From NCBI GenBank assembly GCA_041674805.1, contig JBAYVA010000004.1, forward strand, positions 30,069-94,068: a stretch of 64,000 nucleotides of DNA, read 5' to 3'. The notes under the pieces were generated by a model. That model was not told the origin of the DNA and ran no database searches. It was given only the letters and a program-made list of their open reading frames with translations. A program made the translations under genes and the position numbers. This DNA comes from Candidatus Magasanikiibacteriota bacterium (GTDB taxonomy: Bacteria; Patescibacteriota; Patescibacteriia; Magasanikbacterales; UBA922). Of the stretch, positions 1 to 64,000 are shown piece after piece (within the stretch, counting starts at the first letter, position 1; each line of letters starts with the position of its first letter).

Positions 1-1
1 G

Positions 2-1288
2 TTTATCAAAGATATTGCCGATTTTGTCGGACAAAGTGTAGAAATAAAAGCGTGGGTGTATAACTTACGTTCTTCAGGTTCTCTTTCTTTTTTGGAGTTG
101 CGTGATGGTACTGGTTTTATTCAAGCTGTTGTTGCCAAAGACAATGTTTCTGCTGAAACTTGGTTAAATACTGAAAAATTGACTCAAGAGTCTTCTATTA
201 GTTTGATGGGTACTGTAAGTAAGCATCCCAAAAAAGAAGGTGTTTATGAAATTCAAGTTACTGATTTGAAAATTTTTGGTTTGTCACAAGATTATCCAAT
301 CGCTCACAAAGAACATGGTCCAGAATTTTTGTTGGAAAATCGTCATTTGTGGCTTCGCTCAAAAAGACAATGGGCAATTTTGCGTATTCGCGATACTGTA
401 GAAACTGCTATCAATGAATATTTGCATAGTATAAATTTTGTACGTACTGATTCTCCAATTTTTACACCAAATGCTTGTGAAGGAACCACTACACTTTTCC
501 CTGTGCCATATTTTGATTTAGGTGAAGCTTATTTGTCACAATCTGGACAATTGTATATAGAAGCGGCGATTGCTAGTGTTGGTCGTTGTTATGATTTTGG
601 TCCAGTATTTCGTGCTGAAAAATCGGTAACAAAAAGACATTTGACAGAATTTTGGATGATGGATGCTGAAGCTGCTTTTGTAGAGCATGAAGAAAATCTT
701 CGTATTCAAGAAGGCTTAGTCAAAGCTATTGTCAAAAAATGTTTGGACAATTGTACTCAAGAATTTGAAATTTTGGAAAGAAATACTGAACCACTAAAAA
801 AAGTTTTGGAAAAATCATTTACTCGTTATACTTATGATGATGCTATTGTAAAATTGAATGAATTAGGTAGTGATATCAAACATGGGGAAGATTTGGGAAA
901 TGATGATGAAGGCTTACTTACCAAAGATAGTGATGTGCCTGTGTTTATTGAAAAATGGCCAAAAACTATCAAGCCTTTTTATATGAAGATAGATCCTGAA
1001 AACAATTCTCGTGTATTGAATGATGATTTGATTGGTATTGAAGGTTCTGGAGAATTGATTGGTGGTTCACAGCGTGAAGATAATTTTGATTTATTATTGG
1101 AAAGAATTAGAGAAGAAAATTTGCCAGAAGCTGAATATTCTTGGTATACAGATTTACGTAAATATGGTTCTGTACCACATGCTGGTTTTGGTATTGGGGT
1201 AGAGCGTGCTGTACGTTGGATGGCTGGTATTGAACATATCCGTGAGTGTATTCCTTTCCCTAGAATGGTGAATAGACTTAAACCATAA
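2..1288 (+). CDS. asnS: asparaginyl-tRNA synthetase (5' end truncated by window edge)
   Basis: Class IIb aaRS motifs FRAEKSVTKRHLTEFWMMDAEAAF, GSGELIGGSQRE, HAGFGIGVERAV. The frame is open from nt 2 (FIKDIADFVGQSVEIKAWV...), so the true start is upstream of the window. Confidence 0.85.
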   Translation, partial: FIKDIADFVGQSVEIKAWVYNLRSSGSLSFLELRDGTGFIQAVVAKDNVSAETWLNTEKLTQESSISLMGTVSKHPKKEGVYEIQVTDLKIFGLSQDYPIAHKEHGPEFLLENRHLWLRSKRQWAILRIRDTVETAINEYLHSINFVRTDSPIFTPNACEGTTTLFPVPYFDLGEAYLSQSGQLYIEAAIASVGRCYDFGPVFRAEKSVTKRHLTEFWMMDAEAAFVEHEENLRIQEGLVKAIVKKCLDNCTQEFEILERNTEPLKKVLEKSFTRYTYDDAIVKLNELGSDIKHGEDLGNDDEGLLTKDSDVPVFIEKWPKTIKPFYMKIDPENNSRVLNDDLIGIEGSGELIGGSQREDNFDLLLERIREENLPEAEYSWYTDLRKYGSVPHAGFGIGVERAVRWMAGIEHIRECIPFPRMVNRLKP

Positions 1289-1317
1289 TTGTTTTATTTT
1301 AAATTAATTTTGTAATA

Positions 1318-1347
1318 GAAAACGTTCTTTTTGTAAAGGACGTTTTT
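1318..1347 (+). terminator. rho-independent terminator after asnS
   Basis: Hairpin aacgttc/ggacgtt followed by TTTTT; a second palindrome ccgactagtcgg follows at about 1357-1370. Confidence 0.5.
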
Positions 1348-1478
1348 AATTTAGTTCCGACTAGTCGGGATTAAATATTTGAGTTTAGAAAAATTAGTTT
1401 ATTATTTAAAATTAAAAATTCCAAAATTTCTAAATTATCTATATTAGCTATGGTGTGGATATTCTCCAGCTTTGCTAT

Positions 1479-1507
1479 TATTCTTTATTTGCAATTTGTG
1501 TTATAAT
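1479..1507 (+). promoter_or_regulatory. candidate sigma70-like promoter with extended -10 (TGtTATAAT) for the T4SS-like operon
   Basis: TGtTATAAT at 1499-1507 with a weak -35 at 17-bp spacing; about 35 nt upstream of the 1546 start. Confidence 0.3.
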
Positions 1508-1545
1508 ATTTACAAATACATTTTTAAACGGCTAACCAAAAATAC

Positions 1546-4500
1546 ATGAGTCGTTTTGTCTTAAATCAAGTTTTGAAAATAAAAAACTTGTTGTCAAAAA
1601 TATTACCAAAAAAATTATCCAAATATCATTATTTGGCATTTTTTGTTTCTTCAATTATTTTAGTTTTTATTTTTTCTAGTCATAGTGTAATTGCTGAAGG
1701 TAGTACAGATGTTTTCGGTGGTATCGGTAATTGGGTATCTGGTGCTTTGTTGACTTTTGCTAATTTAGCTATTTTGTTGAGTATTTTCTTTTTGAAATTT
1801 TTTATTCATTTAGCTAGTTACAACAATTATATTGATGTAAATGTCGTAAAAATTGGTTGGGTGATGGTACGTGATGTAGCTAATATGTTCTTTGTGGTTG
1901 CTTTGCTTATTATTGCTTTTGCTACTATTTTAGGTATTGAAAAGTATGAATGGAAAAAAGGCCTAGTCAAGTTGATTGCTATGGCTATTTTGATAAATTT
2001 TAGTAATTTGATAGCTCAAGTTATTATTGATGTAGCTCATGTTTTTACAATTACTTTTTTGAATGCTATTTCTGCTAGTGCTGGTGGTAATTTGATCAAC
2101 ATGTTTGATTTGGCTGAAATAAATACAATGGTTCATGGTAGAGAGCTTGGTTCTGATATGCAACAAGCCAATTATGCCATATTTGGTGCTGCTGTGTTGG
2201 CTCTTATTTTTTCGGTTATTACAGCGGTAACCTTGGGAGCTTATGCTATCGTGATGGCTGCTCGTGTGGTGGTATTGTGGGCTTTGATCATTTTGTCTCC
2301 ATTGGCTTATCTTTTGTCAGCTTTGCCTGATGGTGACAAATATGCTAGTAAATGGTGGTCAGAGTTCAACAGGCATGTGATAGTCGCTCCGGTAATGGTT
2401 TTTTTCTTATGGTTGGCTTTTGCTACTTTTGGTAGCGGCAATATTATGGCTGAAATAAGTAAAAGTGCGACCGTACCTTTGGATACTGGTAGTATTCCTA
2501 CTTCTATATCTTTGTTAGAAGTTTCTACTTGGGAAAATATGGCCAGTTTTATTTTGGGTATTATATTTTTGGTGATTGGTCTAAAAATGACACAGGAAAC
2601 AGGAGCAACTGCTTCTGGTATGGTAAGTGCTGCTGTAGATTGGGGTAAGAAAGTGGCTACTATTGCTAGTGGTTATGCTCTGGGTAGATGGATGGTGGGT
2701 AAGGGCAAGGATGCTGTTATAGAAAACACACCTATTGTTGGTATGCGATCTTTAAGACGTTACGGTAAACAAATAAAAGGTGTTACTACTTATCCATTCA
2801 AAAGATTTGCTATTGCACGTGATGGGCAAGTTCAAAATTTAGAAAAAAAACGAGAGGATGCAAAAAAAGAAGGTAAAACTTTTAAAAGTTTTGCTTTGGG
2901 TGCTGCTGTACTTGGAGCTACAGCTCTTTGGAGTTCTTCAAAAAGAAAAGACACTCTGGCCGATAATTGGGAGGATATTGCTGAACATATGGATAGAGAG
3001 CATGAAGCAAAAATATCTACAAGTAGAACTCCAAGTGGTGATTTAAAACAAACTGCTCGTGTGAGAGCTGATTTTGCTGTGGAAGCTAAAGATACAAAAG
3101 GTCCTCAAAAAGGTGCTGAACGTGCTTTAAAACTTATAAAAGAAAATGATAAATCAGTAGTAGATTCTTTGAAGGCTATGTCTTCATCAAAATCAAAAGG
3201 TGAGGTTGTAACTGGTTTAGTTGATGAAGTTAAACGTGAAAAATATTTGAAAGAAAGAGATAAAGATCAAATTTTAGACAAAAAAACAGATGATGATACT
3301 TATATGAAAATTTTGGCACGAAAGAAAGTTTTTAATGAAAAATTTCAAGAAACTGTTGATACTGATAGGGATTTAATGCAAGAAGATACTAGATTACATT
3401 TACATGATACAGATGATAATTATAAAAATTTAGATAATAGATCTACAGAAGCTGGAGAAAGATTGACTCAAGCAAAAAATTTATATGCTAAACGTATGGA
3501 TGAAGGCTCTGCTGTTGAAAAAGCTAAACTTATGGAAGATGATAAATTCAAGAAGAGAGAGCAGGAGTTTGGAACTCTTGAAGCTAGAACAAAAGCTATA
3601 ACAGAAGATGTTAATTCTCAAAAAGAATTATATTTATTGAAAGCTATTAAAGAGATTTTAGGAGAAATAACATTAGATACAAAAGGTAATATGACTGGTC
3701 CAGAAGATAATGTTTATAGAAGATCTTTTGTTTCTAAAGCGGCTGTAGAGAGATTGAAAGATGGTGTGGAAAGAACACAAATTTCTTCGTTGGCTTCAGC
3801 TAGAGCAGAAGGATATGAAAAAGAATCTGATGATTTACGTGCTAATTCTGTAAGAAAAAATGCTGCAGCTGAAATACAAAAAAGAGATACTGAAATGTTT
3901 GCTAATTTGAGTTATCAAGATAGACGTTTATTAGAGCAGACATTGATTGTCAAAATTCAAGAAGCTGAGGATAAAGGAGATACAGATCTTTTGAAAAAAC
4001 TTAGAATGCAAAAAAATTCTTTGACTACTTTGAATATGTTAGATGACGCTGAAACTTCTCGTGATACTCGTATTGATGCTTTAGATAAATTGGGTATTAA
4101 CGAATTAGGAGATAAAAATCGTTTAAAAGCAGAATTGCAAAGACGTCTTGGTGTTCATACAACAAAACTTGAAGCAGTTTCTATGGATGAGGGCGAACAA
4201 ATAGCATATCTTCAAAAACTTTTTGATGATTTATATGAAGGTCAAGAAGTTCAAAAACAGATTGTTTTGGAACAAATAGAAAAAGCTATGAAATCTGTTG
4301 CTATGAAAGGTGATGAATATGGTCTTGGTCTTATCAATTCAACACCAAGTAGTGATGATATAGCTTCTGGTACAATAACAAGATCTTGGAAAAGTAAAGC
4401 CGATAATGACGAGACAGATTATTTTGCTACAAGAGCTAGAGGAGTTGATAGTATTGAAGGTTATGCTAAATTAAAGAAAATTGGTGATAAATATAAAATA

Positions 4501-4800
4501 AATGGTTTTTCTAAAAGAGGGGTAAACTCAGTTTCATTTTTTTTCAAAGGTGTTGATTCTCGTTCTATGGCAGCAGAGAGTATGAAATCTGTAAGTAGTT
4601 CTGTTAATGAAGCTTCTGTTGATTCATCAAATGTAGATGAATATTTGGATTTTTTAGAGAAAACAAAAAGTTTAATGCAAAGTAGTGGTTATGAAACAGC
4701 AAAAAAACAGTGGGAACCTTTTATTGAAAAATTGGAAGCTGAGGCAGATTTTAAACAAAAGGAAAGATTAAAAGAAATTTTAAAAAAAAAGGAAGATTAA
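1546..4800 (+). CDS. VirB6/TrbL-like polytopic membrane protein with long charged coiled-coil C-terminal extension
   Basis: First roughly 420 aa hold 7-9 predicted TM helices in a TrbL/VirB6-like arrangement. The remaining roughly 650 aa are K/E/D-rich and heptad-like. It heads an operon with PrgI-like and VirB4 genes. Confidence 0.45.
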   Translation: MSRFVLNQVLKIKNLLSKILPKKLSKYHYLAFFVSSIILVFIFSSHSVIAEGSTDVFGGIGNWVSGALLTFANLAILLSIFFLKFFIHLASYNNYIDVNVVKIGWVMVRDVANMFFVVALLIIAFATILGIEKYEWKKGLVKLIAMAILINFSNLIAQVIIDVAHVFTITFLNAISASAGGNLINMFDLAEINTMVHGRELGSDMQQANYAIFGAAVLALIFSVITAVTLGAYAIVMAARVVVLWALIILSPLAYLLSALPDGDKYASKWWSEFNRHVIVAPVMVFFLWLAFATFGSGNIMAEISKSATVPLDTGSIPTSISLLEVSTWENMASFILGIIFLVIGLKMTQETGATASGMVSAAVDWGKKVATIASGYALGRWMVGKGKDAVIENTPIVGMRSLRRYGKQIKGVTTYPFKRFAIARDGQVQNLEKKREDAKKEGKTFKSFALGAAVLGATALWSSSKRKDTLADNWEDIAEHMDREHEAKISTSRTPSGDLKQTARVRADFAVEAKDTKGPQKGAERALKLIKENDKSVVDSLKAMSSSKSKGEVVTGLVDEVKREKYLKERDKDQILDKKTDDDTYMKILARKKVFNEKFQETVDTDRDLMQEDTRLHLHDTDDNYKNLDNRSTEAGERLTQAKNLYAKRMDEGSAVEKAKLMEDDKFKKREQEFGTLEARTKAITEDVNSQKELYLLKAIKEILGEITLDTKGNMTGPEDNVYRRSFVSKAAVERLKDGVERTQISSLASARAEGYEKESDDLRANSVRKNAAAEIQKRDTEMFANLSYQDRRLLEQTLIVKIQEAEDKGDTDLLKKLRMQKNSLTTLNMLDDAETSRDTRIDALDKLGINELGDKNRLKAELQRRLGVHTTKLEAVSMDEGEQIAYLQKLFDDLYEGQEVQKQIVLEQIEKAMKSVAMKGDEYGLGLINSTPSSDDIASGTITRSWKSKADNDETDYFATRARGVDSIEGYAKLKKIGDKYKINGFSKRGVNSVSFFFKGVDSRSMAAESMKSVSSSVNEASVDSSNVDEYLDFLEKTKSLMQSSGYETAKKQWEPFIEKLEAEADFKQKERLKEILKKKED

Positions 4801-4869
4801 AAGAATAAAATAGTATAATTAATTTTCATATCATATTTCCGATATCATCGGGATTGTGGAATAGTTGAT

Positions 4870-5889
4870 TTGTTTTTTATGAATAATGATTTACAAATAA
4901 AAAAAATTATTCAAAATAATAATTTTTCTGAGGTTGAAATTAAACTTAGAAAAATTATTATTGATCCTGTTGCTAAGGATGTCTTTTGGGGTATATTGGA
5001 TGAGGATTATTCTTTTGCGGATAATAAAAAAATACAAAATGATTGGTGGAAATTATATAGAATGTATGTAGAAATTTGTTGGAAAAAAATGCCAATGTTG
5101 CATATTGAATTTGTAAATAATCATTTATTTGCAAAACAATTAGTAATTGCTAGTGTACTTAAATTTGAACCTATTGAAACTTTATTAAACTATTTGGGTT
5201 CTAGATTTCTTTTGGAAGAAGAACAAATGTCTGAATATAAAAAAATAAAAGAAAGTATTTTCAATTCTAATATTGTTTTAGGTACATATAAAGGAAAAAA
5301 TGTTATTCAAAAAGAATTAATACAAGAAATTACAGAATTAAATAGTAAAAGTAACCCTACATTGGAGTTAGCTAATTTAAAAGCAAAATTAGAAGAAATA
5401 TTTTTTTCTAATTTTCCAAATGATTTGAATTTTGATAATTTTTTTGTAAATAAAAGAGAAGTTGTTGTAACATTTTTTTCTTTTGTACATTTTTTGATAG
5501 GTGTTCAACCAAAAAGTATTTCAAGATTTATTGATTTGTATTTTAATGGTAAAGAAATACTGAATAAATCAGAATTCTCTAATATCAATAATGCTTTGGA
5601 CGAAATAGTCAATTTAGATACTGACATTGTTGAAAATATAGAAAACAATGAAGATCTTTTATCTAATAGTACAAGCAATTTAGACAATAAATATTTGCAA
5701 ATCAAATCCCAACTAGAACAACAATTTTCTTATGATGAAAATGGAGAGTTGACTCCAATAGAAGAAGTTTTGAATATTTTGTCTCAAATGGCGGAAGAAC
5801 AAGGTGATGTAAATATTGAAGAGTTGTATATGTTTGATGAAAATGCTGGTAAGTTTGTCTGGAACGAAGAATTAACTAATGCTAAATAA
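4870..5889 (+). CDS. hypothetical protein (T4SS-cluster associated)
   Basis: Long ORF co-directional within the T4SS-like operon; no recognisable motifs. Confidence 0.5.
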   Translation: MFFMNNDLQIKKIIQNNNFSEVEIKLRKIIIDPVAKDVFWGILDEDYSFADNKKIQNDWWKLYRMYVEICWKKMPMLHIEFVNNHLFAKQLVIASVLKFEPIETLLNYLGSRFLLEEEQMSEYKKIKESIFNSNIVLGTYKGKNVIQKELIQEITELNSKSNPTLELANLKAKLEEIFFSNFPNDLNFDNFFVNKREVVVTFFSFVHFLIGVQPKSISRFIDLYFNGKEILNKSEFSNINNALDEIVNLDTDIVENIENNEDLLSNSTSNLDNKYLQIKSQLEQQFSYDENGELTPIEEVLNILSQMAEEQGDVNIEELYMFDENAGKFVWNEELTNAK

Positions 5890-5891
5890 GT

Positions 5892-7148
5892 ATGGCCGAT
5901 AATAAACAAGCCACAATTTTGGTAAAAAAAGCTGACGGTACAAAAGTACGCGTTACTCTTGAGGAATTCAAAAAAATGCGTGAAGGAGAAAAGGGGAATG
6001 GAGAAACATCCCAAACGTCTGGCAAGAGCGGAATGAGTGACAATGAACAGAATGTGATGAACAATGAGCTAATAACCCCGCTAGAAAATAATATTCAAGA
6101 AGAAAAAATGTTTGTCACTTCAGCTTCTGTACCTCTATCACCAGCTGTTACATTGTTAGAAAATGAACAAGTTTTAGCAAAAGAACAAAATGATGTACCT
6201 GTAGCAGAAGAAAATGAATTGGCAACAACTACACCAGTGACAGATATTTTTGTCAATGAAGCTGCTGCAAATTTTGAATGGGGTCAAAAAGACAATGAAT
6301 CACTTTTAGAAGAAGACAACAAAGAAGTAGTGGCTTTGCAAAACAAAGGTAAAGTGCATGTGGCTATGCATGATTTGAATGAACATATCAAAATGCCTAG
6401 TATGGGAATAGATGATGATATGAAAAATCGTGCTAAATCTTTGCTTATTTCTTGGCAAAAAGGTATTAGAAATGATTATCAGATTTTGGATTATGCTAAA
6501 CGAGATATCAATCACGGTGGTCTTGGTTTGGATGATGATCAAGCCAATAGATTTTTGAATCAAATAAAAAATTACAAAAATAATTTAGACAATTTGTTTG
6601 AAATAGTTTTTGAAAAAAAGAAACAACAAGTTATCTTGAATACTAATACAAAAAATGTTGTTGATGCTACATCAAAAAATGAAGTCCTAAACATAAATCC
6701 AGAAAATTTTAGAAAAGAAATTGCCAAAAATACTATTACAGATGATAATTTTTTTAGTGCTCCTTTTTCTCATACGCCACCAAAATCTGTTGTTTATGAT
6801 GTGGCTTCACCACAATCATTGAAACAAAAAACAACTGGACCAAAACAAGAAATATCCGAATTTTCATTAGTAGAATTTCGTCGTTTTGCCAAAGATCCTT
6901 ACAAATGTGCGGATATGTTATTTTCAAAATTTCAATCTTGGAAACAAGAATCTTATTTGTTGTTTTTAGATACTATGGAAGGTTGGCACTTGAGTCCTTT
7001 GTACAATATGTATGTCAGAGCAACCTTGGAAGCTTTCAACAAACATATTACTTTACAACAATTTTTTCAGACAAAAAATCCTAATGATTTTATTACTTTT
7101 GAAGAATACAAAAGTTTGATAGAGTTAAACGACAAGTTAAGTAAGTAG
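5892..7148 (+). CDS. hypothetical acidic protein (T4SS-cluster associated)
   Basis: Start sits 3 nt after the upstream stop; D/E-rich; no recognised domain. Confidence 0.5.
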   Translation: MADNKQATILVKKADGTKVRVTLEEFKKMREGEKGNGETSQTSGKSGMSDNEQNVMNNELITPLENNIQEEKMFVTSASVPLSPAVTLLENEQVLAKEQNDVPVAEENELATTTPVTDIFVNEAAANFEWGQKDNESLLEEDNKEVVALQNKGKVHVAMHDLNEHIKMPSMGIDDDMKNRAKSLLISWQKGIRNDYQILDYAKRDINHGGLGLDDDQANRFLNQIKNYKNNLDNLFEIVFEKKKQQVILNTNTKNVVDATSKNEVLNINPENFRKEIAKNTITDDNFFSAPFSHTPPKSVVYDVASPQSLKQKTTGPKQEISEFSLVEFRRFAKDPYKCADMLFSKFQSWKQESYLLFLDTMEGWHLSPLYNMYVRATLEAFNKHITLQQFFQTKNPNDFITFEEYKSLIELNDKLSK

Positions 7149-7153
7149 TTTTT

Positions 7154-7591
7154 ATGCAACAGTTTGTAGTACCACAATTTATTGAAGTAGAAGACAAAAT
7201 TTTTGGTCCAATTACAGTGAGACAGTTTCTTATATTATTAGTCACTGGTACTATTATCTTTTTTTCTTTTCGTTATGGAGATTTTTATTTGTTTCTTTTG
7301 TGCTTAGTTTTTTTTGGAGGTTTGGGTCTTATTTTCTCTTTTGTAAAAATAAATGGACAAAATTTTCATTATTTCATATTGAATGTTATACAAAGTTTAA
7401 AAAAACCAGATTTGCGTGTTTGGCACAAACATTATGACAAAGTTGAATTAAATTATTTACGTAAACGTGTTTTTGTTGTAGAGAGTGTTGACAAAAAACA
7501 AAAAAAAGTTCAAAAAAAACATATTAGAGATTTGGCTTTACTGGTGAATACTGGAGGATTTTATAAACCAGATGATGATTTTTCTTTTTAG
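7154..7591 (+). CDS. PrgI/VirB3-like small membrane protein
   Basis: N-terminus VPQFIEVEDKIFGPITVRQFLILL matches the PrgI-family pattern (P..L..V.TK..F.LT.RQ) followed by two TM helices; lies immediately upstream of VirB4. Confidence 0.5.
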   Translation: MQQFVVPQFIEVEDKIFGPITVRQFLILLVTGTIIFFSFRYGDFYLFLLCLVFFGGLGLIFSFVKINGQNFHYFILNVIQSLKKPDLRVWHKHYDKVELNYLRKRVFVVESVDKKQKKVQKKHIRDLALLVNTGGFYKPDDDFSF

Positions 7592-7652
7592 TTTATTCTT
7601 TATCAAAAAGTAATTTGATTAGAAGTAGTAGATTTGTTAAATTTTTTATATT

Positions 7653-8339
7653 ATGCAAAATAAAAAAGCTTTAAAAAAAATAAACAAAAAACCAAATACG
7701 CAGACATATTTGCCTATTGCTGAAATTAGAGATGATGTTGTGGTTTTGAAAGATGGCACTTTGCGAGCAGTACTTATTACTTCTAGTATCAATTTTTCTT
7801 TGAAATCAGAAGACGAACAAAATGCTACAATTTCTTCTTATGTAGGATTTTTGAATTCTTTGGATTTTCCTATTCAAATTAGTGTGCAATCTAGACGTTT
7901 GCAAGTCAAACCTTACTTAGAGAAATTGATGGACCAAGAAAAAAAACAAACAAACGAATTATTGCGCATCCAAACAGCTGATTATCGTTCTTTTATTGAA
8001 GAGTTAGTAGATATTGGCAAAATAATGACCAAAAAATATTATGTGATAGTTCCTTATGATCCTTTGTCTAATAATAAAAAAAGTTTTTGGTCAAGGTTCA
8101 AGGAAGTTGTCAAACCAGCAATTTCTTTACGTCTAAAAGACGAAAGATTCAAACAAAGAAAAGATGGTTTGGAAATGCGTGTTAGACAAGTATCTAGTGG
8201 TTTGGAAAATATGGGTTTATCTGTAGCGCAGTTAGATACACAATCATTGATAGAATTATATTATAATACTTACAATCCAGATATTGCTTTTGCAGAACAA
8301 TTGGGTGATATCGAAAAACAGCAAATAGAGGAGTTGTAA
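7653..8339 (+). CDS. VirB4/TrbE-like ATPase, N-terminal domain fragment (split gene)
   Basis: YLPIAEIRDDVVVLKDGTLRAVLITSSINFSLKSEDEQ...FPIQISVQSRRL resembles the VirB4 N-terminal (CagE/TrbE/VirB) domain. It stops 38 nt before the ATPase ORF. Confidence 0.5.
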   Translation: MQNKKALKKINKKPNTQTYLPIAEIRDDVVVLKDGTLRAVLITSSINFSLKSEDEQNATISSYVGFLNSLDFPIQISVQSRRLQVKPYLEKLMDQEKKQTNELLRIQTADYRSFIEELVDIGKIMTKKYYVIVPYDPLSNNKKSFWSRFKEVVKPAISLRLKDERFKQRKDGLEMRVRQVSSGLENMGLSVAQLDTQSLIELYYNTYNPDIAFAEQLGDIEKQQIEEL

Positions 8340-8377
8340 GTGTTTAGTTATTAAAAAAATAGTATATAATCATAAAT

Positions 8378-10255
8378 ATGCCTTTTAGACCTATTTCAAG
8401 CAGTAATATAAAAAACTTCAAAGATTACGAGCTTGAAGATAAAGAAAAAATAAAAATTAAAGAAGATTTAATATCTCTTGAAGAAGAGCGTGTTTATCGT
8501 GAAGGTACGGTGGCAATACGTGATCTTATTGCGCCCTCAGCTTTCAAAGTAGAACCAAATTTTTTACAATTGGGTGATACTTTTTTGCGTACTATTTTTG
8601 TAACTAGTTATCCTCGTTATATTGGAGTTGGTTGGAATGCTTCTATCCTCAATTTGAATTTGAGTATGGATGTTAGTATGTTTTTTTATCCTGTTAACTC
8701 TGCGGTAATTTTGAAACAATTAAAAAATAAAGTAGGTGCTTTGCAAGCACAATTGTCTTCAGACGCTGAAAAAGGCGCTGCCCGTGATCCTTTGAGAGAG
8801 ACAGCTTTACGTGATATAGAATCTTTGCGAGATGATTTGACTCAGGGTACTGAACATTTTTTTCAATTTGCTTTTTATATTACACTGTACTCAACAAGTA
8901 AAGAAGAATTGGACAAACAAACTGATGATTTGCACAATATTTTTGGTTCAAAATTGATTCATAGTAAACATGTTTTGTATCAATCTGAACAAGGCTTCAA
9001 TTCTACAATACCATTGGGAGTAGATGAATTAGTTATTTCTTTTAACATGAATTCATCTCCGATTGCAGCTTCATTTCCTTTTATATCCTCAGAGCTTACT
9101 AGTGATGATGGTATTTTGTATGGTATCAACAGACATAATAATAGTTTGATTTTGTTTGATAGATTTTCTTTGCAAAATGCCAATATGGTAGTATTTGCTA
9201 CTTCTGGTGCTGGTAAATCTTATGCTGTAAAATTGGAAATTTTGCGTAGTTTGATGATGGGTATTGATGTAATTGTAATTGATCCTGAAATGGAGTATGT
9301 TCATTTGTCTGAAGCTGTAAATGGTACTTATGTAAATATTTCTTTGGCTTCTGATAGTAAAGTAAATCCTTTTGATTTGCCAAGACCTGTTGGTCAACAA
9401 GTTTCAACTGAAGATGTGATTAGAAGTGCTGTCATTACTTTGAAAGGTTTGTTGCGTATTATGTTAGGTACTATAAATTCTACAGAAGATTCTATTTTGG
9501 ATAGAGCTTTGCTTGAGACTTATGCCAAAAAAGATATTACTATAAATAGTGATTTGTCTACTGTTGAAGCGCCTGTGATGCAAGATTTGCTGGATGTTTT
9601 GTCTGGTATGGATGGAGCTGAAAATTTAGTAATTAGATTAAAAAAATATACAGATGGTACTTTTGCTGGCTTATTCAATTCTCCAACCAATGTAAATACA
9701 AGTAATCAACTTGTGATATTTAGTGTGCGTGATTTGGAAGATGAATTGCGTCCAATGGCTATTTATACTTTGGTCAATTATATTTGGAATATTGTGCGTT
9801 CTGAAAAAAAGAAAAGATTACTTATGATAGATGAAGCTTGGTGGCTTATGATGCACGAAGATAGTGCCAAATTTATGTATGCTTTGGTCAAGCGTTGTCG
9901 TAAATATTTCTTGGGAGTAACAACTATCACTCAAGACGTCAATGATTTTTTGCGTTCTCCTTATGGACAAGCTATTGTGAACAACTCATCTATGCAATTG
10001 CTTTTAAAACAATCTCCTTCAGCAATTGATACTATTCAAAAGACTTTTATGTTGACAGAAGGTGAAAAATATTTGCTTTTGGATAGTCCGGTAGGACAAG
10101 GTATTTTCTTTGCTGGCAACAAACATGTGGCTATTCAAGTAGTTGCTTCTTATACTGAAGATCAATTGGTCACTACCAATCCTCAACAGCTTTTGGAAAT
10201 AGAAAGAGCCAAAAAAGATTTTCAAGATAAAATGAATAATGAGTATTTATCATAA
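8378..10255 (+). CDS. VirB4/TrbE-like conjugal-transfer ATPase, ATPase domain
   Basis: Walker A VVFATSGAGKSYAV, Walker B/DEAW motif LLMIDEAWWLM, and ITQ motif in GVTTITQD, all typical of VirB4/TraC. Confidence 0.65.
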   Translation: MPFRPISSSNIKNFKDYELEDKEKIKIKEDLISLEEERVYREGTVAIRDLIAPSAFKVEPNFLQLGDTFLRTIFVTSYPRYIGVGWNASILNLNLSMDVSMFFYPVNSAVILKQLKNKVGALQAQLSSDAEKGAARDPLRETALRDIESLRDDLTQGTEHFFQFAFYITLYSTSKEELDKQTDDLHNIFGSKLIHSKHVLYQSEQGFNSTIPLGVDELVISFNMNSSPIAASFPFISSELTSDDGILYGINRHNNSLILFDRFSLQNANMVVFATSGAGKSYAVKLEILRSLMMGIDVIVIDPEMEYVHLSEAVNGTYVNISLASDSKVNPFDLPRPVGQQVSTEDVIRSAVITLKGLLRIMLGTINSTEDSILDRALLETYAKKDITINSDLSTVEAPVMQDLLDVLSGMDGAENLVIRLKKYTDGTFAGLFNSPTNVNTSNQLVIFSVRDLEDELRPMAIYTLVNYIWNIVRSEKKKRLLMIDEAWWLMMHEDSAKFMYALVKRCRKYFLGVTTITQDVNDFLRSPYGQAIVNNSSMQLLLKQSPSAIDTIQKTFMLTEGEKYLLLDSPVGQGIFFAGNKHVAIQVVASYTEDQLVTTNPQQLLEIERAKKDFQDKMNNEYLS

Positions 10256-10877
10256 ACTAATTGCTATTTTTATGTTTACATTTAGACAAAGAATTTTTAT
10301 TTTTTCTGGTATTTTTGTGGGATTGGTTTTGGTTATTTTATTATATTTTTTTTATATAAAACCAAAAAACAATAAGCAAGAGAACACACCAGAAGTTGTG
10401 GTCAATGAAAATATTGTAGACAGCAATAATCCTAATTTAATTTTTGATAATTTAGCAAATAATAATCAAGTTATAAGTAAACCAGACGGAACACCAGAAG
10501 AACAATTTTTGAAACAGATGTCTAGATTTTTTGTAGAAAGATTTTTTACTTATTCTAATCAAAATAACAATGTTCATATTGTAGAATTACAAAGTTTGGC
10601 AACACCAAGTATGAATACTTGGATGAATACACAAATGAGAAAAAAAGAGCAAGACTATAGTGGTGTTACTACTAGAGTTTTTAGTATGTCTCTTATTAAT
10701 TTTGACAAAAATTTAGCAAAAGCTTCTGCCATGGTAGATGCTGAACATGTTATTTCTATTGAAAAAGATAATCAAGTAGAACAAAGTAAAACACAAAAAA
10801 AATACCAAGTAGATTTTGAATACGTTGATAATACTTGGAAAGTCTCAGCTGTTTGGGACAAAACTTTAAGCAATTAA
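10239..10877 (+). CDS. single-pass membrane protein, possible VirB8/PrgL-like
   Basis: N-terminal TM helix plus a roughly 160-aa extracytoplasmic domain. Its position after VirB4 mirrors Gram-positive T4SS order. No motif-level proof. Confidence 0.3.
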   Translation: MSIYHKLIAIFMFTFRQRIFIFSGIFVGLVLVILLYFFYIKPKNNKQENTPEVVVNENIVDSNNPNLIFDNLANNNQVISKPDGTPEEQFLKQMSRFFVERFFTYSNQNNNVHIVELQSLATPSMNTWMNTQMRKKEQDYSGVTTRVFSMSLINFDKNLAKASAMVDAEHVISIEKDNQVEQSKTQKKYQVDFEYVDNTWKVSAVWDKTLSN

Positions 10878-10885
10878 TTTTTTAT

Positions 10886-11578
10886 ATGATTTTGGGAGGA
10901 ATTGTCAATTCTTTAAAAGATATTTTTTTTCCAGTAAATTGTTTAAACTGTGCCAAAGAAGGTGCTTTTGTTTGTAATGAATGTTTTGAAACACTAGATT
11001 TGTCTGGTGTTTTTTGTTGTCCTATTTGTCACAAAGAAACTATTGATGGAAATTATTGTGATAATTGCCAACCTTTGTTTATAGACAAACATGTCGCTGC
11101 TATCAAATATTTAGAAACAGATTTGATAGGGGAGATAATCCATAATTTCAAATATCAGTATGTAGAAGATTTGGATAAAATAATTGAAAAAATGTTGATA
11201 AATTTTTTTGCAAACAAAAAAATAAGTGATATAGATTTAATAACTTTTGTGCCTTTGCATAGTCGTAGATATGTAGAAAGAGGATTCAATCAAGCTGAAA
11301 AAATAGCAATACTTTGTGGTAAAATTTTACATAAGCCGGTTACTAATTTACTCAAGAGAACTCGATATACACATCCACAAGCTCAGTTCAAAAGACAAGA
11401 AAGATTAGTGAATTTGCAAAATGCTTTTTCTTTAGAGAATAAAAAAGATGTGTTTGCCAAAAATATTTTGGTAGTTGACGATGTATTTACTACAGGTTCT
11501 ACTATTCAGGAGTGTGCTAAGGTCTTAAAATTGCATAAAGCTGCTAATGTATATGGTTTTAGTTTAGCTAGAGGTTGA
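10886..11578 (+). CDS. comFC: ComF family protein (ComFC-like, zinc-ribbon + phosphoribosyltransferase domain)
   Basis: CLNCAKEGAFVCNECF...CCPICHKETIDGNYCDNCQ double zinc ribbon and C-terminal PRTase motif ILVVDDVFTTGSTI. The start is set at the MILGG Met rather than the overlapping upstream TTG. Confidence 0.7.
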   Translation: MILGGIVNSLKDIFFPVNCLNCAKEGAFVCNECFETLDLSGVFCCPICHKETIDGNYCDNCQPLFIDKHVAAIKYLETDLIGEIIHNFKYQYVEDLDKIIEKMLINFFANKKISDIDLITFVPLHSRRYVERGFNQAEKIAILCGKILHKPVTNLLKRTRYTHPQAQFKRQERLVNLQNAFSLENKKDVFAKNILVVDDVFTTGSTIQECAKVLKLHKAANVYGFSLARG

Positions 11579-11599
11579 TTAATTATAAAATTAGACAAA

Positions 11600-11631
11600 A
11601 AAATATCGCTTTTTATTGCGATATTTTTTTA
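11600..11631. terminator. bidirectional rho-independent terminator (comFC / dsbB convergent)
   Basis: Hairpin aatatcgc-ttttatt-gcgatatt flanked by A-run and T-run. Confidence 0.6.
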
Positions 11632-11642
11632 TGTTTACAAAG

Positions 11643-12158
11643 TTATTTTTTTTGCATTTTTAAAAAGAAAATCATTAGTATAAAAGCAGTAAGTGACATC
11701 ATAGGTATTGTAACATAGCCAAACTCCAAAATATATAATTTGGTACAAGAGACAGCAGTATCACAAGCAATACTATTTTCAGTACCTAGGTAATAAAGTA
11801 AATTTTGATAGACACCAATGATAGCTCCTAATATTGTCAATGTTAAAGCGTATAAGTAAGAATGTTTAAATTCTTTTTTGAAGTAAGCAATACCCAAAAA
11901 TATTGCTTGAGGATAAATAAAGACTCTTTGCCACCAACATAAAGAACATGGTAAATAGCCAACTATTTCAGAATAATACAAACTAAGTAAAGCAGAAAAA
12001 AGAGCCATTAGCCAAGCTAATAGTAGACCATATTGTCCAAAAAATTTCTTGGCCAAGTTGTTTTCTTTTTTCCAAAAAATATAAATCAAAACTACAATTA
12101 AAAAAATGTGTGATAAAAGTGTGCCTGTAGCTAAAAGTTTGTTTACTATTTCGATCAT
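11643..12158 (-). CDS. disulfide bond formation protein B (DsbB/BdbC family)
   Basis: Four TM helices, with the CSLCWWQR motif and second Cys pair (CDTAVSC) characteristic of DsbB/BdbC. Confidence 0.65.
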   Translation of the reverse strand: MIEIVNKLLATGTLLSHIFLIVVLIYIFWKKENNLAKKFFGQYGLLLAWLMALFSALLSLYYSEIVGYLPCSLCWWQRVFIYPQAIFLGIAYFKKEFKHSYLYALTLTILGAIIGVYQNLLYYLGTENSIACDTAVSCTKLYILEFGYVTIPMMSLTAFILMIFFLKMQKK

Positions 12159-12168
12159 ATTTTTTATA

Positions 12169-12549
12169 TTAAGGTAATTGACAACTTGTTTTTTCTGCTA
12201 ATTCTTGCAAAGATAATTCACCAGATTGTCTACTACCATCGGCAAATATCCAAGTAGGATAGCCTTCTATTTTTTGATTAGTACAGACAGGTAATTGTCC
12301 ATTGCTATCTACAGTAGAACATTCTACATATGGTAAGTATTTGGCAGATTTTCCAAAAGTTTCTTTTTGGGCATTACAATGTGAACACCAAAAAGCGCCA
12401 TAAAAAACAGCCCCTTTGTCTTGTAAACATTTGGCAAATTCATCTAGTTTGCCAGGTTTTTGGTTGTAAGAGACTAAACTATAAATAGCAATACTTAAGA
12501 TAATAATTATGATTGAAATTATAGTAATATTTTTTGTTTTTTTATTCAT
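12169..12549 (-). CDS. membrane-anchored thioredoxin-fold thiol-disulfide oxidoreductase
   Basis: N-terminal TM helix and WCSHC active-site motif; co-transcribed with DsbB. Confidence 0.6.
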   Translation of the reverse strand: MNKKTKNITIISIIIIILSIAIYSLVSYNQKPGKLDEFAKCLQDKGAVFYGAFWCSHCNAQKETFGKSAKYLPYVECSTVDSNGQLPVCTNQKIEGYPTWIFADGSRQSGELSLQELAEKTSCQLP

Positions 12550-12620
12550 GTCATTTGATTATAATTTATATTTGGTTATTATATCAATAATCTTTTGTTG
12601 TAGTCAAATTATAACAAAAA

Positions 12621-12650
12621 ACAAACTTTAAAATAAAGTTTGTTTTTTTA
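12621..12650. terminator. bidirectional terminator hairpin downstream of tRNA array
   Basis: Perfect 9-bp stem acaaacttt/aaagtttgt with a T-run on both strands. Confidence 0.5.
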
Positions 12651-12651
12651 G

Positions 12652-12738
12652 CGGAGAGATAGGGATTCGAACCCTAGGAAGGTTTGACCCTTCAACGGTT
12701 TTCAAGACCGCCGCCATAGACCGCTCAGCCATCTCTCC
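12652..12738 (-). tRNA. tRNA-Ser (anticodon UGA)
   Basis: Acceptor GGAGAGA/TCTCTCC, G73, long variable arm, anticodon loop CUUGAAA, T-loop GTTCGAATC; no encoded CCA. Confidence 0.85.
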
Positions 12739-12740
12739 AG

Positions 12741-12774
12741 TTTAACTTTTGACAGTTAACATTTGACAATTAAC
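12741..12774. repeat. direct repeats TTGACA(G/A)TTAAC between tRNA genes
   Basis: tttgacagttaacatttgacaattaac; related copies at 12944-12978 and 12988-13023. Confidence 0.5.
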
Positions 12775-12852
12775 TTATTAAAATAAGGTTAATTTTTAAT
12801 AGTCAAATGTAAATTGTCAAGATTGGTGTATTGTTACTATGATGATCAAAAG

Positions 12853-12941
12853 CGGAGAAGGCGGGATTCGAACCCGCGGTCCGGTTTTACCCAGACAACA
12901 CATTAGCAGTGTGCCCCTTTCGGCCTCTCAGGCACCTCTCC
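12853..12941 (-). tRNA. tRNA-Ser (anticodon GCU)
   Basis: Acceptor GGAGAGG, long variable arm, anticodon loop CUGCUAA, GTTCGAATC T-loop; no encoded CCA. Confidence 0.85.
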
Positions 12942-13026
12942 TATGACAACTTTTAACAGTTGGCAATTGACTATTAACTTTTTTTAAGATGTCAACTGTC
13001 ATTTGTTAAGTGTCAAAAGTTGGTCC

Positions 13027-13116
13027 TGGCGGAGAGACAGGGATTCGAACCCTGGGTCCCCTTGCGGAGACTGCAGTTTAGTAAACTGCTGCTATCGGCC
13101 ACTCAGCCATCTCTCC
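13027..13116 (-). tRNA. Ser-type (class II) tRNA with atypical anticodon loop UUACUAA (anticodon ACU), CCA encoded
   Basis: Acceptor and D arm are identical to tRNA-Ser(UGA). Anticodon stem GCAGU/ACUGC with loop TTACTAA, long variable arm, G73 and a genomically encoded CCA. Confidence 0.6.
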
Positions 13117-13205
13117 TTTTTTAACATCTAATTCTTGTATATTCTATATCAAACAAATAATATTGTCAACTTCTAAACCTGTGGTTATTTTTGTTTTTTT
13201 GGGTG

Positions 13206-13234
13206 TTTACTATATCTAATATTTTTGTTATAAT
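13206..13234 (+). promoter_or_regulatory. candidate promoter for Hsp20 gene
   Basis: TATAAT at 13229-13234 with a TTTACT -35-like hexamer at 17-bp spacing; 12 nt before the ATG. Confidence 0.3.
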
Positions 13235-13245
13235 TTAGCTATATT

Positions 13246-13707
13246 ATGAAAAACAAAATGAACAATCATGGATTTTCTATGATTTTAGAAAATTTACAAG
13301 ATGTTTCTTCACAAGAAGCTTATGGAAAAGAAGCCTCAAAAGAATTCAAAGATTGGATAGAAGAGGGAAGTAGTGAAGGTAAATTATCTATAGATGTGGC
13401 TCAAAATGATTCACATATTTTTGTAGTATCTACTATGGCTGGTGCTAAACCAGATAAAATAGAAGTTTTTGTTCACAATGATGTTTTGACTATTAGAGGT
13501 ACAAGATATTCTCCTTTAGATATAGAAAAAAACATTGAATATTATTACAAAGAATGTTTTTGGGGAGTATTTTCTCGTACGGTTGTTTTGCCTGTTGAAG
13601 TAAAAAGTGATTTATCTTATGCCAAATTTCAAAATGGTGTTTTGTTTTTAAGTATCCCAAAAAAGAAACATGAAACCAAAATCTCGATTGAGATAGTAGA
13701 AGACTAA
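13246..13707 (+). CDS. Hsp20/alpha-crystallin family small heat shock protein
   Basis: Alpha-crystallin domain pattern with the conserved G-x-L-x-I-x-x-P-K motif (GVLFLSIPKK). Confidence 0.7.
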   Translation: MKNKMNNHGFSMILENLQDVSSQEAYGKEASKEFKDWIEEGSSEGKLSIDVAQNDSHIFVVSTMAGAKPDKIEVFVHNDVLTIRGTRYSPLDIEKNIEYYYKECFWGVFSRTVVLPVEVKSDLSYAKFQNGVLFLSIPKKKHETKISIEIVED

Positions 13708-13717
13708 TTTAAAAAAT

Positions 13718-15730
13718 ATGTTTGAAAATTTTTTCAAAAAAGAAAATGAAAAGTTGGTTAATTTTTCGTGGAAACGTGTTTGGTTGATTATTACAATATT
13801 TGTTGTAATGGTTGGTGTTTTTTTTGTGGCTAGTTTTGTTTATGTAGATAGTTACAAAGAAAAAGTTTTGCCAGGTGTTTATTTGGGTGGTATTCATATT
13901 GGAGGTATGGACAAAGAAAATTTGACTACCTATATTCAAAGCATGAATACTAAATTGTTAAATAAAGGTATTTTATTTAATTTTTCATTTGAAGGTGAAG
14001 AAAAAAAATTTACGGTTTATCCTTCAGTTCTTGCCAAAGAGGAAACACGTGATTTGATAGATTTAGACATACAAAAAGAAGTAGATAGTTTAATTTATTA
14101 TCGTAAAAATGATAATTTTTTGTCTGATATATTTTCGGCTGTTTTGGTACGTATTCAAAAACCTACTTTGAATTTAGAAACTGTAAAAATAGACAAGAAT
14201 GAACTTTTTATACAAATACAAAATTTTTTGAAAGATTATATAAAAGAACCAAAAAATGCTACTATCAAAATTACTACATTGGATCCTCTTAAATATGAAT
14301 TAGTTTCTTCGACATCAGGTTATTCTTTTGACTACGAAATGGTAGCTGGTAAGATTTTGAAATCTTGGTCAAATTTAGAAACACCTAATATTGATATTGT
14401 CTCTCATGCTAAGGATGCTGAAATAAAAGAAGAAGATGTAAAATTAATGACAGACAAATTAAGTAAAATTTTTGATGGCGGTCCTCTAAATATTTCTTAT
14501 ATAGATAAATTTACTACTAAAAAGTATAATTGGGTGATTACAACTAAGATGATTTCAGATTGGTTGGAGGTCCAAAAAAATAATGAAGGTAATTTATCTT
14601 TTGGTTTAAATTTTGCTTCTACTACAGAATTCTTTTTAAAAGAAATTGAACCTAATGTAAACATAAAAGCTCAAGATGCCAAATTTCAAATTGGTGCTAA
14701 TGGAAAAGTTAATGAGTTTGTTGGTTCTAGACCTGGTGCAACAGTAGATACTGAAGCTACTTTAGAAAAAGTCAAAGAAGCTTTTGATTCTAGAATTTTA
14801 CATTTGGATGCTGTAGTAAAAAATGTAGATTTGGTAATCAAAGAGACAAAACCAAATATCAAAACAGGAGAAGTCAATGATTTAGGTATCTCTGAAATTA
14901 TTGGTGTTGGACAATCTAGATTTAAAGGTAGTCCTACAAATCGTATCAAAAACATAAAACATGCTATTTATGATAAGTTGAATGGTTTACTTATCAAACC
15001 TAATGAAGACTTTTCTCTTGTAAACGCTTTAAGACCTTTTACTGTTGCAGATGGATATTTACCAGAGTTAGTTATCAAAGGTGATGAAATAAAACCAGAA
15101 GTTGCTGGTGGTTTATGTCAGGTAGGTACTACAATGTTTCGTGCCGCTATGAATTCTGGATTAAAAATTACTGCAAGAAGAAATCATTCTTTAGTTGTGA
15201 GTTATTATAATGATTTATCAAATGGTAATCCTGGTACAGATGCTACTATTTATGATCCAAATCCAGATTTTCGTTTTTTGAATGATACTGGTAATTATAT
15301 TTTGGTTACAACTGAAATGAATACACAAACAGGTGATCTTTTCATTTATCTTTGGGGAACAAATGATGGTCGTAAAGCTTCATATAGTCCACCAGTTGTT
15401 TCTAAATGGATACCTACAGGACCAGTCAAGAATATAGAAACAACAAATTTAGCTCCTGGCAAAAAAGAATGTCAAGAATCTCATGTTGGTGCTCAAACTT
15501 CTTTTACCTATACTCGTGTTTTGGCTGATGGTAAGAAAGAAAATGTTGTTTTTGATAGTTATTATCGACCTTTACCAAAGATTTGTTTGGTGGGTGTAGA
15601 ACCAAAAGTGGAAGCTACTATACCAAGTACTGAAGAAATACCAAATACTACAGAAGAAATTACAGCAGAGGTACCTGTTTTAGAAGAAAATCAATTACCT
15701 TTTGATCTAAATGACCCTGTTTTGAATTGA
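13718..15730 (+). CDS. VanW family protein with N-terminal TM anchor and C-terminal extension
   Basis: VanW-domain signature EVAGGLCQVGTTMFRAAMNSGLKITARRNHS; single N-terminal TM helix; TGA stop. Confidence 0.65.
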   Translation: MFENFFKKENEKLVNFSWKRVWLIITIFVVMVGVFFVASFVYVDSYKEKVLPGVYLGGIHIGGMDKENLTTYIQSMNTKLLNKGILFNFSFEGEEKKFTVYPSVLAKEETRDLIDLDIQKEVDSLIYYRKNDNFLSDIFSAVLVRIQKPTLNLETVKIDKNELFIQIQNFLKDYIKEPKNATIKITTLDPLKYELVSSTSGYSFDYEMVAGKILKSWSNLETPNIDIVSHAKDAEIKEEDVKLMTDKLSKIFDGGPLNISYIDKFTTKKYNWVITTKMISDWLEVQKNNEGNLSFGLNFASTTEFFLKEIEPNVNIKAQDAKFQIGANGKVNEFVGSRPGATVDTEATLEKVKEAFDSRILHLDAVVKNVDLVIKETKPNIKTGEVNDLGISEIIGVGQSRFKGSPTNRIKNIKHAIYDKLNGLLIKPNEDFSLVNALRPFTVADGYLPELVIKGDEIKPEVAGGLCQVGTTMFRAAMNSGLKITARRNHSLVVSYYNDLSNGNPGTDATIYDPNPDFRFLNDTGNYILVTTEMNTQTGDLFIYLWGTNDGRKASYSPPVVSKWIPTGPVKNIETTNLAPGKKECQESHVGAQTSFTYTRVLADGKKENVVFDSYYRPLPKICLVGVEPKVEATIPSTEEIPNTTEEITAEVPVLEENQLPFDLNDPVLN

Positions 15731-15752
15731 TTTGTGGACATATAATATATAA

Positions 15753-15786
15753 AATTGGCTTAAATAAGCCAATTTTTGTTTTTTAT
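15753..15786 (+). terminator. rho-independent terminator after VanW-like gene
   Basis: Hairpin ttggctt-aaat-aagccaa followed by TTTTTGTTTTTT. Confidence 0.65.
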
Positions 15787-15798
15787 CCTTATTTACTC

Positions 15799-15827
15799 TT
15801 GACAACTTTGTTATAATATGTTATTAT
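15799..15827 (+). promoter_or_regulatory. strong sigma70-like promoter (TTGACA-17-TATTAT) driving the non-coding unit
   Basis: TTGACA at 15799-15804 and TATTAT at 15822-15827 with exact 17-bp spacing. No ORF follows. Confidence 0.45.
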
Positions 15828-15833
15828 ATCAAG

Positions 15834-16159
15834 TCGTATAAAAAAAGGTTTAACAGTTTAAGAATGTAGTAAAGTATATTTTTGACACATAAGCTTAGTA
15901 AATAAAAATATACGCTCCTGTATTCACAACTATAAATAGTTAAAGCTAAACGAGGATTTAGGATAGTGCGTTTTTCTTAGTAAAGTCTATTAAAAACATA
16001 TTATCCTGTATCCACGACAAGCATGGGGGTGTGTTGTAGGCTAGGGCAGGCTACGGCTCGCAATTGACCTAGAACACACCTTCTTGGATCAGGTAAGGAC
16101 TCAATTCCTTAATCTTTTAAATATTCCTCAACACATTTGTGCTGAGGAATTTTTTTTTG
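15834..16159 (+). ncRNA. candidate structured ncRNA, RNase P RNA (rnpB)-like
   Basis: Promoter-to-terminator unit of about 325 nt with no ORF of 60 aa or more. It contains GCUAGGGCAGG (RNase P CR-II), a 13-nt exact match GGAUCAGGUAAGG (the E. coli M1 RNA J11/12 region), and AGUAAAGUCU resembling the P4 5' strand. A canonical P4 3' strand (ACAGAA..GGCUUA) was not found in the expected place. Confidence 0.4.
16124..16159 (+). terminator. rho-independent terminator ending the ncRNA unit
   Basis: Hairpin cctcaac-acatttgt-gctgagg followed by AATTTTTTTTT. Confidence 0.6.
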
Positions 16160-16237
16160 ACACTGATTACACTGATTAGAAAAGATTACACTGAAAAATA
16201 AGCTAAGATCTTTAAACCATTATTTTTGTTTATTTAA

Positions 16238-16262
16238 AAACAGACGTGTATTAGTCTGTTTT
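16238..16262 (-). terminator. terminator hairpin overlapping the stop of the HAD hydrolase gene
   Basis: aacagac-gtgtatta-gtctgtt with T-runs on both strands. Confidence 0.5.
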
Positions 16263-16844
16263 TGTTTTTAGATATTTTATAAATTTATCAAAGTCTTTGT
16301 ATAAATAAGATTCTATACCTAATTCTTTGGCAATCTCTATATTTTTTACATCATCATCTAAATAAAATATTTCTTTTGCTGGAATATTTAGATTATCTAA
16401 TATGAATTCATAAAATTCTTTAGTTGGTTTTTTGTGTCCAATATAAGCTGAAGAAAAAATTCCATCAAATAATTCTCCAAATTTCATTTTATTCTTCAAA
16501 TATTCTGTGCGGTATTTTTCTTGATTGGTGGCTAAATAGCACTTTATACCTTCTTTTTTTAATTGATTTATAAATTCTATAACTTTTTCATCGATATTAT
16601 TTTCATGTTCAAACCACTGTTTTAGAAATTCATCTACACTTTCATTCCATTGCCATTTTACTAGCCATGGTTTAATTACTTCTTTTAGGTCTGCTTTGCC
16701 TTTCATGCAGTCTTGAAACACTCCTGTAAAAAATGGTAACATTTCTTCTTTTGGAATATTATTTTTTTGACTGTAGTGATTACTAAACATTTCAGATAAA
16801 ACGACTACACCATCTGTGTCAAAAAGAAAAACTTTGTATTTCAT
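16251..16844 (-). CDS. HAD-superfamily hydrolase
   Basis: N-terminal DxD motif FLFDTDGVVV and HAD motif III/IV (YLDDD). Confidence 0.65.
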   Translation of the reverse strand: MKYKVFLFDTDGVVVLSEMFSNHYSQKNNIPKEEMLPFFTGVFQDCMKGKADLKEVIKPWLVKWQWNESVDEFLKQWFEHENNIDEKVIEFINQLKKEGIKCYLATNQEKYRTEYLKNKMKFGELFDGIFSSAYIGHKKPTKEFYEFILDNLNIPAKEIFYLDDDVKNIEIAKELGIESYLYKDFDKFIKYLKTKTD

Positions 16845-16864
16845 AATTTTCTTAATAAAACGTT

Positions 16865-16888
16865 AGGGACAGGTCTAGACCTGTCCCT
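16865..16888. terminator. perfect palindromic hairpin between clpP and HAD genes
   Basis: agggacaggtctagacctgtccct (11-bp arms) immediately downstream of the clpP stop. Confidence 0.55.
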
Positions 16889-16906
16889 ACAATTTATATA
16901 ATATTA

Positions 16907-17518
16907 TTATTTCTCAATCACTTTGTCTACCAAACCATATTTTACAGCTGCCTGAGCACTCATGAAATTGTCACGGTCTGAATCATTTTCGATAGTAGTT
17001 AATTTTTGACCAGTGTGTTTTTGTAAAATTGCGTTTAGGTTGTCTTTCATTTTTAGTATTCTTTCAGCGTGAATCTTGATATCACTAGCTTGGCCTTGAG
17101 TGCCACCCATGACTTGGTGAATCATGACTTCACTGTTTGGCAAGCAAAATCTTTTGCCTTTGGCTCCTGCGGCTAATAAAACTGAGGCCATACTAGCTGC
17201 CATACCAATACAAATAGTAGATACATCAGGTTTTACAAATTGCATAGTGTCGTAGATAGCTAAGCCAGCTGTGACTGAACCACCAGGGGAATTGATATAT
17301 ATTTTGATATCTTTTTCTGGATCTTGATTGGCCAAGAATAATAGTTGAGCTATCACAATATTAGCGACTTGGTCATTGATTTCTGTGCCCAAAAAAATTA
17401 TTCTGTCTTTGAGTAGTCTGGAATAAATATCATAAGCACGTTCACCATAACTAGTCTTTTCTATAATAGTTGGGATGAGGATTTGAGAAGTTATCTCTTG
17501 GTTGGAAGAGTTGTTCAT
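16907..17518 (-). CDS. clpP: ATP-dependent Clp protease proteolytic subunit
   Basis: ClpP signature around the catalytic Ser ([11 protein letters not shown]), His (MIHQ) and Asp; full-length, about 200 aa. Confidence 0.9.
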
Positions 17519-17589
17519 AAAGTTTATTTTTTATTTAGTTACATTCGTAATTCGAATGTTATTTTTTGTAAAACAATGCTATTTATATA

Positions 17590-18573
17590 TTACCTTATAT
17601 TCTTATTTTTTTCAATTGTGGACCAAACATTTTCTATAGCTTCTTCAATAGGACCATTTATTTCAAAACCAGCAGCTTTTTTGTGTCCACCACCACCAAA
17701 TAATCTGGCAATTTGTGAAAGATCTAAGGTATCTAAAGTAGTTCTAGTACTGACTTTTACATTGCCATTAGCTTTTTCTTTGAAAAGAAATATAGCTTGT
17801 CCTTCAGTAAGATGATTCATCATGTTTGATAATCCTCCAATTTCTTCTTCGCCCAAATTATATTTTTGTAAGTCAGCTTGTTTTATATAAGTATAAACAA
17901 TATTATTTTTTTCATTTATATTTAAACGATTGAGTACAGTACCCCATAATTGTAAAATAGCAATATTTTTGTCTAAAACGATATAATCGTGTATTTTTTT
18001 GAATTTGGCTCCTTTGTTTACTAGGTAACTAGCCATAGACAAGGCTTCTTTTGATGTGGCAGCATTAGAAAAGTTATCAGTATCTGTAATAAGACCTGTG
18101 AGTAATGCTGTAGCCATTTCACTATTTATTTTTATTTTATTTACTAAAAAGTAGTTGTATATTACTTCTACTGTGGAAGATAAAGTTTCTCTTACTAAAT
18201 TGAAGTTGCCATATTGAATATTACTAGCATGGTGATCTATGTTGATGATAAAAGGTTTTTTTTGGTTTTTTATAAATTCATCAATGCCGGCATAAGATAG
18301 GTCTCCTGAATCAAAAACCAAAATAGCTCCAAATTGTGTTTTCCAGGTATCTGGATGAGTTTGTATTTGGTCAATATTTTTTAGATATTCAAATTGTTTT
18401 GAAGCCGGTGTTTTGCAAAATAGAGTGTATTTTTTGTTTAATTGTTCCAACATTTGGGAAAATGAGGAAACAGAACTACAAGCGTCGCCATCAGGATTTT
18501 GATGTGCTACTAGCAAAAAATTGTCCTTTTGAAGGATTTCAGAGTGAATTTGTTTGGCTATTCTATGTGGCAT
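17590..18573 (-). CDS. nrnA: DHH/DHHA1 phosphoesterase (NrnA-like nanoRNase/pAp phosphatase)
   Basis: DHH motifs LVAHQNPDGDA, FDSGD and NIDHH, with a C-terminal DHHA1 motif GGGH (FGGGGHKKAAG). Confidence 0.75.
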   Translation of the reverse strand: MPHRIAKQIHSEILQKDNFLLVAHQNPDGDACSSVSSFSQMLEQLNKKYTLFCKTPASKQFEYLKNIDQIQTHPDTWKTQFGAILVFDSGDLSYAGIDEFIKNQKKPFIINIDHHASNIQYGNFNLVRETLSSTVEVIYNYFLVNKIKINSEMATALLTGLITDTDNFSNAATSKEALSMASYLVNKGAKFKKIHDYIVLDKNIAILQLWGTVLNRLNINEKNNIVYTYIKQADLQKYNLGEEEIGGLSNMMNHLTEGQAIFLFKEKANGNVKVSTRTTLDTLDLSQIARLFGGGGHKKAAGFEINGPIEEAIENVWSTIEKNKNIR

Positions 18574-18752
18574 ATTTGTCTTATTTTACAGCCAGCCATT
18601 ATATCTGATATTCATATTATTGTCAACTATCAAGAAAAAAGGTATAATAGATGTAATTTGTAGAATAACTATTACTTATTTTATAGTTTGTCTTATTTAT
18701 ACAGTTTTTAGTTAAAAGTTTGTAAAGTTCATTCCGCCCAAGGCGGACAAGA

Positions 18753-18818
18753 AAGTTTATAAAGTAATTTGATTGTATATTTATTTTAAAAAACTTTATA
18801 AACTTTTAACTTTATAAA
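18753..18818. repeat. cluster of TTTATAAA-core motifs (ACTTTATAAAC / GTTTATAAAGT) upstream of smc
   Basis: aagtttataaagt, then actttataaac twice. Same family as the motifs at 28915-29009 and 50093-50133. Confidence 0.55.
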
Positions 18819-18895
18819 CTATTTTTATAATAAAATGATATATACTTTAGAAAGTAGTATTTTGTTTAATATTTAATTTATCGTTTGAGTAGTGT

Positions 18896-21800
18896 ATGTA
18901 CGTAAAAAAACTTGAGATAAATGGTTTTAAATCTTTTGCCAGTAATACTGTAATAGATTTTCCTGCACCAAAAAATTCTGGACAATATAGTGTTACTGCT
19001 ATTGTCGGTCCAAACGGTAGTGGTAAGAGTAATGTTGTAGATGCTATTCGTTGGGTGTTGGGTGAACAAAGTATGAAGCATCTTCGTGGCAAAAAAAGTG
19101 AGGACGTTATTTTTGCAGGTTCAGAAGGTAAAGGGAAAATGGGCTTGGCTAGTGTTACAATGTTATTAGATAATAAAGATAAAAGAATAAAAATAGATTA
19201 TGATGAAGTAGAAATTTCTAGAAAAATTTATCGTTCAGGTGAAAGTGAATATTTATTAAATGGTAGTCCAACTAGATTGTTGGATTTGCAAATTCTTTTG
19301 GCACAAGCACAATTTGGTCAAGGATCTTATTCTGTAATTAGTCAGGGTACTATTGATAGACTACTTTTGCAAACACCGGCAGAAAGAAAGAATTTTTTTG
19401 ATGAAGCTGTTGGTATCAAAGAATTTCAAATCAAACGTCATCATGCTGTCTTAAAACTTAATAAAACACAAGAAAATATCAATCAAGCAGATTTGATGCT
19501 CAAAGAAATAGAACCTCATTTGAAAAATTTGAAACGTCAAGTTGGTAAATTGGAAAAAAGACAAGAAGTAGAAATATCTCTACGTGATTTGCAAGAAAAG
19601 TATTATTTTACTTTGCATGATAATTTGTCTTTGGATTTGGAAAAATTGCAATCAGAGCATGACAATGTTAGTAAAATTTATGAAGAAGTGAATGTTCGTC
19701 TTTTGTCTGTCCAAAATGAATTGTCAAAATTAGCTCAAGAAAAATCTAGACAAGAAGTTTTTACAGAGTTACAAGATGAATATCAAAAGCTTTTACAAGG
19801 AAAAAATTCTTTGGAAAGAGATCAAGCTATTGTTTCTGGAAAGTTGCAAACTGAATTTGGTAAAGTAGGTAAACAAAATATTGGTTGGCTTGAATCCAAA
19901 ATAGATGAATTTTTGCAACAAGAAAAAAATATTGAAAAAGATATTGAAGGGCAAGATAAAAGAAAAGAAGAAATTTCTAATAAAATGAAGTCTGTTTCTT
20001 TGGATATTGAAGATTTTCAAAATAAAAAAATAAAATTACAAAACAGACAGTTGGAAATAGAACACAATTTAAATGAATTAAAACAAGGCAAAGATAGTAT
20101 TCAATTTGAAGGTTTGCGTGCTGTTAATGCTATTTTGATGCAAGTTCCTGGCAAATTTGGTGGCAAAGTACACGGTTTGGTGGCGCAGTTGGCCAAAGTA
20201 GACGAAAAGTATCGTTTGGCTTTGGAAGTGGCTGCTCAGGCTCATCTGGGTGCTATTGTGGTAGAAAATGATAGTGTCGCTCAATCAGCTATTGAATTTT
20301 TGAAAAAGCAACAATTGGGATTTGCAACATTTTTGCCTTTGAACAAAATAAAAGGACGTTTTGTACCAAATGATATCAAAGAGTTAGAAAATACTACTGG
20401 TGTTTATGGTTTGGCAGTAAACTTAGTAAATTATGATCTTATTTACGATGATGTTTTTTCTTATGTTTTTGGTTCTACTTTGATTGTAGAAAATATAGAT
20501 ATTGCTCGCAAAATAGGCATTGGGCGTGTACGTATGGTAACTCTGGAAGGGGATATCATGGAAACTAGTGGTTCTATGAAAGGTGGTTTTAGACATAGTA
20601 AAAAAGGAGTTTTGTCTTTTGCTGGTGGCAATCAAGATTTTAGTGAATATGCTTATGAACAATTGAAACAAGAACTTTTGGAAAATAAAATCAAGTTGGA
20701 CAAAATGGAAATAGCTATTGAAAATCTCAAAGAAAATTTGATGGAACAACGTATGCAAGAGCAAATGCAAAGTCAAAAAATTGGACTTTTACAAAATAGT
20801 TTGAAAGATGTTTCTAAAGAATTATCACAGTTTAAACAAGAATTATCAATGCATACTTTGTCAAAAGAAGAATATAGTGAAATGATGAATACTTTTTCTA
20901 GTCAAAAAGAAGAATTGTCAACAAAAATACAAGTTTTGGAAGATAATATCTCACAAGTAAACAAAAAAATAGAACAATTGAATGCTGAAGAAGAAGCTAA
21001 AAGACAAAGAATTTTTTCTTTGCAAGATAGTATGCAAGAAGAACAAGAATCTTTGAATAAGCAAGCTGATGAAAAACATAAGTTGCAAGTAGAAATTGTA
21101 AAATTACAAACACACAGAGAAGATTTGGAACAAGAAATTTTTACAGAATTACAAGAAGGTATTGGTAATATAAAAGTAAGATTGACTGACAAATTTTTGC
21201 AAGAAGAATTGGAGTCTTGCAAAATTGAAATAGAAAAATTGAAATATCAATTGTCTTTGATTGGGGGAATTGATGAAAGTGTGATGGGTGAGTATGAAGA
21301 GATAAAAGCTCGTTATGATTCATTATCTTTTGAATTGGATGATTTGAGTAAAGCTTCTGCTGATTTGGAAAAAATGATTGAAGAGTTAGACAAGTTGATG
21401 AAGAAAAAACATAAAGAAAGTTTCAATAAAATTAAAAAAGAATTTAGTAGATATTTCAAAGTATTATTTGAAGGTGGTAGTGCTGAGTTGGTAGAAGTGT
21501 ATGGTACTGAAAAAGATGAAGATGAGATGGTATTAGAAGGTGAAGTACTTTCAAGTGAAAATTTGCAGGAAACTGATGATTTGGGAAATCCTGTAGAAAA
21601 GAAAAACAAAAGAAAAATTTTGACAGGTGTGGAAGTCTATGCTTGTCCTCCAGGGAAAAAAATAAAAAATATTTCAGCACTGTCTGGTGGTGAGAGAACT
21701 ATGACGTCTATTGCACTTCTTTGTGCTATTTTGCATACTAATCCTTCACCATTTGTAATTTTGGACGAAGTAGAAGCTGCTCTTGATGAAGCCAATACAA

Positions 21801-21958
21801 CTCGTTTTACCAAGATTTTGACAGAGTTGTCTTTACAATCACAATTCATCGTTATTACTCATAATAGAGTGACTATGCACGCTGTAGATGTACTCTACGG
21901 TGTAACAATGGGTAATGACGGTATTAGTAAATTGCTTAGTGTCAAATTGGATAATTAA
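18896..21958 (+). CDS. smc: chromosome segregation protein SMC
   Basis: N-terminal Walker A GPNGSGKSN, long coiled coils, hinge, C-terminal signature LSGGERTMTSIALL and Walker B FVILDEVEAALD. Confidence 0.85.
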   Translation: MYVKKLEINGFKSFASNTVIDFPAPKNSGQYSVTAIVGPNGSGKSNVVDAIRWVLGEQSMKHLRGKKSEDVIFAGSEGKGKMGLASVTMLLDNKDKRIKIDYDEVEISRKIYRSGESEYLLNGSPTRLLDLQILLAQAQFGQGSYSVISQGTIDRLLLQTPAERKNFFDEAVGIKEFQIKRHHAVLKLNKTQENINQADLMLKEIEPHLKNLKRQVGKLEKRQEVEISLRDLQEKYYFTLHDNLSLDLEKLQSEHDNVSKIYEEVNVRLLSVQNELSKLAQEKSRQEVFTELQDEYQKLLQGKNSLERDQAIVSGKLQTEFGKVGKQNIGWLESKIDEFLQQEKNIEKDIEGQDKRKEEISNKMKSVSLDIEDFQNKKIKLQNRQLEIEHNLNELKQGKDSIQFEGLRAVNAILMQVPGKFGGKVHGLVAQLAKVDEKYRLALEVAAQAHLGAIVVENDSVAQSAIEFLKKQQLGFATFLPLNKIKGRFVPNDIKELENTTGVYGLAVNLVNYDLIYDDVFSYVFGSTLIVENIDIARKIGIGRVRMVTLEGDIMETSGSMKGGFRHSKKGVLSFAGGNQDFSEYAYEQLKQELLENKIKLDKMEIAIENLKENLMEQRMQEQMQSQKIGLLQNSLKDVSKELSQFKQELSMHTLSKEEYSEMMNTFSSQKEELSTKIQVLEDNISQVNKKIEQLNAEEEAKRQRIFSLQDSMQEEQESLNKQADEKHKLQVEIVKLQTHREDLEQEIFTELQEGIGNIKVRLTDKFLQEELESCKIEIEKLKYQLSLIGGIDESVMGEYEEIKARYDSLSFELDDLSKASADLEKMIEELDKLMKKKHKESFNKIKKEFSRYFKVLFEGGSAELVEVYGTEKDEDEMVLEGEVLSSENLQETDDLGNPVEKKNKRKILTGVEVYACPPGKKIKNISALSGGERTMTSIALLCAILHTNPSPFVILDEVEAALDEANTTRFTKILTELSLQSQFIVITHNRVTMHAVDVLYGVTMGNDGISKLLSVKLDN

Positions 21959-21984
21959 TTTTATATTTTTAACTTTCTTATTGT

Positions 21985-22149
21985 ATGGTAAAAAACACAA
22001 AAAATTCTATTATTAATATTCTTGCTGATTTCAAAAAAAATGTGACTGTTTTGAAAGCAAAGAGAACAAAAATTGTGAAAGATTTTCAAAAAAAAATTAA
22101 AGATGTTGAAATAAAAAAGTTACAAAAAAATATAAAAAAGATAGTTTAA
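21985..22149 (+). CDS. small basic hypothetical protein (54 aa)
   Basis: ATG-initiated ORF MVKNTKNSIINILADFKKNVTVLKAKRTKIV..., K-rich, in an otherwise empty 213-bp spacer. It is not in the 60-aa-and-over track. Confidence 0.25.
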   Translation: MVKNTKNSIINILADFKKNVTVLKAKRTKIVKDFQKKIKDVEIKKLQKNIKKIV

Positions 22150-22171
22150 TTTATTTTTTTAATATAAATAT

Positions 22172-24481
22172 ATGAGTATACACGATGCAATTAAAGAAGG
22201 TGAACATACACAGGAGTTTCAGCCTAGTGTTGCTGAAGCGAAGAATGAAACTCATCAAAAAATAATAGAACTTTTGGAAAATGTACCTGCTGTCCTTAAT
22301 AGTGAAGTGGCTACTACTAAACAGCTAGTTTTTGAGATGATAGAAAGAGCAAAATCTGTTGATCTTGATGCTGAGGATATCTCCGCATTTGAGGATGCTA
22401 TGAAAAATATTGTGAAAGAACTGGAAGTGCTTGCGCAGAAAGTACAGATACAATTGAATGCTATTCAAGCTACTAATGAATTAGTTGCTAGTGGTATTCT
22501 TTCTGTAGAAGATGTACCTGAAGCAGATCCTATAAATTTGGGTGTTTTTCAACAAAGTGTTAGATCAGTGATGTCTCAGGTCAGTGGTGAATTGTCAGCT
22601 ATTGTTAATAAAAATGTACAAGAAAGGTATCGTAGAAGAGCTAGAATTAATTTTGCTGACACATTAAACAGATCTGGATTGAAAAGTTCTCATATAGAAT
22701 TATTTACCATTCCTCCACTTGAACCTTCAGATGTCTTGCAAAAACAAAGGGTAGCTTTTGAGAATGCAAAAAATTCGGCTTCTTTGTCTCAAGATGTGTT
22801 AACAAGAGCAGAAAATAATTTAAGAGCATTAGAACAAAAAGAACAAATTGCCTGGGATGCTTCACACGCTGGCAATTCTGAAGAGATTGCACTTTTGGAT
22901 AGTATTCGTACTGCTTTGGATACGGGAACCTTGGATAAATTATTTGCTAAAAAAGGATTTGATACTGAAAAAGCTGTTAAATTGATTGCTACTCAAATTC
23001 GTGAGAAAGCATTTTCTCTTGATGGTATAGGTAATGATATATTAAAAGAACTTCCAGAAGAAGTTATAAAGGCTATTGTGCAAGATATGTCTGATGAGGA
23101 AATGTGGAAGACTATTAGAGAAATGTCTATGATTGTTGCTGGGAAAAAAACAATTTCATACATATACATAAGCAAACCATACCAGGAAAGATCAAAAAAA
23201 TTAATAAGAACACAGGCAGATGCAATAAAAGTTTTTGATGATTTTTCTATTTATAATAATACATTGGGAAGATTGGTTGATGCTTTGAAAGAAAAATCGG
23301 TAGATAAAAATAATATTCGTGATAAGGCGGTAATGGAATTAAAGGATGTGGCTATAGCTATAAAGGTAATGAAAGATAGTAATGATCCTAATTTGACGTA
23401 TGTTAATTTATTTCCAGATGTACAAGATGATTTTGATAAGTTTATAGAACAAATTGAAACATCTCCAAATTTACAACCTTCTGATATCTTCCAATTTGTT
23501 ACAAAAATTAAGGAGACTTTGTTTCATCCAATAAATAGAATCAAAGAAACTTCATACATTAGTTCTTCTGCTGTAGATGGGGCCACTAGTCTGTATCAAG
23601 ACCAATTGAGGCAATCAGAAGCAAAAAACAGTAGGGAAAGAGAAATTAAGGGAGTAATTAGTGGTGTTTTGAGTGAGTTGTTATCATATAAAGTAGATGA
23701 TTATATAAGAGAAAAATTTGACCTTAATAAGTTAGAAGGTCATTTAAGTTCTATTTCTGCATCTGTTCACGATTATATTTGTGCTGTAAAACTTTGTGAA
23801 TTGCAAGAGCAAGCATATAGAGAATTTAGGAGCAAACCTTTTTTGGGTCAAAATAGAAAAATAGAATTGACTGATGCTCAAAAAGATGCTATTACAGCTA
23901 TTGCACAACTAGAAGGTCAAGAAGATCCTGGTGTTGGGGGAATTAAATTTGTTGATTATAATAAAGAAAGGAATAAAATGTCAGTAAAAAGAGGTATTAT
24001 GGAAGAAAAGAGGATGATTGTTATAAATCAAGTATCTAGATTTAGTACGCCAAATCTAGCTGTGATCAGTAACCTCATGCCCACAAGAGAACAAGTGGTA
24101 TCTTCTGTTTTAGAAAAATTAAAAAGAATTGAAGAAAAAAAATTGGGTGGAAGCTTTTATGTTGATGAATCATTGTTGAAAATAGAAGCCGAAACGTTTG
24201 TTCCTGATATAAAAGAATTACAAAGATCAATAGCAAAAAAAATACTTGCAACAGCAAAAAAATATATGGATTTGCTAGATAAAGCAATAGTATCTTATGA
24301 TACTAAAAATATAGAGGGAATGCAGATAGAATTATCTAATATGGAGACTGTTAATGAAAAAGTAGATTCTTCTTATAAAGAAGTAGTTACTTCTGGAGGA
24401 GGGGGACGTGTGTTGGGAGTATTACAATCTGTTAAGAAGGATCTTCAAGAAATGTTAGATGGTTTTTCAAAATATGAATAA
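22172..24481 (+). CDS. large hypothetical protein (769 aa, predicted all-alpha/coiled-coil, no TM)
   Basis: Long uninterrupted ORF; no recognisable catalytic motifs. Confidence 0.55.
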   Translation: MSIHDAIKEGEHTQEFQPSVAEAKNETHQKIIELLENVPAVLNSEVATTKQLVFEMIERAKSVDLDAEDISAFEDAMKNIVKELEVLAQKVQIQLNAIQATNELVASGILSVEDVPEADPINLGVFQQSVRSVMSQVSGELSAIVNKNVQERYRRRARINFADTLNRSGLKSSHIELFTIPPLEPSDVLQKQRVAFENAKNSASLSQDVLTRAENNLRALEQKEQIAWDASHAGNSEEIALLDSIRTALDTGTLDKLFAKKGFDTEKAVKLIATQIREKAFSLDGIGNDILKELPEEVIKAIVQDMSDEEMWKTIREMSMIVAGKKTISYIYISKPYQERSKKLIRTQADAIKVFDDFSIYNNTLGRLVDALKEKSVDKNNIRDKAVMELKDVAIAIKVMKDSNDPNLTYVNLFPDVQDDFDKFIEQIETSPNLQPSDIFQFVTKIKETLFHPINRIKETSYISSSAVDGATSLYQDQLRQSEAKNSREREIKGVISGVLSELLSYKVDDYIREKFDLNKLEGHLSSISASVHDYICAVKLCELQEQAYREFRSKPFLGQNRKIELTDAQKDAITAIAQLEGQEDPGVGGIKFVDYNKERNKMSVKRGIMEEKRMIVINQVSRFSTPNLAVISNLMPTREQVVSSVLEKLKRIEEKKLGGSFYVDESLLKIEAETFVPDIKELQRSIAKKILATAKKYMDLLDKAIVSYDTKNIEGMQIELSNMETVNEKVDSSYKEVVTSGGGGRVLGVLQSVKKDLQEMLDGFSKYE

Positions 24482-24510
24482 ACTATTTGAAGTTAAATTA
24501 AATAATTAAT

Positions 24511-25083
24511 ATGAGAGATAAACCATTTGATTTTAGTATACGTAGTGAAAGTGAAGGTATTATTGGTTTGAGTGATAGTATTGAAGATGTTAATAGTCAT
24601 AGTGAAAAAGAATCTTCACCTGATTTGGAAAAATGCCAAAGAATAATTTGGAAAAAAATTTTAGAAGATAAAGATTTCTTTAAAGGTTTATCTAAATTTT
24701 CTATATCTGCTAAGACAATTGCTAAAATGAATGGATTAAGATTACCTTATCAAGCTACTCGGGAGGATATTCAAAAATGTAGTTCTAAAAAAGAAATTAG
24801 AGATATTAAAAAATTGTTGTTTGATAAAATTATTGATCAGATAAATGTATATAATTTAGAAAATGGTTATTTTCCTTTCCCTACTGTTTTACCTGATATA
24901 AATTTTGAAGAATCAGAAAAATTTCAGTTTGATGTCTTTGTAAATAACGGTTTACAAAAAGTTACTTTTTTGTGTACTTTGTCTTATGAATGTGTTTATG
25001 GTTATGATTGTCCTATTTTGGAAGTTATAGATATTGTTCAATATAGTCAGTCGGTTTATGATTTTAATACTTTGAATACTTGA
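24511..25083 (+). CDS. hypothetical protein (190 aa)
   Basis: ORF 30 nt downstream of the 769-aa gene; no motifs. Confidence 0.5.
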   Translation: MRDKPFDFSIRSESEGIIGLSDSIEDVNSHSEKESSPDLEKCQRIIWKKILEDKDFFKGLSKFSISAKTIAKMNGLRLPYQATREDIQKCSSKKEIRDIKKLLFDKIIDQINVYNLENGYFPFPTVLPDINFEESEKFQFDVFVNNGLQKVTFLCTLSYECVYGYDCPILEVIDIVQYSQSVYDFNTLNT

Positions 25084-25165
25084 CAAATAAAACCTTATCT
25101 GTTAGAATAGTTTTCGTAAACCGTCACCCGCTCTAGATAGGTTTATTTATATAAAAAGAAATATT

Positions 25166-25528
25166 ATGTTGACTATTCGTCTACAAAGAATTGGTAAAAG
25201 AAAACAACCAACTTATCGTTTTATCGTTTCAGAAAAACGTCACGATACACAATACAATAGTTTGGAAATTTTAGGTCATTATTCTCCTACACAAAATCCA
25301 AAAATATTGGAATTGAATAAAGATCGTATAAAACATTGGTTGTCTGTTGGTGCTCAAACATCAAATACTGTAAATAATTTGTTTGTAAGAGAAGGTTTGG
25401 TTGAAGGTAAAAAAAGAAAATCTGTTACAATCAGTAACAAACGCCAAACAAAACTTACTACAAAAAAAGCTGAAGAAGCAACAAAAAAAGAAGCCGCAGC
25501 AGCTAAAGCAGCTGAAGCACAAGCTTAA
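25166..25528 (+). CDS. rpsP: 30S ribosomal protein S16 with Ala/Lys-rich C-terminal tail
   Basis: MLTIRLQRIGKRKQPTYRFIVSEKR... matches the bS16 N-terminus. Confidence 0.85.
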   Translation: MLTIRLQRIGKRKQPTYRFIVSEKRHDTQYNSLEILGHYSPTQNPKILELNKDRIKHWLSVGAQTSNTVNNLFVREGLVEGKKRKSVTISNKRQTKLTTKKAEEATKKEAAAAKAAEAQA

Positions 25529-25544
25529 AAAATACATATTTAAA

Positions 25545-25572
25545 AAATCTCGTTAAAAGCGAGATTTTTTGT
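25545..25572 (+). terminator. rho-independent terminator after rpsP
   Basis: Hairpin atctcg-ttaaaag-cgagat followed by TTTTTTGTTTT. Confidence 0.65.
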
Positions 25573-25654
25573 TTTATATGAGCGACTTGAAAAAAAATGT
25601 ATTAAATAGTAAACTGTAGATGATATGTATTTTTAGATTAATAACTTATTTTAT

Positions 25655-27661
25655 ATGCAAAAGATTTTAGAACGTATTTTGAAAATTCTTATTGGAACAA
25701 CTTTTTTTATTCCTTTGCTTGTTTTGCCAAAAGTTTATATATTTCCGTTTATCGTACCAAAGATTATTTATTTTCGCTCTCTTGTCTTGCTCATGCTTGG
25801 TGTATATTTGATTTTGTTGTTTGCAAATTTTGCTAAGTATCGTCCTAGATTTTCTTGGTTGCATGTCAGTGTTTTGGCATTTTTTTCCTCTTTCTTGATT
25901 TCTACTTTTTTAGGTGTGGATTGGTATAAGAGTTTTTGGGATAGTCACGAGAGAATGCTTGGAGCTTTTACTATTTTTCATTATATAATTTATTATATTA
26001 TTGTGAGTAGTGTTTTGCATAGTTGGGATGATTGGAAAAATTTGTTGCGTACATTTTTGTTGGCTGGTTCTGTAGTCATGTTTATTGGTCTTTTACAAAG
26101 ATATGCTGATCCAGAAATGCTTTTGAATAGAGGTAGCGAAAGAGTTTCGGCTACACTTGGTAATGCTATATATTTTAGTGGCTATGGTTTGTTTTTGTTT
26201 TTTGTAGGTGCTCTTTTGGCTGTCAAAGACAAATTGAAATTGGTTAAGAATCAAATGTTTTCTTTTGAAGCTTCTTGGTTTTGGTTTGAAGTATTAGCTG
26301 CTTTGCTTGGTTTTTGGGGAATATTTTTGGGTGGTACTAGAGGAGCGTTGGTTGCTTGGTTGTTAGCTATTATTATTTTAAGTTTGGTATATTTTTTTAC
26401 ATTAAAAGAACAGAAAAAATTGAAGCAAATAGTTTCTTTATTTTTCTTAAGTATGTTGACTATTTTTGGAGTATTGTTTATAAATAGAAATACTGAATTT
26501 GTTCAAAATTTGCCAACAGTTGGACGTCTGTTTTCTACAGATATATCTAATACAAATACTAGAGTTATGGCTTGGGGAGTGGCTTTGGATGCTTGGCAAG
26601 AAAAACCAATTTTTGGTTGGGGTCCAAATAATTATTATTATGCTTTCAATAAGTATTATCGTCCAGAATTTTTGCAATATGGTTTTACTGAAACTTGGTT
26701 TGACAATGCACATAGTGTAATCATGAATACTTTGGCTGTGCAAGGTGTGGTTGGTATTGTATTGTATGTGAGTATGTTTTTACTTGCTAGTTGGTTGTTG
26801 ATAAAGAAATATAGAGAAGGTAATTTGGATGTTCATATTTTGGCTTTTTCTTTGGCTTTTTTGTGGGCTCATTTTATTAGCGTTGCTACTGTTTTTGATA
26901 ATCCTACTTCATATTTATATTTCTTTTTCTTCTTGGCTATGGTAAATTTTTTGACAGAAAATAAAAGAGAAGAAAATCTAACTAAAAATTATAAACAAAT
27001 TTCAATAGGTATTTCAGTTTTAGTTTCTGTTTTTATTCTTATTTTATTATATAGTACAAATATTAATCCAGCTCGTGCTAACAAAGCGACTTTGCGTGCT
27101 ATCCAGAATTTGACGTCAGGCAAAGCTTTTGAAGCTGATTATGAATTGGCTTTGAAAACGCCTAGTCCTCATATAGATGATATTAGAAATGATATTTCTA
27201 GATTTTTTACTGAAGTGATCACTCAAATTTTTAAAGATACAAAAATAAAAGATAAATGGGCTGTGGCTGAAAATTTTTATAATTTGGCTGTAAATAATTT
27301 GGAAGAAAATTTGAAGATTCATCCTAATGATATTCGTGTAAGTTTACAATTGTCTCAGTTGAAGTTGATAGGTGCTTCAGCTACTCAAGATGTAAAATTG
27401 TTGCAAGAGTCTGAAAAGATTTTGGAAGATGCTTTGTTATTATCTCCAAAGAGACAACAAATACAATATTTATTGTCAAATGTCAAACAACAATTGCAAA
27501 AACCAGAAGAAGCTGAACAATTGTTGAGAGATAGTATTTCAAATGATCCTTTGATTGCAAATGGCTGGCAACAGCTTGAAAGTTTGTACAAAGCTATGGG
27601 TGAAAATGAAAAAGCAAAGGCGTTGCATGAAGAAGCTGTGGAAAAGGGAATATCTTTTTAA
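25655..27661 (+). CDS. O-antigen ligase/polymerase (Wzy_C)-family polytopic membrane protein with C-terminal TPR region
   Basis: About 12 TM helices with a large loop containing GGTRGALVAWLLA (Wzy_C-like); a soluble C-terminal roughly 200 aa with TPR-like repeats. Confidence 0.5.
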   Translation: MQKILERILKILIGTTFFIPLLVLPKVYIFPFIVPKIIYFRSLVLLMLGVYLILLFANFAKYRPRFSWLHVSVLAFFSSFLISTFLGVDWYKSFWDSHERMLGAFTIFHYIIYYIIVSSVLHSWDDWKNLLRTFLLAGSVVMFIGLLQRYADPEMLLNRGSERVSATLGNAIYFSGYGLFLFFVGALLAVKDKLKLVKNQMFSFEASWFWFEVLAALLGFWGIFLGGTRGALVAWLLAIIILSLVYFFTLKEQKKLKQIVSLFFLSMLTIFGVLFINRNTEFVQNLPTVGRLFSTDISNTNTRVMAWGVALDAWQEKPIFGWGPNNYYYAFNKYYRPEFLQYGFTETWFDNAHSVIMNTLAVQGVVGIVLYVSMFLLASWLLIKKYREGNLDVHILAFSLAFLWAHFISVATVFDNPTSYLYFFFFLAMVNFLTENKREENLTKNYKQISIGISVLVSVFILILLYSTNINPARANKATLRAIQNLTSGKAFEADYELALKTPSPHIDDIRNDISRFFTEVITQIFKDTKIKDKWAVAENFYNLAVNNLEENLKIHPNDIRVSLQLSQLKLIGASATQDVKLLQESEKILEDALLLSPKRQQIQYLLSNVKQQLQKPEEAEQLLRDSISNDPLIANGWQQLESLYKAMGENEKAKALHEEAVEKGISF

Positions 27662-27675
27662 TTTAGAAATTTAGG

Positions 27676-27796
27676 AATTTTAAATTTTAAATTATCTGTT
27701 TGCCTATGTGGTGCGAGCGGAAATATTTTTTAATTTATAAATGAAATTATTTTTATTCTCTTAATTTAGCAGACAAACAAGTTAAAATTTAAAATT
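27676..27796. repeat. imperfect long-range inverted repeat between the wzy-like gene and gmd
   Basis: Left arm aattttaaattttaaattatctgtttgc. Right arm gcagacaaacaagttaaaatttaaaatt (15/15 outer match). Roughly 65-bp spacer with a GC-rich core gtggtgcgagcgg. Confidence 0.4.
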
Positions 27797-27819
27797 ACTA
27801 AATTTAAAATTATATTTAT

Positions 27820-28836
27820 ATGCGTAAAGCACTAATAACCGGTATCACCGGACAAGATGGATCTTATTTAGCAGAATTATTGCTAGAAAAAGGTTATGAA
27901 GTACATGGTATTATTCGTCGTTCTAGTAGTTTTAATACGGAAAGAATAGATCATATTTATCGTGATAAACATGAAAAAGGTGTTAAATTATTTTTGCATT
28001 ATGGTGATTTGACAGATAGTAGCAATGTTAGTCGTATTTTGGAAGAAGTAAAACCTGATGAAATATACAATTTGGGAGCACAGAGTCATGTGCGTGTAAG
28101 TTTTGATTTACCAGAGTACACAGCTGATGCTGATGGTTTGGGAACATTACGTTTACTTGATGCTATTCGTGACAAAGGTATGGATGTAAAATTTTATCAA
28201 GCAGGAAGTTCAGAAATGTTTGGCAAAGTTTTGGAAATTCCACAAAAGGAAACAACAGCATTTTATCCTCGTAGTCCATATGCTTGTGCCAAAGTTTATG
28301 CTCATCATATTGCTGTTAATTATCGTGAAAGTTACAATATGTTTGTTTGTAACGGAATACTATTTAATCATGAATCTCCTCGTCGTGGTGGCACTTTTGT
28401 TACCAAAAAAATTGTGGATGCTTTCAAAAATATCAAAGAAGGAAAACAAGAAAAATTGTATTTGGGTAATCTAGAAGCCAAGCGTGATTGGGGTTATGCT
28501 TGTGATTATGTAGAAGCTATGTGGATGATGCTTCAACAAAAAGAGGCTGATGATTATGTCATTGCTACTGGCGAAACTCATAGTGTGCGTGAATTTGTGG
28601 AGGAATCTGCTCCTTATTTTGGTTTTGCTATTGAGTGGAAGGGAAGTGGTATGAAAGAAAAAGGAATTGATAAAAATAGTGGTAAAGTTTTGATTGAAAT
28701 AGATGAACAATATTTTCGTCCAGCAGAAGTAGATTTGCTATTGGGAGATGCTAGTAAGGCTAAAGAAAAATTGAATTGGGTACCAAAAACTAAGTTCAAA
28801 GAGTTGGTGAGTATTATGTGTGAGGAAGAAAAATAA
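27820..28836 (+). CDS. gmd: GDP-mannose 4,6-dehydratase
   Basis: [42 protein letters not shown] is near-identical in pattern to E. coli Gmd. Confidence 0.9.
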
Positions 28837-28889
28837 ATTTGTTGGTTTTTAGAAATTATGTTATAATATTTTCATAAAAAAATAAATGT

Positions 28890-28906
28890 GAGCAGAGGAG
28901 GGGGAG
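28890..28906. repeat. GC-rich 17-mer GAGCAGAGGAGGGGGAG (copy 1 of 2)
   Basis: A second copy, GAGCAAAGGAGGGGGTG, lies at 62992-63008. Both sit in AT-rich intergenic DNA next to long inverted repeats. Confidence 0.5.
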
Positions 28907-28914
28907 TGTATTTA

Positions 28915-28983
28915 GTCCATAAAGTTTATAAAGTCTATAAAGTAAAAAGTTGTGATTTTACGGACTTTATAAACTTTATGGAC
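28915..28983. repeat. perfect 21-bp inverted repeat (GTCCATAAAGTTTATAAAGTC ... GACTTTATAAACTTTATGGAC) between gmd and fcl
   Basis: Arms at 28915-28935 and 28964-28983 are exact reverse complements, with a 28-bp spacer. A third half-site, ggactttatgaac, lies at 28997-29009. Confidence 0.7.
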
Positions 28984-29002
28984 TTTAAATTTTAAGGACT
29001 TT

Positions 29003-29959
29003 ATGAACTATTTATCAAAAATTTATGTAGCTGGACATAATGGAATGGTAGGTTCTGCTATTTTGCGTTTACTTGAAAAACAAGGTTATACAAATATTAT
29101 TATACGTACGAGAGAAGAACTTGATCTGACAAATCAGCAATCTGTGGCAGATTTTTTTGCAACAGAAAAACCAGAATATGTGATTCTGGCAGCTGCCAAA
29201 GTGGGGGGAATTATGGCCAACAATACTTACCCAGCAGATTTTCTCTATCAAAATTTACAAATTCAAAATAATGTAATTCACAATGCCTATTTGAGTGGCG
29301 TGAAGAAGTTGTTGTTTCTTGGATCTTCTTGTATTTATCCAAAGAATTGTCCGCAACCCATGAAAGAAGAATATTTATTGACTGGACTTTTGGAAGAGAC
29401 AAACGAACCTTATGCGATTGCCAAGATTGCGGGAATAAAAATGTGTCAAAGTTACAATAGACAATATGGCACAAATTTTATTGCGGTCATGCCGACCAAT
29501 CTTTATGGGGAGAATGATAATTTTGATTTGAATAATTCTCATGTTTTACCAGCTTTACTTCGCAAGTTTCACGAAGCAAAAATAAATAATTTGTCAGAAG
29601 TAGAAGTGTGGGGTACAGGTACACAAAGACGGGAATTTTTGTATGTGGATGATATGACGAAAGCTTGTCTTTTTGTCTTACAAAATTTTAGTCCAACTAA
29701 GGACCAAAATGAAAATGGCGATATATTTTTTAATATTGGGACTGGAATGGATCTTACTATTCTAGAATTAGCAGAAATGATCAAGAAAATAGTTGGTTTT
29801 GAAGGAAATATAGTTTTTGACACTACTAAACCTGATGGAACTTTGCAAAAACTCTTGGATGTAACAAAAATAAATAACTTAGGTTGGAAAGATGAAAGTA
29901 GTCTAGAAGAGGGTATAAAACAGGTTTATGATTGGTATTTGGACCGTATTGACACCTAG
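29003..29959 (+). CDS. fcl: GDP-L-fucose synthase (GDP-4-keto-6-deoxymannose 3,5-epimerase/4-reductase); a ColC-like alternative is possible
   Basis: IYVAGHNGMVGSAI, LAAAKVGGI.ANNTYPADF and NEPYAIAKIAGIK.C.SYNRQYG collinear with E. coli Fcl. Confidence 0.85.
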   Translation: MNYLSKIYVAGHNGMVGSAILRLLEKQGYTNIIIRTREELDLTNQQSVADFFATEKPEYVILAAAKVGGIMANNTYPADFLYQNLQIQNNVIHNAYLSGVKKLLFLGSSCIYPKNCPQPMKEEYLLTGLLEETNEPYAIAKIAGIKMCQSYNRQYGTNFIAVMPTNLYGENDNFDLNNSHVLPALLRKFHEAKINNLSEVEVWGTGTQRREFLYVDDMTKACLFVLQNFSPTKDQNENGDIFFNIGTGMDLTILELAEMIKKIVGFEGNIVFDTTKPDGTLQKLLDVTKINNLGWKDESSLEEGIKQVYDWYLDRIDT

Positions 29960-30062
29960 TGATACCATATGATAAAATTGTTATAGTTGTTTAATCACTA
30001 CGTTTGTTGTAATTTATTTTTTAATTATAACATTTATAATTCTTACAAACATCTATAATATT

Positions 30063-30308
30063 ATGTCTGAAATCAAGCCCAACGAAGTATATACAACTAC
30101 AGAAGCTCAAGATTTACTAAAAATTAGTAGTAGTACCATGAAACGCCTGCTTAAACAAGGTCTTATTCGTGCTAATAAGATTGGTAAACAATACAGAATT
30201 CTTGGTCATGAACTTTTGCGTTTGCTTTCGCCTGTTGTAGACCAAAGGGTCACTGATTTATATCAAAAGGTGAAGATAAAAACAATTGAGAAAATTGATA
30301 AATGGTAG
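30063..30308 (+). CDS. small helix-turn-helix DNA-binding protein (excisionase/MerR-like HTH_17)
   Basis: YTTTEAQDLLKISSSTMKRLLKQGLIRANKIGKQYRI pattern of excisionase-family HTH domains. Confidence 0.5.
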   Translation: MSEIKPNEVYTTTEAQDLLKISSSTMKRLLKQGLIRANKIGKQYRILGHELLRLLSPVVDQRVTDLYQKVKIKTIEKIDKW

Positions 30309-30391
30309 TAGTATTTATTTTTTTATTTAAGTAGCCTTTTGTGTAATAAAAATTATTAGTTTTTAGTTGGAATGATATAATTATAAAAGTT

Positions 30392-32212
30392 ATGAAAAAA
30401 ATAATTCAAAAATTTAATTTTTTATATAAAATTAATGATCTTTTCAATAAAAAAGAAAAAATACATTTTTTATTTGTTTTGATTTTGTCGATTATTTCGT
30501 CTTTATTTCAAGCTTTGGGAATTATTTCTATACTTCCTTTTATGAGTATAATAATGAATTCAGATTTAATATACTCAAATTTTTTTTATTTTTATGTTTA
30601 TAATTTATTTAATTTTACAAGTGAAGGTTCTTATATATTTTTTGTAGGTTTATTTGTTTTATCAATTATTATACTTGGTAATTTAATTTCAGCTTTAAAT
30701 ATTTGGGTTAAAACATCTTTCATTTGGGGTAAAGAGCATAAGTTGTCAGTTTCTTTGTTGAAAAAATATTTGTCTCTCCCTTACATTTATTTTTTGGATA
30801 GAAACACTGCAGATTTGGGGAAAAATATATTGGTTGAAGTTGGAAATCTTATGAATGGTTTTCTTTTTCCATTTTTAAGAATATTATCTGATATAATAAT
30901 GATTTTGGTTATTTTGGCAACTCTTCTTTTTGTTAATTTTAAAATTACTTTAATTGCCTCTGTTGTTTTGATAACAGCTTATGTCATAATATATATTATG
31001 ATTTCTTTTAAATTAAAGAGCAAGGGTGTAGAACGTTTAGAAGAAAATAAAAGACGTTTTGAAACAGCCAATGAGGCATTGGGTGGAATAAAGGATGTAA
31101 AGCTTCTGGGTAGAGAATTATATTTTTTACATAGATTTTCTAAACATTCTCATAAATATTCTCAACTTATTATGTGGAGTGATGTAGTTGGACAAACACC
31201 TCGATATATAATGGAGATCTTTGCCTTTGGTGGAGTTATTACGTTAATTTTGTTTCTGTTTTCTTCTGGTTTTTTGATAAATGAAATTATTCCTTTGGTT
31301 AGTTTTTTTGTTTTTGCTGGTTATCGCTTAATGCCAGCATTGCAAGATGCATTTAATTCTTTTACTGTTTTTCGGTTTAATAAGGTTGTTTTGGACAGTA
31401 TACATAAAGATATGTTGGAGGATGGTATATATAAAGAAAAAAAAATTCTTAATGAAGAAAATTTAAAATCTATGATTTTTGAAAATGAAGTAGCTTTAGA
31501 AAATATTAATTTTCATTATCCTAATACACACAAAAAAGTGTTGAATGGTATAAGTTTAAATATAAAAAAGAAAACCTCTATTGCTATTGTTGGGTCTACT
31601 GGTTCAGGAAAAACAACTTTAGTTGATATTATTTTAGGACTTTTGAGTCCTCAGGAGGGACAAATTAAAATTGATGGTGTAGAAATAAATTATTCTAATA
31701 TTAGAAATTGGCAGGCTAATTTGGGCTATGTTCCACAACAAATATATCTTTCTGATGATACTTTAACTAGAAATATTGCTTTTGGAGTGCCAGATCATTT
31801 GATTGATAATGAACAAGTTAAAATGGTGGCTAAGATGGCTAGTATTGATGATTTTATTGAGAATGATCTTAAGGATTCATATAATACTATTATCGGAGAG
31901 AGGGGGATTAGGTTGAGTGGTGGACAAAGACAAAGAATAGGTATCGCAAGAGCTTTATATAATGATCCTAAAGTTCTTGTATTTGATGAGGCTACTAGTT
32001 CTTTGGATAATGTGACAGAAGACGCCGTACTAGATTCTATAGAAAGAATTTCAAAGTTTAAAACTATGATAATAGTTGCACATAGATTAACAACCATTAA
32101 AAAATGTGATATTGTATATTTATTAGATAAAGGTAAGCTTGTGGCTAGCGGAACCTATGAAGATCTAATAAAGACAAATGATCAATTTAAAATTATGGCA
32201 AAGAAATTTTAA
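30392..32212 (+). CDS. ABC exporter, fused permease/ATP-binding protein (MsbA-like)
   Basis: Six N-terminal TM helices; Walker A GSTGSGKTT, signature LSGGQRQR, Walker B VLVFDEATS. Confidence 0.8.
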   Translation: MKKIIQKFNFLYKINDLFNKKEKIHFLFVLILSIISSLFQALGIISILPFMSIIMNSDLIYSNFFYFYVYNLFNFTSEGSYIFFVGLFVLSIIILGNLISALNIWVKTSFIWGKEHKLSVSLLKKYLSLPYIYFLDRNTADLGKNILVEVGNLMNGFLFPFLRILSDIIMILVILATLLFVNFKITLIASVVLITAYVIIYIMISFKLKSKGVERLEENKRRFETANEALGGIKDVKLLGRELYFLHRFSKHSHKYSQLIMWSDVVGQTPRYIMEIFAFGGVITLILFLFSSGFLINEIIPLVSFFVFAGYRLMPALQDAFNSFTVFRFNKVVLDSIHKDMLEDGIYKEKKILNEENLKSMIFENEVALENINFHYPNTHKKVLNGISLNIKKKTSIAIVGSTGSGKTTLVDIILGLLSPQEGQIKIDGVEINYSNIRNWQANLGYVPQQIYLSDDTLTRNIAFGVPDHLIDNEQVKMVAKMASIDDFIENDLKDSYNTIIGERGIRLSGGQRQRIGIARALYNDPKVLVFDEATSSLDNVTEDAVLDSIERISKFKTMIIVAHRLTTIKKCDIVYLLDKGKLVASGTYEDLIKTNDQFKIMAKKF

Positions 32213-32233
32213 AAAATAATTAAAATTAATTTT

Positions 32234-33010
32234 ATGAAAGTAGTTATATTATGTGGTGGTTTAGGAACCCGTTTAAAAGAAGAAACTGAATTTAGACCAA
32301 AGCCGATGGTCCCTATTGGTAATAAACCTATTTTGTGGCATATTATGAAGATATATGCTCACTATGGTTTTAGTGACTTTATTTTAGCTCTTGGTTATAA
32401 AGGTGATACAATCAAGGAGTATTTTAATAACTATGAGTTAATGAATAATGATGTGACTCTTGAGTTAGGTAGACCAGAAAATCGTATAGTTTACCAGAAT
32501 CATAAAGAGATTGGTTGGAAAGTTACTTTGGCTGATACAGGTCAGTATTCTTTAAAAGGAGCTAGACTAAAAAAACTGGAAAAATATATTGAAGATGATG
32601 AATTCATGGTGACTTATGGTGATGGTGTCGCAGATATTAATATTGAAGAGCTTTTAAAATTTCATCGTAGTCATGGAAAGATGGTAACTGTAACTGGTTC
32701 TATTCCTTCATCTCAATTTGGAAAATTAACTATACAAGAAAATGATACTGTGAATTTTAATGAAAAACCAAAAGCTGATTCATATATAAATGGTGGTTTT
32801 TTTGTTTTTAATAGATCAATTTTTGAATATCTTACGACTGAAGATAGTTGTGATTTAGAATATGGGGTTTTAGAAAAACTTTCCCAATCTGGTGAAATTA
32901 AAGTTTATAAGCATAATAATTTTTGGGCGAACATGGATACCTTTAGAGATATGGAATATTTGAATAAATTATGGAATGAAGGTAATGCAAAATGGAAAAT
33001 TTGGAGTTGA
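32234..33010 (+). CDS. rfbF: glucose-1-phosphate cytidylyltransferase
   Basis: MKVVILCGGLGTRLKEETEFRPKPMVPIGNKPILWHIMKIY collinear with Salmonella RfbF/DdhA. Confidence 0.85.
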   Translation: MKVVILCGGLGTRLKEETEFRPKPMVPIGNKPILWHIMKIYAHYGFSDFILALGYKGDTIKEYFNNYELMNNDVTLELGRPENRIVYQNHKEIGWKVTLADTGQYSLKGARLKKLEKYIEDDEFMVTYGDGVADINIEELLKFHRSHGKMVTVTGSIPSSQFGKLTIQENDTVNFNEKPKADSYINGGFFVFNRSIFEYLTTEDSCDLEYGVLEKLSQSGEIKVYKHNNFWANMDTFRDMEYLNKLWNEGNAKWKIWS

Positions 33011-33038
33011 AAAATGAGAAAATTAAAATGGCAAAAAT

Positions 33039-34091
33039 ATGGAAAATATTAAAAAAAGTTTTAAAAATAAAAAAATCCTAGTCACAGGTCATACTGGTTT
33101 TAAAGGATCCTGGCTTTCTCTTTGGCTCAAAGAACTAGGGGCGGATGTTAGTGGTTATTCTTTGCCACCAAAAAATAATCCTAATCTTTATTCTATTTTA
33201 AATTTAGATTTACCTGAAACTTTAGCTGATATTAATGATAAAAATTCTTTGTCTAGACATTTACAAAAGTATAAACCAGAAATAATTTTTCATTTAGCCG
33301 CACAACCTTTGGTTAGAGAGTCTTACAATGATCCTGTTGGTACTTTTCAGACAAATATTGCTGGTGTTTGGAATTTATTAGACTTGATTAAAAAAACTCC
33401 AAGTGTTAAAGTAGTTGTCGTAGTTACTACTGACAAATGTTACAAAAATAATGAAAATGGTGTTCCCTTTGTTGAAACGGATCCTTTGGGGGGGTATGAC
33501 CCCTACTCAGCCTCTAAAGCTTGTGTTGAAATAATTTGTGAGTCATGGAAATCATCATTTTTATCGGAACAAGGTGATCCTGTATTAGCTACTGTAAGAG
33601 CCGGTAATGTTATAGGTGGAGGAGATTGGTCTACTGATAGATTAATTCCTGATTGTATTAGATCTTTTATTTCCAATGAGTTTGTTAACATTAGATATCC
33701 AAATTCTGTAAGACCTTGGCAACATGTTTTAGAAGCTTTGTATGGATATATTATTTTAGCAGAAAAACTCTATAATTTTGGTAATAAATATTCTGGTGCT
33801 TGGAATTTTGGACCAAATATGGAAAATCAAGCAACAGTTGGTGATGTTGTTTCTATTGCTTCTGAATTATGGGGTACAAAAAACGTTTTTAAAAAACAAT
33901 CAATAAATAATCTTCATGAAGTTGAATTGCTTAGGTTGGACATTACTAAAGCTACTAAGGAATTAGATTGGAGACCACGTTGGGACATTAATCAGACATT
34001 ATCTGAAACAGTAGAATGGTATAAAAAATGGCATCAAGGTGATGACATGTTAATATATACAATAAATCAAATAAAAAAATATGGAATGTAA
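33039..34091 (+). CDS. rfbG: CDP-glucose 4,6-dehydratase
   Basis: ILVTGHTGFKGSWLSLWL and YSASKAC (YxxxK) SDR motifs, with RfbG-like length. Confidence 0.8.
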   Translation: MENIKKSFKNKKILVTGHTGFKGSWLSLWLKELGADVSGYSLPPKNNPNLYSILNLDLPETLADINDKNSLSRHLQKYKPEIIFHLAAQPLVRESYNDPVGTFQTNIAGVWNLLDLIKKTPSVKVVVVVTTDKCYKNNENGVPFVETDPLGGYDPYSASKACVEIICESWKSSFLSEQGDPVLATVRAGNVIGGGDWSTDRLIPDCIRSFISNEFVNIRYPNSVRPWQHVLEALYGYIILAEKLYNFGNKYSGAWNFGPNMENQATVGDVVSIASELWGTKNVFKKQSINNLHEVELLRLDITKATKELDWRPRWDINQTLSETVEWYKKWHQGDDMLIYTINQIKKYGM

Positions 34092-35292
34092 ATCTTGCAA
34101 GTCATTAATAATTGAATTTTTTTCTTTAGGCCAAATGCCTTTAGTTAATTCTTTTTTGAAAAAAGATGAGTTGTCTACAGAAGAAAAATTTGATTTGAGA
34201 GTTGGCTTTTGTACAAAGTGTTATCTTGTTCAATTAATTACGGTAGTACCTCCTGAAAGGTTGTTTAGAGATTATGTTTATTTTTCTTCTACGTCTAAGT
34301 CTTTTTTAGAACATTGTCAAGAAACTTCTGAATATTTAACAAAAAGATTGGGTTTGAATTCTAAAAGTTTAGTAATGGAGATAGCTAGTAATGATGGATC
34401 TCAATTAAAGTTTTTTAAAAATTTAGGTATTTCAATATTAGGAGTTGATCCTGCTATTAATATCTCAGAGATAGCAAATAAAAATGGGATCCCTACAATT
34501 CCAGAATTTTTTAATTATAATTTTGCTAAAAAATTAAAAGAAAATGATGGGATAGAAGCGGATCTAATTCTTGGAGCAAATGTTTTGGCACATGTACCTG
34601 AAATAGTTGATTTTGTTAAAGGTGTTAAGATTATTTTGAAACAAAATGGTACAGCTGTATTTGAGTTTCCTTATTTAAAGGGTTTGATAGAAAAAAAATT
34701 TGATACTATTTATCATGAACATGTTTATTATTATTCTCTAATAGCTTTAATAAATCTTTTTAATCAAGCTGATTTGGAAATTTATGATGTAGAAATAACC
34801 TCTATGCAAGGAGGATCCCTAGAAATTTTTGTTTCACATCCTGGTAGTTATAAAATAAGTAGTAATATTAAGAATTTAGTTGATAAAGAATTTGAATTTG
34901 GATTTGATAAAATTGAAACATATCAAAAAATAAACAGTGATGTTAAAAGTTTAAAAAAAGATCTTGTTTCTTTTCTTGATAAATTAAAAAAAGAAGGTCA
35001 TAAAATAGCTGCTTATAGTGCTCCAGCTAAAGGTAATATTCTTTTGAATTATTTTGGTATCAATAATAATTATATTGATTTCATAGTAGATAAATCGATA
35101 GCTAAACAGGGTTTATTCACACCTGGTACTCATTTAATGGTTTACTCACCTGAAAAAATTTATCAAGATAAACCAGATTATCTTTTAATTTTGTGTTGGA
35201 ACATAGCTGATGAAGTAATAGAACAATTAAATGAATATCAAAAAACTGGAGGTAAATTTATTATTCCAATACCAGATATAAAAGTAATATGA
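34081..35292 (+). CDS. NDP-hexose C-methyltransferase-like (zinc-ribbon + SAM MTase + C-methyltransferase C-domain)
   Basis: N-terminal CKSC...CTKC zinc ribbon, SAM motif I MEIASNDGS, and a TylC3/C-methyltransferase-like architecture. Confidence 0.55.
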   Translation: MECKSCKSLIIEFFSLGQMPLVNSFLKKDELSTEEKFDLRVGFCTKCYLVQLITVVPPERLFRDYVYFSSTSKSFLEHCQETSEYLTKRLGLNSKSLVMEIASNDGSQLKFFKNLGISILGVDPAINISEIANKNGIPTIPEFFNYNFAKKLKENDGIEADLILGANVLAHVPEIVDFVKGVKIILKQNGTAVFEFPYLKGLIEKKFDTIYHEHVYYYSLIALINLFNQADLEIYDVEITSMQGGSLEIFVSHPGSYKISSNIKNLVDKEFEFGFDKIETYQKINSDVKSLKKDLVSFLDKLKKEGHKIAAYSAPAKGNILLNYFGINNNYIDFIVDKSIAKQGLFTPGTHLMVYSPEKIYQDKPDYLLILCWNIADEVIEQLNEYQKTGGKFIIPIPDIKVI

Positions 35293-35822
35293 AGTTCAAA
35301 GAGACTAAATTAAAAGGTCTTTATATTATTGAGCCTGAACTTAAAATTGATGAAAGGGGCTATTTTATGAGGACTTTCTGTATAGAAGAATTAAAGAAAA
35401 ATGATCTACAATTTACAGTTACACAAGTAAATCAAACCTTAACAAAAAAAAAGGGGACTATTCGTGGAATGCATTTTCAAAAATCATCAAAAGCGGAAGA
35501 TAAAATTGTTCAATGTTTGCGAGGTGCTATATATGATGTTGCTATTGATTTGCGTGAAGATTCAATAACTTATGGTCAGTGGGTTGCTGAAGAATTAACA
35601 GAAAATAATAAAAAATTGTTTTTAATACCTAAAGGTTTTGCTCATGGTTTCCAAACATTAACTGATAATTGTGAACTTCAATATTTTATGTCGGAATACT
35701 ACTCACCGGAGTATGCATCTGGTGTACTTTGGAACGACCCACTTTTTGATATATCATGGCCAATAAAAAAAATATTTCTTTCAGAAAAAGATAAAAAGTG
35801 GAATTTATTAAAAAAAGTATGA
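35289..35822 (+). CDS. NDP-4-keto-6-deoxy-sugar 3,5-epimerase (RmlC-like cupin)
   Basis: RmlC-family pattern ...RGMHFQ... with His/Tyr catalytic context; ATGA overlap with the next gene. Confidence 0.7.
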   Translation: MKFKETKLKGLYIIEPELKIDERGYFMRTFCIEELKKNDLQFTVTQVNQTLTKKKGTIRGMHFQKSSKAEDKIVQCLRGAIYDVAIDLREDSITYGQWVAEELTENNKKLFLIPKGFAHGFQTLTDNCELQYFMSEYYSPEYASGVLWNDPLFDISWPIKKIFLSEKDKKWNLLKKV

Positions 35823-36691
35823 AAAGAATTTTATTGATAGGAAAATTTGGACAATTAGCTACTGAAATTATAAAACATTCTGTTTATTTTGATTTTGATG
35901 TTGTGAGTTTTAGTAAAGAGGAACTAGATGTCAGTGACATAATTCAAGTTGAAAAAAAAATAATTGAAATTAAACCAGATATATTAATTAACACTTCTGC
36001 CTATCATGTGGTAACAAATTGTGAAGAAAATCCAGCAGTTGCCATGGAAATTAATTTTATTGCTGTGAGAAATTTAGCTAAAATTTGTTTAGATCAAAAT
36101 ATTACCTTTGTTACTTATAGTACGGATTATGTTTTTGATGGCAAAAAAAAAGTACCTTATGAAGAAAATGATAGAACAAACCCACTTCAAACATATGGAT
36201 TTTCTAAACTTGCAGGGGAATATGCTGCTTTAAAAACTCATCCTGATAAAACATTTGTTATTAGAACTAGTGGTGTTTATGGAGGAAAAAATGGTAGTCA
36301 TGAAAAAAAAGGTAATTTTGTTTTAAATATTATTAAAGAGTTACAAGATAAAAATATTATTGAAGTTAGTTCTGAACAATTTGTTAGTCCTACTTATGCT
36401 GTTGATTTGAGTATTTCTACTTTAAAATTATTAAATAGTAATGCTGAAGCTGGTATATACCATTTGGTTAATGAAGGATTGTGTAGTTGGTATGAGTTTG
36501 CACAAGAAATTATTAAATTGTCTAAAATAAATAAAAAAATAAAACCTGTTGATAGAGGTGGCTTAACTAAAAAAATGAAACGTCCTAAATTTTCAGCTTT
36601 AAAAAATAGTAAAGCTAAGTCATTAGGTATAGAATTACCTCCTTGGCAGGAAGGTTTAAAAAAATATTTATATGATTTGTCCAATTTGTAA
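35819..36691 (+). CDS. NDP-4-keto-6-deoxy-sugar 4-reductase (RmlD-like)
   Basis: RmlD substrate-binding-domain pattern (LLIGKFGQLATEI; YSTDYVFDG; YGFSKLAGE). The start is taken at MKRIL, overlapping the upstream stop. Confidence 0.65.
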   Translation: MKRILLIGKFGQLATEIIKHSVYFDFDVVSFSKEELDVSDIIQVEKKIIEIKPDILINTSAYHVVTNCEENPAVAMEINFIAVRNLAKICLDQNITFVTYSTDYVFDGKKKVPYEENDRTNPLQTYGFSKLAGEYAALKTHPDKTFVIRTSGVYGGKNGSHEKKGNFVLNIIKELQDKNIIEVSSEQFVSPTYAVDLSISTLKLLNSNAEAGIYHLVNEGLCSWYEFAQEIIKLSKINKKIKPVDRGGLTKKMKRPKFSALKNSKAKSLGIELPPWQEGLKKYLYDLSNL

Positions 36692-37793
36692 AGATACTAA
36701 TCCACAATTTATTTTTAATTTTTTTGATAGTCCTGCAATGCAAAATAAATTGCACGTTACTCTTGAGAGTGCTTTGATGGAAGAAAAAGTTTCTGTTAAT
36801 CTTTATGGGTGTAATGAATGTGGTTTTGTTTTTAATGCGGATTTTATTGATAAAAAAACGGAATATTCTTCAATTTATGATAATACACAAGATGATTCTA
36901 TTTATTTTCAATCTTATTTGATTAAACTTGCAGAAAGACTTGATAAAAAATATCAGTTATTTGATAAAAAAGTGGTTGAAGTAGGATGCGGAAAGGGGCA
37001 TTTTATCAAAATTATTTATGATTTGGGTGTAAAAAATATTAGAGGCTATGACCCTTCATATATTGATTATAATAAAAATATTGATAGATTAGTAATAAAA
37101 AAATTTTTTGATGATAAAAATGTCGATGAAAAAGTTGATTTTATTATTTGTAGGCATGTTTTAGAACATATTAAAAATCCAGATTTGTTTGTATTCTCTA
37201 TTGAAAAATGTTTGAATGTTGGAGGTTCTATGTATTTTGAATTTCCTTCTTTAGAGTGGATTGTTAAAAATGAAGTTTTTTTTGATTTTTTTTATGAACA
37301 TTGTAATTATTTTTCAAAGAGATCATTATCTTTTTTGTTTAATAAAATAGGATTGGGTAATATAGTTTTTAACTATGGGCTTGATGGACAATATTTTCAA
37401 CTTGATATTAGCCGTGGAAAATGTAGTGACTTAAAATTATTAGATTTGATTAATTTTGATGATATTTCTAATTTTTTATCTAATAAGATAAATGAATATA
37501 AAAAAATGGTTGAAGAAATGGGTACTTTTATTGTATGGGGTGCTGGGGCAAAAGGGGTTACATTTCTTAATAGGCTAAATATTTCTGTTGAAAAATGTCA
37601 GTATGTTATAGATATTAATTTAAATAAACAGAATAAGTTTATTCCTATAACAGGTCAAGAAATAGTTTCACCTAAGATTCTTAAAAAAATAGATGTTAAT
37701 ACTATTATTGTTATGAATCCTGTATATGAAGAGGAAATTAAAAAAATGGCATCTTCTTTTGGTTATAATGGAAAATTTATTTTATTGCATTAG
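36672..37793 (+). CDS. second C-methyltransferase-like protein (zinc ribbon + SAM MTase)
   Basis: CPICK...CNECGF zinc ribbon; SAM motif VVEVGCGKGHF. Confidence 0.5.
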   Translation: MICPICKDTNPQFIFNFFDSPAMQNKLHVTLESALMEEKVSVNLYGCNECGFVFNADFIDKKTEYSSIYDNTQDDSIYFQSYLIKLAERLDKKYQLFDKKVVEVGCGKGHFIKIIYDLGVKNIRGYDPSYIDYNKNIDRLVIKKFFDDKNVDEKVDFIICRHVLEHIKNPDLFVFSIEKCLNVGGSMYFEFPSLEWIVKNEVFFDFFYEHCNYFSKRSLSFLFNKIGLGNIVFNYGLDGQYFQLDISRGKCSDLKLLDLINFDDISNFLSNKINEYKKMVEEMGTFIVWGAGAKGVTFLNRLNISVEKCQYVIDINLNKQNKFIPITGQEIVSPKILKKIDVNTIIVMNPVYEEEIKKMASSFGYNGKFILLH

Positions 37794-37847
37794 TTAATAT
37801 TTTTTTTATATTAAATAAGTTGAATTATTAATAATAATTTTTAAATT

Positions 37848-38603
37848 ATGAATAACGATCAGTTGGAAAAATTTAAAGATGAATCATCTAAAAGGATTTT
37901 ATCTTATGAAAATAATCATAGTTTACAAGAGTCTCGTAAAATATTGTTTGAAGAGATGAATAAAGTAAAATATTTTTATAATTTTTTTTGGCTAGGTGTT
38001 CCAATTATTCAATCACCTCAAGATATGCAAGCTTGGCAAGAAATTGTTTGGGAAGTTAAACCTGATTTAATTATAGAAACAGGGATTGCTTGGGGTGGTT
38101 CAATTCTTTTTAGTGCTTCTTTATTAAAATTGTTAGAAGTTTGTGGTGAAATAGAGAATGGTGAAGTTATTGGAATTGACATTGATATTCGTTCTCACAC
38201 TAAAGATATTATTAATAATCACCCAATGAGTAAATGTATTACTATGTTTGAGGGATCAAGTGTAGATAATAAAATTCTAGAAAAAATTAAACATATTGCT
38301 GGCAGCAAAAAGAGAATTTTAATTATGTTGGATAGTAATCATACACATGAACATGTTTTGGCAGAACTTAAAACTTATGCACCTTTAGTTAGTTTAGGAA
38401 GTTATATCATAGCTCAGGATACTATAGTTGAAGATTTGTCAGATGATTGTGTGGTTGATCGCCCTTGGTGTAAAGGTAATAATCCTAAAACTGCAGTTTT
38501 TGAATTTTTAAAGAATAATAGTGATTTTGAAATAGATAAAAATATTGAATCAAAAATTATGTTAACAAATTCTCCTGATGGGTTTTTAAAGAGAATAAAG
38601 TAA
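37848..38603 (+). CDS. CmcI/cephalosporin-hydroxylase-family sugar O-methyltransferase-like
   Basis: FWLGVPIIQSPQDMQAWQEIVWEVKPDLIIETGIAWGGS matches the CmcI-family rhamnosyl O-methyltransferase pattern. Confidence 0.6.
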   Translation: MNNDQLEKFKDESSKRILSYENNHSLQESRKILFEEMNKVKYFYNFFWLGVPIIQSPQDMQAWQEIVWEVKPDLIIETGIAWGGSILFSASLLKLLEVCGEIENGEVIGIDIDIRSHTKDIINNHPMSKCITMFEGSSVDNKILEKIKHIAGSKKRILIMLDSNHTHEHVLAELKTYAPLVSLGSYIIAQDTIVEDLSDDCVVDRPWCKGNNPKTAVFEFLKNNSDFEIDKNIESKIMLTNSPDGFLKRIK

Positions 38604-38604
38604 T

Positions 38605-39468
38605 ATGGAAGAAAAAAGTCAAAAGTTAGTTAGTGTAGGAATTCCAACTTATAATAGACCTGAAGGGTTGAAAAGAGTATTGGAATGTATAACTAATCAG
38701 TCTTACAAAAATTTAGAAATTATTGTTTCTGATAATTGTTCTTCTTACTCGGAAGTTGTAGAAGTTCTTCTTGAATTTTCTGCAAAAGATAAAAGAATTA
38801 AATACTTTATTCAAAAAGAAAATAAAGGTGTTTCTTTTAATTTTGATTTTGTTCTTAAAAAAGCAACTGGTGAATATTTTATGTGGGCATCAGATGATGA
38901 TGAATGGGAAAATAATTTTATTGAAGTATGCGTTAATTTGTTGGAAGAAAATAAAAATGCAGGAGTAGCTTTTTCTAACATTGTTAATATAGATTCTTTT
39001 AACCATATTGTAAGAACATATCCGTCTTTTAAAAAGTTTACTATTAAAAATAATTTTTTTAGAATAATAAAATACGTATTGGATCCAGAAATATTAGGAA
39101 AGGCCAATATTATTTATGGTCTTTACAGAATAGATGTATGTAAAATGGCATGGAATATTTGCCCTTTAAATGAAAAATGGGGGTCTGATATGGCGTTTGT
39201 ATTAGCCACACTTAGCCGCTTTCATATGTGTATTGATGATAGAATTCTTTTTAAGAAAAGAATAGTAAAAGATTCTGAAGATAAAAACTATGCTTCTAAG
39301 ATTAATATTTTGCATCCATGGCGAAGTATTTTCCCTTTTGATAAGTTTATTGAATATACAGTAGAAATGAAAAAAGGCGTTAGTGGAACCAAGTACTCGT
39401 TTTTAGTTGTTTTTTTATTATTAATTCGTTTGCCTCAATCATTTTTAAACAAGTATTTGGGGAGTTAA
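38605..39468 (+). CDS. family 2 glycosyltransferase
   Basis: VSVGIPTYNRPEGL...IIVSDNCS GT2 DxD context. Confidence 0.7.
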   Translation: MEEKSQKLVSVGIPTYNRPEGLKRVLECITNQSYKNLEIIVSDNCSSYSEVVEVLLEFSAKDKRIKYFIQKENKGVSFNFDFVLKKATGEYFMWASDDDEWENNFIEVCVNLLEENKNAGVAFSNIVNIDSFNHIVRTYPSFKKFTIKNNFFRIIKYVLDPEILGKANIIYGLYRIDVCKMAWNICPLNEKWGSDMAFVLATLSRFHMCIDDRILFKKRIVKDSEDKNYASKINILHPWRSIFPFDKFIEYTVEMKKGVSGTKYSFLVVFLLLIRLPQSFLNKYLGS

Positions 39469-39480
39469 TTTATAGAAAAT

Positions 39481-40656
39481 ATGATACCATTAATGAAATA
39501 TGCTTTTTTGAATGAGTTTGAAACTAAAAAAGCATTAGCAGATTTTATTTTAAAGACAGACCGTTTGAGTATGGACGTACAATGTTCAGAATTTGAAAAA
39601 AAATTTGCTTCTTTCCAAGGAAGTAACGATTCTATTCTTTTTAATAGTGGTGGAAGTGCAAATTTGGCAATTATACAGTCTTTAAAAAACTTAGGAATAC
39701 TAAAAGAAGGAGATAAAGTGGGATTTTCTGCGCTGACTTGGTCAACCAATATAATGCCTATAATCCAGCTTGGTCTTATTCCTGTACCTATAGATTGCAA
39801 TATTAATACTCTTAATGTTATGTCGTCTGATTTGGAAGATAGAATTAGAGAAACTTCTTTGAAGGTTTTGTTTTTGACTAACGTTTTAGGATTCGTCGGG
39901 GATATCTCCAAAATAAAAGAAGTATGTAATAAAAATGATATTATTTTATTGGAAGATAACTGTGAAGCATTAGGGACTGAATTGCCAGAAGGGAAAACTG
40001 GAACTTTTGGGTTGTGTGCTAGTTTTTCTTTTTTTGTTGCTCACCATATGTCTTCTATAGAAGGTGGTATGGTGTGTACTAATAATGAAGAATTGGCTGA
40101 AATGTTAAGAATAGTGCGTGCTAATGGTTGGGATAGAAATTTAACAGCTCAACAACAATATAAATGGAGAAAAAAATTTAATATAAATTCAGAATTTGAA
40201 GCAAAATACACTTTTTATGATTTGGGATTCAATATGAGACCTACTGAAATAACAGGTTTTCTAGGTTCATATCAGCTTCAATTTTTAGAAGATAATATAA
40301 AAGCTAGAGAAAAAAATTATTTGTTAATTGAAAAAATCGTAAAAGATAACGATGATCTTGTTACATTAACACATGATCATATAAAATGTCTTTCAACTTT
40401 TGCTTTGCCTGTGGTCTGTAAGAGTCATGAGCTAAGAGAACACTATTTGGCTAGATTTGCCGGAGCTGGTATAGAAGTGAGGCCAATGATAGCAGGGAAT
40501 ATGCAGCGTCAGCCTTTTTATTATAAGTATGTAAAAGAAAAATACAATGTACCAAATACAGATTTTATTCATGATAATGGATTTTATTGTGGTAATTATC
40601 CAGAACTTACAGAAACAGATTTACAAACAATTTCAAGTTGTTTGTTAAAATATTAA
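39481..40656 (+). CDS. colD: ColD-like NDP-4-keto-6-deoxyhexose 3-dehydratase (DegT/AHBA-synthase fold with active-site His)
   Basis: Collinear with E. coli ColD: SWSTN, NTLN, EDNCEALGT, GTFGLCASFSFFVAHHMSSIEGGMVCT (His in place of the aminotransferase Lys), RANGWDRNL. Its 391 aa is about the same as ColD (388 aa). It lacks the Cys cluster of RfbH/E1. Confidence 0.6.
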   Translation: MIPLMKYAFLNEFETKKALADFILKTDRLSMDVQCSEFEKKFASFQGSNDSILFNSGGSANLAIIQSLKNLGILKEGDKVGFSALTWSTNIMPIIQLGLIPVPIDCNINTLNVMSSDLEDRIRETSLKVLFLTNVLGFVGDISKIKEVCNKNDIILLEDNCEALGTELPEGKTGTFGLCASFSFFVAHHMSSIEGGMVCTNNEELAEMLRIVRANGWDRNLTAQQQYKWRKKFNINSEFEAKYTFYDLGFNMRPTEITGFLGSYQLQFLEDNIKAREKNYLLIEKIVKDNDDLVTLTHDHIKCLSTFALPVVCKSHELREHYLARFAGAGIEVRPMIAGNMQRQPFYYKYVKEKYNVPNTDFIHDNGFYCGNYPELTETDLQTISSCLLKY

Positions 40657-40659
40657 ATT

Positions 40660-41532
40660 ATGATTGTTGTAAGATTAATAGGTGGATTAGGAAATCAACT
40701 TTTTCAATATGCTCTGGCAAGAAAACTTTCTGTTCATTTAGATACCAAAGTTGTTTTGGATATAACTCCTTATAAAAAATATAAATTACACAAATACGGA
40801 CTTGATAATTTCAATATTTGTTCTAAAATAATATCTGGCAGAGAGAAAATTTTTTGGTATTTTAAAAAAATAATATTATTTGATAAAATATTTTGCATAA
40901 TATCAAAAAAATTTCGTAATGCCATATATATTACTGAACAGCAATTTAATTTTGATAAAAAAATATTTTTAGATTCAAAAAAAGATACCTATTTGGATGG
41001 TTATTGGCAGAGTGAAAAATATTTTTTAGATATTAGAAAAAATCTTTTAGGTGATTTAATTGTTTCTAAACAAATAGAAGGTAAAAATTTGGAATTGTCA
41101 AAACAGATTAATAGTGTAAATTCAATATCTTTACATGTGCGTAGAGGTGATTATGTTTCTAATATTAAAACAGCGCAAGTGCATGGTGTTTGTTATTTAA
41201 ATTATTATTATAATGCGATTGATTTTTTATCAAAAAGAATTGAAAATCCTGTATTATTTATTTTTTCTGATGATATAGAATGGGTTAAAGAAAATTTAGA
41301 AACAACTTTAAAATGTATTTACGTTGAAAATAATAGTGCTAATTTTAATTATGAAGATTTAAGATTGATGAGTTTGTGTAAACATAATATTATTGCTAAT
41401 AGTTCTTTTAGCTGGTGGGGTGCTTGGCTTAACAATAATCCAGACAAAATAGTTGTTGCTCCTAAAAAGTGGTTTAATGATTCTTCAATTAATACAAAAG
41501 ACTTATTACCAGACGATTGGGTAAAAATATAA
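40660..41532 (+). CDS. GT11 alpha-1,2-fucosyl(colitosyl)transferase
   Basis: GT11 motif I IGGLGNQLFQYALARKL and C-terminal motifs. Confidence 0.7.
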   Translation: MIVVRLIGGLGNQLFQYALARKLSVHLDTKVVLDITPYKKYKLHKYGLDNFNICSKIISGREKIFWYFKKIILFDKIFCIISKKFRNAIYITEQQFNFDKKIFLDSKKDTYLDGYWQSEKYFLDIRKNLLGDLIVSKQIEGKNLELSKQINSVNSISLHVRRGDYVSNIKTAQVHGVCYLNYYYNAIDFLSKRIENPVLFIFSDDIEWVKENLETTLKCIYVENNSANFNYEDLRLMSLCKHNIIANSSFSWWGAWLNNNPDKIVVAPKKWFNDSSINTKDLLPDDWVKI

Positions 41533-41535
41533 AAT

Positions 41536-42339
41536 ATGAAAAAACCTGAATTTTCAATTTTAATGGCAAATTATAACAATGCTAAATATTTGAAGCAAGC
41601 CATAGAATCGGTTTTGAATCAGACATATATTAATTGGGAACTTATTATAGTAGATGATTGTTCTGTTGATAATTCAGTTGATATTATAAAAAAATATTTA
41701 AAGGATTCACGAATTATTTTTTTAAAACATAAAAAAAATATTGGGTATGTTGGTGTTTTGAAAAAGATGATCTCTTTGGCTAGTTCAGATTTAATTGGTA
41801 TTTTGGATAGTGATGATGCTTTAAAAAAAAAAGCTGTAGAAGAAGTAGTATCTTGTTATCTAAAAATGCCCGAAATTGGTATGGTATATACACAGTTTCA
41901 ATATTGTGATAAAGATCTAAATCCAGTTAAAAATGGTTATTGTCAAGAGGTTTCAATTTCAAAGAGTACACTGGACTGTGATGTTGTGAGTCATTTTAAG
42001 ACTTTTAAAAAAAGTGTTTATTTAAAAACTGAAGGTTATAATGAATTTATAATATATGCTGAAGATAAAGATTTAGTTTTCAAATTAGAAGAGGTAACAA
42101 AAATGTTTTTTTTAGATAAAATTTTGTATGATTATAGAGTATTAGAAAATTCTCAAGGTAATGATAAAAAGAAATCTTTTAGAAGGTTGATTTCTTTAAT
42201 AAAGGCTAGGAAACAAGCTTATAAAAGAAGAAAAAATACAAATAAAAGATCTAGTTTTTTAAGTTTTTGGTTAACAAATGTAAAATTAATTTATAATAAT
42301 TTTGTTAGATTAAAAATTAGCTACCTATGGAAAAAATAA
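41536..42339 (+). CDS. family 2 glycosyltransferase
   Basis: FSILMANYNNAKYL...IIVDDCSVD. Confidence 0.7.
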   Translation: MKKPEFSILMANYNNAKYLKQAIESVLNQTYINWELIIVDDCSVDNSVDIIKKYLKDSRIIFLKHKKNIGYVGVLKKMISLASSDLIGILDSDDALKKKAVEEVVSCYLKMPEIGMVYTQFQYCDKDLNPVKNGYCQEVSISKSTLDCDVVSHFKTFKKSVYLKTEGYNEFIIYAEDKDLVFKLEEVTKMFFLDKILYDYRVLENSQGNDKKKSFRRLISLIKARKQAYKRRKNTNKRSSFLSFWLTNVKLIYNNFVRLKISYLWKK

Positions 42340-43235
42340 CTGTTGCAATTTGTACTTACAATAGATCTTATTTATTAAAAAAGGTATTAGAAAGTTTAGT
42401 AAATCAAACTGTTAAAAAAGATTTTTTTGAAGTTTTAGTTGTAGATAATAATTCTAGTGATAATACTAGAGAGGTTGTTAAAATTTTTGAATCTTTACTT
42501 TCTTTAAAATATGTTTTTGAAAATAAACAAGGTTTAAGCTATGCTAGAAATCGTGCAATAAAAAACTGTCAAACTGAATATATTTCTTTTATTGATGATG
42601 ATTCTATCGCTGAGAATAATTGGTTAGAGATTGCGTATGATTTGATTAAAAATGGCCAGTATGATATTTTTGGTGGTAGTATTTATCCTTATTATATAGA
42701 TAAAAAAATTTGGTTTTTGGATAAATATGAAATTAGAGAACCTGCAGTTGTTAGTAGCTTTTTACATAATAATCAGTTTTTGTCTGGTTCAAATATTTTT
42801 TTTAGAAGAAGTATTTTTATTAAAATTGGTAATTTTGATCAAAAATTAGGCATGAAAGGTAATAAAATAGGTGTTGGTGAAGAAACTTTATTACAAATTT
42901 GTGCTGACAAAAAAGAAATAAAAAGATACTTTTCTAGTAAATTGATTGTATATACATTAGTGCCTATTAAAAAAATGGAATTAAAATATTTGATAAAAAG
43001 GACTTTTATTACAGGATATGTGAGCAAACAAGTTTTTATTAGTAAAAGAGGATTGTTCGTGGATGGAGTAAGATTTTTTATGTCTATTTTATTAATTATT
43101 TTTTCTTCTATAACTATGATTTTTAGGAATAGAAAAAAATATAGGTATTGGCAAAATTATTTTGTTGAAAAAATTTGTAATTATTTTTATGTAATAGGAG
43201 TATTTTTTTCATATTTTAGATTAATTAAATTTTAA
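42327..43235 (+). CDS. family 2 glycosyltransferase
   Basis: ITVAICTYNRSYLL...LVVDNNSSD and a C-terminal TM helix. Confidence 0.7.
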   Translation: MEKITVAICTYNRSYLLKKVLESLVNQTVKKDFFEVLVVDNNSSDNTREVVKIFESLLSLKYVFENKQGLSYARNRAIKNCQTEYISFIDDDSIAENNWLEIAYDLIKNGQYDIFGGSIYPYYIDKKIWFLDKYEIREPAVVSSFLHNNQFLSGSNIFFRRSIFIKIGNFDQKLGMKGNKIGVGEETLLQICADKKEIKRYFSSKLIVYTLVPIKKMELKYLIKRTFITGYVSKQVFISKRGLFVDGVRFFMSILLIIFSSITMIFRNRKKYRYWQNYFVEKICNYFYVIGVFFSYFRLIKF

Positions 43236-43263
43236 AATAATATAGTTTATAATATAGTTAAAT

Positions 43264-43989
43264 ATGCAAAACAAAAAAATAGGTATTTTAGGTTATGGAG
43301 AAATTGGTCATGCTATGGCTAAATTTTACAAAAAACCATTGATTAGGGATATAGAAATAAATACTTTTCAAGAAAATTTGGACATCCTTCATGTTTGTTT
43401 GCCATATTTAAAAAATTTTGAAGAGGTTGTTTCATATAATATTGTTACTTATAAACCAAAAATAGTTATTATCCATTCTACAATTGGGCTTGGAAGTACT
43501 TTGAATTTATACAAAAAATTTGGCAATGTGGTACATTCTCCTGTCCGTGGGGTACATCCTTATTTGTATGAAGGTATAAAAACTTTTGTTAAATATATTG
43601 GAGCTGATGATAGAAAATTAGGTATGAAAGTAGCACGACATTTTAGGTCTATTGGTATAAATAATCTAAAAGTTTTAGGAAGTTCAAAATCTAGTGAACT
43701 TGGGAAATTATTAGACACAACTTATTACGGACTTTGTATTGCTTATCATGATTATGCTAATAAGATTTGTGTTGAAGAAAAAGTTGACTTTGAAGAAGTT
43801 ATGTCAGATTTTAATACAACTTATAATGATGGTTATAAAAAATTAAAAAAAGAAAATGTTATTAGACCAGTTTTGTTTCCACCCAAAGATGGTAAAATAG
43901 GTGGACATTGTATAATGCCTAATGCTCAAATATTAAAAAAAATATTTGGCGACGATGCTATTTTGAAAGCCATACTTAGACACGAATAA
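43264..43989 (+). CDS. Rossmann-fold NAD(P)-binding protein of unknown function
   Basis: N-terminal IGILGYGEIGHAMA dinucleotide-binding motif. Confidence 0.4.
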   Translation: MQNKKIGILGYGEIGHAMAKFYKKPLIRDIEINTFQENLDILHVCLPYLKNFEEVVSYNIVTYKPKIVIIHSTIGLGSTLNLYKKFGNVVHSPVRGVHPYLYEGIKTFVKYIGADDRKLGMKVARHFRSIGINNLKVLGSSKSSELGKLLDTTYYGLCIAYHDYANKICVEEKVDFEEVMSDFNTTYNDGYKKLKKENVIRPVLFPPKDGKIGGHCIMPNAQILKKIFGDDAILKAILRHE

Positions 43990-43995
43990 GAATTT

Positions 43996-45120
43996 ATGAA
44001 ATTTGTTATTTTGAATTCAGATTATCCAGTTTTTATAGAAAGTGTAGCCAAACAAGACACCTCTTTTTTGTCAGTTACATATGATGAACAGACAAAAATA
44101 TATTTTGATAAATTTTTTGGTACGGCTAATTTTTATTCAAAAAATCTTTGTTTATTGGGACATGAAGCTCAAGATTTTGTAATTAATAATCAATATTTAC
44201 AAAAAAAATGGTTAGTAGATCATGATTTATCTTATAATAAGATATTAGAACTGTTTGATAAAAATAGAATTTTGAGGACTCTTAAGAGGAAGTTTTATTT
44301 TTCTAGTGATTGGTATTATAAGGCTATTCTTGCCCAAATAAAAGAATATCGTCCAGATGTGATATATATACAGTTGATGGCCCACATTTCCCCTGTTTTT
44401 TTGAAAAAAATAAAAAAATATTGTAAATTATTAGTTGGACAGATAGCTTGTCCTATGCCTAGTTTAAATTATTTTAAAGACTATGATCTTATTCTTTCAT
44501 CTTTACCAAATTATGTTGAAAAGTTTAAAAAAGCAGGTATTAAGAGTGAATATTTCAAATTAGGTTTTGAAAAAGAAGTACTCAATAATCTATCAAAAAA
44601 AGATAATTTTTTTGATGTGGTTCATATTGGTGGTTATGGGCCTGTACATAATGAAAGAAATGCTTTGTTAGAAAAAGTAAGTAAAATTGTGCCAATTGAC
44701 TTTTGGGGGTATGGCGTTAACAATTTGTCATCTGAAAGTCCAATTAGAAAAAAAATTCATGGTGAATCTTGGGGAGTAAATATGTTTGAAACGCTTTATA
44801 ATTCTAAAATAACTATGACTAAACATATAGACTCTGTGGCTGGGGAATATGCGAATAATATGACACTCTTTGAGGCAACTGGAGTTGGTACTTTGTTAAT
44901 TACTGACGAAAAAAAGAATTTATCAGAACTTTTTAAAATTGGTGAAGAAGTTGTGACCTATAAGAATGCTGAAGATCTTGCTGATAAAATAAAATATTAT
45001 TTAGATCATGAAGAAGAACGAAAAAAAATTGCTCTTGCAGGACAGAGGAGAACTTTGACTGAGCATACTTACACAAATCGAATGCAAGAATTGATTAAAA
45101 TTATTGAAAATTATTTATGA
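43996..45120 (+). CDS. glycosyltransferase (GT1/CgeB-like)
   Basis: C-terminal GT1-like region with the E..EAT.VGTLLIT pattern. Confidence 0.5.
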   Translation: MKFVILNSDYPVFIESVAKQDTSFLSVTYDEQTKIYFDKFFGTANFYSKNLCLLGHEAQDFVINNQYLQKKWLVDHDLSYNKILELFDKNRILRTLKRKFYFSSDWYYKAILAQIKEYRPDVIYIQLMAHISPVFLKKIKKYCKLLVGQIACPMPSLNYFKDYDLILSSLPNYVEKFKKAGIKSEYFKLGFEKEVLNNLSKKDNFFDVVHIGGYGPVHNERNALLEKVSKIVPIDFWGYGVNNLSSESPIRKKIHGESWGVNMFETLYNSKITMTKHIDSVAGEYANNMTLFEATGVGTLLITDEKKNLSELFKIGEEVVTYKNAEDLADKIKYYLDHEEERKKIALAGQRRTLTEHTYTNRMQELIKIIENYL

Positions 45121-45920
45121 AAAAATTATTAAAAAATCTATTGTCTCCAATTCATAACTTTATTTATTCTAAAAATATACGTACTTTTTTAAAATTGTAT
45201 TTACGTTTCTCAAATGCTAAACGTTTTAAAGAAACAAAAATTAATTTTTTGAATTATTTTTTTATAGTTCCTGATAGCCTCAGTTTTGTTTATCAGTTTA
45301 AAGAAATATTTGTTGATCAAATATATAAATTTAAAAATGTTTCAGATGAACCTATTATTTATGATTGCGGTGCAAATGTAGGAACGAGTATTTTGTATTT
45401 TAAAAAAAATTACCCTAATGCGATTATTAAGGCATTTGAACCGGATAAAAAAATATTTTCTTATTTAAAAAATAATTTAATAGATAACGGAATAAATAAT
45501 GTCTTACTTGAAAATAATGCTGTCTGGATAAACAATGATGGTATAAGTTTTAGTTCTGATGGTGCTGATGGTGGTTCTATGTTTGGTGCTGATAATGTTA
45601 CTTTAGTATCTTCTGTAAGATTACGAGATTTGTTATCTAAAGAAAAATTAGTGGATATGTTGAAAATGGATATTGAAGGATCTGAAGTTGAAGTAATAAT
45701 GGACTGTGTTGATGTCTTGGACAAAGTAAATAATCTATTTGTGGAGTATCATTCTTGGAGTAAACAACCACAAAAACTGGATGAATTATTACAGGTATTA
45801 TCAAAAGCTGGCTTTAGGTATTATTTACAGACTATCAAGATACAAAGTGAACCTTTTGTAAATAAAGGGAGTGGTATGTTGATGGATTTACAACTTAACA
45901 TATCTGCTTATCGAATATGA
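45117..45920 (+). CDS. FkbM-family methyltransferase
   Basis: IIYDCGANVGTSILYF FkbM motif; ATGA overlap with the upstream gene. Confidence 0.65.
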   Translation: MKKLLKNLLSPIHNFIYSKNIRTFLKLYLRFSNAKRFKETKINFLNYFFIVPDSLSFVYQFKEIFVDQIYKFKNVSDEPIIYDCGANVGTSILYFKKNYPNAIIKAFEPDKKIFSYLKNNLIDNGINNVLLENNAVWINNDGISFSSDGADGGSMFGADNVTLVSSVRLRDLLSKEKLVDMLKMDIEGSEVEVIMDCVDVLDKVNNLFVEYHSWSKQPQKLDELLQVLSKAGFRYYLQTIKIQSEPFVNKGSGMLMDLQLNISAYRI

Positions 45921-46699
45921 ACAAGCAATTAATAAAAAGAATTATAGCAAAATGTTATCCATTTATTTATCGGGATGGTATTTTGATTTTGAATTACCAT
46001 TCTGTTGGTTCAAATAATCCTTTTTCTTTGTCTTTAAAAAACTTTGATGAACAAATGAATTATATTACTAAAAATTATAATATAGTGAAACTTGGTGATT
46101 TTTCAAATTTGGCTGGTGGAATAAGTTTAGTGGTGACTTTTGATGATGGTTATGAAGATAATTATTTGGAGGTTTTCCCAATTTTAAAAAAATATAATAT
46201 TCCTGCGACGATATTTCTTACTAGTGAATTTATATTGGGTAAACTTGATATTACAAAAGATTGGCTAGATTATAAAGGTTTAAAACCTCTTAAAATAGAT
46301 CAGATAGAAGAGATGAATAATTCAGGACTTGTTTCTTTTGGTTCACATAGTAAGACACACAGAAAAATGAGTAATTTATCTAAAGAAAATATAACTACAG
46401 AAGTAGTTGATTCAAAAAAAGAACTTGAATTTATTTTGGGCACTTCAATATCAGATTTCGCTTTTCCTTTTGGTCAAAAAAAAGATATTGGAGTATTTCA
46501 AGATGAGTTATTTAAGAATAGTGGTTATAAAACTGTTTGTACTACCAATTGGGGAATAAATTTATTTAAAAGTATTGATTTTTATAGACTAAAAAGAATT
46601 AGAATTGATCATTTGGACAGCTTAAATGATTTTGTAAATAAAATAAAAGGCCACTGGGATTTTGTTAGATTTTTTCAAAGTATAAAAAATTTTTTATGA
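45917..46699 (+). CDS. polysaccharide deacetylase (NodB/CE4)
   Basis: VVTFDDGYEDNYLEVFPILKKYNIPATIFL NodB motifs 1-2; HSKTH. Confidence 0.7.
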   Translation: MNKQLIKRIIAKCYPFIYRDGILILNYHSVGSNNPFSLSLKNFDEQMNYITKNYNIVKLGDFSNLAGGISLVVTFDDGYEDNYLEVFPILKKYNIPATIFLTSEFILGKLDITKDWLDYKGLKPLKIDQIEEMNNSGLVSFGSHSKTHRKMSNLSKENITTEVVDSKKELEFILGTSISDFAFPFGQKKDIGVFQDELFKNSGYKTVCTTNWGINLFKSIDFYRLKRIRIDHLDSLNDFVNKIKGHWDFVRFFQSIKNFL

Positions 46700-47871
46700 A
46701 AAAAGTTTTATTTATAAATACAGTATTTGATGGTGGTGGTGCTGCAAAAATTGTTCGTACTTTGTTTGATTACACAGATAAACAGCCGGATGTGGAAGCT
46801 TATTTTGCTTATGGTCGTGGTAAAAATGTTTATAAAAACAGAGTTTATAAATTTGGTATTTTTTTTGAGGTACTTTTCCATATTTTTATAGTAAGAATTT
46901 TGGGTATAGATGGTTGTGGTACTTATTTTTCTACTAAACGTCTTATAAATTATATTAAAAAAAATAAATTTGATTTAGTTCATTTGCATAATCTACATGG
47001 TTATTATTTAAATTATAAATTATTATTAAATTTTTTAAATAAATTAAATATACCAATAATTTGGACTTTGCATGATGAATGGGCTTTGACTTGGCTTCCT
47101 GCGCATAGTATGGGATGTCAGCATTGTATTTCAGCTGAAGGTAAATGTATAAATAGATATTTATATCCAAAGACGTATAACAAAATTTTCGCAAATTGGT
47201 CTTTAAAAAGAAAAATAAATTTGATTAGTTCTATTTCTAATTTAACTTTTGTTTCTCCTGCCAAATGGCTTGCTAAAAAAGTTAATTTGGTTTATCCAAA
47301 ACTCACTGTAAAAATTATTGTAAATAGTGTCAGTTTTTCAATTATAAACATTGATAAAAAATTGTTAAGAGAAAAATATAATTTAGGTCAAAATAAAAAA
47401 ATAGTTTTATTTTCTTCTGGAAATTTGAATGATCCAAACAAGGGTTTGAAGTATATTATAAAAATAGCTAGCAATCTGATAAAAGAAAAAGATATAGTTT
47501 TTGTTTTAGTAGGACAAGGTAAAAAGAAAAAATTATCTAATATTGTCTACTTGGGATATCTTAATGAAAAACAAATGGAAGAGGTTTATGCGCTTTCTGA
47601 TATGTATTGTTTTTTTTCAGAGGCTGAAACGATGCCATTATCTCTTTTGGAAGCAAAATCTGCTGGATTATATATTTTTTCTATGGACATATCTGCAAGT
47701 AAAGAAGTTCTAGAGGATTATGAAAGATGCTTTTTTGTTAATAATAATTCAATTTTTTTGTTGAAAGATAAAATTTTGAATTTAGACATAAATTTTCAAA
47801 AGAGGAAAAATGTTAGATACTATAATACTATTGATTTTTGTCAAGAATATTTTAAAATATATTTATCATAA
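46696..47871 (+). CDS. GT4/GT1 glycosyltransferase
   Basis: C-terminal E-x7-E-like region (FSEAETMPLSLLEAKSAGL). Confidence 0.6.
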   Translation: MKKVLFINTVFDGGGAAKIVRTLFDYTDKQPDVEAYFAYGRGKNVYKNRVYKFGIFFEVLFHIFIVRILGIDGCGTYFSTKRLINYIKKNKFDLVHLHNLHGYYLNYKLLLNFLNKLNIPIIWTLHDEWALTWLPAHSMGCQHCISAEGKCINRYLYPKTYNKIFANWSLKRKINLISSISNLTFVSPAKWLAKKVNLVYPKLTVKIIVNSVSFSIINIDKKLLREKYNLGQNKKIVLFSSGNLNDPNKGLKYIIKIASNLIKEKDIVFVLVGQGKKKKLSNIVYLGYLNEKQMEEVYALSDMYCFFSEAETMPLSLLEAKSAGLYIFSMDISASKEVLEDYERCFFVNNNSIFLLKDKILNLDINFQKRKNVRYYNTIDFCQEYFKIYLS

Positions 47872-47880
47872 TATTTTAAA

Positions 47881-48621
47881 ATGAAAATCTCCCTCATCAC
47901 AATTTCCTACAATAGTGCCAAAACGATTGAAAAAACTATTCAATCTGTTTTGTCGCAGACTTATACAGATATTGAATATATTATTATTGATGGAGCTTCG
48001 ACAGATGGAACTTTGAAAATATTTAATAAATATAAAGATAAAATTAGTAAAATAATTTCTGAAAAAGATAAAGGTATTTATGATGCCATGAACAAAGGTA
48101 TCTCTTTGGCTACTGGAGATGTTGTTGGAATTATTAATTCTGATGATTTTTATATTGATGAATTTTCTATAGCCAAAGTTATGGATTGTTTTGAAAATAA
48201 TAAAGTGGATGCTTGTTATGCTAATTTGGAATATTTGAATAGAGAAAATATTGATAAAAAAGTAAGAAGTTGGAGAGCAGGTGAGTATGATCAAAAGAAA
48301 TTATCAAGTGGTTGGGCTCCTCCACATCCTACTTTTTTTGTTAAAAAAGAAATTTATGAAAAGTATGGTAAATTTAACTTGGATTTCAAAATAGCTGCAG
48401 ACTATGAGCTAATGTTGCGTTTTTTGATCAAAGGTATTAATATTGTTTATATTAATGAAAACTTGGTTTGTATGAGGGAAGGTGGTCATAGTGCTAAGAG
48501 TGTTGCTCAGAGAATTAAAGGTTGGCAGGAGATTAGAAAATCTTGGCAAGTGAATAATAGACAAGTTCCTAAATGTTTGATTTTTAGAAGAATTTTGTCA
48601 AAATTATCACAGTATATATAA
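47881..48621 (+). CDS. family 2 glycosyltransferase
   Basis: ISLITISYNSAKTI...YIIIDGAST...INSDD. Confidence 0.75.
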   Translation: MKISLITISYNSAKTIEKTIQSVLSQTYTDIEYIIIDGASTDGTLKIFNKYKDKISKIISEKDKGIYDAMNKGISLATGDVVGIINSDDFYIDEFSIAKVMDCFENNKVDACYANLEYLNRENIDKKVRSWRAGEYDQKKLSSGWAPPHPTFFVKKEIYEKYGKFNLDFKIAADYELMLRFLIKGINIVYINENLVCMREGGHSAKSVAQRIKGWQEIRKSWQVNNRQVPKCLIFRRILSKLSQYI

Positions 48622-48685
48622 CTTAGAAGTTTGTAAAGTTAATAAAGTAACTGTTTTTGATATTTCAACTTATTATACAGCTTTT

Positions 48686-48724
48686 CAGGCCTTTTTAGCC
48701 TTTCAAGCATTTTAAGCCTTTTTA
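48686..48724. repeat. phased (A)GCCTTTT-type 9-10-bp repeats upstream of ugd
   Basis: caggccttttt agcctttca agcatttta agccttttt; same family as 57495-57539, 60861-60953 and (reverse orientation) 57319-57362. Confidence 0.55.
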
Positions 48725-48725
48725 T

Positions 48726-50090
48726 ATGAAACTACTCTACATCGGCGCCGGTTTTGTCGGCACATGCTCAGCTGCCGTTTCCGCTTCTAGTGGACACGAA
48801 GTTTTGGTTTATGATATTGATGAAAAGAAAATAAATATGTTATCATCTGGCGACCGTGATCAAATTGAGGCTTGTCTTTTTGAAGAAGGCTTGAGTGATT
48901 TGCTTACACGCAATAAAGAAAGAATAGAATTTACTATTGATTATAATAAAGTCAGTGAATTTTTGGAAAATTGTGATGCTATTTTCATGTGTTTGCCAAC
49001 TCCAGAAATTGGTGAAACAGGGGAGAGTGATCTCAAATATTATAATTTGGCTGCAGAAAAATTGGCTGAAAATTTGCTTAAAAGAAATAATAGTGAGCAA
49101 AATAAATATGTAGTTATTATCAACAAAAGTACTGTACCAATCGACATGGTAGATAAGACTGCTGAAATTTTGGAAAGTAAGGGCGTCAAAAATTTTGGGG
49201 TAGTTTCTAATCCAGAATTTTTGGTGGAAGGCAAAGCTATTCAAGGTTCAATCAAACCAGACAGAATTGTTGTTGGTGCTTGGAACGAAAAAGATTTTGC
49301 GATTATGAAAAAAGTTTACGAACGTTTTTGCAATTCTCCACAAACTAAATATATTGAAGTCAATCCTAAGGAAGCTGCAGCTGCAAAATTATTGGCAAAT
49401 TATATGCTTTTCAACAAGTTGGCTGTTTGTTTCGATGTCGTCGGTCGTACTTGTGAAAGTTTTGAAGATTTGGGATTTGAAAATGTTCGCAATGCTTTGG
49501 TTACAGATCCACGTATTGGAAGTTGGGGATTGTATGACAGCCTTTATGCTGGAGGAAGTTGTTTTATCAAAGATGCGCGTTCATTATCTCATCAACTCAA
49601 ACAAAAAAATCAAAATACAGTTTTGGTAGACGAAGTTTATTTGTCCAACAAAAGACAGCTCAAAAATTTCTTGGAAAGAATAGAATCTGTAAGTGGATTT
49701 GAAAACAAAAAAATCAGTATTTTAGGAACTGCTTTCAAACGCGATACCAATGATATTCGTAATTCAGCTAGTATCGAAATAATGAATTATTTGCAAGACA
49801 AAAATTTTGCTGAAATAAATATTTACGATCCGGCTGCCATGGACAATTTCAAAAAAATGTTTCCTGAATCAGTAAATATCAAATATCACAGCCATGAGTT
49901 TGAAGCAATTAGAAATTCTGATATAATAATCATAGCGACAGACTGGCCACAATTTCGTGGTTTGGCAGATATAATTATGTCAGAGATGTCTAACAAAGTA
50001 ATTATTGCTGACGGTCGTCGTATGCTCGCACATCGTTATGAAGATTTGAAGAATTCTGGGTTTAAGGTTGTGGCGGTGGGAAGTAAATAA
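48726..50090 (+). CDS. ugd: UDP-glucose 6-dehydrogenase / nucleotide-sugar dehydrogenase
   Basis: N-terminal GAGFVGTCSAAV Rossmann motif, catalytic Cys region GGSCFIKD, and a UDPG_MGDP_dh C-domain. Confidence 0.8.
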   Translation: MKLLYIGAGFVGTCSAAVSASSGHEVLVYDIDEKKINMLSSGDRDQIEACLFEEGLSDLLTRNKERIEFTIDYNKVSEFLENCDAIFMCLPTPEIGETGESDLKYYNLAAEKLAENLLKRNNSEQNKYVVIINKSTVPIDMVDKTAEILESKGVKNFGVVSNPEFLVEGKAIQGSIKPDRIVVGAWNEKDFAIMKKVYERFCNSPQTKYIEVNPKEAAAAKLLANYMLFNKLAVCFDVVGRTCESFEDLGFENVRNALVTDPRIGSWGLYDSLYAGGSCFIKDARSLSHQLKQKNQNTVLVDEVYLSNKRQLKNFLERIESVSGFENKKISILGTAFKRDTNDIRNSASIEIMNYLQDKNFAEINIYDPAAMDNFKKMFPESVNIKYHSHEFEAIRNSDIIIIATDWPQFRGLADIIMSEMSNKVIIADGRRMLAHRYEDLKNSGFKVVAVGSK

Positions 50091-50092
50091 AA

Positions 50093-50133
50093 AGTTTACA
50101 AACTTTATGAACTTTATAACTTTACAAACTATA
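50093..50133. repeat. tandem ACTTTAT(A/G)AAC / TTTACAAAC motifs immediately upstream of galE
   Basis: agtttacaaactttatgaactttataactttacaaactat runs straight into the ATG. Confidence 0.55.
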
Positions 50134-51140
50134 TGAAATATTTAATCACCGGCGGTGCTGGCTACATTGGTAGTCATGTCGTCAAACAATTGATTGACAA
50201 AAAAAACGATATTGTAATTGTAGATAATTTGTCTACTGGTTTACAAAAAACTATCAATACTTTGAAAAAATACGCTGACACCAAAAAAGTAAAATTAAGT
50301 TTTTATAAACTTGATTTGGCTGATAGCAAAAAATTGGAAACTGTTTTTGCCAAAGAAAAAGTTGCAGGTGTAATACATTTTGCTGCGAGTATTGTCGTGC
50401 CAGAATCAGTGATTGACCCTTTGAAATATTATGCTAATAATACGAGTAATACAATTAATTTGATCAAAGCTTGTTTGAAATATAAAGTAAACAAATTTAT
50501 TTTTAGTTCTACTGCTGCTGTCTATGGCGAGCTTGATGCAAAATATATTCCAGCCAAAGAAGATGGACCTGTTTCTCCTATCAATCCTTATGGACAAAGC
50601 AAACTTTTCAATGAAAAGATTATTCAAGATGTAGCTTTTGCTAATTCAAAATTTAAATATGTTATCTTGCGTTATTTCAATGTAGCTGGCGCCTGTCTAG
50701 ATGGCAGTATCGGACAGTCAAGTGAGAAAGCTACTTTACTAGTAAAAGTTTGTGCTGAAGTGGCACTTGGTAAACGCAAAAAATTAACATTATTTGGTAC
50801 TGATTACAAAACACCAGATGGTACTGCTATTCGTGATTATATTCACGTGGATGATTTGGCTTCTGCTCATATCAAAGCTTTGTCTTATTTGAACAAAAAT
50901 AAAAGTGATATTTTCAATTGTGGTTATGGCAAAGGTTTTTCTGTGCAAGAGGTCATAGATATGATGAAAAAAGTCAGTGGAGTTGATTTCAAAGTAGAAA
51001 AAGCAGGAAGACGTCCGGGTGATCCTGCTGTTCTTATTTCTGATAATAGTAAGATAAAAAATAAGATGGACTGGCAACCTAAGTATGATGATTTAGAAAT
51101 TATTTGTCGCACAGCGCTTGAGTGGGAGAAGAAAATTTAG
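50133..51140 (+). CDS. galE: UDP-glucose 4-epimerase
   Basis: ITGGAGYIGSHV, the YGQSKLFNE (YxxxK) motif and GalE length. Confidence 0.85.
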   Translation: MKYLITGGAGYIGSHVVKQLIDKKNDIVIVDNLSTGLQKTINTLKKYADTKKVKLSFYKLDLADSKKLETVFAKEKVAGVIHFAASIVVPESVIDPLKYYANNTSNTINLIKACLKYKVNKFIFSSTAAVYGELDAKYIPAKEDGPVSPINPYGQSKLFNEKIIQDVAFANSKFKYVILRYFNVAGACLDGSIGQSSEKATLLVKVCAEVALGKRKKLTLFGTDYKTPDGTAIRDYIHVDDLASAHIKALSYLNKNKSDIFNCGYGKGFSVQEVIDMMKKVSGVDFKVEKAGRRPGDPAVLISDNSKIKNKMDWQPKYDDLEIICRTALEWEKKI

Positions 51141-51148
51141 TTATCAAA

Positions 51149-51178
51149 AGAGGTGTGTAAAAACACCTCTTTTTTTAT
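51149..51178 (+). terminator. rho-independent terminator after galE (end of glycan locus)
   Basis: Hairpin gaggtgt-gtaaaa-acacctc followed by TTTTTTT. Confidence 0.7.
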
Positions 51179-51226
51179 AAATAATAATTTGTTATAATGG
51201 AAATATAATTTATATAAATAAAATAT

Positions 51227-51844
51227 ATGGAGGAAAACAAAAAAAGATTTTTTAAATTAGACATATTTTTTTGGTTATTTTTGCTAGCTGTGGCTGGTTA
51301 TTTTTTTTTGAAGAGTGCACCGCAGGCGACAGCACCAGATGATGAAAGTATGGTGACAAGTACTAGTGAGGTGAGTGCTGATTTACCAGAGGGTGTGACA
51401 GTGGAAAATTTGGGAGATGGTAATAAGTTGGTTAAGAATGAAAAGAATGATTATACTTTAAAAGTTAATGATGATATTTATTTGTATAAAGATTTTGAAG
51501 GAGATTTGAGAGTGCAAAATTATGAACAACCAAAAGAAGCTTATGGTGGTTCCCCTGGTTGTAGTGTTTCTATAACTCTTTTTCCTATAAAAACACAAGA
51601 AGAACTTAGAATTGAAGAAGAAAATAATTGTAAAAATATAATAGGTTTTGATTGTAAATCAGTACATGTAGAACAATTAAAATATAATAATATTGATTGG
51701 ATTAAAATTTATTCCCATGGTACTTATGTAGGTACAGATAATCCTTTAATTGTTACTAATAGAGAAGATAGTATGATAGGTCTATATTTTTCTTGTTCTA
51801 ATAAAAATTTTGTAGATAATATATTAAATAATTTTTCATTTTAA
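51227..51844 (+). CDS. hypothetical secreted/membrane-anchored protein
   Basis: N-terminal hydrophobic segment FFWLFLLAVAGYFFL; no known domain. Confidence 0.5.
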   Translation: MEENKKRFFKLDIFFWLFLLAVAGYFFLKSAPQATAPDDESMVTSTSEVSADLPEGVTVENLGDGNKLVKNEKNDYTLKVNDDIYLYKDFEGDLRVQNYEQPKEAYGGSPGCSVSITLFPIKTQEELRIEEENNCKNIIGFDCKSVHVEQLKYNNIDWIKIYSHGTYVGTDNPLIVTNREDSMIGLYFSCSNKNFVDNILNNFSF

Positions 51845-51854
51845 ATACAAAAAT

Positions 51855-54800
51855 ATGGAGGGGAAAAAGAAAAGTCTATTTTTTTTGTCAATAATAATAT
51901 TTTCTTTTTTATTTTTTAATTTAGTTAGTGCAGAAAATATTTTGAATGTGCCATTTATTTCACAGTACCCGCCAGGTACAAGTTGGAATTTTACTTTGAA
52001 TTGTGGTCCGACATCTTATTTAATGTTAGAATCATACTATACTAATAAAAAATTAGAAATACAATCTATAAAAGATATAGATGATTGGTTATATACAAAT
52101 TATAATAGACCAATTAATAATTACAATGGTTATTATACAGATACTGCTGATTTAAAAATATTAGCAACTGAATATGGTGATTTTACAGATGAAGATGTTA
52201 TAAAAACACGTTCGCTTGATGATATTAAGGAAGCTGTAAATAATAATTTTCCAGTTATTGTTGCAGTATATACAAATATGATGGCCTATAAAAATAGGAG
52301 TAATGGTCACTTCATGGTCCTCACTGGTATTACAGACGATACTGTTTATGTAAACGATCCTGGAAAAACTTATGGCAAGAACATGAGTTATAGTTTGGAA
52401 CAATTTCTTTATGCTTGGTCGCTGCAAAATAATGCGGCTCTTATTTTTTATCCACCAAATTCTGCTAATACAAAAAAATTAGATCAATTAGCACCTTATC
52501 TTTTGTTAAATAATAATTATAGTTATAATTCAGTTTTTAGTGAGATTTTTTCTAATTATACTAATATTTTTGATTTGAATAATTTAAAAGATCTAGAAGT
52601 AAAAGATAAAAAATTAGAAGAAAAACCATTGGAAGAAGATGTTAAGGTTTTTTATAATTCTGTTATAGAAGACAAAAATCTTAATTTACAGGCAAATGCA
52701 AATGAAGAATTGAATATTAAGTTGAAAGTAAAAAATACTTCTAATGTTTCTTGGGAAAGAAAAAATTTTTCTGTAAATGTTGTGGGAGGTGAAGTTCAAA
52801 ACAAAATTTTTTATCATAATTCTTGGATTACAAAATTACGACCAGCTTTGCAAAAAGAAAATATAGTTGAGTCAAATAATTTAGCTACTTTTGATTTTGT
52901 TATTCAAGCTCCTGACAAACCTGGTGATTATGTTTTTAAGTTGACGGTTGTTAGGCAATCTGGTAATAGTTTTAGTAATGTTGGTACAGATGTTTTTGTA
53001 TTGAATTTAGAAGTTTTAGAAGAAAAAAAAGTTGATGAAAAAATTGAAGCAGAACCTGAAAAAATAGTGATAGAAGAAAAAAAAGAAGAAATTGTTACCA
53101 AAGAAGAAGTTATTAAAAAAGAAGAGATAATTCAAAATAATTTTATTTCAAGTCCAAGCTATTCCTCTGGTTCTTCTTCTGGCTCTTCTTCAAATGGTTC
53201 AAATCAAAACAATGATGATGTTGTAAAATCATTTTTCTTTAATTTTGCTAGTTCTACACCAGTTATTACTAATCAATCAAAAGTTGTTTTTAATGGTGAA
53301 AAAACAAAAGAACTAACCAGATTAAAAATAAATAATTTGGATAGTTTGTTTTTTGATCAAGGTAATATTTGGTCTGTAGATTTTTCGTTACAAGAAGGAG
53401 ATAATAATATTTTGATGTCTTTTTTTGATGATACTTATGAAAATAGTGTAAGCGGCACTACGTATATTGCTCTTGATAGTACAGCCCCTGACAAACCTAT
53501 TTTGCAAGCTGTGGTAGTAGGTGATAATCAAAAACAAATCAATTTAACTTGGCAAAGTAATGATGTCGGTAGTGGAATTGATTATTATGTTTTGGAGTTC
53601 AAACAAAATAGTGTAGATGATTGGCAGTCTTTGGTGAGTAGTACTTTTGAAAATAGTTTTGTTTTTCCAGCAGAAATAGCGAAAGAATATTCTTTTAGAG
53701 TAAAAGCTTATGATAAATTAGGAAATGAGTCTTTGTGGAGTAATGATGGACAAGAAGAAATTATTTCTGTAGATTGGTCAAAAGAAGTAGTGATAAATGA
53801 GATAGCTTATGCTCCCACATATTCAAACAATTGTGGTGGTGAATGGATAGAATTGTATAATCCAGGATCAACAGATATTGATTTGTCTGGTTGGAAGTTG
53901 GAAATTTTGGATAGTAGTTCTTCTAGTACTGTAGATCTTACGGGTTTTGTGAGTAGTACTTCTTACAAAGTTATTCCAATTTCTAATATGTCAGATATTG
54001 GAGCCAAAATTACCTTAAAAAATTCTTTAGGTAATATTGTAGATGAGACTGATCAAAGTTTGGGTTGGTTTCCTACGTTGAATACTAATCATTCTCGTTC
54101 TTTGGAAAGAATTAATTTTGAAAGATCAGGTAATTTTCATAGTAATTGGCGAGAAAATAATTCACTTAAATTTTCTTTTTCAAATAGTAGTTGTGGTGAA
54201 AATTATTCTAGTCAAGGTTTTGATAATAATAGTTTTTATTTTTTATCAAAAAATTTAGATAGAGATTATGTTTTTTCAAATTCTTCTACTGATAATTTTG
54301 TTTTGACTTTGACCAAAGATCATAATCCTTATATTTTGTCGCAAGAAGTAGTATTACCATCTAATTACACTCTTATTTTAGAACCGGGTGTCGTCGTCGT
54401 TGGTATTGATAAAGATTCTGTTTTGAAAGTAAGTGGCAAATTGCAAATAAATGGTACAGAAGATGATCCTGTTTATTTTACTTCAGCACGTGATAAAACA
54501 GTGGCTGATTGGTATGCTTTGGGTAATCCAAGCAATAAATTAGCTGCCGGTGATCCTGCTCCTGGTGATTGGAGTGCCATTGTGGTAAAAGGTGGTGTTG
54601 TTGAAGCAAATTATGCCAATTTTTGGTATGGAGGAAGTACTTATAGAGATGGTAGTTGTTATGTGTGTTATAGTCAAGTTGTGATTCGTAATGAATCTGG
54701 AACTGTAAAAGTAACTAATTCAAATTTTGATAACATTTTTTTGAAAGATGATTATTCCGATCATCAAGATGCTTATATTTGGGATGGTGGAGGTAATATT

Positions 54801-55694
54801 GAAGTGGATAATACTATTTTTAATAATGGTTATTATTCTTTAGTTAGTTCCTATGGTTCTAATATAAATTTTACCAATAATGTAATTAGCAATTTTACAT
54901 TTCAGCCAGTTTCACCGGTAGTTTTGACTAGTAATGGTACTAATATTGTAAAGTGGTCAAATAATAGTTTGATAGATAATAATAACAATTTTGTGACATT
55001 ACCAGCTTTGGAGGTAAATGAAGATTATACTTTGACTACAGATGTAAATAATGTATATTTTATGGGAATAAATGTGACTTCTACAGCGACTTTAAATGTT
55101 TTACCTGGTGTTCATATAAATTTATTTGATAAACGTTTTTTGAAAGTAGAAGGAAATTTGCAAGCTTTGGGTACATCTGAAAATCCAATAGAGGTTTGTC
55201 CTTATGCTGTTTGTGGTGGTATTTGGTTACAAGATTCTCAAGGTAGTAAATTGTCTTTTGTTAATTTGAAAAATGGTGGTTATCATGATAATAGAGAGTA
55301 TCCTTATGATTATCTTTCAAAATATTATTCACCTTTTTGGTTAGTGAATTCAAAAGTAGAAATGGATAATGTAAATATTTTTGATAGCCGTTTTCCAAAT
55401 GCTTATAGTATTTGTAGTTTGAATAGTGATTTGCAAATCAAAGATTCTAATTTAGGTTGGACTGTAAAAAGAGATTATACTATTATTGGTGGAATTTATT
55501 TTTATGGTGGAAATTTATTTTTAGATAATACAAATTTTCATTTTAATAAATATGCTATTGATGCAAGTAAAGGAGATGGTGTTGTAACTTATGAAAATAT
55601 GAGTCCTGCTAATTTTATCAATAGTTTGCCGGCTAATGGATTCAAAAATTGGTTACCAGCAAGTTTGTTTCCTTTTGTTATTGAATATTGGTAG
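51855..55694 (+). CDS. large surface protein: C39-like peptidase domain + lamin-tail domain + right-handed beta-helix repeats
   Basis: Signal/TM helix; NVPFISQYPPGTSWNFTLNCGPTSYLM resembles the C39-like papain-fold domain; INEIAYAPTYSNNCGGEWIELYNPGSTDIDLSGWKL is an LTD signature; the C-terminal N/G/S-rich repeats are typical of pectate-lyase-like beta-helix. Confidence 0.6.
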   Translation: MEGKKKSLFFLSIIIFSFLFFNLVSAENILNVPFISQYPPGTSWNFTLNCGPTSYLMLESYYTNKKLEIQSIKDIDDWLYTNYNRPINNYNGYYTDTADLKILATEYGDFTDEDVIKTRSLDDIKEAVNNNFPVIVAVYTNMMAYKNRSNGHFMVLTGITDDTVYVNDPGKTYGKNMSYSLEQFLYAWSLQNNAALIFYPPNSANTKKLDQLAPYLLLNNNYSYNSVFSEIFSNYTNIFDLNNLKDLEVKDKKLEEKPLEEDVKVFYNSVIEDKNLNLQANANEELNIKLKVKNTSNVSWERKNFSVNVVGGEVQNKIFYHNSWITKLRPALQKENIVESNNLATFDFVIQAPDKPGDYVFKLTVVRQSGNSFSNVGTDVFVLNLEVLEEKKVDEKIEAEPEKIVIEEKKEEIVTKEEVIKKEEIIQNNFISSPSYSSGSSSGSSSNGSNQNNDDVVKSFFFNFASSTPVITNQSKVVFNGEKTKELTRLKINNLDSLFFDQGNIWSVDFSLQEGDNNILMSFFDDTYENSVSGTTYIALDSTAPDKPILQAVVVGDNQKQINLTWQSNDVGSGIDYYVLEFKQNSVDDWQSLVSSTFENSFVFPAEIAKEYSFRVKAYDKLGNESLWSNDGQEEIISVDWSKEVVINEIAYAPTYSNNCGGEWIELYNPGSTDIDLSGWKLEILDSSSSSTVDLTGFVSSTSYKVIPISNMSDIGAKITLKNSLGNIVDETDQSLGWFPTLNTNHSRSLERINFERSGNFHSNWRENNSLKFSFSNSSCGENYSSQGFDNNSFYFLSKNLDRDYVFSNSSTDNFVLTLTKDHNPYILSQEVVLPSNYTLILEPGVVVVGIDKDSVLKVSGKLQINGTEDDPVYFTSARDKTVADWYALGNPSNKLAAGDPAPGDWSAIVVKGGVVEANYANFWYGGSTYRDGSCYVCYSQVVIRNESGTVKVTNSNFDNIFLKDDYSDHQDAYIWDGGGNIEVDNTIFNNGYYSLVSSYGSNINFTNNVISNFTFQPVSPVVLTSNGTNIVKWSNNSLIDNNNNFVTLPALEVNEDYTLTTDVNNVYFMGINVTSTATLNVLPGVHINLFDKRFLKVEGNLQALGTSENPIEVCPYAVCGGIWLQDSQGSKLSFVNLKNGGYHDNREYPYDYLSKYYSPFWLVNSKVEMDNVNIFDSRFPNAYSICSLNSDLQIKDSNLGWTVKRDYTIIGGIYFYGGNLFLDNTNFHFNKYAIDASKGDGVVTYENMSPANFINSLPANGFKNWLPASLFPFVIEYW

Positions 55695-55825
55695 ATATAT
55701 TAGTGAAATTTTTATGTATATTTAAGCTCCAAAATTCAGCTTGAAGCGATTTTGTTTTTAGAGTATAATTACTATCGTAAAATTTAAGATCATAAATCCT
55801 AAATTAAAAATCAGATTTTTGATTA

Positions 55826-55875
55826 AACCTATTTTTACCTAGTACCTAACACCTAATATCTAAAACCTAAAAAAA
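55826..55875. repeat. ACCTAA-type roughly 7-bp tandem repeats immediately upstream of pyk
   Basis: aaacctatttttacctagtacctaacacctaatatctaaaacctaaaaaaat runs into the ATG. Confidence 0.45.
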
Positions 55876-55876
55876 T

Positions 55877-57313
55877 ATGGAAAAACAAACCAAAATTGTC
55901 TGTACTATTGGACCTTCTTGTGAAGATGTAGAAACTCTTGAAAAGATGGTAAGGGCGGGGATGAATGTAGCTAGACTCAATTTTTCACACGGCACTTATG
56001 AAAATCATGCAATGCTTATAAAAAATATTCGTGAAGTAGCTGAGAAGACTGGTGAACCTGTTGCGATTTTGCAAGATTTGTCAGGACCAAAAATTAGAAT
56101 AGAAAAAGTTGCCGAAGAAGGTGTGAATTTGGTAGAAGGGGCTGAAGTAATTTTTTCTACAGATCCTTCTGACAAAGATGCTATTCAAGTTGGTTACAAA
56201 GAGTTGCATAAGTTTATCAAAAAAGGTGAAGCCATGTTTCTCGATGATGGTAAAATAGAAGTCGTAGTAAAAGAAGTTCAAGACAAAAAAATTATTACAA
56301 AAGTTGTCGTTGCTGGAGTTTTGTTTTCCAACAAAGGTATCAATATTCCTAAGACTGATTTGACAGGATTAGAAGTTTTGACAGAAAAAGATAAAGCTGA
56401 TGCAAAATTTGGTGTAGAACAAGGAGTAGATATGATTGCTTTGTCTTTTGTAATGCGTCCAGATGATATTCTTGATTTACGTTATCATATCAAACAGATG
56501 GAATTAGAATTGGGTATAGAGCCTCATGATCCTATAAAGATTATCGCCAAAATAGAAAAAGCTGAAGCTGTAAAACATATCAAAGATATTATTCAAGTGA
56601 CTGATGGTATCATGGTAGCTCGTGGAGATTTGGGAGTTGAAATTCCTGCGGAAGAAGTGCCAATTGTGCAGAAAAAATTGATAGATATTGCTCTTGAAAA
56701 TGCCAAACCGGTGATTGTTGCTACTCAAATGCTTGATTCGATGCAAAATAATCCTCGTCCTACTCGTGCGGAAGTTTCTGATGTTGCCAATGCTGTGATT
56801 GATCACACAGACGCTGTAATGCTTTCTAATGAAACTGCAACTGGAAAATATCCAGTTGAAACTGTTTCGATGATGAGTAAAATTATCAAAGAAACAGAAA
56901 AATCAGAATATACCAAATTGTTTATTCGTGAACCAAAAGAAAAGACAAACAAAATAGACGACGTTATAAGTGGATTGTCCCGTCTTGTTGCTGAAGATGT
57001 GGGGGCTGATCTTATTTTGGCAGCTTCTTTATCTGGAGAAACTGGTCGTTTGATTTCTCGTTATCGTCCAAAATTTCCGATTGCAGTAGCAACCAATAGT
57101 AAGTTGGTTTCACATCAATTGAATTTATCTTGGGGTGTCTTGCCTTTTGAAGTGATTGAATGTAAAAGTATTGAAGAATTAGTTGAGCGTTCTATGACTC
57201 ATTTACGTGAGAAAAAAATAATCAAATCAGGTGATAGAATTATTGTGGTAGCTGGTGAACCTGTTGGTCATGCTGGTTTTGTTAATTTGCTTGAAGTGAG
57301 GGAAGTGAAGTAA
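55877..57313 (+). CDS. pyk: pyruvate kinase
   Basis: KIVCTIGPS, ARLNFSHG, MVARGDLGVEIP motifs. Confidence 0.9.
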   Translation: MEKQTKIVCTIGPSCEDVETLEKMVRAGMNVARLNFSHGTYENHAMLIKNIREVAEKTGEPVAILQDLSGPKIRIEKVAEEGVNLVEGAEVIFSTDPSDKDAIQVGYKELHKFIKKGEAMFLDDGKIEVVVKEVQDKKIITKVVVAGVLFSNKGINIPKTDLTGLEVLTEKDKADAKFGVEQGVDMIALSFVMRPDDILDLRYHIKQMELELGIEPHDPIKIIAKIEKAEAVKHIKDIIQVTDGIMVARGDLGVEIPAEEVPIVQKKLIDIALENAKPVIVATQMLDSMQNNPRPTRAEVSDVANAVIDHTDAVMLSNETATGKYPVETVSMMSKIIKETEKSEYTKLFIREPKEKTNKIDDVISGLSRLVAEDVGADLILAASLSGETGRLISRYRPKFPIAVATNSKLVSHQLNLSWGVLPFEVIECKSIEELVERSMTHLREKKIIKSGDRIIVVAGEPVGHAGFVNLLEVREVK

Positions 57314-57318
57314 AGTAA

Positions 57319-57362
57319 AGGCATAAAATGCCCGAAAGGCAAGAAAGGCTAGTAACCTACAT
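57319..57362. repeat. AAAGGC-type phased repeats after pyk (reverse orientation of the GCCTTT family)
   Basis: aaaggcataaaatgcccgaaaggcaagaaaggctag. Confidence 0.45.
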
Positions 57363-57494
57363 ATAAATAAAAGAATTAGATTTTATAAATAATAATCAGT
57401 TTAAATATATAAAAAATAAACGTGGTGAAATCGTTTTTCTATTTTTTAAATTAATCAAGTCCTTGGAAATCCAAAAGGATTAGTCAAACTCGTA

Positions 57495-57539
57495 AAAGCC
57501 TTTTAGGCCTTTTGGGCATTTTAAGCATTTCAAGCCTTA
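57495..57539. repeat. phased GCCTTTT-type 9-bp repeats upstream of ppsA
   Basis: aaagcctttt aggcctttt gggcatttt aagcatttc aagcctta; closely related to 48686-48724. Confidence 0.55.
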
Positions 57540-57547
57540 TTACTATT

Positions 57548-57576
57548 TTGTAAATTTTCATTTTTTGTGCTATAAT
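57548..57576 (+). promoter_or_regulatory. candidate promoter for ppsA: TTGTAA-17-TGcTATAAT (extended -10)
   Basis: TGCTATAAT at 57568-57576 with a -35-like TTGTAA at 57548-57553; about 30 nt before the ATG. Confidence 0.45.
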
Positions 57577-57604
57577 AAAAACATCTAATTTTTAACTATT
57601 TTTT

Positions 57605-60600
57605 ATGTTAAAAAACCGCGAAAAAAAATTGCAGATCGCGGAACAAAATACTAATAAAAATAACGTGGCTAGAGATAGCAAACGTGTTTTGTGGTTTGAT
57701 GAAATTGGTATCAAAGATATACCACTTGTTGGTGGTAAAAATGCTAGTCTTGGTGAAATGTACAACAATTTGAGTAAAAAAGGTATTAGTGTTCCAAATG
57801 GTTTTGCTGTAACATCTTTTAGTTACTGGGAATTTTTGGACAAAACTGGTTTGAAACAAAAAATAAAAAATGTTGTCAAAGATTTGAATATAAATGACAT
57901 AAAAAATTTATCTCAAGTTGGTGCAAAAATTAGAAAAATGATTTTGGCTGAAAAACTTCCAAAAGAATTAGCCAAAGAAATTGATACTGCTTATACACAA
58001 TTATCCAAAGAACAAAAAATAAATAATATTGCTGTGGCAGTACGTTCTTCTGCTACTGCTGAAGATTTGCCTGATGCTAGTTTTGCTGGTCAACAAGAAA
58101 CTTATTTAAATATTGTTGGTAAAAATGATTTACAGTTGGCTGTCAAAAAATGTATTGCTTCACTTTTTACTGATAGAGCTATTTCTTATCGTGAAACCAA
58201 AGGTTTTGATCATCTTGATGTGGCTTTGTCTGTGACTGTACAAATTATGGTCGGTTCTGAATCTGGTGCTAGTGGTGTGATGTTTACGCTAGATACAGAG
58301 TCTGGTTTTCCTGGAGTTGTACTTATCAATGCCTCTTATGGTCTTGGTGAATATGTAGTAAAGGGTAGAGTTACTCCTGATCAATTTTATGTTTTCAAAG
58401 AAGGTCTGAAAAATGGCAAAAAATCTGTTATTAGTAAAATTCTGGGTACCAAAGAAGTAAAGCTTGTTTATGGTAAGACAGGAACAAAGCAAATGACAGT
58501 ACCAAAATTACAACAAAATAAATTTTCTATTACCGAAGACGAAGTTTTACAATTGGCCAAATGGGGTGTAGAAATTGAAGAATATTACAAAAAACATCAA
58601 GATATTGAATGGGCCAAAGATGGTAAAACTGGCAAATTGTATATTGTCCAAGCTCGTCCTGAAACAGTGAAAGCTAATGTAGACAAAGCTTTTATTGAGA
58701 CATATATTTTAAACAAAAAAGGTAAAGTATTACTTACAGGTACTTCTGTCGGTCAAAAGATTGGTGCTGGCAAAGTGCGTGTAATAGACAATCCAAAACA
58801 AATGAAACTTTTCAAAAAAGGTGAAGTTTTGGTGACTAGAATTACTGATCCAGATTGGGAGCCAATTATGCGTATTGCTTCAGCTATTGTGACTGAACAA
58901 GGTGGCAAGACTTCTCATGCGGCTATCGTTTCTCGTGAACTTGGCGTACCTTGTGTGGTTGGTGCCAAAAATGCTCGTAAAATTTTGAAAACAGGTGAAA
59001 AAGTAACTGTTAGTTGTACTGGCGGGGATGAAGGAACTATTTACAAAGAAATGTTGCCATTTGAAGTACAAAAAACTGAAATTAAACAAGTAGACAAAAC
59101 TAATACCAAAATCATGATGAATGTTGGTGATCCTGATAATGCTTTTTCTTTGTCATTTTTACCAAATGATGGTGTAGGCCTTGCTCGTGAAGAATTTATT
59201 TTTAGTAATTTTATTCGTATTCATCCTTTGGCTCTTGTTAATTATGATAAATTGAAAGATAAAAAAGCCAAAGAACAAATAGCTGAAATTACTCGTGGCT
59301 ATGACAAAAAGACAGATTATGCTGTAGACAAATTAGCTGAAGGTATTGCTCGTATTTCAGCGGCTTTTTATCCAAAAGATGTGATTGTCCGTTTGTCAGA
59401 TTTCAAAACAAATGAATATGCTACTCTTATTGGTGGCAAAGAATTTGAACCAAAAGAAGAAAATCCAATGCTTGGTTGGCGTGGAGCTAGTAGATATTAT
59501 TCCAAAGAATACAAACCAGGTTTCAAATTAGAATGTGAAGCTATCAAAAAAGTTCGTGAAGAATGGGGATTAAAAAATCTTATTGTCATGATTCCATTTT
59601 GTCGTACACCAGAAGAAGGACAAAAAGTATTAGATACCATGAAAGAATTTGGTCTTGAGCGTGGCCGCGAAGATTTGCAAGTTTATGTGATGTGTGAAAT
59701 TCCATCGAACGTTATTTTGGCAGATGATTTTGCTCAAATGTTTGATGGTTTTAGTATTGGTTCCAATGATTTGACACAGCTTACTTTGGGTGTAGATAGA
59801 GATTCTGCTTTGGTTAGTCATGTTTATAATGAAAGAAATCAAGCAGTAACAAAACTTATCAAAGATGTTATTAGAACTGCTCACAAACACAAACGTAAAG
59901 TTGGTATTTGTGGACAAGCTCCAAGTGATTATCCAGAGTTTGCTGAAATGCTCGTGCGTGAAGGTATTGATAGTATTTCTCTCAACCCAGATACCGTGAT
60001 TTCTACACGTGAACGTATTTCTTTTACTGAAAAAACTTTAGGTAAAAAAGGTCATAAAACACATAAAACTTATTTAGGTTTGGTGACTTTGCTTGGTATT
60101 ATTTCTGCTTTTACTATGACTTTGGGTGCTGGTTGTAATTTGTCACAAGATGTAAGTCAAAACAACAAAGCTGTAATTCAAGAAATCACACCTTCTCAAA
60201 TTCGTGAAAATGCTGAAAAAAGAATGCAAGAAAAAAAATCTCAAGAAAAATTGCAATTGACTCAGACTATTAGTATGGCAGATTTTGCTAATTTCAATTT
60301 TAAATATCCTCAAGAGTGGACTGTGAATTATTGGAATGGGGGAGTAACAGTATTTAATTCTAGTTCTAGTGAATATGTGAGTGTTTTCAAACAATTAGTA
60401 GCTCATCCTATTGCTCTTGAACAAAAAGAAAAAATAACTATAGCTGGTCGTGAAGCTTTCAAATATACTCAAGCTATTGTCAGTAGTACCAAATCTTTTA
60501 CTGTAGTTGAAGTAAATATGGGTGATTATATTTTGGAAATGAATAGTGATGCTCCAAATTTTGTAGAAATGCTCAATACTTTCCAGTTTACTAGTTCTAG

Positions 60601-60763
60601 CAATCCTGATAGACCTCTTACTCATTGGGACGTCCTAGAAAAGAGAATTTGTGTGCAAATGATTACTTATGCCAAACAAGGTGAAGCAGGTAGTTGTCAG
60701 GCTTTTCCTACGCCTTGTGATGTGCCATCTGGTTGGCAAGTATGTAATTCTTCTTCACAATAA
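57605..60763 (+). CDS. ppsA: phosphoenolpyruvate synthase (pyruvate, water dikinase) fused in-frame to a roughly 250-aa C-terminal signal-peptide/lipoprotein-like domain
   Basis: N-terminal LVGGKNASLGEMY, phosphohistidine region GGKTSHAAIVSRELGVPCVVG, and a PEP-utilising TIM barrel ending near GIDSISLNPDTV (about aa 795). It is then followed, with no stop, by KKGHKTHKTY-LGLVTLLGIISAFTMTLGAGC and a soluble Cys-containing domain. Confidence 0.75.
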   Translation: MLKNREKKLQIAEQNTNKNNVARDSKRVLWFDEIGIKDIPLVGGKNASLGEMYNNLSKKGISVPNGFAVTSFSYWEFLDKTGLKQKIKNVVKDLNINDIKNLSQVGAKIRKMILAEKLPKELAKEIDTAYTQLSKEQKINNIAVAVRSSATAEDLPDASFAGQQETYLNIVGKNDLQLAVKKCIASLFTDRAISYRETKGFDHLDVALSVTVQIMVGSESGASGVMFTLDTESGFPGVVLINASYGLGEYVVKGRVTPDQFYVFKEGLKNGKKSVISKILGTKEVKLVYGKTGTKQMTVPKLQQNKFSITEDEVLQLAKWGVEIEEYYKKHQDIEWAKDGKTGKLYIVQARPETVKANVDKAFIETYILNKKGKVLLTGTSVGQKIGAGKVRVIDNPKQMKLFKKGEVLVTRITDPDWEPIMRIASAIVTEQGGKTSHAAIVSRELGVPCVVGAKNARKILKTGEKVTVSCTGGDEGTIYKEMLPFEVQKTEIKQVDKTNTKIMMNVGDPDNAFSLSFLPNDGVGLAREEFIFSNFIRIHPLALVNYDKLKDKKAKEQIAEITRGYDKKTDYAVDKLAEGIARISAAFYPKDVIVRLSDFKTNEYATLIGGKEFEPKEENPMLGWRGASRYYSKEYKPGFKLECEAIKKVREEWGLKNLIVMIPFCRTPEEGQKVLDTMKEFGLERGREDLQVYVMCEIPSNVILADDFAQMFDGFSIGSNDLTQLTLGVDRDSALVSHVYNERNQAVTKLIKDVIRTAHKHKRKVGICGQAPSDYPEFAEMLVREGIDSISLNPDTVISTRERISFTEKTLGKKGHKTHKTYLGLVTLLGIISAFTMTLGAGCNLSQDVSQNNKAVIQEITPSQIRENAEKRMQEKKSQEKLQLTQTISMADFANFNFKYPQEWTVNYWNGGVTVFNSSSSEYVSVFKQLVAHPIALEQKEKITIAGREAFKYTQAIVSSTKSFTVVEVNMGDYILEMNSDAPNFVEMLNTFQFTSSSNPDRPLTHWDVLEKRICVQMITYAKQGEAGSCQAFPTPCDVPSGWQVCNSSSQ

Positions 60764-60781
60764 TGTTTATTTTATATAATT

Positions 60782-60822
60782 AAAAACGGTTTCTTGTTCT
60801 AAGAGACCGTTTTTTTTGTTTT
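60782..60822 (+). terminator. rho-independent terminator after ppsA
   Basis: Hairpin aacggtttc-ttgttctaa-gagaccgtt followed by TTTTTTTGTTTTT. Confidence 0.65.
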
Positions 60823-60860
60823 TGATATTTTGGATAATAAAAATGATTGTATTAGCAGAG

Positions 60861-60953
60861 TAAGCAAAATAAGCAAATTTAAGTGTAAACCTAGTAAGCT
60901 TTGTAAGCCTTGTAGGCGCCTTGTGAGCCTTGTAATCTTACGTCTTGCAAATC
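60861..60953. repeat. about six degenerate tandem roughly 9-bp repeats (TAAGCCTTG family) upstream of trhO
   Basis: agtaagctttg taagccttg taggcgccttg tgagccttg taatcttacg tcttgcaaatc. Confidence 0.5.
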
Positions 60954-60998
60954 ATACCATTTTGGTATATAATAGGAGTGTTTTTTATTAATAATAAT

Positions 60999-62015
60999 AT
61001 GAGTTTATACAATAAAGTAAATAATAATACACTTAGAAAATGGATCAAAGAAGATACAACACCACGTACTACTTTGTCTTTTTATCGTTATGTCAAAATT
61101 TTAGAACCAGATAAAATGAGAGATGAGTTATATCGCGCTTGGGGTGCTATGGGAGTTTTGGGTAGAATTTATTTAGCAAAAGAAGGTATTAATAGTCAAT
61201 TGTCTGTGCCAACAGCTAATTTTGAAATGTTTAGAAAATATATAGATAGTTTTTTGGAATTCAAAAATGTACCTTTCAAAATTGCTGTGGAAGATGATGG
61301 TAAATCTTTTTATAAATTAACTATAAAAGTAAGAAGTAAAATTGTAGCTGACGGTCTAGATGATGATGCCTTTGACACTAGTAATGTTGGTAAGCATCTT
61401 ACTGCCGAAGAGTGGAATGAATATTTAGAAAAAGAAAATACTGTAGTAGTGGATATGCGCAATTCTTATGAGTCTAAAATAGGACATTTTGAAGGAGCTA
61501 TTTTGCCAGATGTGGATACTTTTCGTGAAGAATTGCAAGTAGTCAAAAAAGAATTGCAAAACAAAAAAAATAAAAAGATTTTGTTGTATTGTACTGGTGG
61601 TATACGTTGTGAAAAAGCTTCAGCTTTTCTTAAGTCAGAAGGTTTTGATGATGTTAACCAATTGTATGGTGGTATTATTGATTATGCTCGTCAGTGTAAA
61701 CAAGAAAATTTACCAATGAAGTTCAAAGGAAAAAACTTTGTTTTTGATGAAAGATTGTCAGAAACAATTTCTGATGAAATTTTGACTAAATGTGAACAGT
61801 GTGGAGAGAGCTGTGATGATTATCGTGATTGTAGCAATACTTTGTGTCATGTGTTATTTATTCAATGTGACAAATGTAAAGAAAAATTTGAAGGAACTTG
61901 TAGTGAAAAATGTCAATCAATTTTACATTTGTCAAAAGAAGAAAAATTAAAATTAATTCCTATTTGGGCTAAACAAAAAAAGAATAGAAGATTGAAATCA
62001 GCTTGTAGTATATAA
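60999..62015 (+). CDS. trhO: rhodanese-domain tRNA U34 hydroxylase TrhO (UPF0176/YceA) with Cys-rich C-terminal extension
   Basis: [29 protein letters not shown] and the rhodanese active-site loop [12 protein letters not shown]. The start is taken at MSLYNK rather than the upstream in-frame Met. Confidence 0.7.
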
Positions 62016-62051
62016 AAAATAAATTTGCTTGAATTTTTAATTTATATATAA

Positions 62052-62083
62052 AAAAACTCCACTAATTTTAGTGGAGTTTTTTC
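62052..62083. terminator. bidirectional terminator (trhO / tRNA-Asp convergent)
   Basis: Hairpin aactccact-aatttt-agtggagtt with A/T runs on both sides. Confidence 0.65.
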
Positions 62084-62087
62084 AAAG

Positions 62088-62161
62088 CGGACCGGACGAG
62101 GCTCGAACTCGCAACTTCTGCCGTGACAGGGCAGTGCTCTAACCAGTTGAACTACCGGTCC
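62088..62161 (-). tRNA. tRNA-Asp (anticodon GUC)
   Basis: Acceptor GGACCGG/CCGGTCC, D arm TAGTTCAACTGGTTAGAGC, anticodon loop CUGUCAC, T-loop GTTCGAGCC. Confidence 0.85.
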
Positions 62162-62226
62162 GTATATTCAATTATTTTTGATAATTGAATTGAAAAATTA
62201 CAATAATTCTAAACCAAAATTACAAA

Positions 62227-62343
62227 CTATTTTGTAGCAGCTGTTGCTTTGGCAAGACGTTTTTGTTTTTTCTTGTCTCTTCTTATTTTTGCTTTTTCAC
62301 GCTCAATTTTAAATTTTGCGTTGATTTTTTTTCTCATTCCCAT
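62227..62343 (-). CDS. very small basic protein (38 aa), possible ribosome-associated protein
   Basis: MGMRKKINAKFKIEREKAKIRRDKKKQKRLAKATAATK; below the 60-aa track threshold; lies between tRNA-Asp and a minus-strand gene. Confidence 0.25.
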   Translation of the reverse strand: MGMRKKINAKFKIEREKAKIRRDKKKQKRLAKATAATK

Positions 62344-62413
62344 AATTTTGGATTAGTTTGAGTACGGTTAATATAATACCTTTTTTTTGAAAAGTTGTCA
62401 ATATCTATAACTG

Positions 62414-62896
62414 TTAGTAAGAGAAGTATCCTAATTTTTCTTTCAAATCTTTGAGACGGGCATAAAAGCCTGAAGTATGAATAGAATTGATTTTTAATTT
62501 TTTATAATCATAATGATGGAGCCATTCATGTAGTAGAGTATCTACAAAGCTTTTTGGGGCCAAAATTTGGCCTCTAACAGCTGTTTTGTTGCTAATATGT
62601 ATATATTGACTAAGTGGTTTGTAATAGCCATAACGTCGTAAAGCTACTTTGCCTTTATGTTTTTTATGGTATTGTTTCTCGTCAGATATTTTTAGATGAA
62701 CTATGTCTATCTCAGCTAAGTCAGCCAATTCGTCTAAAAGTTGATCTCCGATGTTTTGTCTTTCTATTTCGTCTTTACTTTTGAGAAGTAAGGCAGTTAG
62801 GTGTCTAGCTTCATCAGAAATAGGGAAGTTTGTTTTTGTGATATAATTACTTATGGCATAATTGGCTTTGGAAAACAAAGCTTTTAAAATTCGCAT
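62414..62896 (-). CDS. hypothetical protein with C-terminal HExxH motif (putative small zinc metallopeptidase, SprT/YgjP-like)
   Basis: LLHEWLHHYD near the C-terminus; 160 aa. Confidence 0.4.
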   Translation of the reverse strand: MRILKALFSKANYAISNYITKTNFPISDEARHLTALLLKSKDEIERQNIGDQLLDELADLAEIDIVHLKISDEKQYHKKHKGKVALRRYGYYKPLSQYIHISNKTAVRGQILAPKSFVDTLLHEWLHHYDYKKLKINSIHTSGFYARLKDLKEKLGYFSY

Positions 62897-62968
62897 AGTC
62901 TAACTAATGATTTTTAAAAATGTTAAAGTATTATAGCATGAAAATTTTTTTAAAACAAAAAAGACCTG

Positions 62969-63031
62969 CTTAATGTTTGGCGTGACATGATGAGCAAAGG
63001 AGGGGGTGCTCCAGTCAACACCAAACATTAA
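62969..63031. repeat. 17-18-bp imperfect inverted repeat enclosing the GC-rich 17-mer (copy 2)
   Basis: Arms cttaatgtttggcgtgac / tcaacaccaaacattaa. The 28-nt loop atgatgagcaaaggagggggtgctccag contains GAGCAAAGGAGGGGGTG. Confidence 0.6.
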
Positions 63032-63145
63032 AAAGATCTTTTATATTATAAAATATTAGCATATTTTGACTTTGGTGTCAAGAGGATATTGTTTGTTTTT
63101 TTAAGAAATAATAAGAAATAAATTGTCTTATATTTTCTATAAAAA

Positions 63146-63176
63146 TAAAAAACTCACTAGATTAGTGAGTTTTTGT
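63146..63176. terminator. bidirectional terminator downstream of rplT
   Basis: Hairpin aactcactag-att-agtgagtt with flanking A/T runs. Confidence 0.6.
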
Positions 63177-63185
63177 TTATTGTAT

Positions 63186-63530
63186 TTATTTTACAGATTC
63201 GTAAATTTTTGTAAATACTTGAGGATGTTTTTCAGCTATTTCTGCTAAAATCTTTCTATCAACTGCTATTTCATGTTTCTTTATAGAAGCCATAAATACA
63301 CTATATGATGTACCTAAGGCACGAACAGCTGCATTGATTTTTACTTGCCATAAACGGCGATTTTCTCTTTTTTTGTTTTTTCTATCACGATAAGCGTATG
63401 CACCAGCTTTTGTTTCAGCAGTTTGAGCTAGTTTGATAAGATTTTTTCTACCAGCTTCAAAACCTTTGGTTCTTTTCATGATGGCCTTACGGCGTTTGAC
63501 GTGTTGTACACCTCTTTTTACTCTAGGCAT
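63186..63530 (-). CDS. rplT: 50S ribosomal protein L20
   Basis: MPRVKRGVQHVKRRKAIMKRTKGF... bL20 N-terminus and length. Confidence 0.9.
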   Translation of the reverse strand: MPRVKRGVQHVKRRKAIMKRTKGFEAGRKNLIKLAQTAETKAGAYAYRDRKNKKRENRRLWQVKINAAVRALGTSYSVFMASIKKHEIAVDRKILAEIAEKHPQVFTKIYESVK

Positions 63531-63549
63531 ATTGGTTATTTGTTACATT

Positions 63550-63756
63550 TTATGAATATGGTAGGGCTTTTACTACAGTTTTTTGTAGTGGTAAAGCTAC
63601 TGTATTGTCTGAACGTTTGTTACGTTTGGTCTTACCAGATTCACGTGAGTTGAAATGGTCTTGACCGTCAGTTCTTTTTAAAACTTTGGTACCTTTTTTA
63701 GACTTTTTTACCATGAATCTTTTGGCAGTACCTTTGTGAGTCTTCATTTTTGGCAT
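63550..63756 (-). CDS. rpmI: 50S ribosomal protein L35
   Basis: MPKMKTHKGTAKRF... bL35 N-terminus; sits immediately upstream of rplT. Confidence 0.85.
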   Translation of the reverse strand: MPKMKTHKGTAKRFMVKKSKKGTKVLKRTDGQDHFNSRESGKTKRNKRSDNTVALPLQKTVVKALPYS

Positions 63757-63900
63757 ATTTTTGATAAATTTATATATCTTGAAGCTCGGTGATTATATAC
63801 TATTTTTGAGCTTGAGTCAAGACGTGTGGTGTGTATAGATTAGGTTTTTTCTAACAAATAAGAAATACGAAATTTGTGTACTATCCGTATTTGATTAATT

Positions 63901-64000
63901 TTATTTTTTTACTATGACAGCTACAATACTTTTTCCTTGTCTTAGGATTTCTTGTTCAAATTTTATTTCTATTTTTGTTTGAATATTTTGCATCAATTTT
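63901..64000 (-). CDS. infC: translation initiation factor IF-3, C-terminal end (truncated by window edge)
   Basis: Minus-strand frame ends ...GKSIVAVIVKK*, resembling the IF3 C-terminus (GRNMFLVLAPK). Its position upstream of rpmI-rplT matches the conserved infC-rpmI-rplT operon. Confidence 0.45.
   Translation of the reverse strand, partial: KLMQNIQTKIEIKFEQEILRQGKSIVAVIVKK

What the first reader, a model, noticed from the sequence alone, without database searches (positions are those of the whole stretch)
57605..60763. PEP synthase is fused in-frame to a secretion-signal/lipoprotein-like domain
The PpsA homology ends near residue 795 (GIDSISLNPDTV...), about where stand-alone PpsA proteins terminate. 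The frame then continues with a basic n-region (KKGHKTHKTY), a hydrophobic h-region (LGLVTLLGIISAFTMTL) and GAGC, i.e. a signal-peptide or lipobox-like segment, and then a roughly 230-aa Cys-containing soluble domain. A cytoplasmic glycolytic enzyme fused to an exported domain is topologically odd. The most likely explanation is loss of the ppsA stop codon, merging it with a downstream lipoprotein gene. The alternative is a genuine membrane-tethered PpsA.
Basis: seen in the sequence. Interest (0 to 1): 0.5.

Follow-up and report, generated by a model that had tools for sequence, protein, structure and literature searches.

The report
Membrane-anchored PEP synthase with outside domain
In this group of tiny uncultured bacteria (Candidatus Magasanikbacteria) the central-metabolism enzyme PEP synthase is always made as one chain with a membrane-spanning helix and an outward-facing binding domain, so the fusion is a conserved, undescribed design and not a sequencing or mutational accident.

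Summary
ORF 57605-60763 (+) encodes 1052 aa: a complete PEP synthase (aa 24-813), a basic hinge, one hydrophobic helix (824-843), LGAGC (Cys844) and a 208-aa tail.

The same in-frame architecture occurs in at least 118 protein clusters (60-86% identity) and 24 species-level genomes, almost all Ca. Magasanikbacteria. The junction is under purifying selection as strong as the enzyme core. No internal start codon is conserved.

One hydrophobic segment, charge bias (+4 before, -1 after) and a DsbB/thioredoxin pair in the window all indicate N-in/C-out topology.

Cys844 is invariant and fits the permissive lipobox pattern, but not the strict one (Gly at -3). The helix also carries a small-xxx-small ladder. 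Whether the chain stays intact or is lipidated and cut at Cys844 is unresolved.

I found no description of this in the literature. It is a new variant of a known enzyme.

The parts
55877..57313 (+). pyruvate kinase gene, conserved immediate upstream neighbour of the fused ppsA
   Evidence: ORF. Pfam PK and PK_C on the called gene. The same family (F1, about 478 aa) lies just upstream of the fusion in most of the 24 related loci.
57548..57576 (+). promoter-like site (TTGTAA, 17-nt spacer, TATAAT with a TG extension) ahead of the ORF
   Evidence: This is a consensus match only.
57605..60763 (+). single ORF of 1052 aa: PEP synthase, hinge, transmembrane helix and extracytoplasmic tail
   Evidence: Identical to NCBI MFA7245512.1, 'MAG: phosphoenolpyruvate synthase [Candidatus Magasanikbacteria bacterium]', on a 743,922-bp contig.
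57722..58681 (+). PPDK_N ATP-grasp (nucleotide-binding) domain, aa 40-359
   Evidence: Pfam PF01326, E=1.3e-120.
58811..59026 (+). mobile phospho-histidine domain, aa 403-474, with the invariant K435-T436-S437-H438
   Evidence: Pfam PF00391. Invariant columns in the 75-sequence alignment. Aligned to 2OLS.
59072..60022 (+). PEP/pyruvate-binding TIM-barrel domain, aa 490-806, with the invariant C769-G770-Q771
   Evidence: Pfam PF02896. Invariant columns.
60029..60073 (+). conserved basic hinge EKTLGKKGHKTHKTY, aa 809-823 (cytoplasmic side)
   Evidence: Position counts across 119 relatives. Mean net charge is +4.0 in the 15 residues before the helix. Low pLDDT at 814-820 in the full-length model.
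60074..60133 (+). single transmembrane helix, aa 824-843, ending in L-G-A-G, with a small-xxx-small ladder (G-13, A-9, G/S-5, G-1)
   Evidence: Hydropathy. Position counts. Helix 821-843 in the AF2 model. dN/dS 0.05-0.13.
60134..60136 (+). invariant Cys844 at the outer end of the helix (lipobox-like +1 Cys)
   Evidence: Cys in all 119 sequences aligned by the pattern, and in P0055, which the pattern missed. The permissive PS51257 core pattern is met in 117 of 118, the strict lipobox in 1 of 118.
60137..60187 (+). hypervariable, disordered linker, aa 845-861
   Evidence: Mean column identity 0.12. pLDDT below 50 for 841-862.
60188..60583 (+). helix with the conserved SPAxIRE motif plus a PsbP/Mog1-fold beta-rich domain, aa 862-993
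60650..60745 (+). 4-Cys mini-module (C1016, C1031, C1038, C1047), absent from the short-tail variants
   Evidence: Profile positions about 165-207 recur 3-6 times in proteins that carry signal peptides or lipoboxes: P0144, P0150, P0152, P0165. Short variants lack it.
60782..60814 (+). intrinsic-terminator-like hairpin plus T-run, 19 nt after the stop codon
11643..12549 (-). DsbB homologue and a membrane-anchored thioredoxin-fold protein with a CSHC motif: extracytoplasmic disulfide-forming machinery in the same genome (context, not part of the gene)
   Evidence: Pfam DsbB 39.3 bits and Thioredoxin 29.4 bits. FWCSHC motif behind an N-terminal hydrophobic segment.

Best explanation
This is one genuine gene encoding a bitopic membrane protein that is conserved across Ca. 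Magasanikbacteria.

Layout. A complete, catalytically intact PEP synthase sits in the cytoplasm. A flexible basic hinge and one transmembrane helix hold it at the inner face of the membrane. About 208 residues are exported: a floppy linker, a helix, a PsbP/Mog1-fold binding domain and, in most members, a disulfide-rich 4-Cys module.

Shown by the data:
- one uninterrupted reading frame, conserved in relatives;
- purifying selection across the junction;
- no conserved internal start codon;
- a single hydrophobic segment, and positive charges on the enzyme side;
- an exported-type fold and exported-type Cys module in the tail.

Inferred:
- The hydrophobic segment acts as an internal signal-anchor, inserted through SRP and Sec/YidC with the C-terminal part translocated.
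- The helices of the PpsA dimer pack through their small-xxx-small faces.
- The outside domain binds an envelope or host-surface partner. It thereby localises the PEP/pyruvate step, or regulates it. The conserved upstream neighbour is pyruvate kinase, which catalyses the opposing step.

The invariant Cys844 lies in a lipobox-like motif. I rate the outcomes as follows: about 55% that the chain stays intact as an anchor, with or without lipidation or an interchain disulfide at Cys844; about 35% that Lgt/LspA lipidate and cut at Cys844; about 10% for something else.
For: - Single ORF with a promoter-like site before it and a terminator-like hairpin after it, and nothing of either kind at the junction.
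- PpsA equivalog HMMs score far above their cut-offs.
- The catalytic T-S-H and G-I-C-G-Q motifs are invariant.
- The best 120 relatives listed carry the same architecture, 118 of them 970-1076 aa; so do 24 species genomes, all in frame.
- dN/dS is 0.05-0.11 for the core, 0.05-0.13 for the junction and 0.08-0.32 for the tail.
- No internal start codon is conserved.
- One hydrophobic segment only, with net charge +4.0 before it and -1.0 after it across 118 sequences.
- The AF2 full-length model shows the enzyme, a hinge, helix 821-843, a disordered stretch 841-862 and a folded tail.
- The tail model has pLDDT 91 and a PsbP/Mog1 fold, shared with known lipoproteins and secreted proteins such as LpqN, DcrB, Mtc28, Apa and Tsi3.
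- The Cys module recurs in proteins with signal peptides or lipoboxes.
- DsbB and a CXXC thioredoxin are encoded in the window.
- Small residues sit at -13, -9, -5 and -1 of the helix.
Against: - There is no experimental evidence on topology, membrane association, processing or activity.
- The near-invariant L-G-A-G-C and the hypervariable linker after the Cys look like a lipoprotein cleavage site. The 'tether' may therefore be severed after export.
- The outside domain has no recognisable ligand or partner, so the localising or regulating role is conjecture.
- I could not check whether these genomes also carry an unfused ppsA.
Confidence: 0.75

Rival explanations
1. Internal lipoprotein signal. 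The hinge, helix and LGAGC act as a type II signal peptide buried at residue 809-844. After export of the tail, Lgt adds diacylglycerol to Cys844 and LspA cuts between Gly843 and Cys844. One ORF then yields two products: a PpsA carrying a C-terminal membrane anchor (or a soluble PpsA, if the leftover signal peptide is degraded) and a 209-aa surface lipoprotein.
For: - Cys844 is invariant in all 119 sequences aligned by the pattern, and in P0055, which the pattern missed. It is preceded by small residues (G-3, A-2, G-1) and a hydrophobic -4, and followed by a hypervariable polar linker of the kind seen at mature lipoprotein N-termini.
- The permissive PROSITE PS51257 core pattern is met in 117 of 118 sequences, against 3 of 118 anywhere in the enzyme core.
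- Short-tail variants have no other Cys in the tail, so the Cys is not kept for an intramolecular disulfide.
- Several structural neighbours of the tail fold are lipoproteins, namely LpqN and DcrB.
- Ordinary N-terminal lipobox proteins exist in related Magasanikbacteria loci, so the pathway is probably present.
Against: - The strict lipobox [LVI][ASTVI][GAS]C is met in only 1 of 118 because -3 is Gly. Ordinary lipoproteins in the same genomes have a bulky residue at -3.
- The signal is 800 residues from the N-terminus, and I found no documented precedent ('internal lipobox' gave no papers).
- The helix is as constrained as the enzyme core (dN/dS 0.05-0.13) and has a regular small-xxx-small ladder. 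That is unlike a disposable signal peptide. In L003-L005 the neighbouring lipoprotein's signal peptide varies while the PpsA helix is almost unchanged.
- Lgt and LspA could not be found in the roughly 520 kb available. This says little either way.
Confidence: 0.35
2. Recent loss of the ppsA stop codon, or a sequencing or assembly error, has merged two genes in this genome only.
For: The only support is that stand-alone PpsA proteins end near the point where the extension begins and that the extension starts like a lipoprotein precursor.
Against: The same fusion is found in at least 118 protein clusters from many independent assemblies and in 24 species genomes, all in frame. The junction is under strong purifying selection. 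Junction codons vary synonymously without ever producing a stop.
Confidence: 0.01
3. Two products by internal translation initiation: the tail is also, or only, translated on its own from a start codon just upstream of the signal-like segment, as a normal lipoprotein precursor nested in the ppsA frame.
For: In about half of the loci the Leu of EKTLG is encoded by TTG, a possible start codon.
Against: That codon is TTA in the window and CTA, CTT, GTC, GTT or ATT elsewhere. L017 has no ATG, GTG or TTG at all in the 40 codons before the Cys. No promoter-like site is placed at the junction.
Confidence: 0.03

Closest known systems
Bacterial PEP synthase PpsA (pyruvate, water dikinase, EC 2.7.9.2), e.g. 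Neisseria meningitidis PpsA, PDB 2OLS
   Same: It has all three domains, the full-length equivalog HMM match, and the catalytic T-S-H histidine and G-I-C-G-Q cysteine. It aligns from residue 27 to 801 with the 794-aa solved enzyme.
   Different: Known PpsA proteins are soluble and end about 10 residues after the last shared helix. This one continues for about 240 residues with a hinge, a transmembrane helix and an exported two-module tail.
Archaeal multimeric PEP synthases with a C-terminal extension (24-chain entries PDB 9DAE, 846 aa, and 8A8E, 817 aa)
   Same: These are PpsA enzymes that carry extra C-terminal residues beyond the bacterial core. Both align to about residue 812 of the query.
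   Different: Their extensions are short (about 20-50 aa). From general knowledge they serve oligomer assembly in the cytoplasm. They have no hydrophobic segment, no exported domain and no Cys motif.
Bacterial lipoprotein precursors (Lgt/LspA substrates; PROSITE PS51257)
   Same: A basic n-region, a hydrophobic stretch of about 20 residues, small residues before an invariant Cys, and a variable polar tether after it. The exported domain has a fold seen in real lipoproteins, LpqN and DcrB.
   Different: The signal is internal (Cys at residue 844, not 15-35). Position -3 is Gly rather than Leu, Val or Ile. The hydrophobic segment is positionally conserved.
PsbP/Mog1-fold extracytoplasmic proteins (cyanobacterial PsbP, M. 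tuberculosis LpqN/Mtc28/Apa, Salmonella DcrB, T6SS immunity proteins Tsi3/TplEi; Pfam PsbP_2 PF18933)
   Different: Sequence identity is only 6-14%. The window's tail itself has no Pfam hit. None of the known members is fused to a cytoplasmic enzyme.
[not shown]
   Same: The same overall logic: an N-terminal cytoplasmic catalytic domain, one helix and a C-terminal outside binding domain. This is an analogy about how it may work, not a claim of membership.
   Different: The catalytic part here is a central-metabolism enzyme, not a signalling kinase. No signalling has been shown.

Membership tests
PEP synthase (PpsA, EC 2.7.9.2) | Three-domain architecture: PPDK_N, PEP-utilizers and PEP-utilizers_C | tested here: met
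   all three Pfam domains, E from 1e-120 to 5e-26.
PEP synthase (PpsA, EC 2.7.9.2) | Score above the curated cut-off of the equivalog models | tested here: met
   NF005057 scores 1200.6 bits (cut-off 598); TIGR01418 scores 1153 bits (cut-off 739.75).
PEP synthase (PpsA, EC 2.7.9.2) | Catalytic phospho-histidine (T-S-H) and the active-site Cys of the PEP-binding domain (G-I-C-G-Q) | tested here: met
   T436, S437, H438 and C769, G770, Q771 are invariant in 75 family members and align with 2OLS.
PEP synthase (PpsA, EC 2.7.9.2) | Pyruvate + ATP + H2O <-> PEP + AMP + Pi activity | not testable with these tools
   Needs an enzyme assay.
Bacterial lipoprotein precursor (Lgt/LspA substrate) | Positively charged n-region followed by a hydrophobic h-region | tested here: met
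   KKGHKTHKTY followed by 20 hydrophobic or small residues. Mean net charge +4.0 across 118 sequences.
Bacterial lipoprotein precursor (Lgt/LspA substrate) | Lipobox, permissive PROSITE PS51257 core pattern | tested here: met
   117 of 118 family members.
Bacterial lipoprotein precursor (Lgt/LspA substrate) | Canonical lipobox [LVI](-3)[ASTVI](-2)[GAS](-1)C | tested here: not met
   1 of 118. Position -3 is Gly in 117 of 119.
Bacterial lipoprotein precursor (Lgt/LspA substrate) | Signal at the N-terminus, with the Cys within about 15-35 residues of the start | tested here: not met
   The Cys is residue 844. No internal start codon is conserved.
Bacterial lipoprotein precursor (Lgt/LspA substrate) | Lgt and LspA encoded in the genome | tested here: inconclusive
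   No hit in the window plus 25 loci, about 520 kb. Ordinary N-terminal lipobox proteins in related loci suggest the pathway exists.
Bacterial lipoprotein precursor (Lgt/LspA substrate) | Diacylglyceryl modification and cleavage at the Cys | not testable with these tools
   Needs lipid labelling, globomycin treatment or mass spectrometry.
PsbP/Mog1-like fold (Pfam PsbP_2 PF18933 and relatives) | Fold similarity to solved members | tested here: met
   [not shown]
PsbP/Mog1-like fold (Pfam PsbP_2 PF18933 and relatives) | Sequence match to the Pfam model above the gathering score | tested here: not met
   The window tail has no hit at E<=1. Of the stand-alone relatives only P0209 reaches 27.9 bits against a cut-off of 27; the others fall below it.
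Single-pass (bitopic) N-in/C-out membrane protein | Exactly one hydrophobic segment of membrane-spanning length, with positive charge bias on the cytoplasmic side | tested here: met
   KD19 of 1.92 at residues 824-842 against 1.05 for the next best. Net charge +4.0 before and -1.0 after. 117 of 118 sequences have no second segment.
Single-pass (bitopic) N-in/C-out membrane protein | Experimentally shown topology | not testable with these tools
   Needs PhoA/LacZ or protease-accessibility experiments.

The most novel reading that the evidence does not exclude
The extension is a functional device and not just an anchor, in one of two ways.

(a) The outside PsbP-like domain senses an envelope or host-surface cue and, through the conserved helix and hinge, switches a dimeric PEP synthase on or off. 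That would be a receptor-enzyme wiring an external signal directly into the PEP/pyruvate node of an ultra-small symbiont.

(b) The segment is the first internal lipoprotein signal. Lgt/LspA would split one translated chain into a cytoplasmic-face enzyme and a surface lipoprotein made in fixed 1:1 amounts.

One distant relative hints that the tail has a role of its own. P0217 keeps the helix, G-A-G-C and the PsbP-like tail but has lost the PpsA catalytic motifs.
Probability: 0.3. Interest if true: 0.8.

Novelty: new variant of a known kind. Interest (0 to 1): 0.6.

Why it matters
PEP synthase is textbook soluble central metabolism. A whole lineage of candidate-phyla-radiation bacteria keeps it welded to a membrane helix and an exported binding domain, under purifying selection, next to pyruvate kinase. 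That suggests these minimal, probably host-dependent cells organise or control the PEP/pyruvate step at the cell envelope.

The locus also offers a clean test of whether a lipoprotein-type signal can work from the middle of a polypeptide.

On the practical side, automatic annotation calls these proteins simply 'phosphoenolpyruvate synthase', which hides about 240 residues of unexplained, conserved sequence. That sequence includes a small Cys-rich module, not matched by any Pfam model, that is widespread in secreted proteins of uncultured bacteria.

Tried and rejected
- **Ordinary lipoproteins in the window.** I scanned the 64-kb window for N-terminal lipoproteins to learn the genome's own lipobox and found none. 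Related loci had to serve instead.
- **The search for related loci with the tail alignment (A1).** This failed because no stretch was conserved enough. An alignment including the junction (A2) worked.
- **Lgt/LspA.** The single regex hit was a spurious antisense ORF. This says nothing about whole genomes.
- **Literature.** I searched for membrane-bound PpsA in CPR bacteria, for an internal lipobox, and for Lgt/Lsp in Patescibacteria, Parcubacteria and Magasanikbacteria. Nothing relevant came back. The CPR metabolism paper PMC7304191 mentions PEP synthetase only as a possible substitute for pyruvate kinase.
- **AlphaFold-database fold search.** The library was not available.
- **A tail paralogue next door.** The lipoprotein gene just downstream of the fusion in L003-L005 is unrelated to the tail.
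- **Composition.** The GC profile shows no break at the junction that would suggest a chimera.
- **Word-indexed search with the tail alone.** This returned only 5 hits and badly understated the family. The full-length search and the exhaustive profile search corrected that.
Full report

Yes. The window holds one uninterrupted ORF at 57605..60763 (+), 1052 aa, ATG to TAA.

Pfam finds the three PEP-synthase domains at aa 40-359, 403-474 and 490-806. The NCBIfam PpsA equivalog NF005057 covers aa 24-813 (profile 3-793 of 798) at 1200.6 bits against a cut-off of 598, and TIGR01418 gives 1153 bits against 739.75. The solved 794-aa N. meningitidis enzyme (2OLS) aligns to aa 27-801 and ends about ten residues later.

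After that the frame continues as follows:
- EKTLGKKGHKTHKTY (aa 809-823);
- LGLVTLLGIISAFTMTLGAG (aa 824-843);
- Cys844;
- 208 further residues with four more Cys (1016, 1031, 1038, 1047).

The tail has no Pfam or NCBIfam match. A promoter-like site precedes the ORF (57548-57576) and a terminator-like hairpin follows it (60782-60814). Nothing comparable sits at the junction, and GC content shows no break there.

**2. Is it an artefact or a private mutation?**

No. The protein is identical to NCBI MFA7245512.1, 'MAG: phosphoenolpyruvate synthase [Candidatus Magasanikbacteria bacterium]', on a 743,922-bp contig.

- The best 120 cluster representatives listed (60-86% identity) are 909-1076 aa, 118 of them 970 aa or longer. 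The full-length ones cover 86-100% of the query.
- In 119 of them a simple pattern aligns the junction. The one it missed, P0055, has LGVGC.
- The consensus is ...TRERIAxVEKTLGK.GKKT..., then about 20 hydrophobic or small residues, then L-G-A-G-C. The Cys is invariant, G-3 is present in 117 of 119, A-2 in 102 and G-1 in 118.
- A scan of one genome per GTDB species returned 24 loci, mostly named Ca. Magasanikbacteria. All encode the fusion in frame. Apart from three contig-end fragments they are full-length, 974-1076 aa.
- Nei-Gojobori dN/dS for seven genome pairs is 0.05-0.11 for the enzyme core, 0.05-0.13 for the hinge, helix and Cys, and 0.08-0.32 for the tail. The junction is therefore as constrained as the enzyme.
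- The codons of the 40 residues before the Cys vary synonymously without ever making a stop. They conserve no start codon: the Leu of EKTLG is TTG, TTA, CTA, CTT, GTC, GTT or ATT, and L017 has no ATG, GTG or TTG at all in that stretch.

**3. Anatomy of the extension**

Hydropathy shows a single membrane-length segment. The KD19 mean is 1.92 at residues 824-842, against 1.05 for the next best. Only 1 of 118 relatives has any second segment. Net charge averages +4.0 in the 15 residues before the helix and -1.0 in the 15 after the Cys. By the positive-inside rule, the enzyme is inside and the tail outside.

The full-length AlphaFold2 model (75-sequence alignment, mean pLDDT 84) gives:
- a well-folded enzyme whose last helix is 795-815;
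- a low-confidence hinge at 814-820;
- a helix at 821-843;
- a disordered stretch at 841-862;
- a folded tail.

The tail alone (55-sequence alignment) models at pLDDT 91. About 18 residues are disordered, then comes a helix (tail positions 20-39) carrying the conserved S-P-A-x-I-R-E motif, a beta-rich domain (43-148) and a small C-terminal unit with the four Cys.

An exhaustive profile search of 1.84 billion representatives found 864 proteins at E<=1e-3.
- The whole tail occurs only at the C-terminus of proteins of about 900-1040 aa, that is PpsA fusions, and in fragments of them.
- The PsbP-like part also occurs in small stand-alone proteins with an N-terminal anchor or a pilin-type N-terminus (P0209, P0237, P0242, P0181). 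These weakly match Pfam PsbP_2.
- The 4-Cys unit (profile positions about 165-207) occurs 3-6 times in tandem in proteins that begin with signal peptides or lipoboxes. Examples are P0144 (MKKLLLSALVLVFLSSC...), P0150, P0152 and the PKD-domain protein P0165. No Pfam model matches it.

About 15 of the 120 relatives are 'short-tail' forms that lack the Cys unit and have Cys844 as the only Cys of the tail.

The window itself encodes a DsbB homologue and an adjacent membrane-anchored thioredoxin-fold protein with FWCSHC (11643-12549, minus strand). The cell can therefore make disulfides outside the cytoplasm.

Column identity by region is:

| Region | Mean column identity |
|---|---|
| Enzyme domains | 0.68-0.83 |
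| Hinge | 0.54-0.62 |
| Helix | 0.50 |
| Cys844 | 1.0 |
| Post-Cys linker | 0.12 |
| PsbP-like domain | 0.34 |
| Cys unit | 0.57 |

**4. How it most likely works**

The data show one polypeptide with a complete PpsA (T436-S437-H438 and C769-G770-Q771 invariant), one helix and an exported-type tail.

I infer that the hydrophobic segment is an internal signal-anchor that leaves PpsA at the inner membrane face and exposes the tail. Bacterial PpsA is oligomeric (general knowledge). The helix carries small residues at -13 (G, 87%), -9 (A/G/S, 82%), -5 (G/S/T/A, 84%) and -1 (G, 99%). A helix dimer is therefore plausible.

Pyruvate kinase is the immediate upstream gene in the window and in most related loci. 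The two enzymes of the PEP/pyruvate node are thus genetically linked.

My best guess is that the outside domain binds an envelope or host-surface partner and thereby positions or modulates PpsA. That last step is conjecture.

**5. The lipobox question**

- The permissive PROSITE PS51257 core pattern is met in 117 of 118 relatives, against 3 of 118 anywhere in the enzyme core.
- The Cys is invariant even where no other tail Cys exists.
- The residues after it are hypervariable, as in lipoprotein tethers.
- Related Magasanikbacteria loci do contain ordinary N-terminal lipobox proteins, with boxes such as FLAAC, FVSGC, LLSGC and FFTGC.

Against this:
- The strict lipobox is met in 1 of 118 because -3 is Gly, whereas the ordinary lipoproteins have a bulky -3.
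- The signal is 800 residues from the N-terminus, for which I found no precedent.
- The helix is positionally conserved and as constrained as the enzyme core. In genomes L003-L005 the signal peptide of the neighbouring lipoprotein varies while the PpsA helix is nearly identical.
- I could not establish whether Lgt and LspA are present.

I therefore put about 55% on an intact bitopic protein, with Cys844 possibly lipidated or disulfide-linked. I put about 35% on Lgt/LspA processing into a membrane-anchored PpsA plus a surface lipoprotein, and about 10% on something else.

**6. Comparison with what is known**

It is a member of the PpsA family by every sequence criterion tested. It departs from all described PpsA proteins in having a membrane helix and an exported C-terminal region.

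The archaeal 24-mer PEP synthases in the PDB (9DAE, 8A8E) also have C-terminal extras, but these are short and lack any hydrophobic segment.

It is not a canonical lipoprotein precursor, since two defining features were tested and not met. It may still work like one.

The tail belongs to the PsbP/Mog1 fold class by structure but not by Pfam sequence model.

In logic it resembles bitopic receptor-type enzymes such as PknB-like kinases. That is only an analogy.

**7. Novelty and verdict**

Literature searches found no description of a membrane-anchored or lipobox-bearing PEP synthase. Database names are plain 'phosphoenolpyruvate synthase'.

I class it as a new variant of a known kind. It is real, conserved and lineage-wide, with an unresolved but testable mechanism. 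Interest 0.6.

Noticed in passing
57496-57538, 60884-60935, 48689-48722, 28914-29003, 50101-50137, 18791-18820, 16160-16194: Short tandem repeats with a 9-bp period (3-6 copies, e.g. AAGCCTTTT and TGTAAGCCT) sit in several intergenic regions directly upstream of gene starts or promoter-like sites. These include the regions ahead of the fused ppsA and of the rhodanese/UPF0176 gene. They may be a lineage-specific upstream element or phased DNA curvature.
   Followed up: no
P0217 (455-aa contig-end fragment from the profile search; not in the window): A distant relative, 22% identical over the PEP-binding domain, helix and tail. It keeps the hinge, the helix, T-G-A-G-C and the PsbP-like tail, but lacks the G-I-C-G-Q cysteine and the S-I-G-S-N-D-L-T-Q motif. 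It is therefore possibly a catalytically dead PpsA-like protein with the same membrane device.
   Followed up: partly
window 60650-60745, and proteins P0144, P0150, P0152, P0165: The 4-Cys unit (C.Q[MV]ITYA....C..FPTPCDVP.GW.VC) is a small module that matches no Pfam model. It occurs as 3-6 tandem copies in many signal-peptide- or lipobox-bearing proteins from metagenomes.
   Followed up: partly
11643-12549 (-): An adjacent DsbB homologue and a membrane-anchored thioredoxin-fold protein with a CSHC motif. This is an extracytoplasmic disulfide-forming pair in a very small genome.
   Followed up: partly
55877-57313 (+), and loci L004-L026: Pyruvate kinase lies immediately upstream of the fused ppsA in the window and in most related genomes. 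This places the two opposing enzymes of the PEP/pyruvate step side by side.
   Followed up: partly
51855-55694 (+): A 1279-aa protein with an N-terminal signal-like segment, a Peptidase_C39-like domain, a lamin-tail domain and a weak fn3 match. It is a large, probably secreted or surface protease-like protein just upstream of pyk.
   Followed up: no
about 30400-51140 (+): A long same-strand run of genes. The six ORFs scanned between 43996 and 51140 are three glycosyltransferases, an FkbM-type methyltransferase, a UDP-glucose/GDP-mannose dehydrogenase and an NAD-dependent epimerase/dehydratase. The rest of the run was not scanned. A separate Wzy_C O-antigen-ligase-like membrane protein lies upstream at 25655-27661. 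Together these look like a cell-surface polysaccharide cluster.
   Followed up: no
7154-7591 and 10239-10877 (+): Weak matches to PrgI and TraE family proteins hint at a conjugation or type-IV-secretion-like gene set near the start of the window.
   Followed up: no
L003 3806, L004 11278, L005 10288 (related loci): In the three closest genomes a lipoprotein gene of about 240-280 aa, with a classical N-terminal lipobox, lies just downstream of the fused ppsA. It is absent from the window at that position and is unrelated to the tail.
   Followed up: partly
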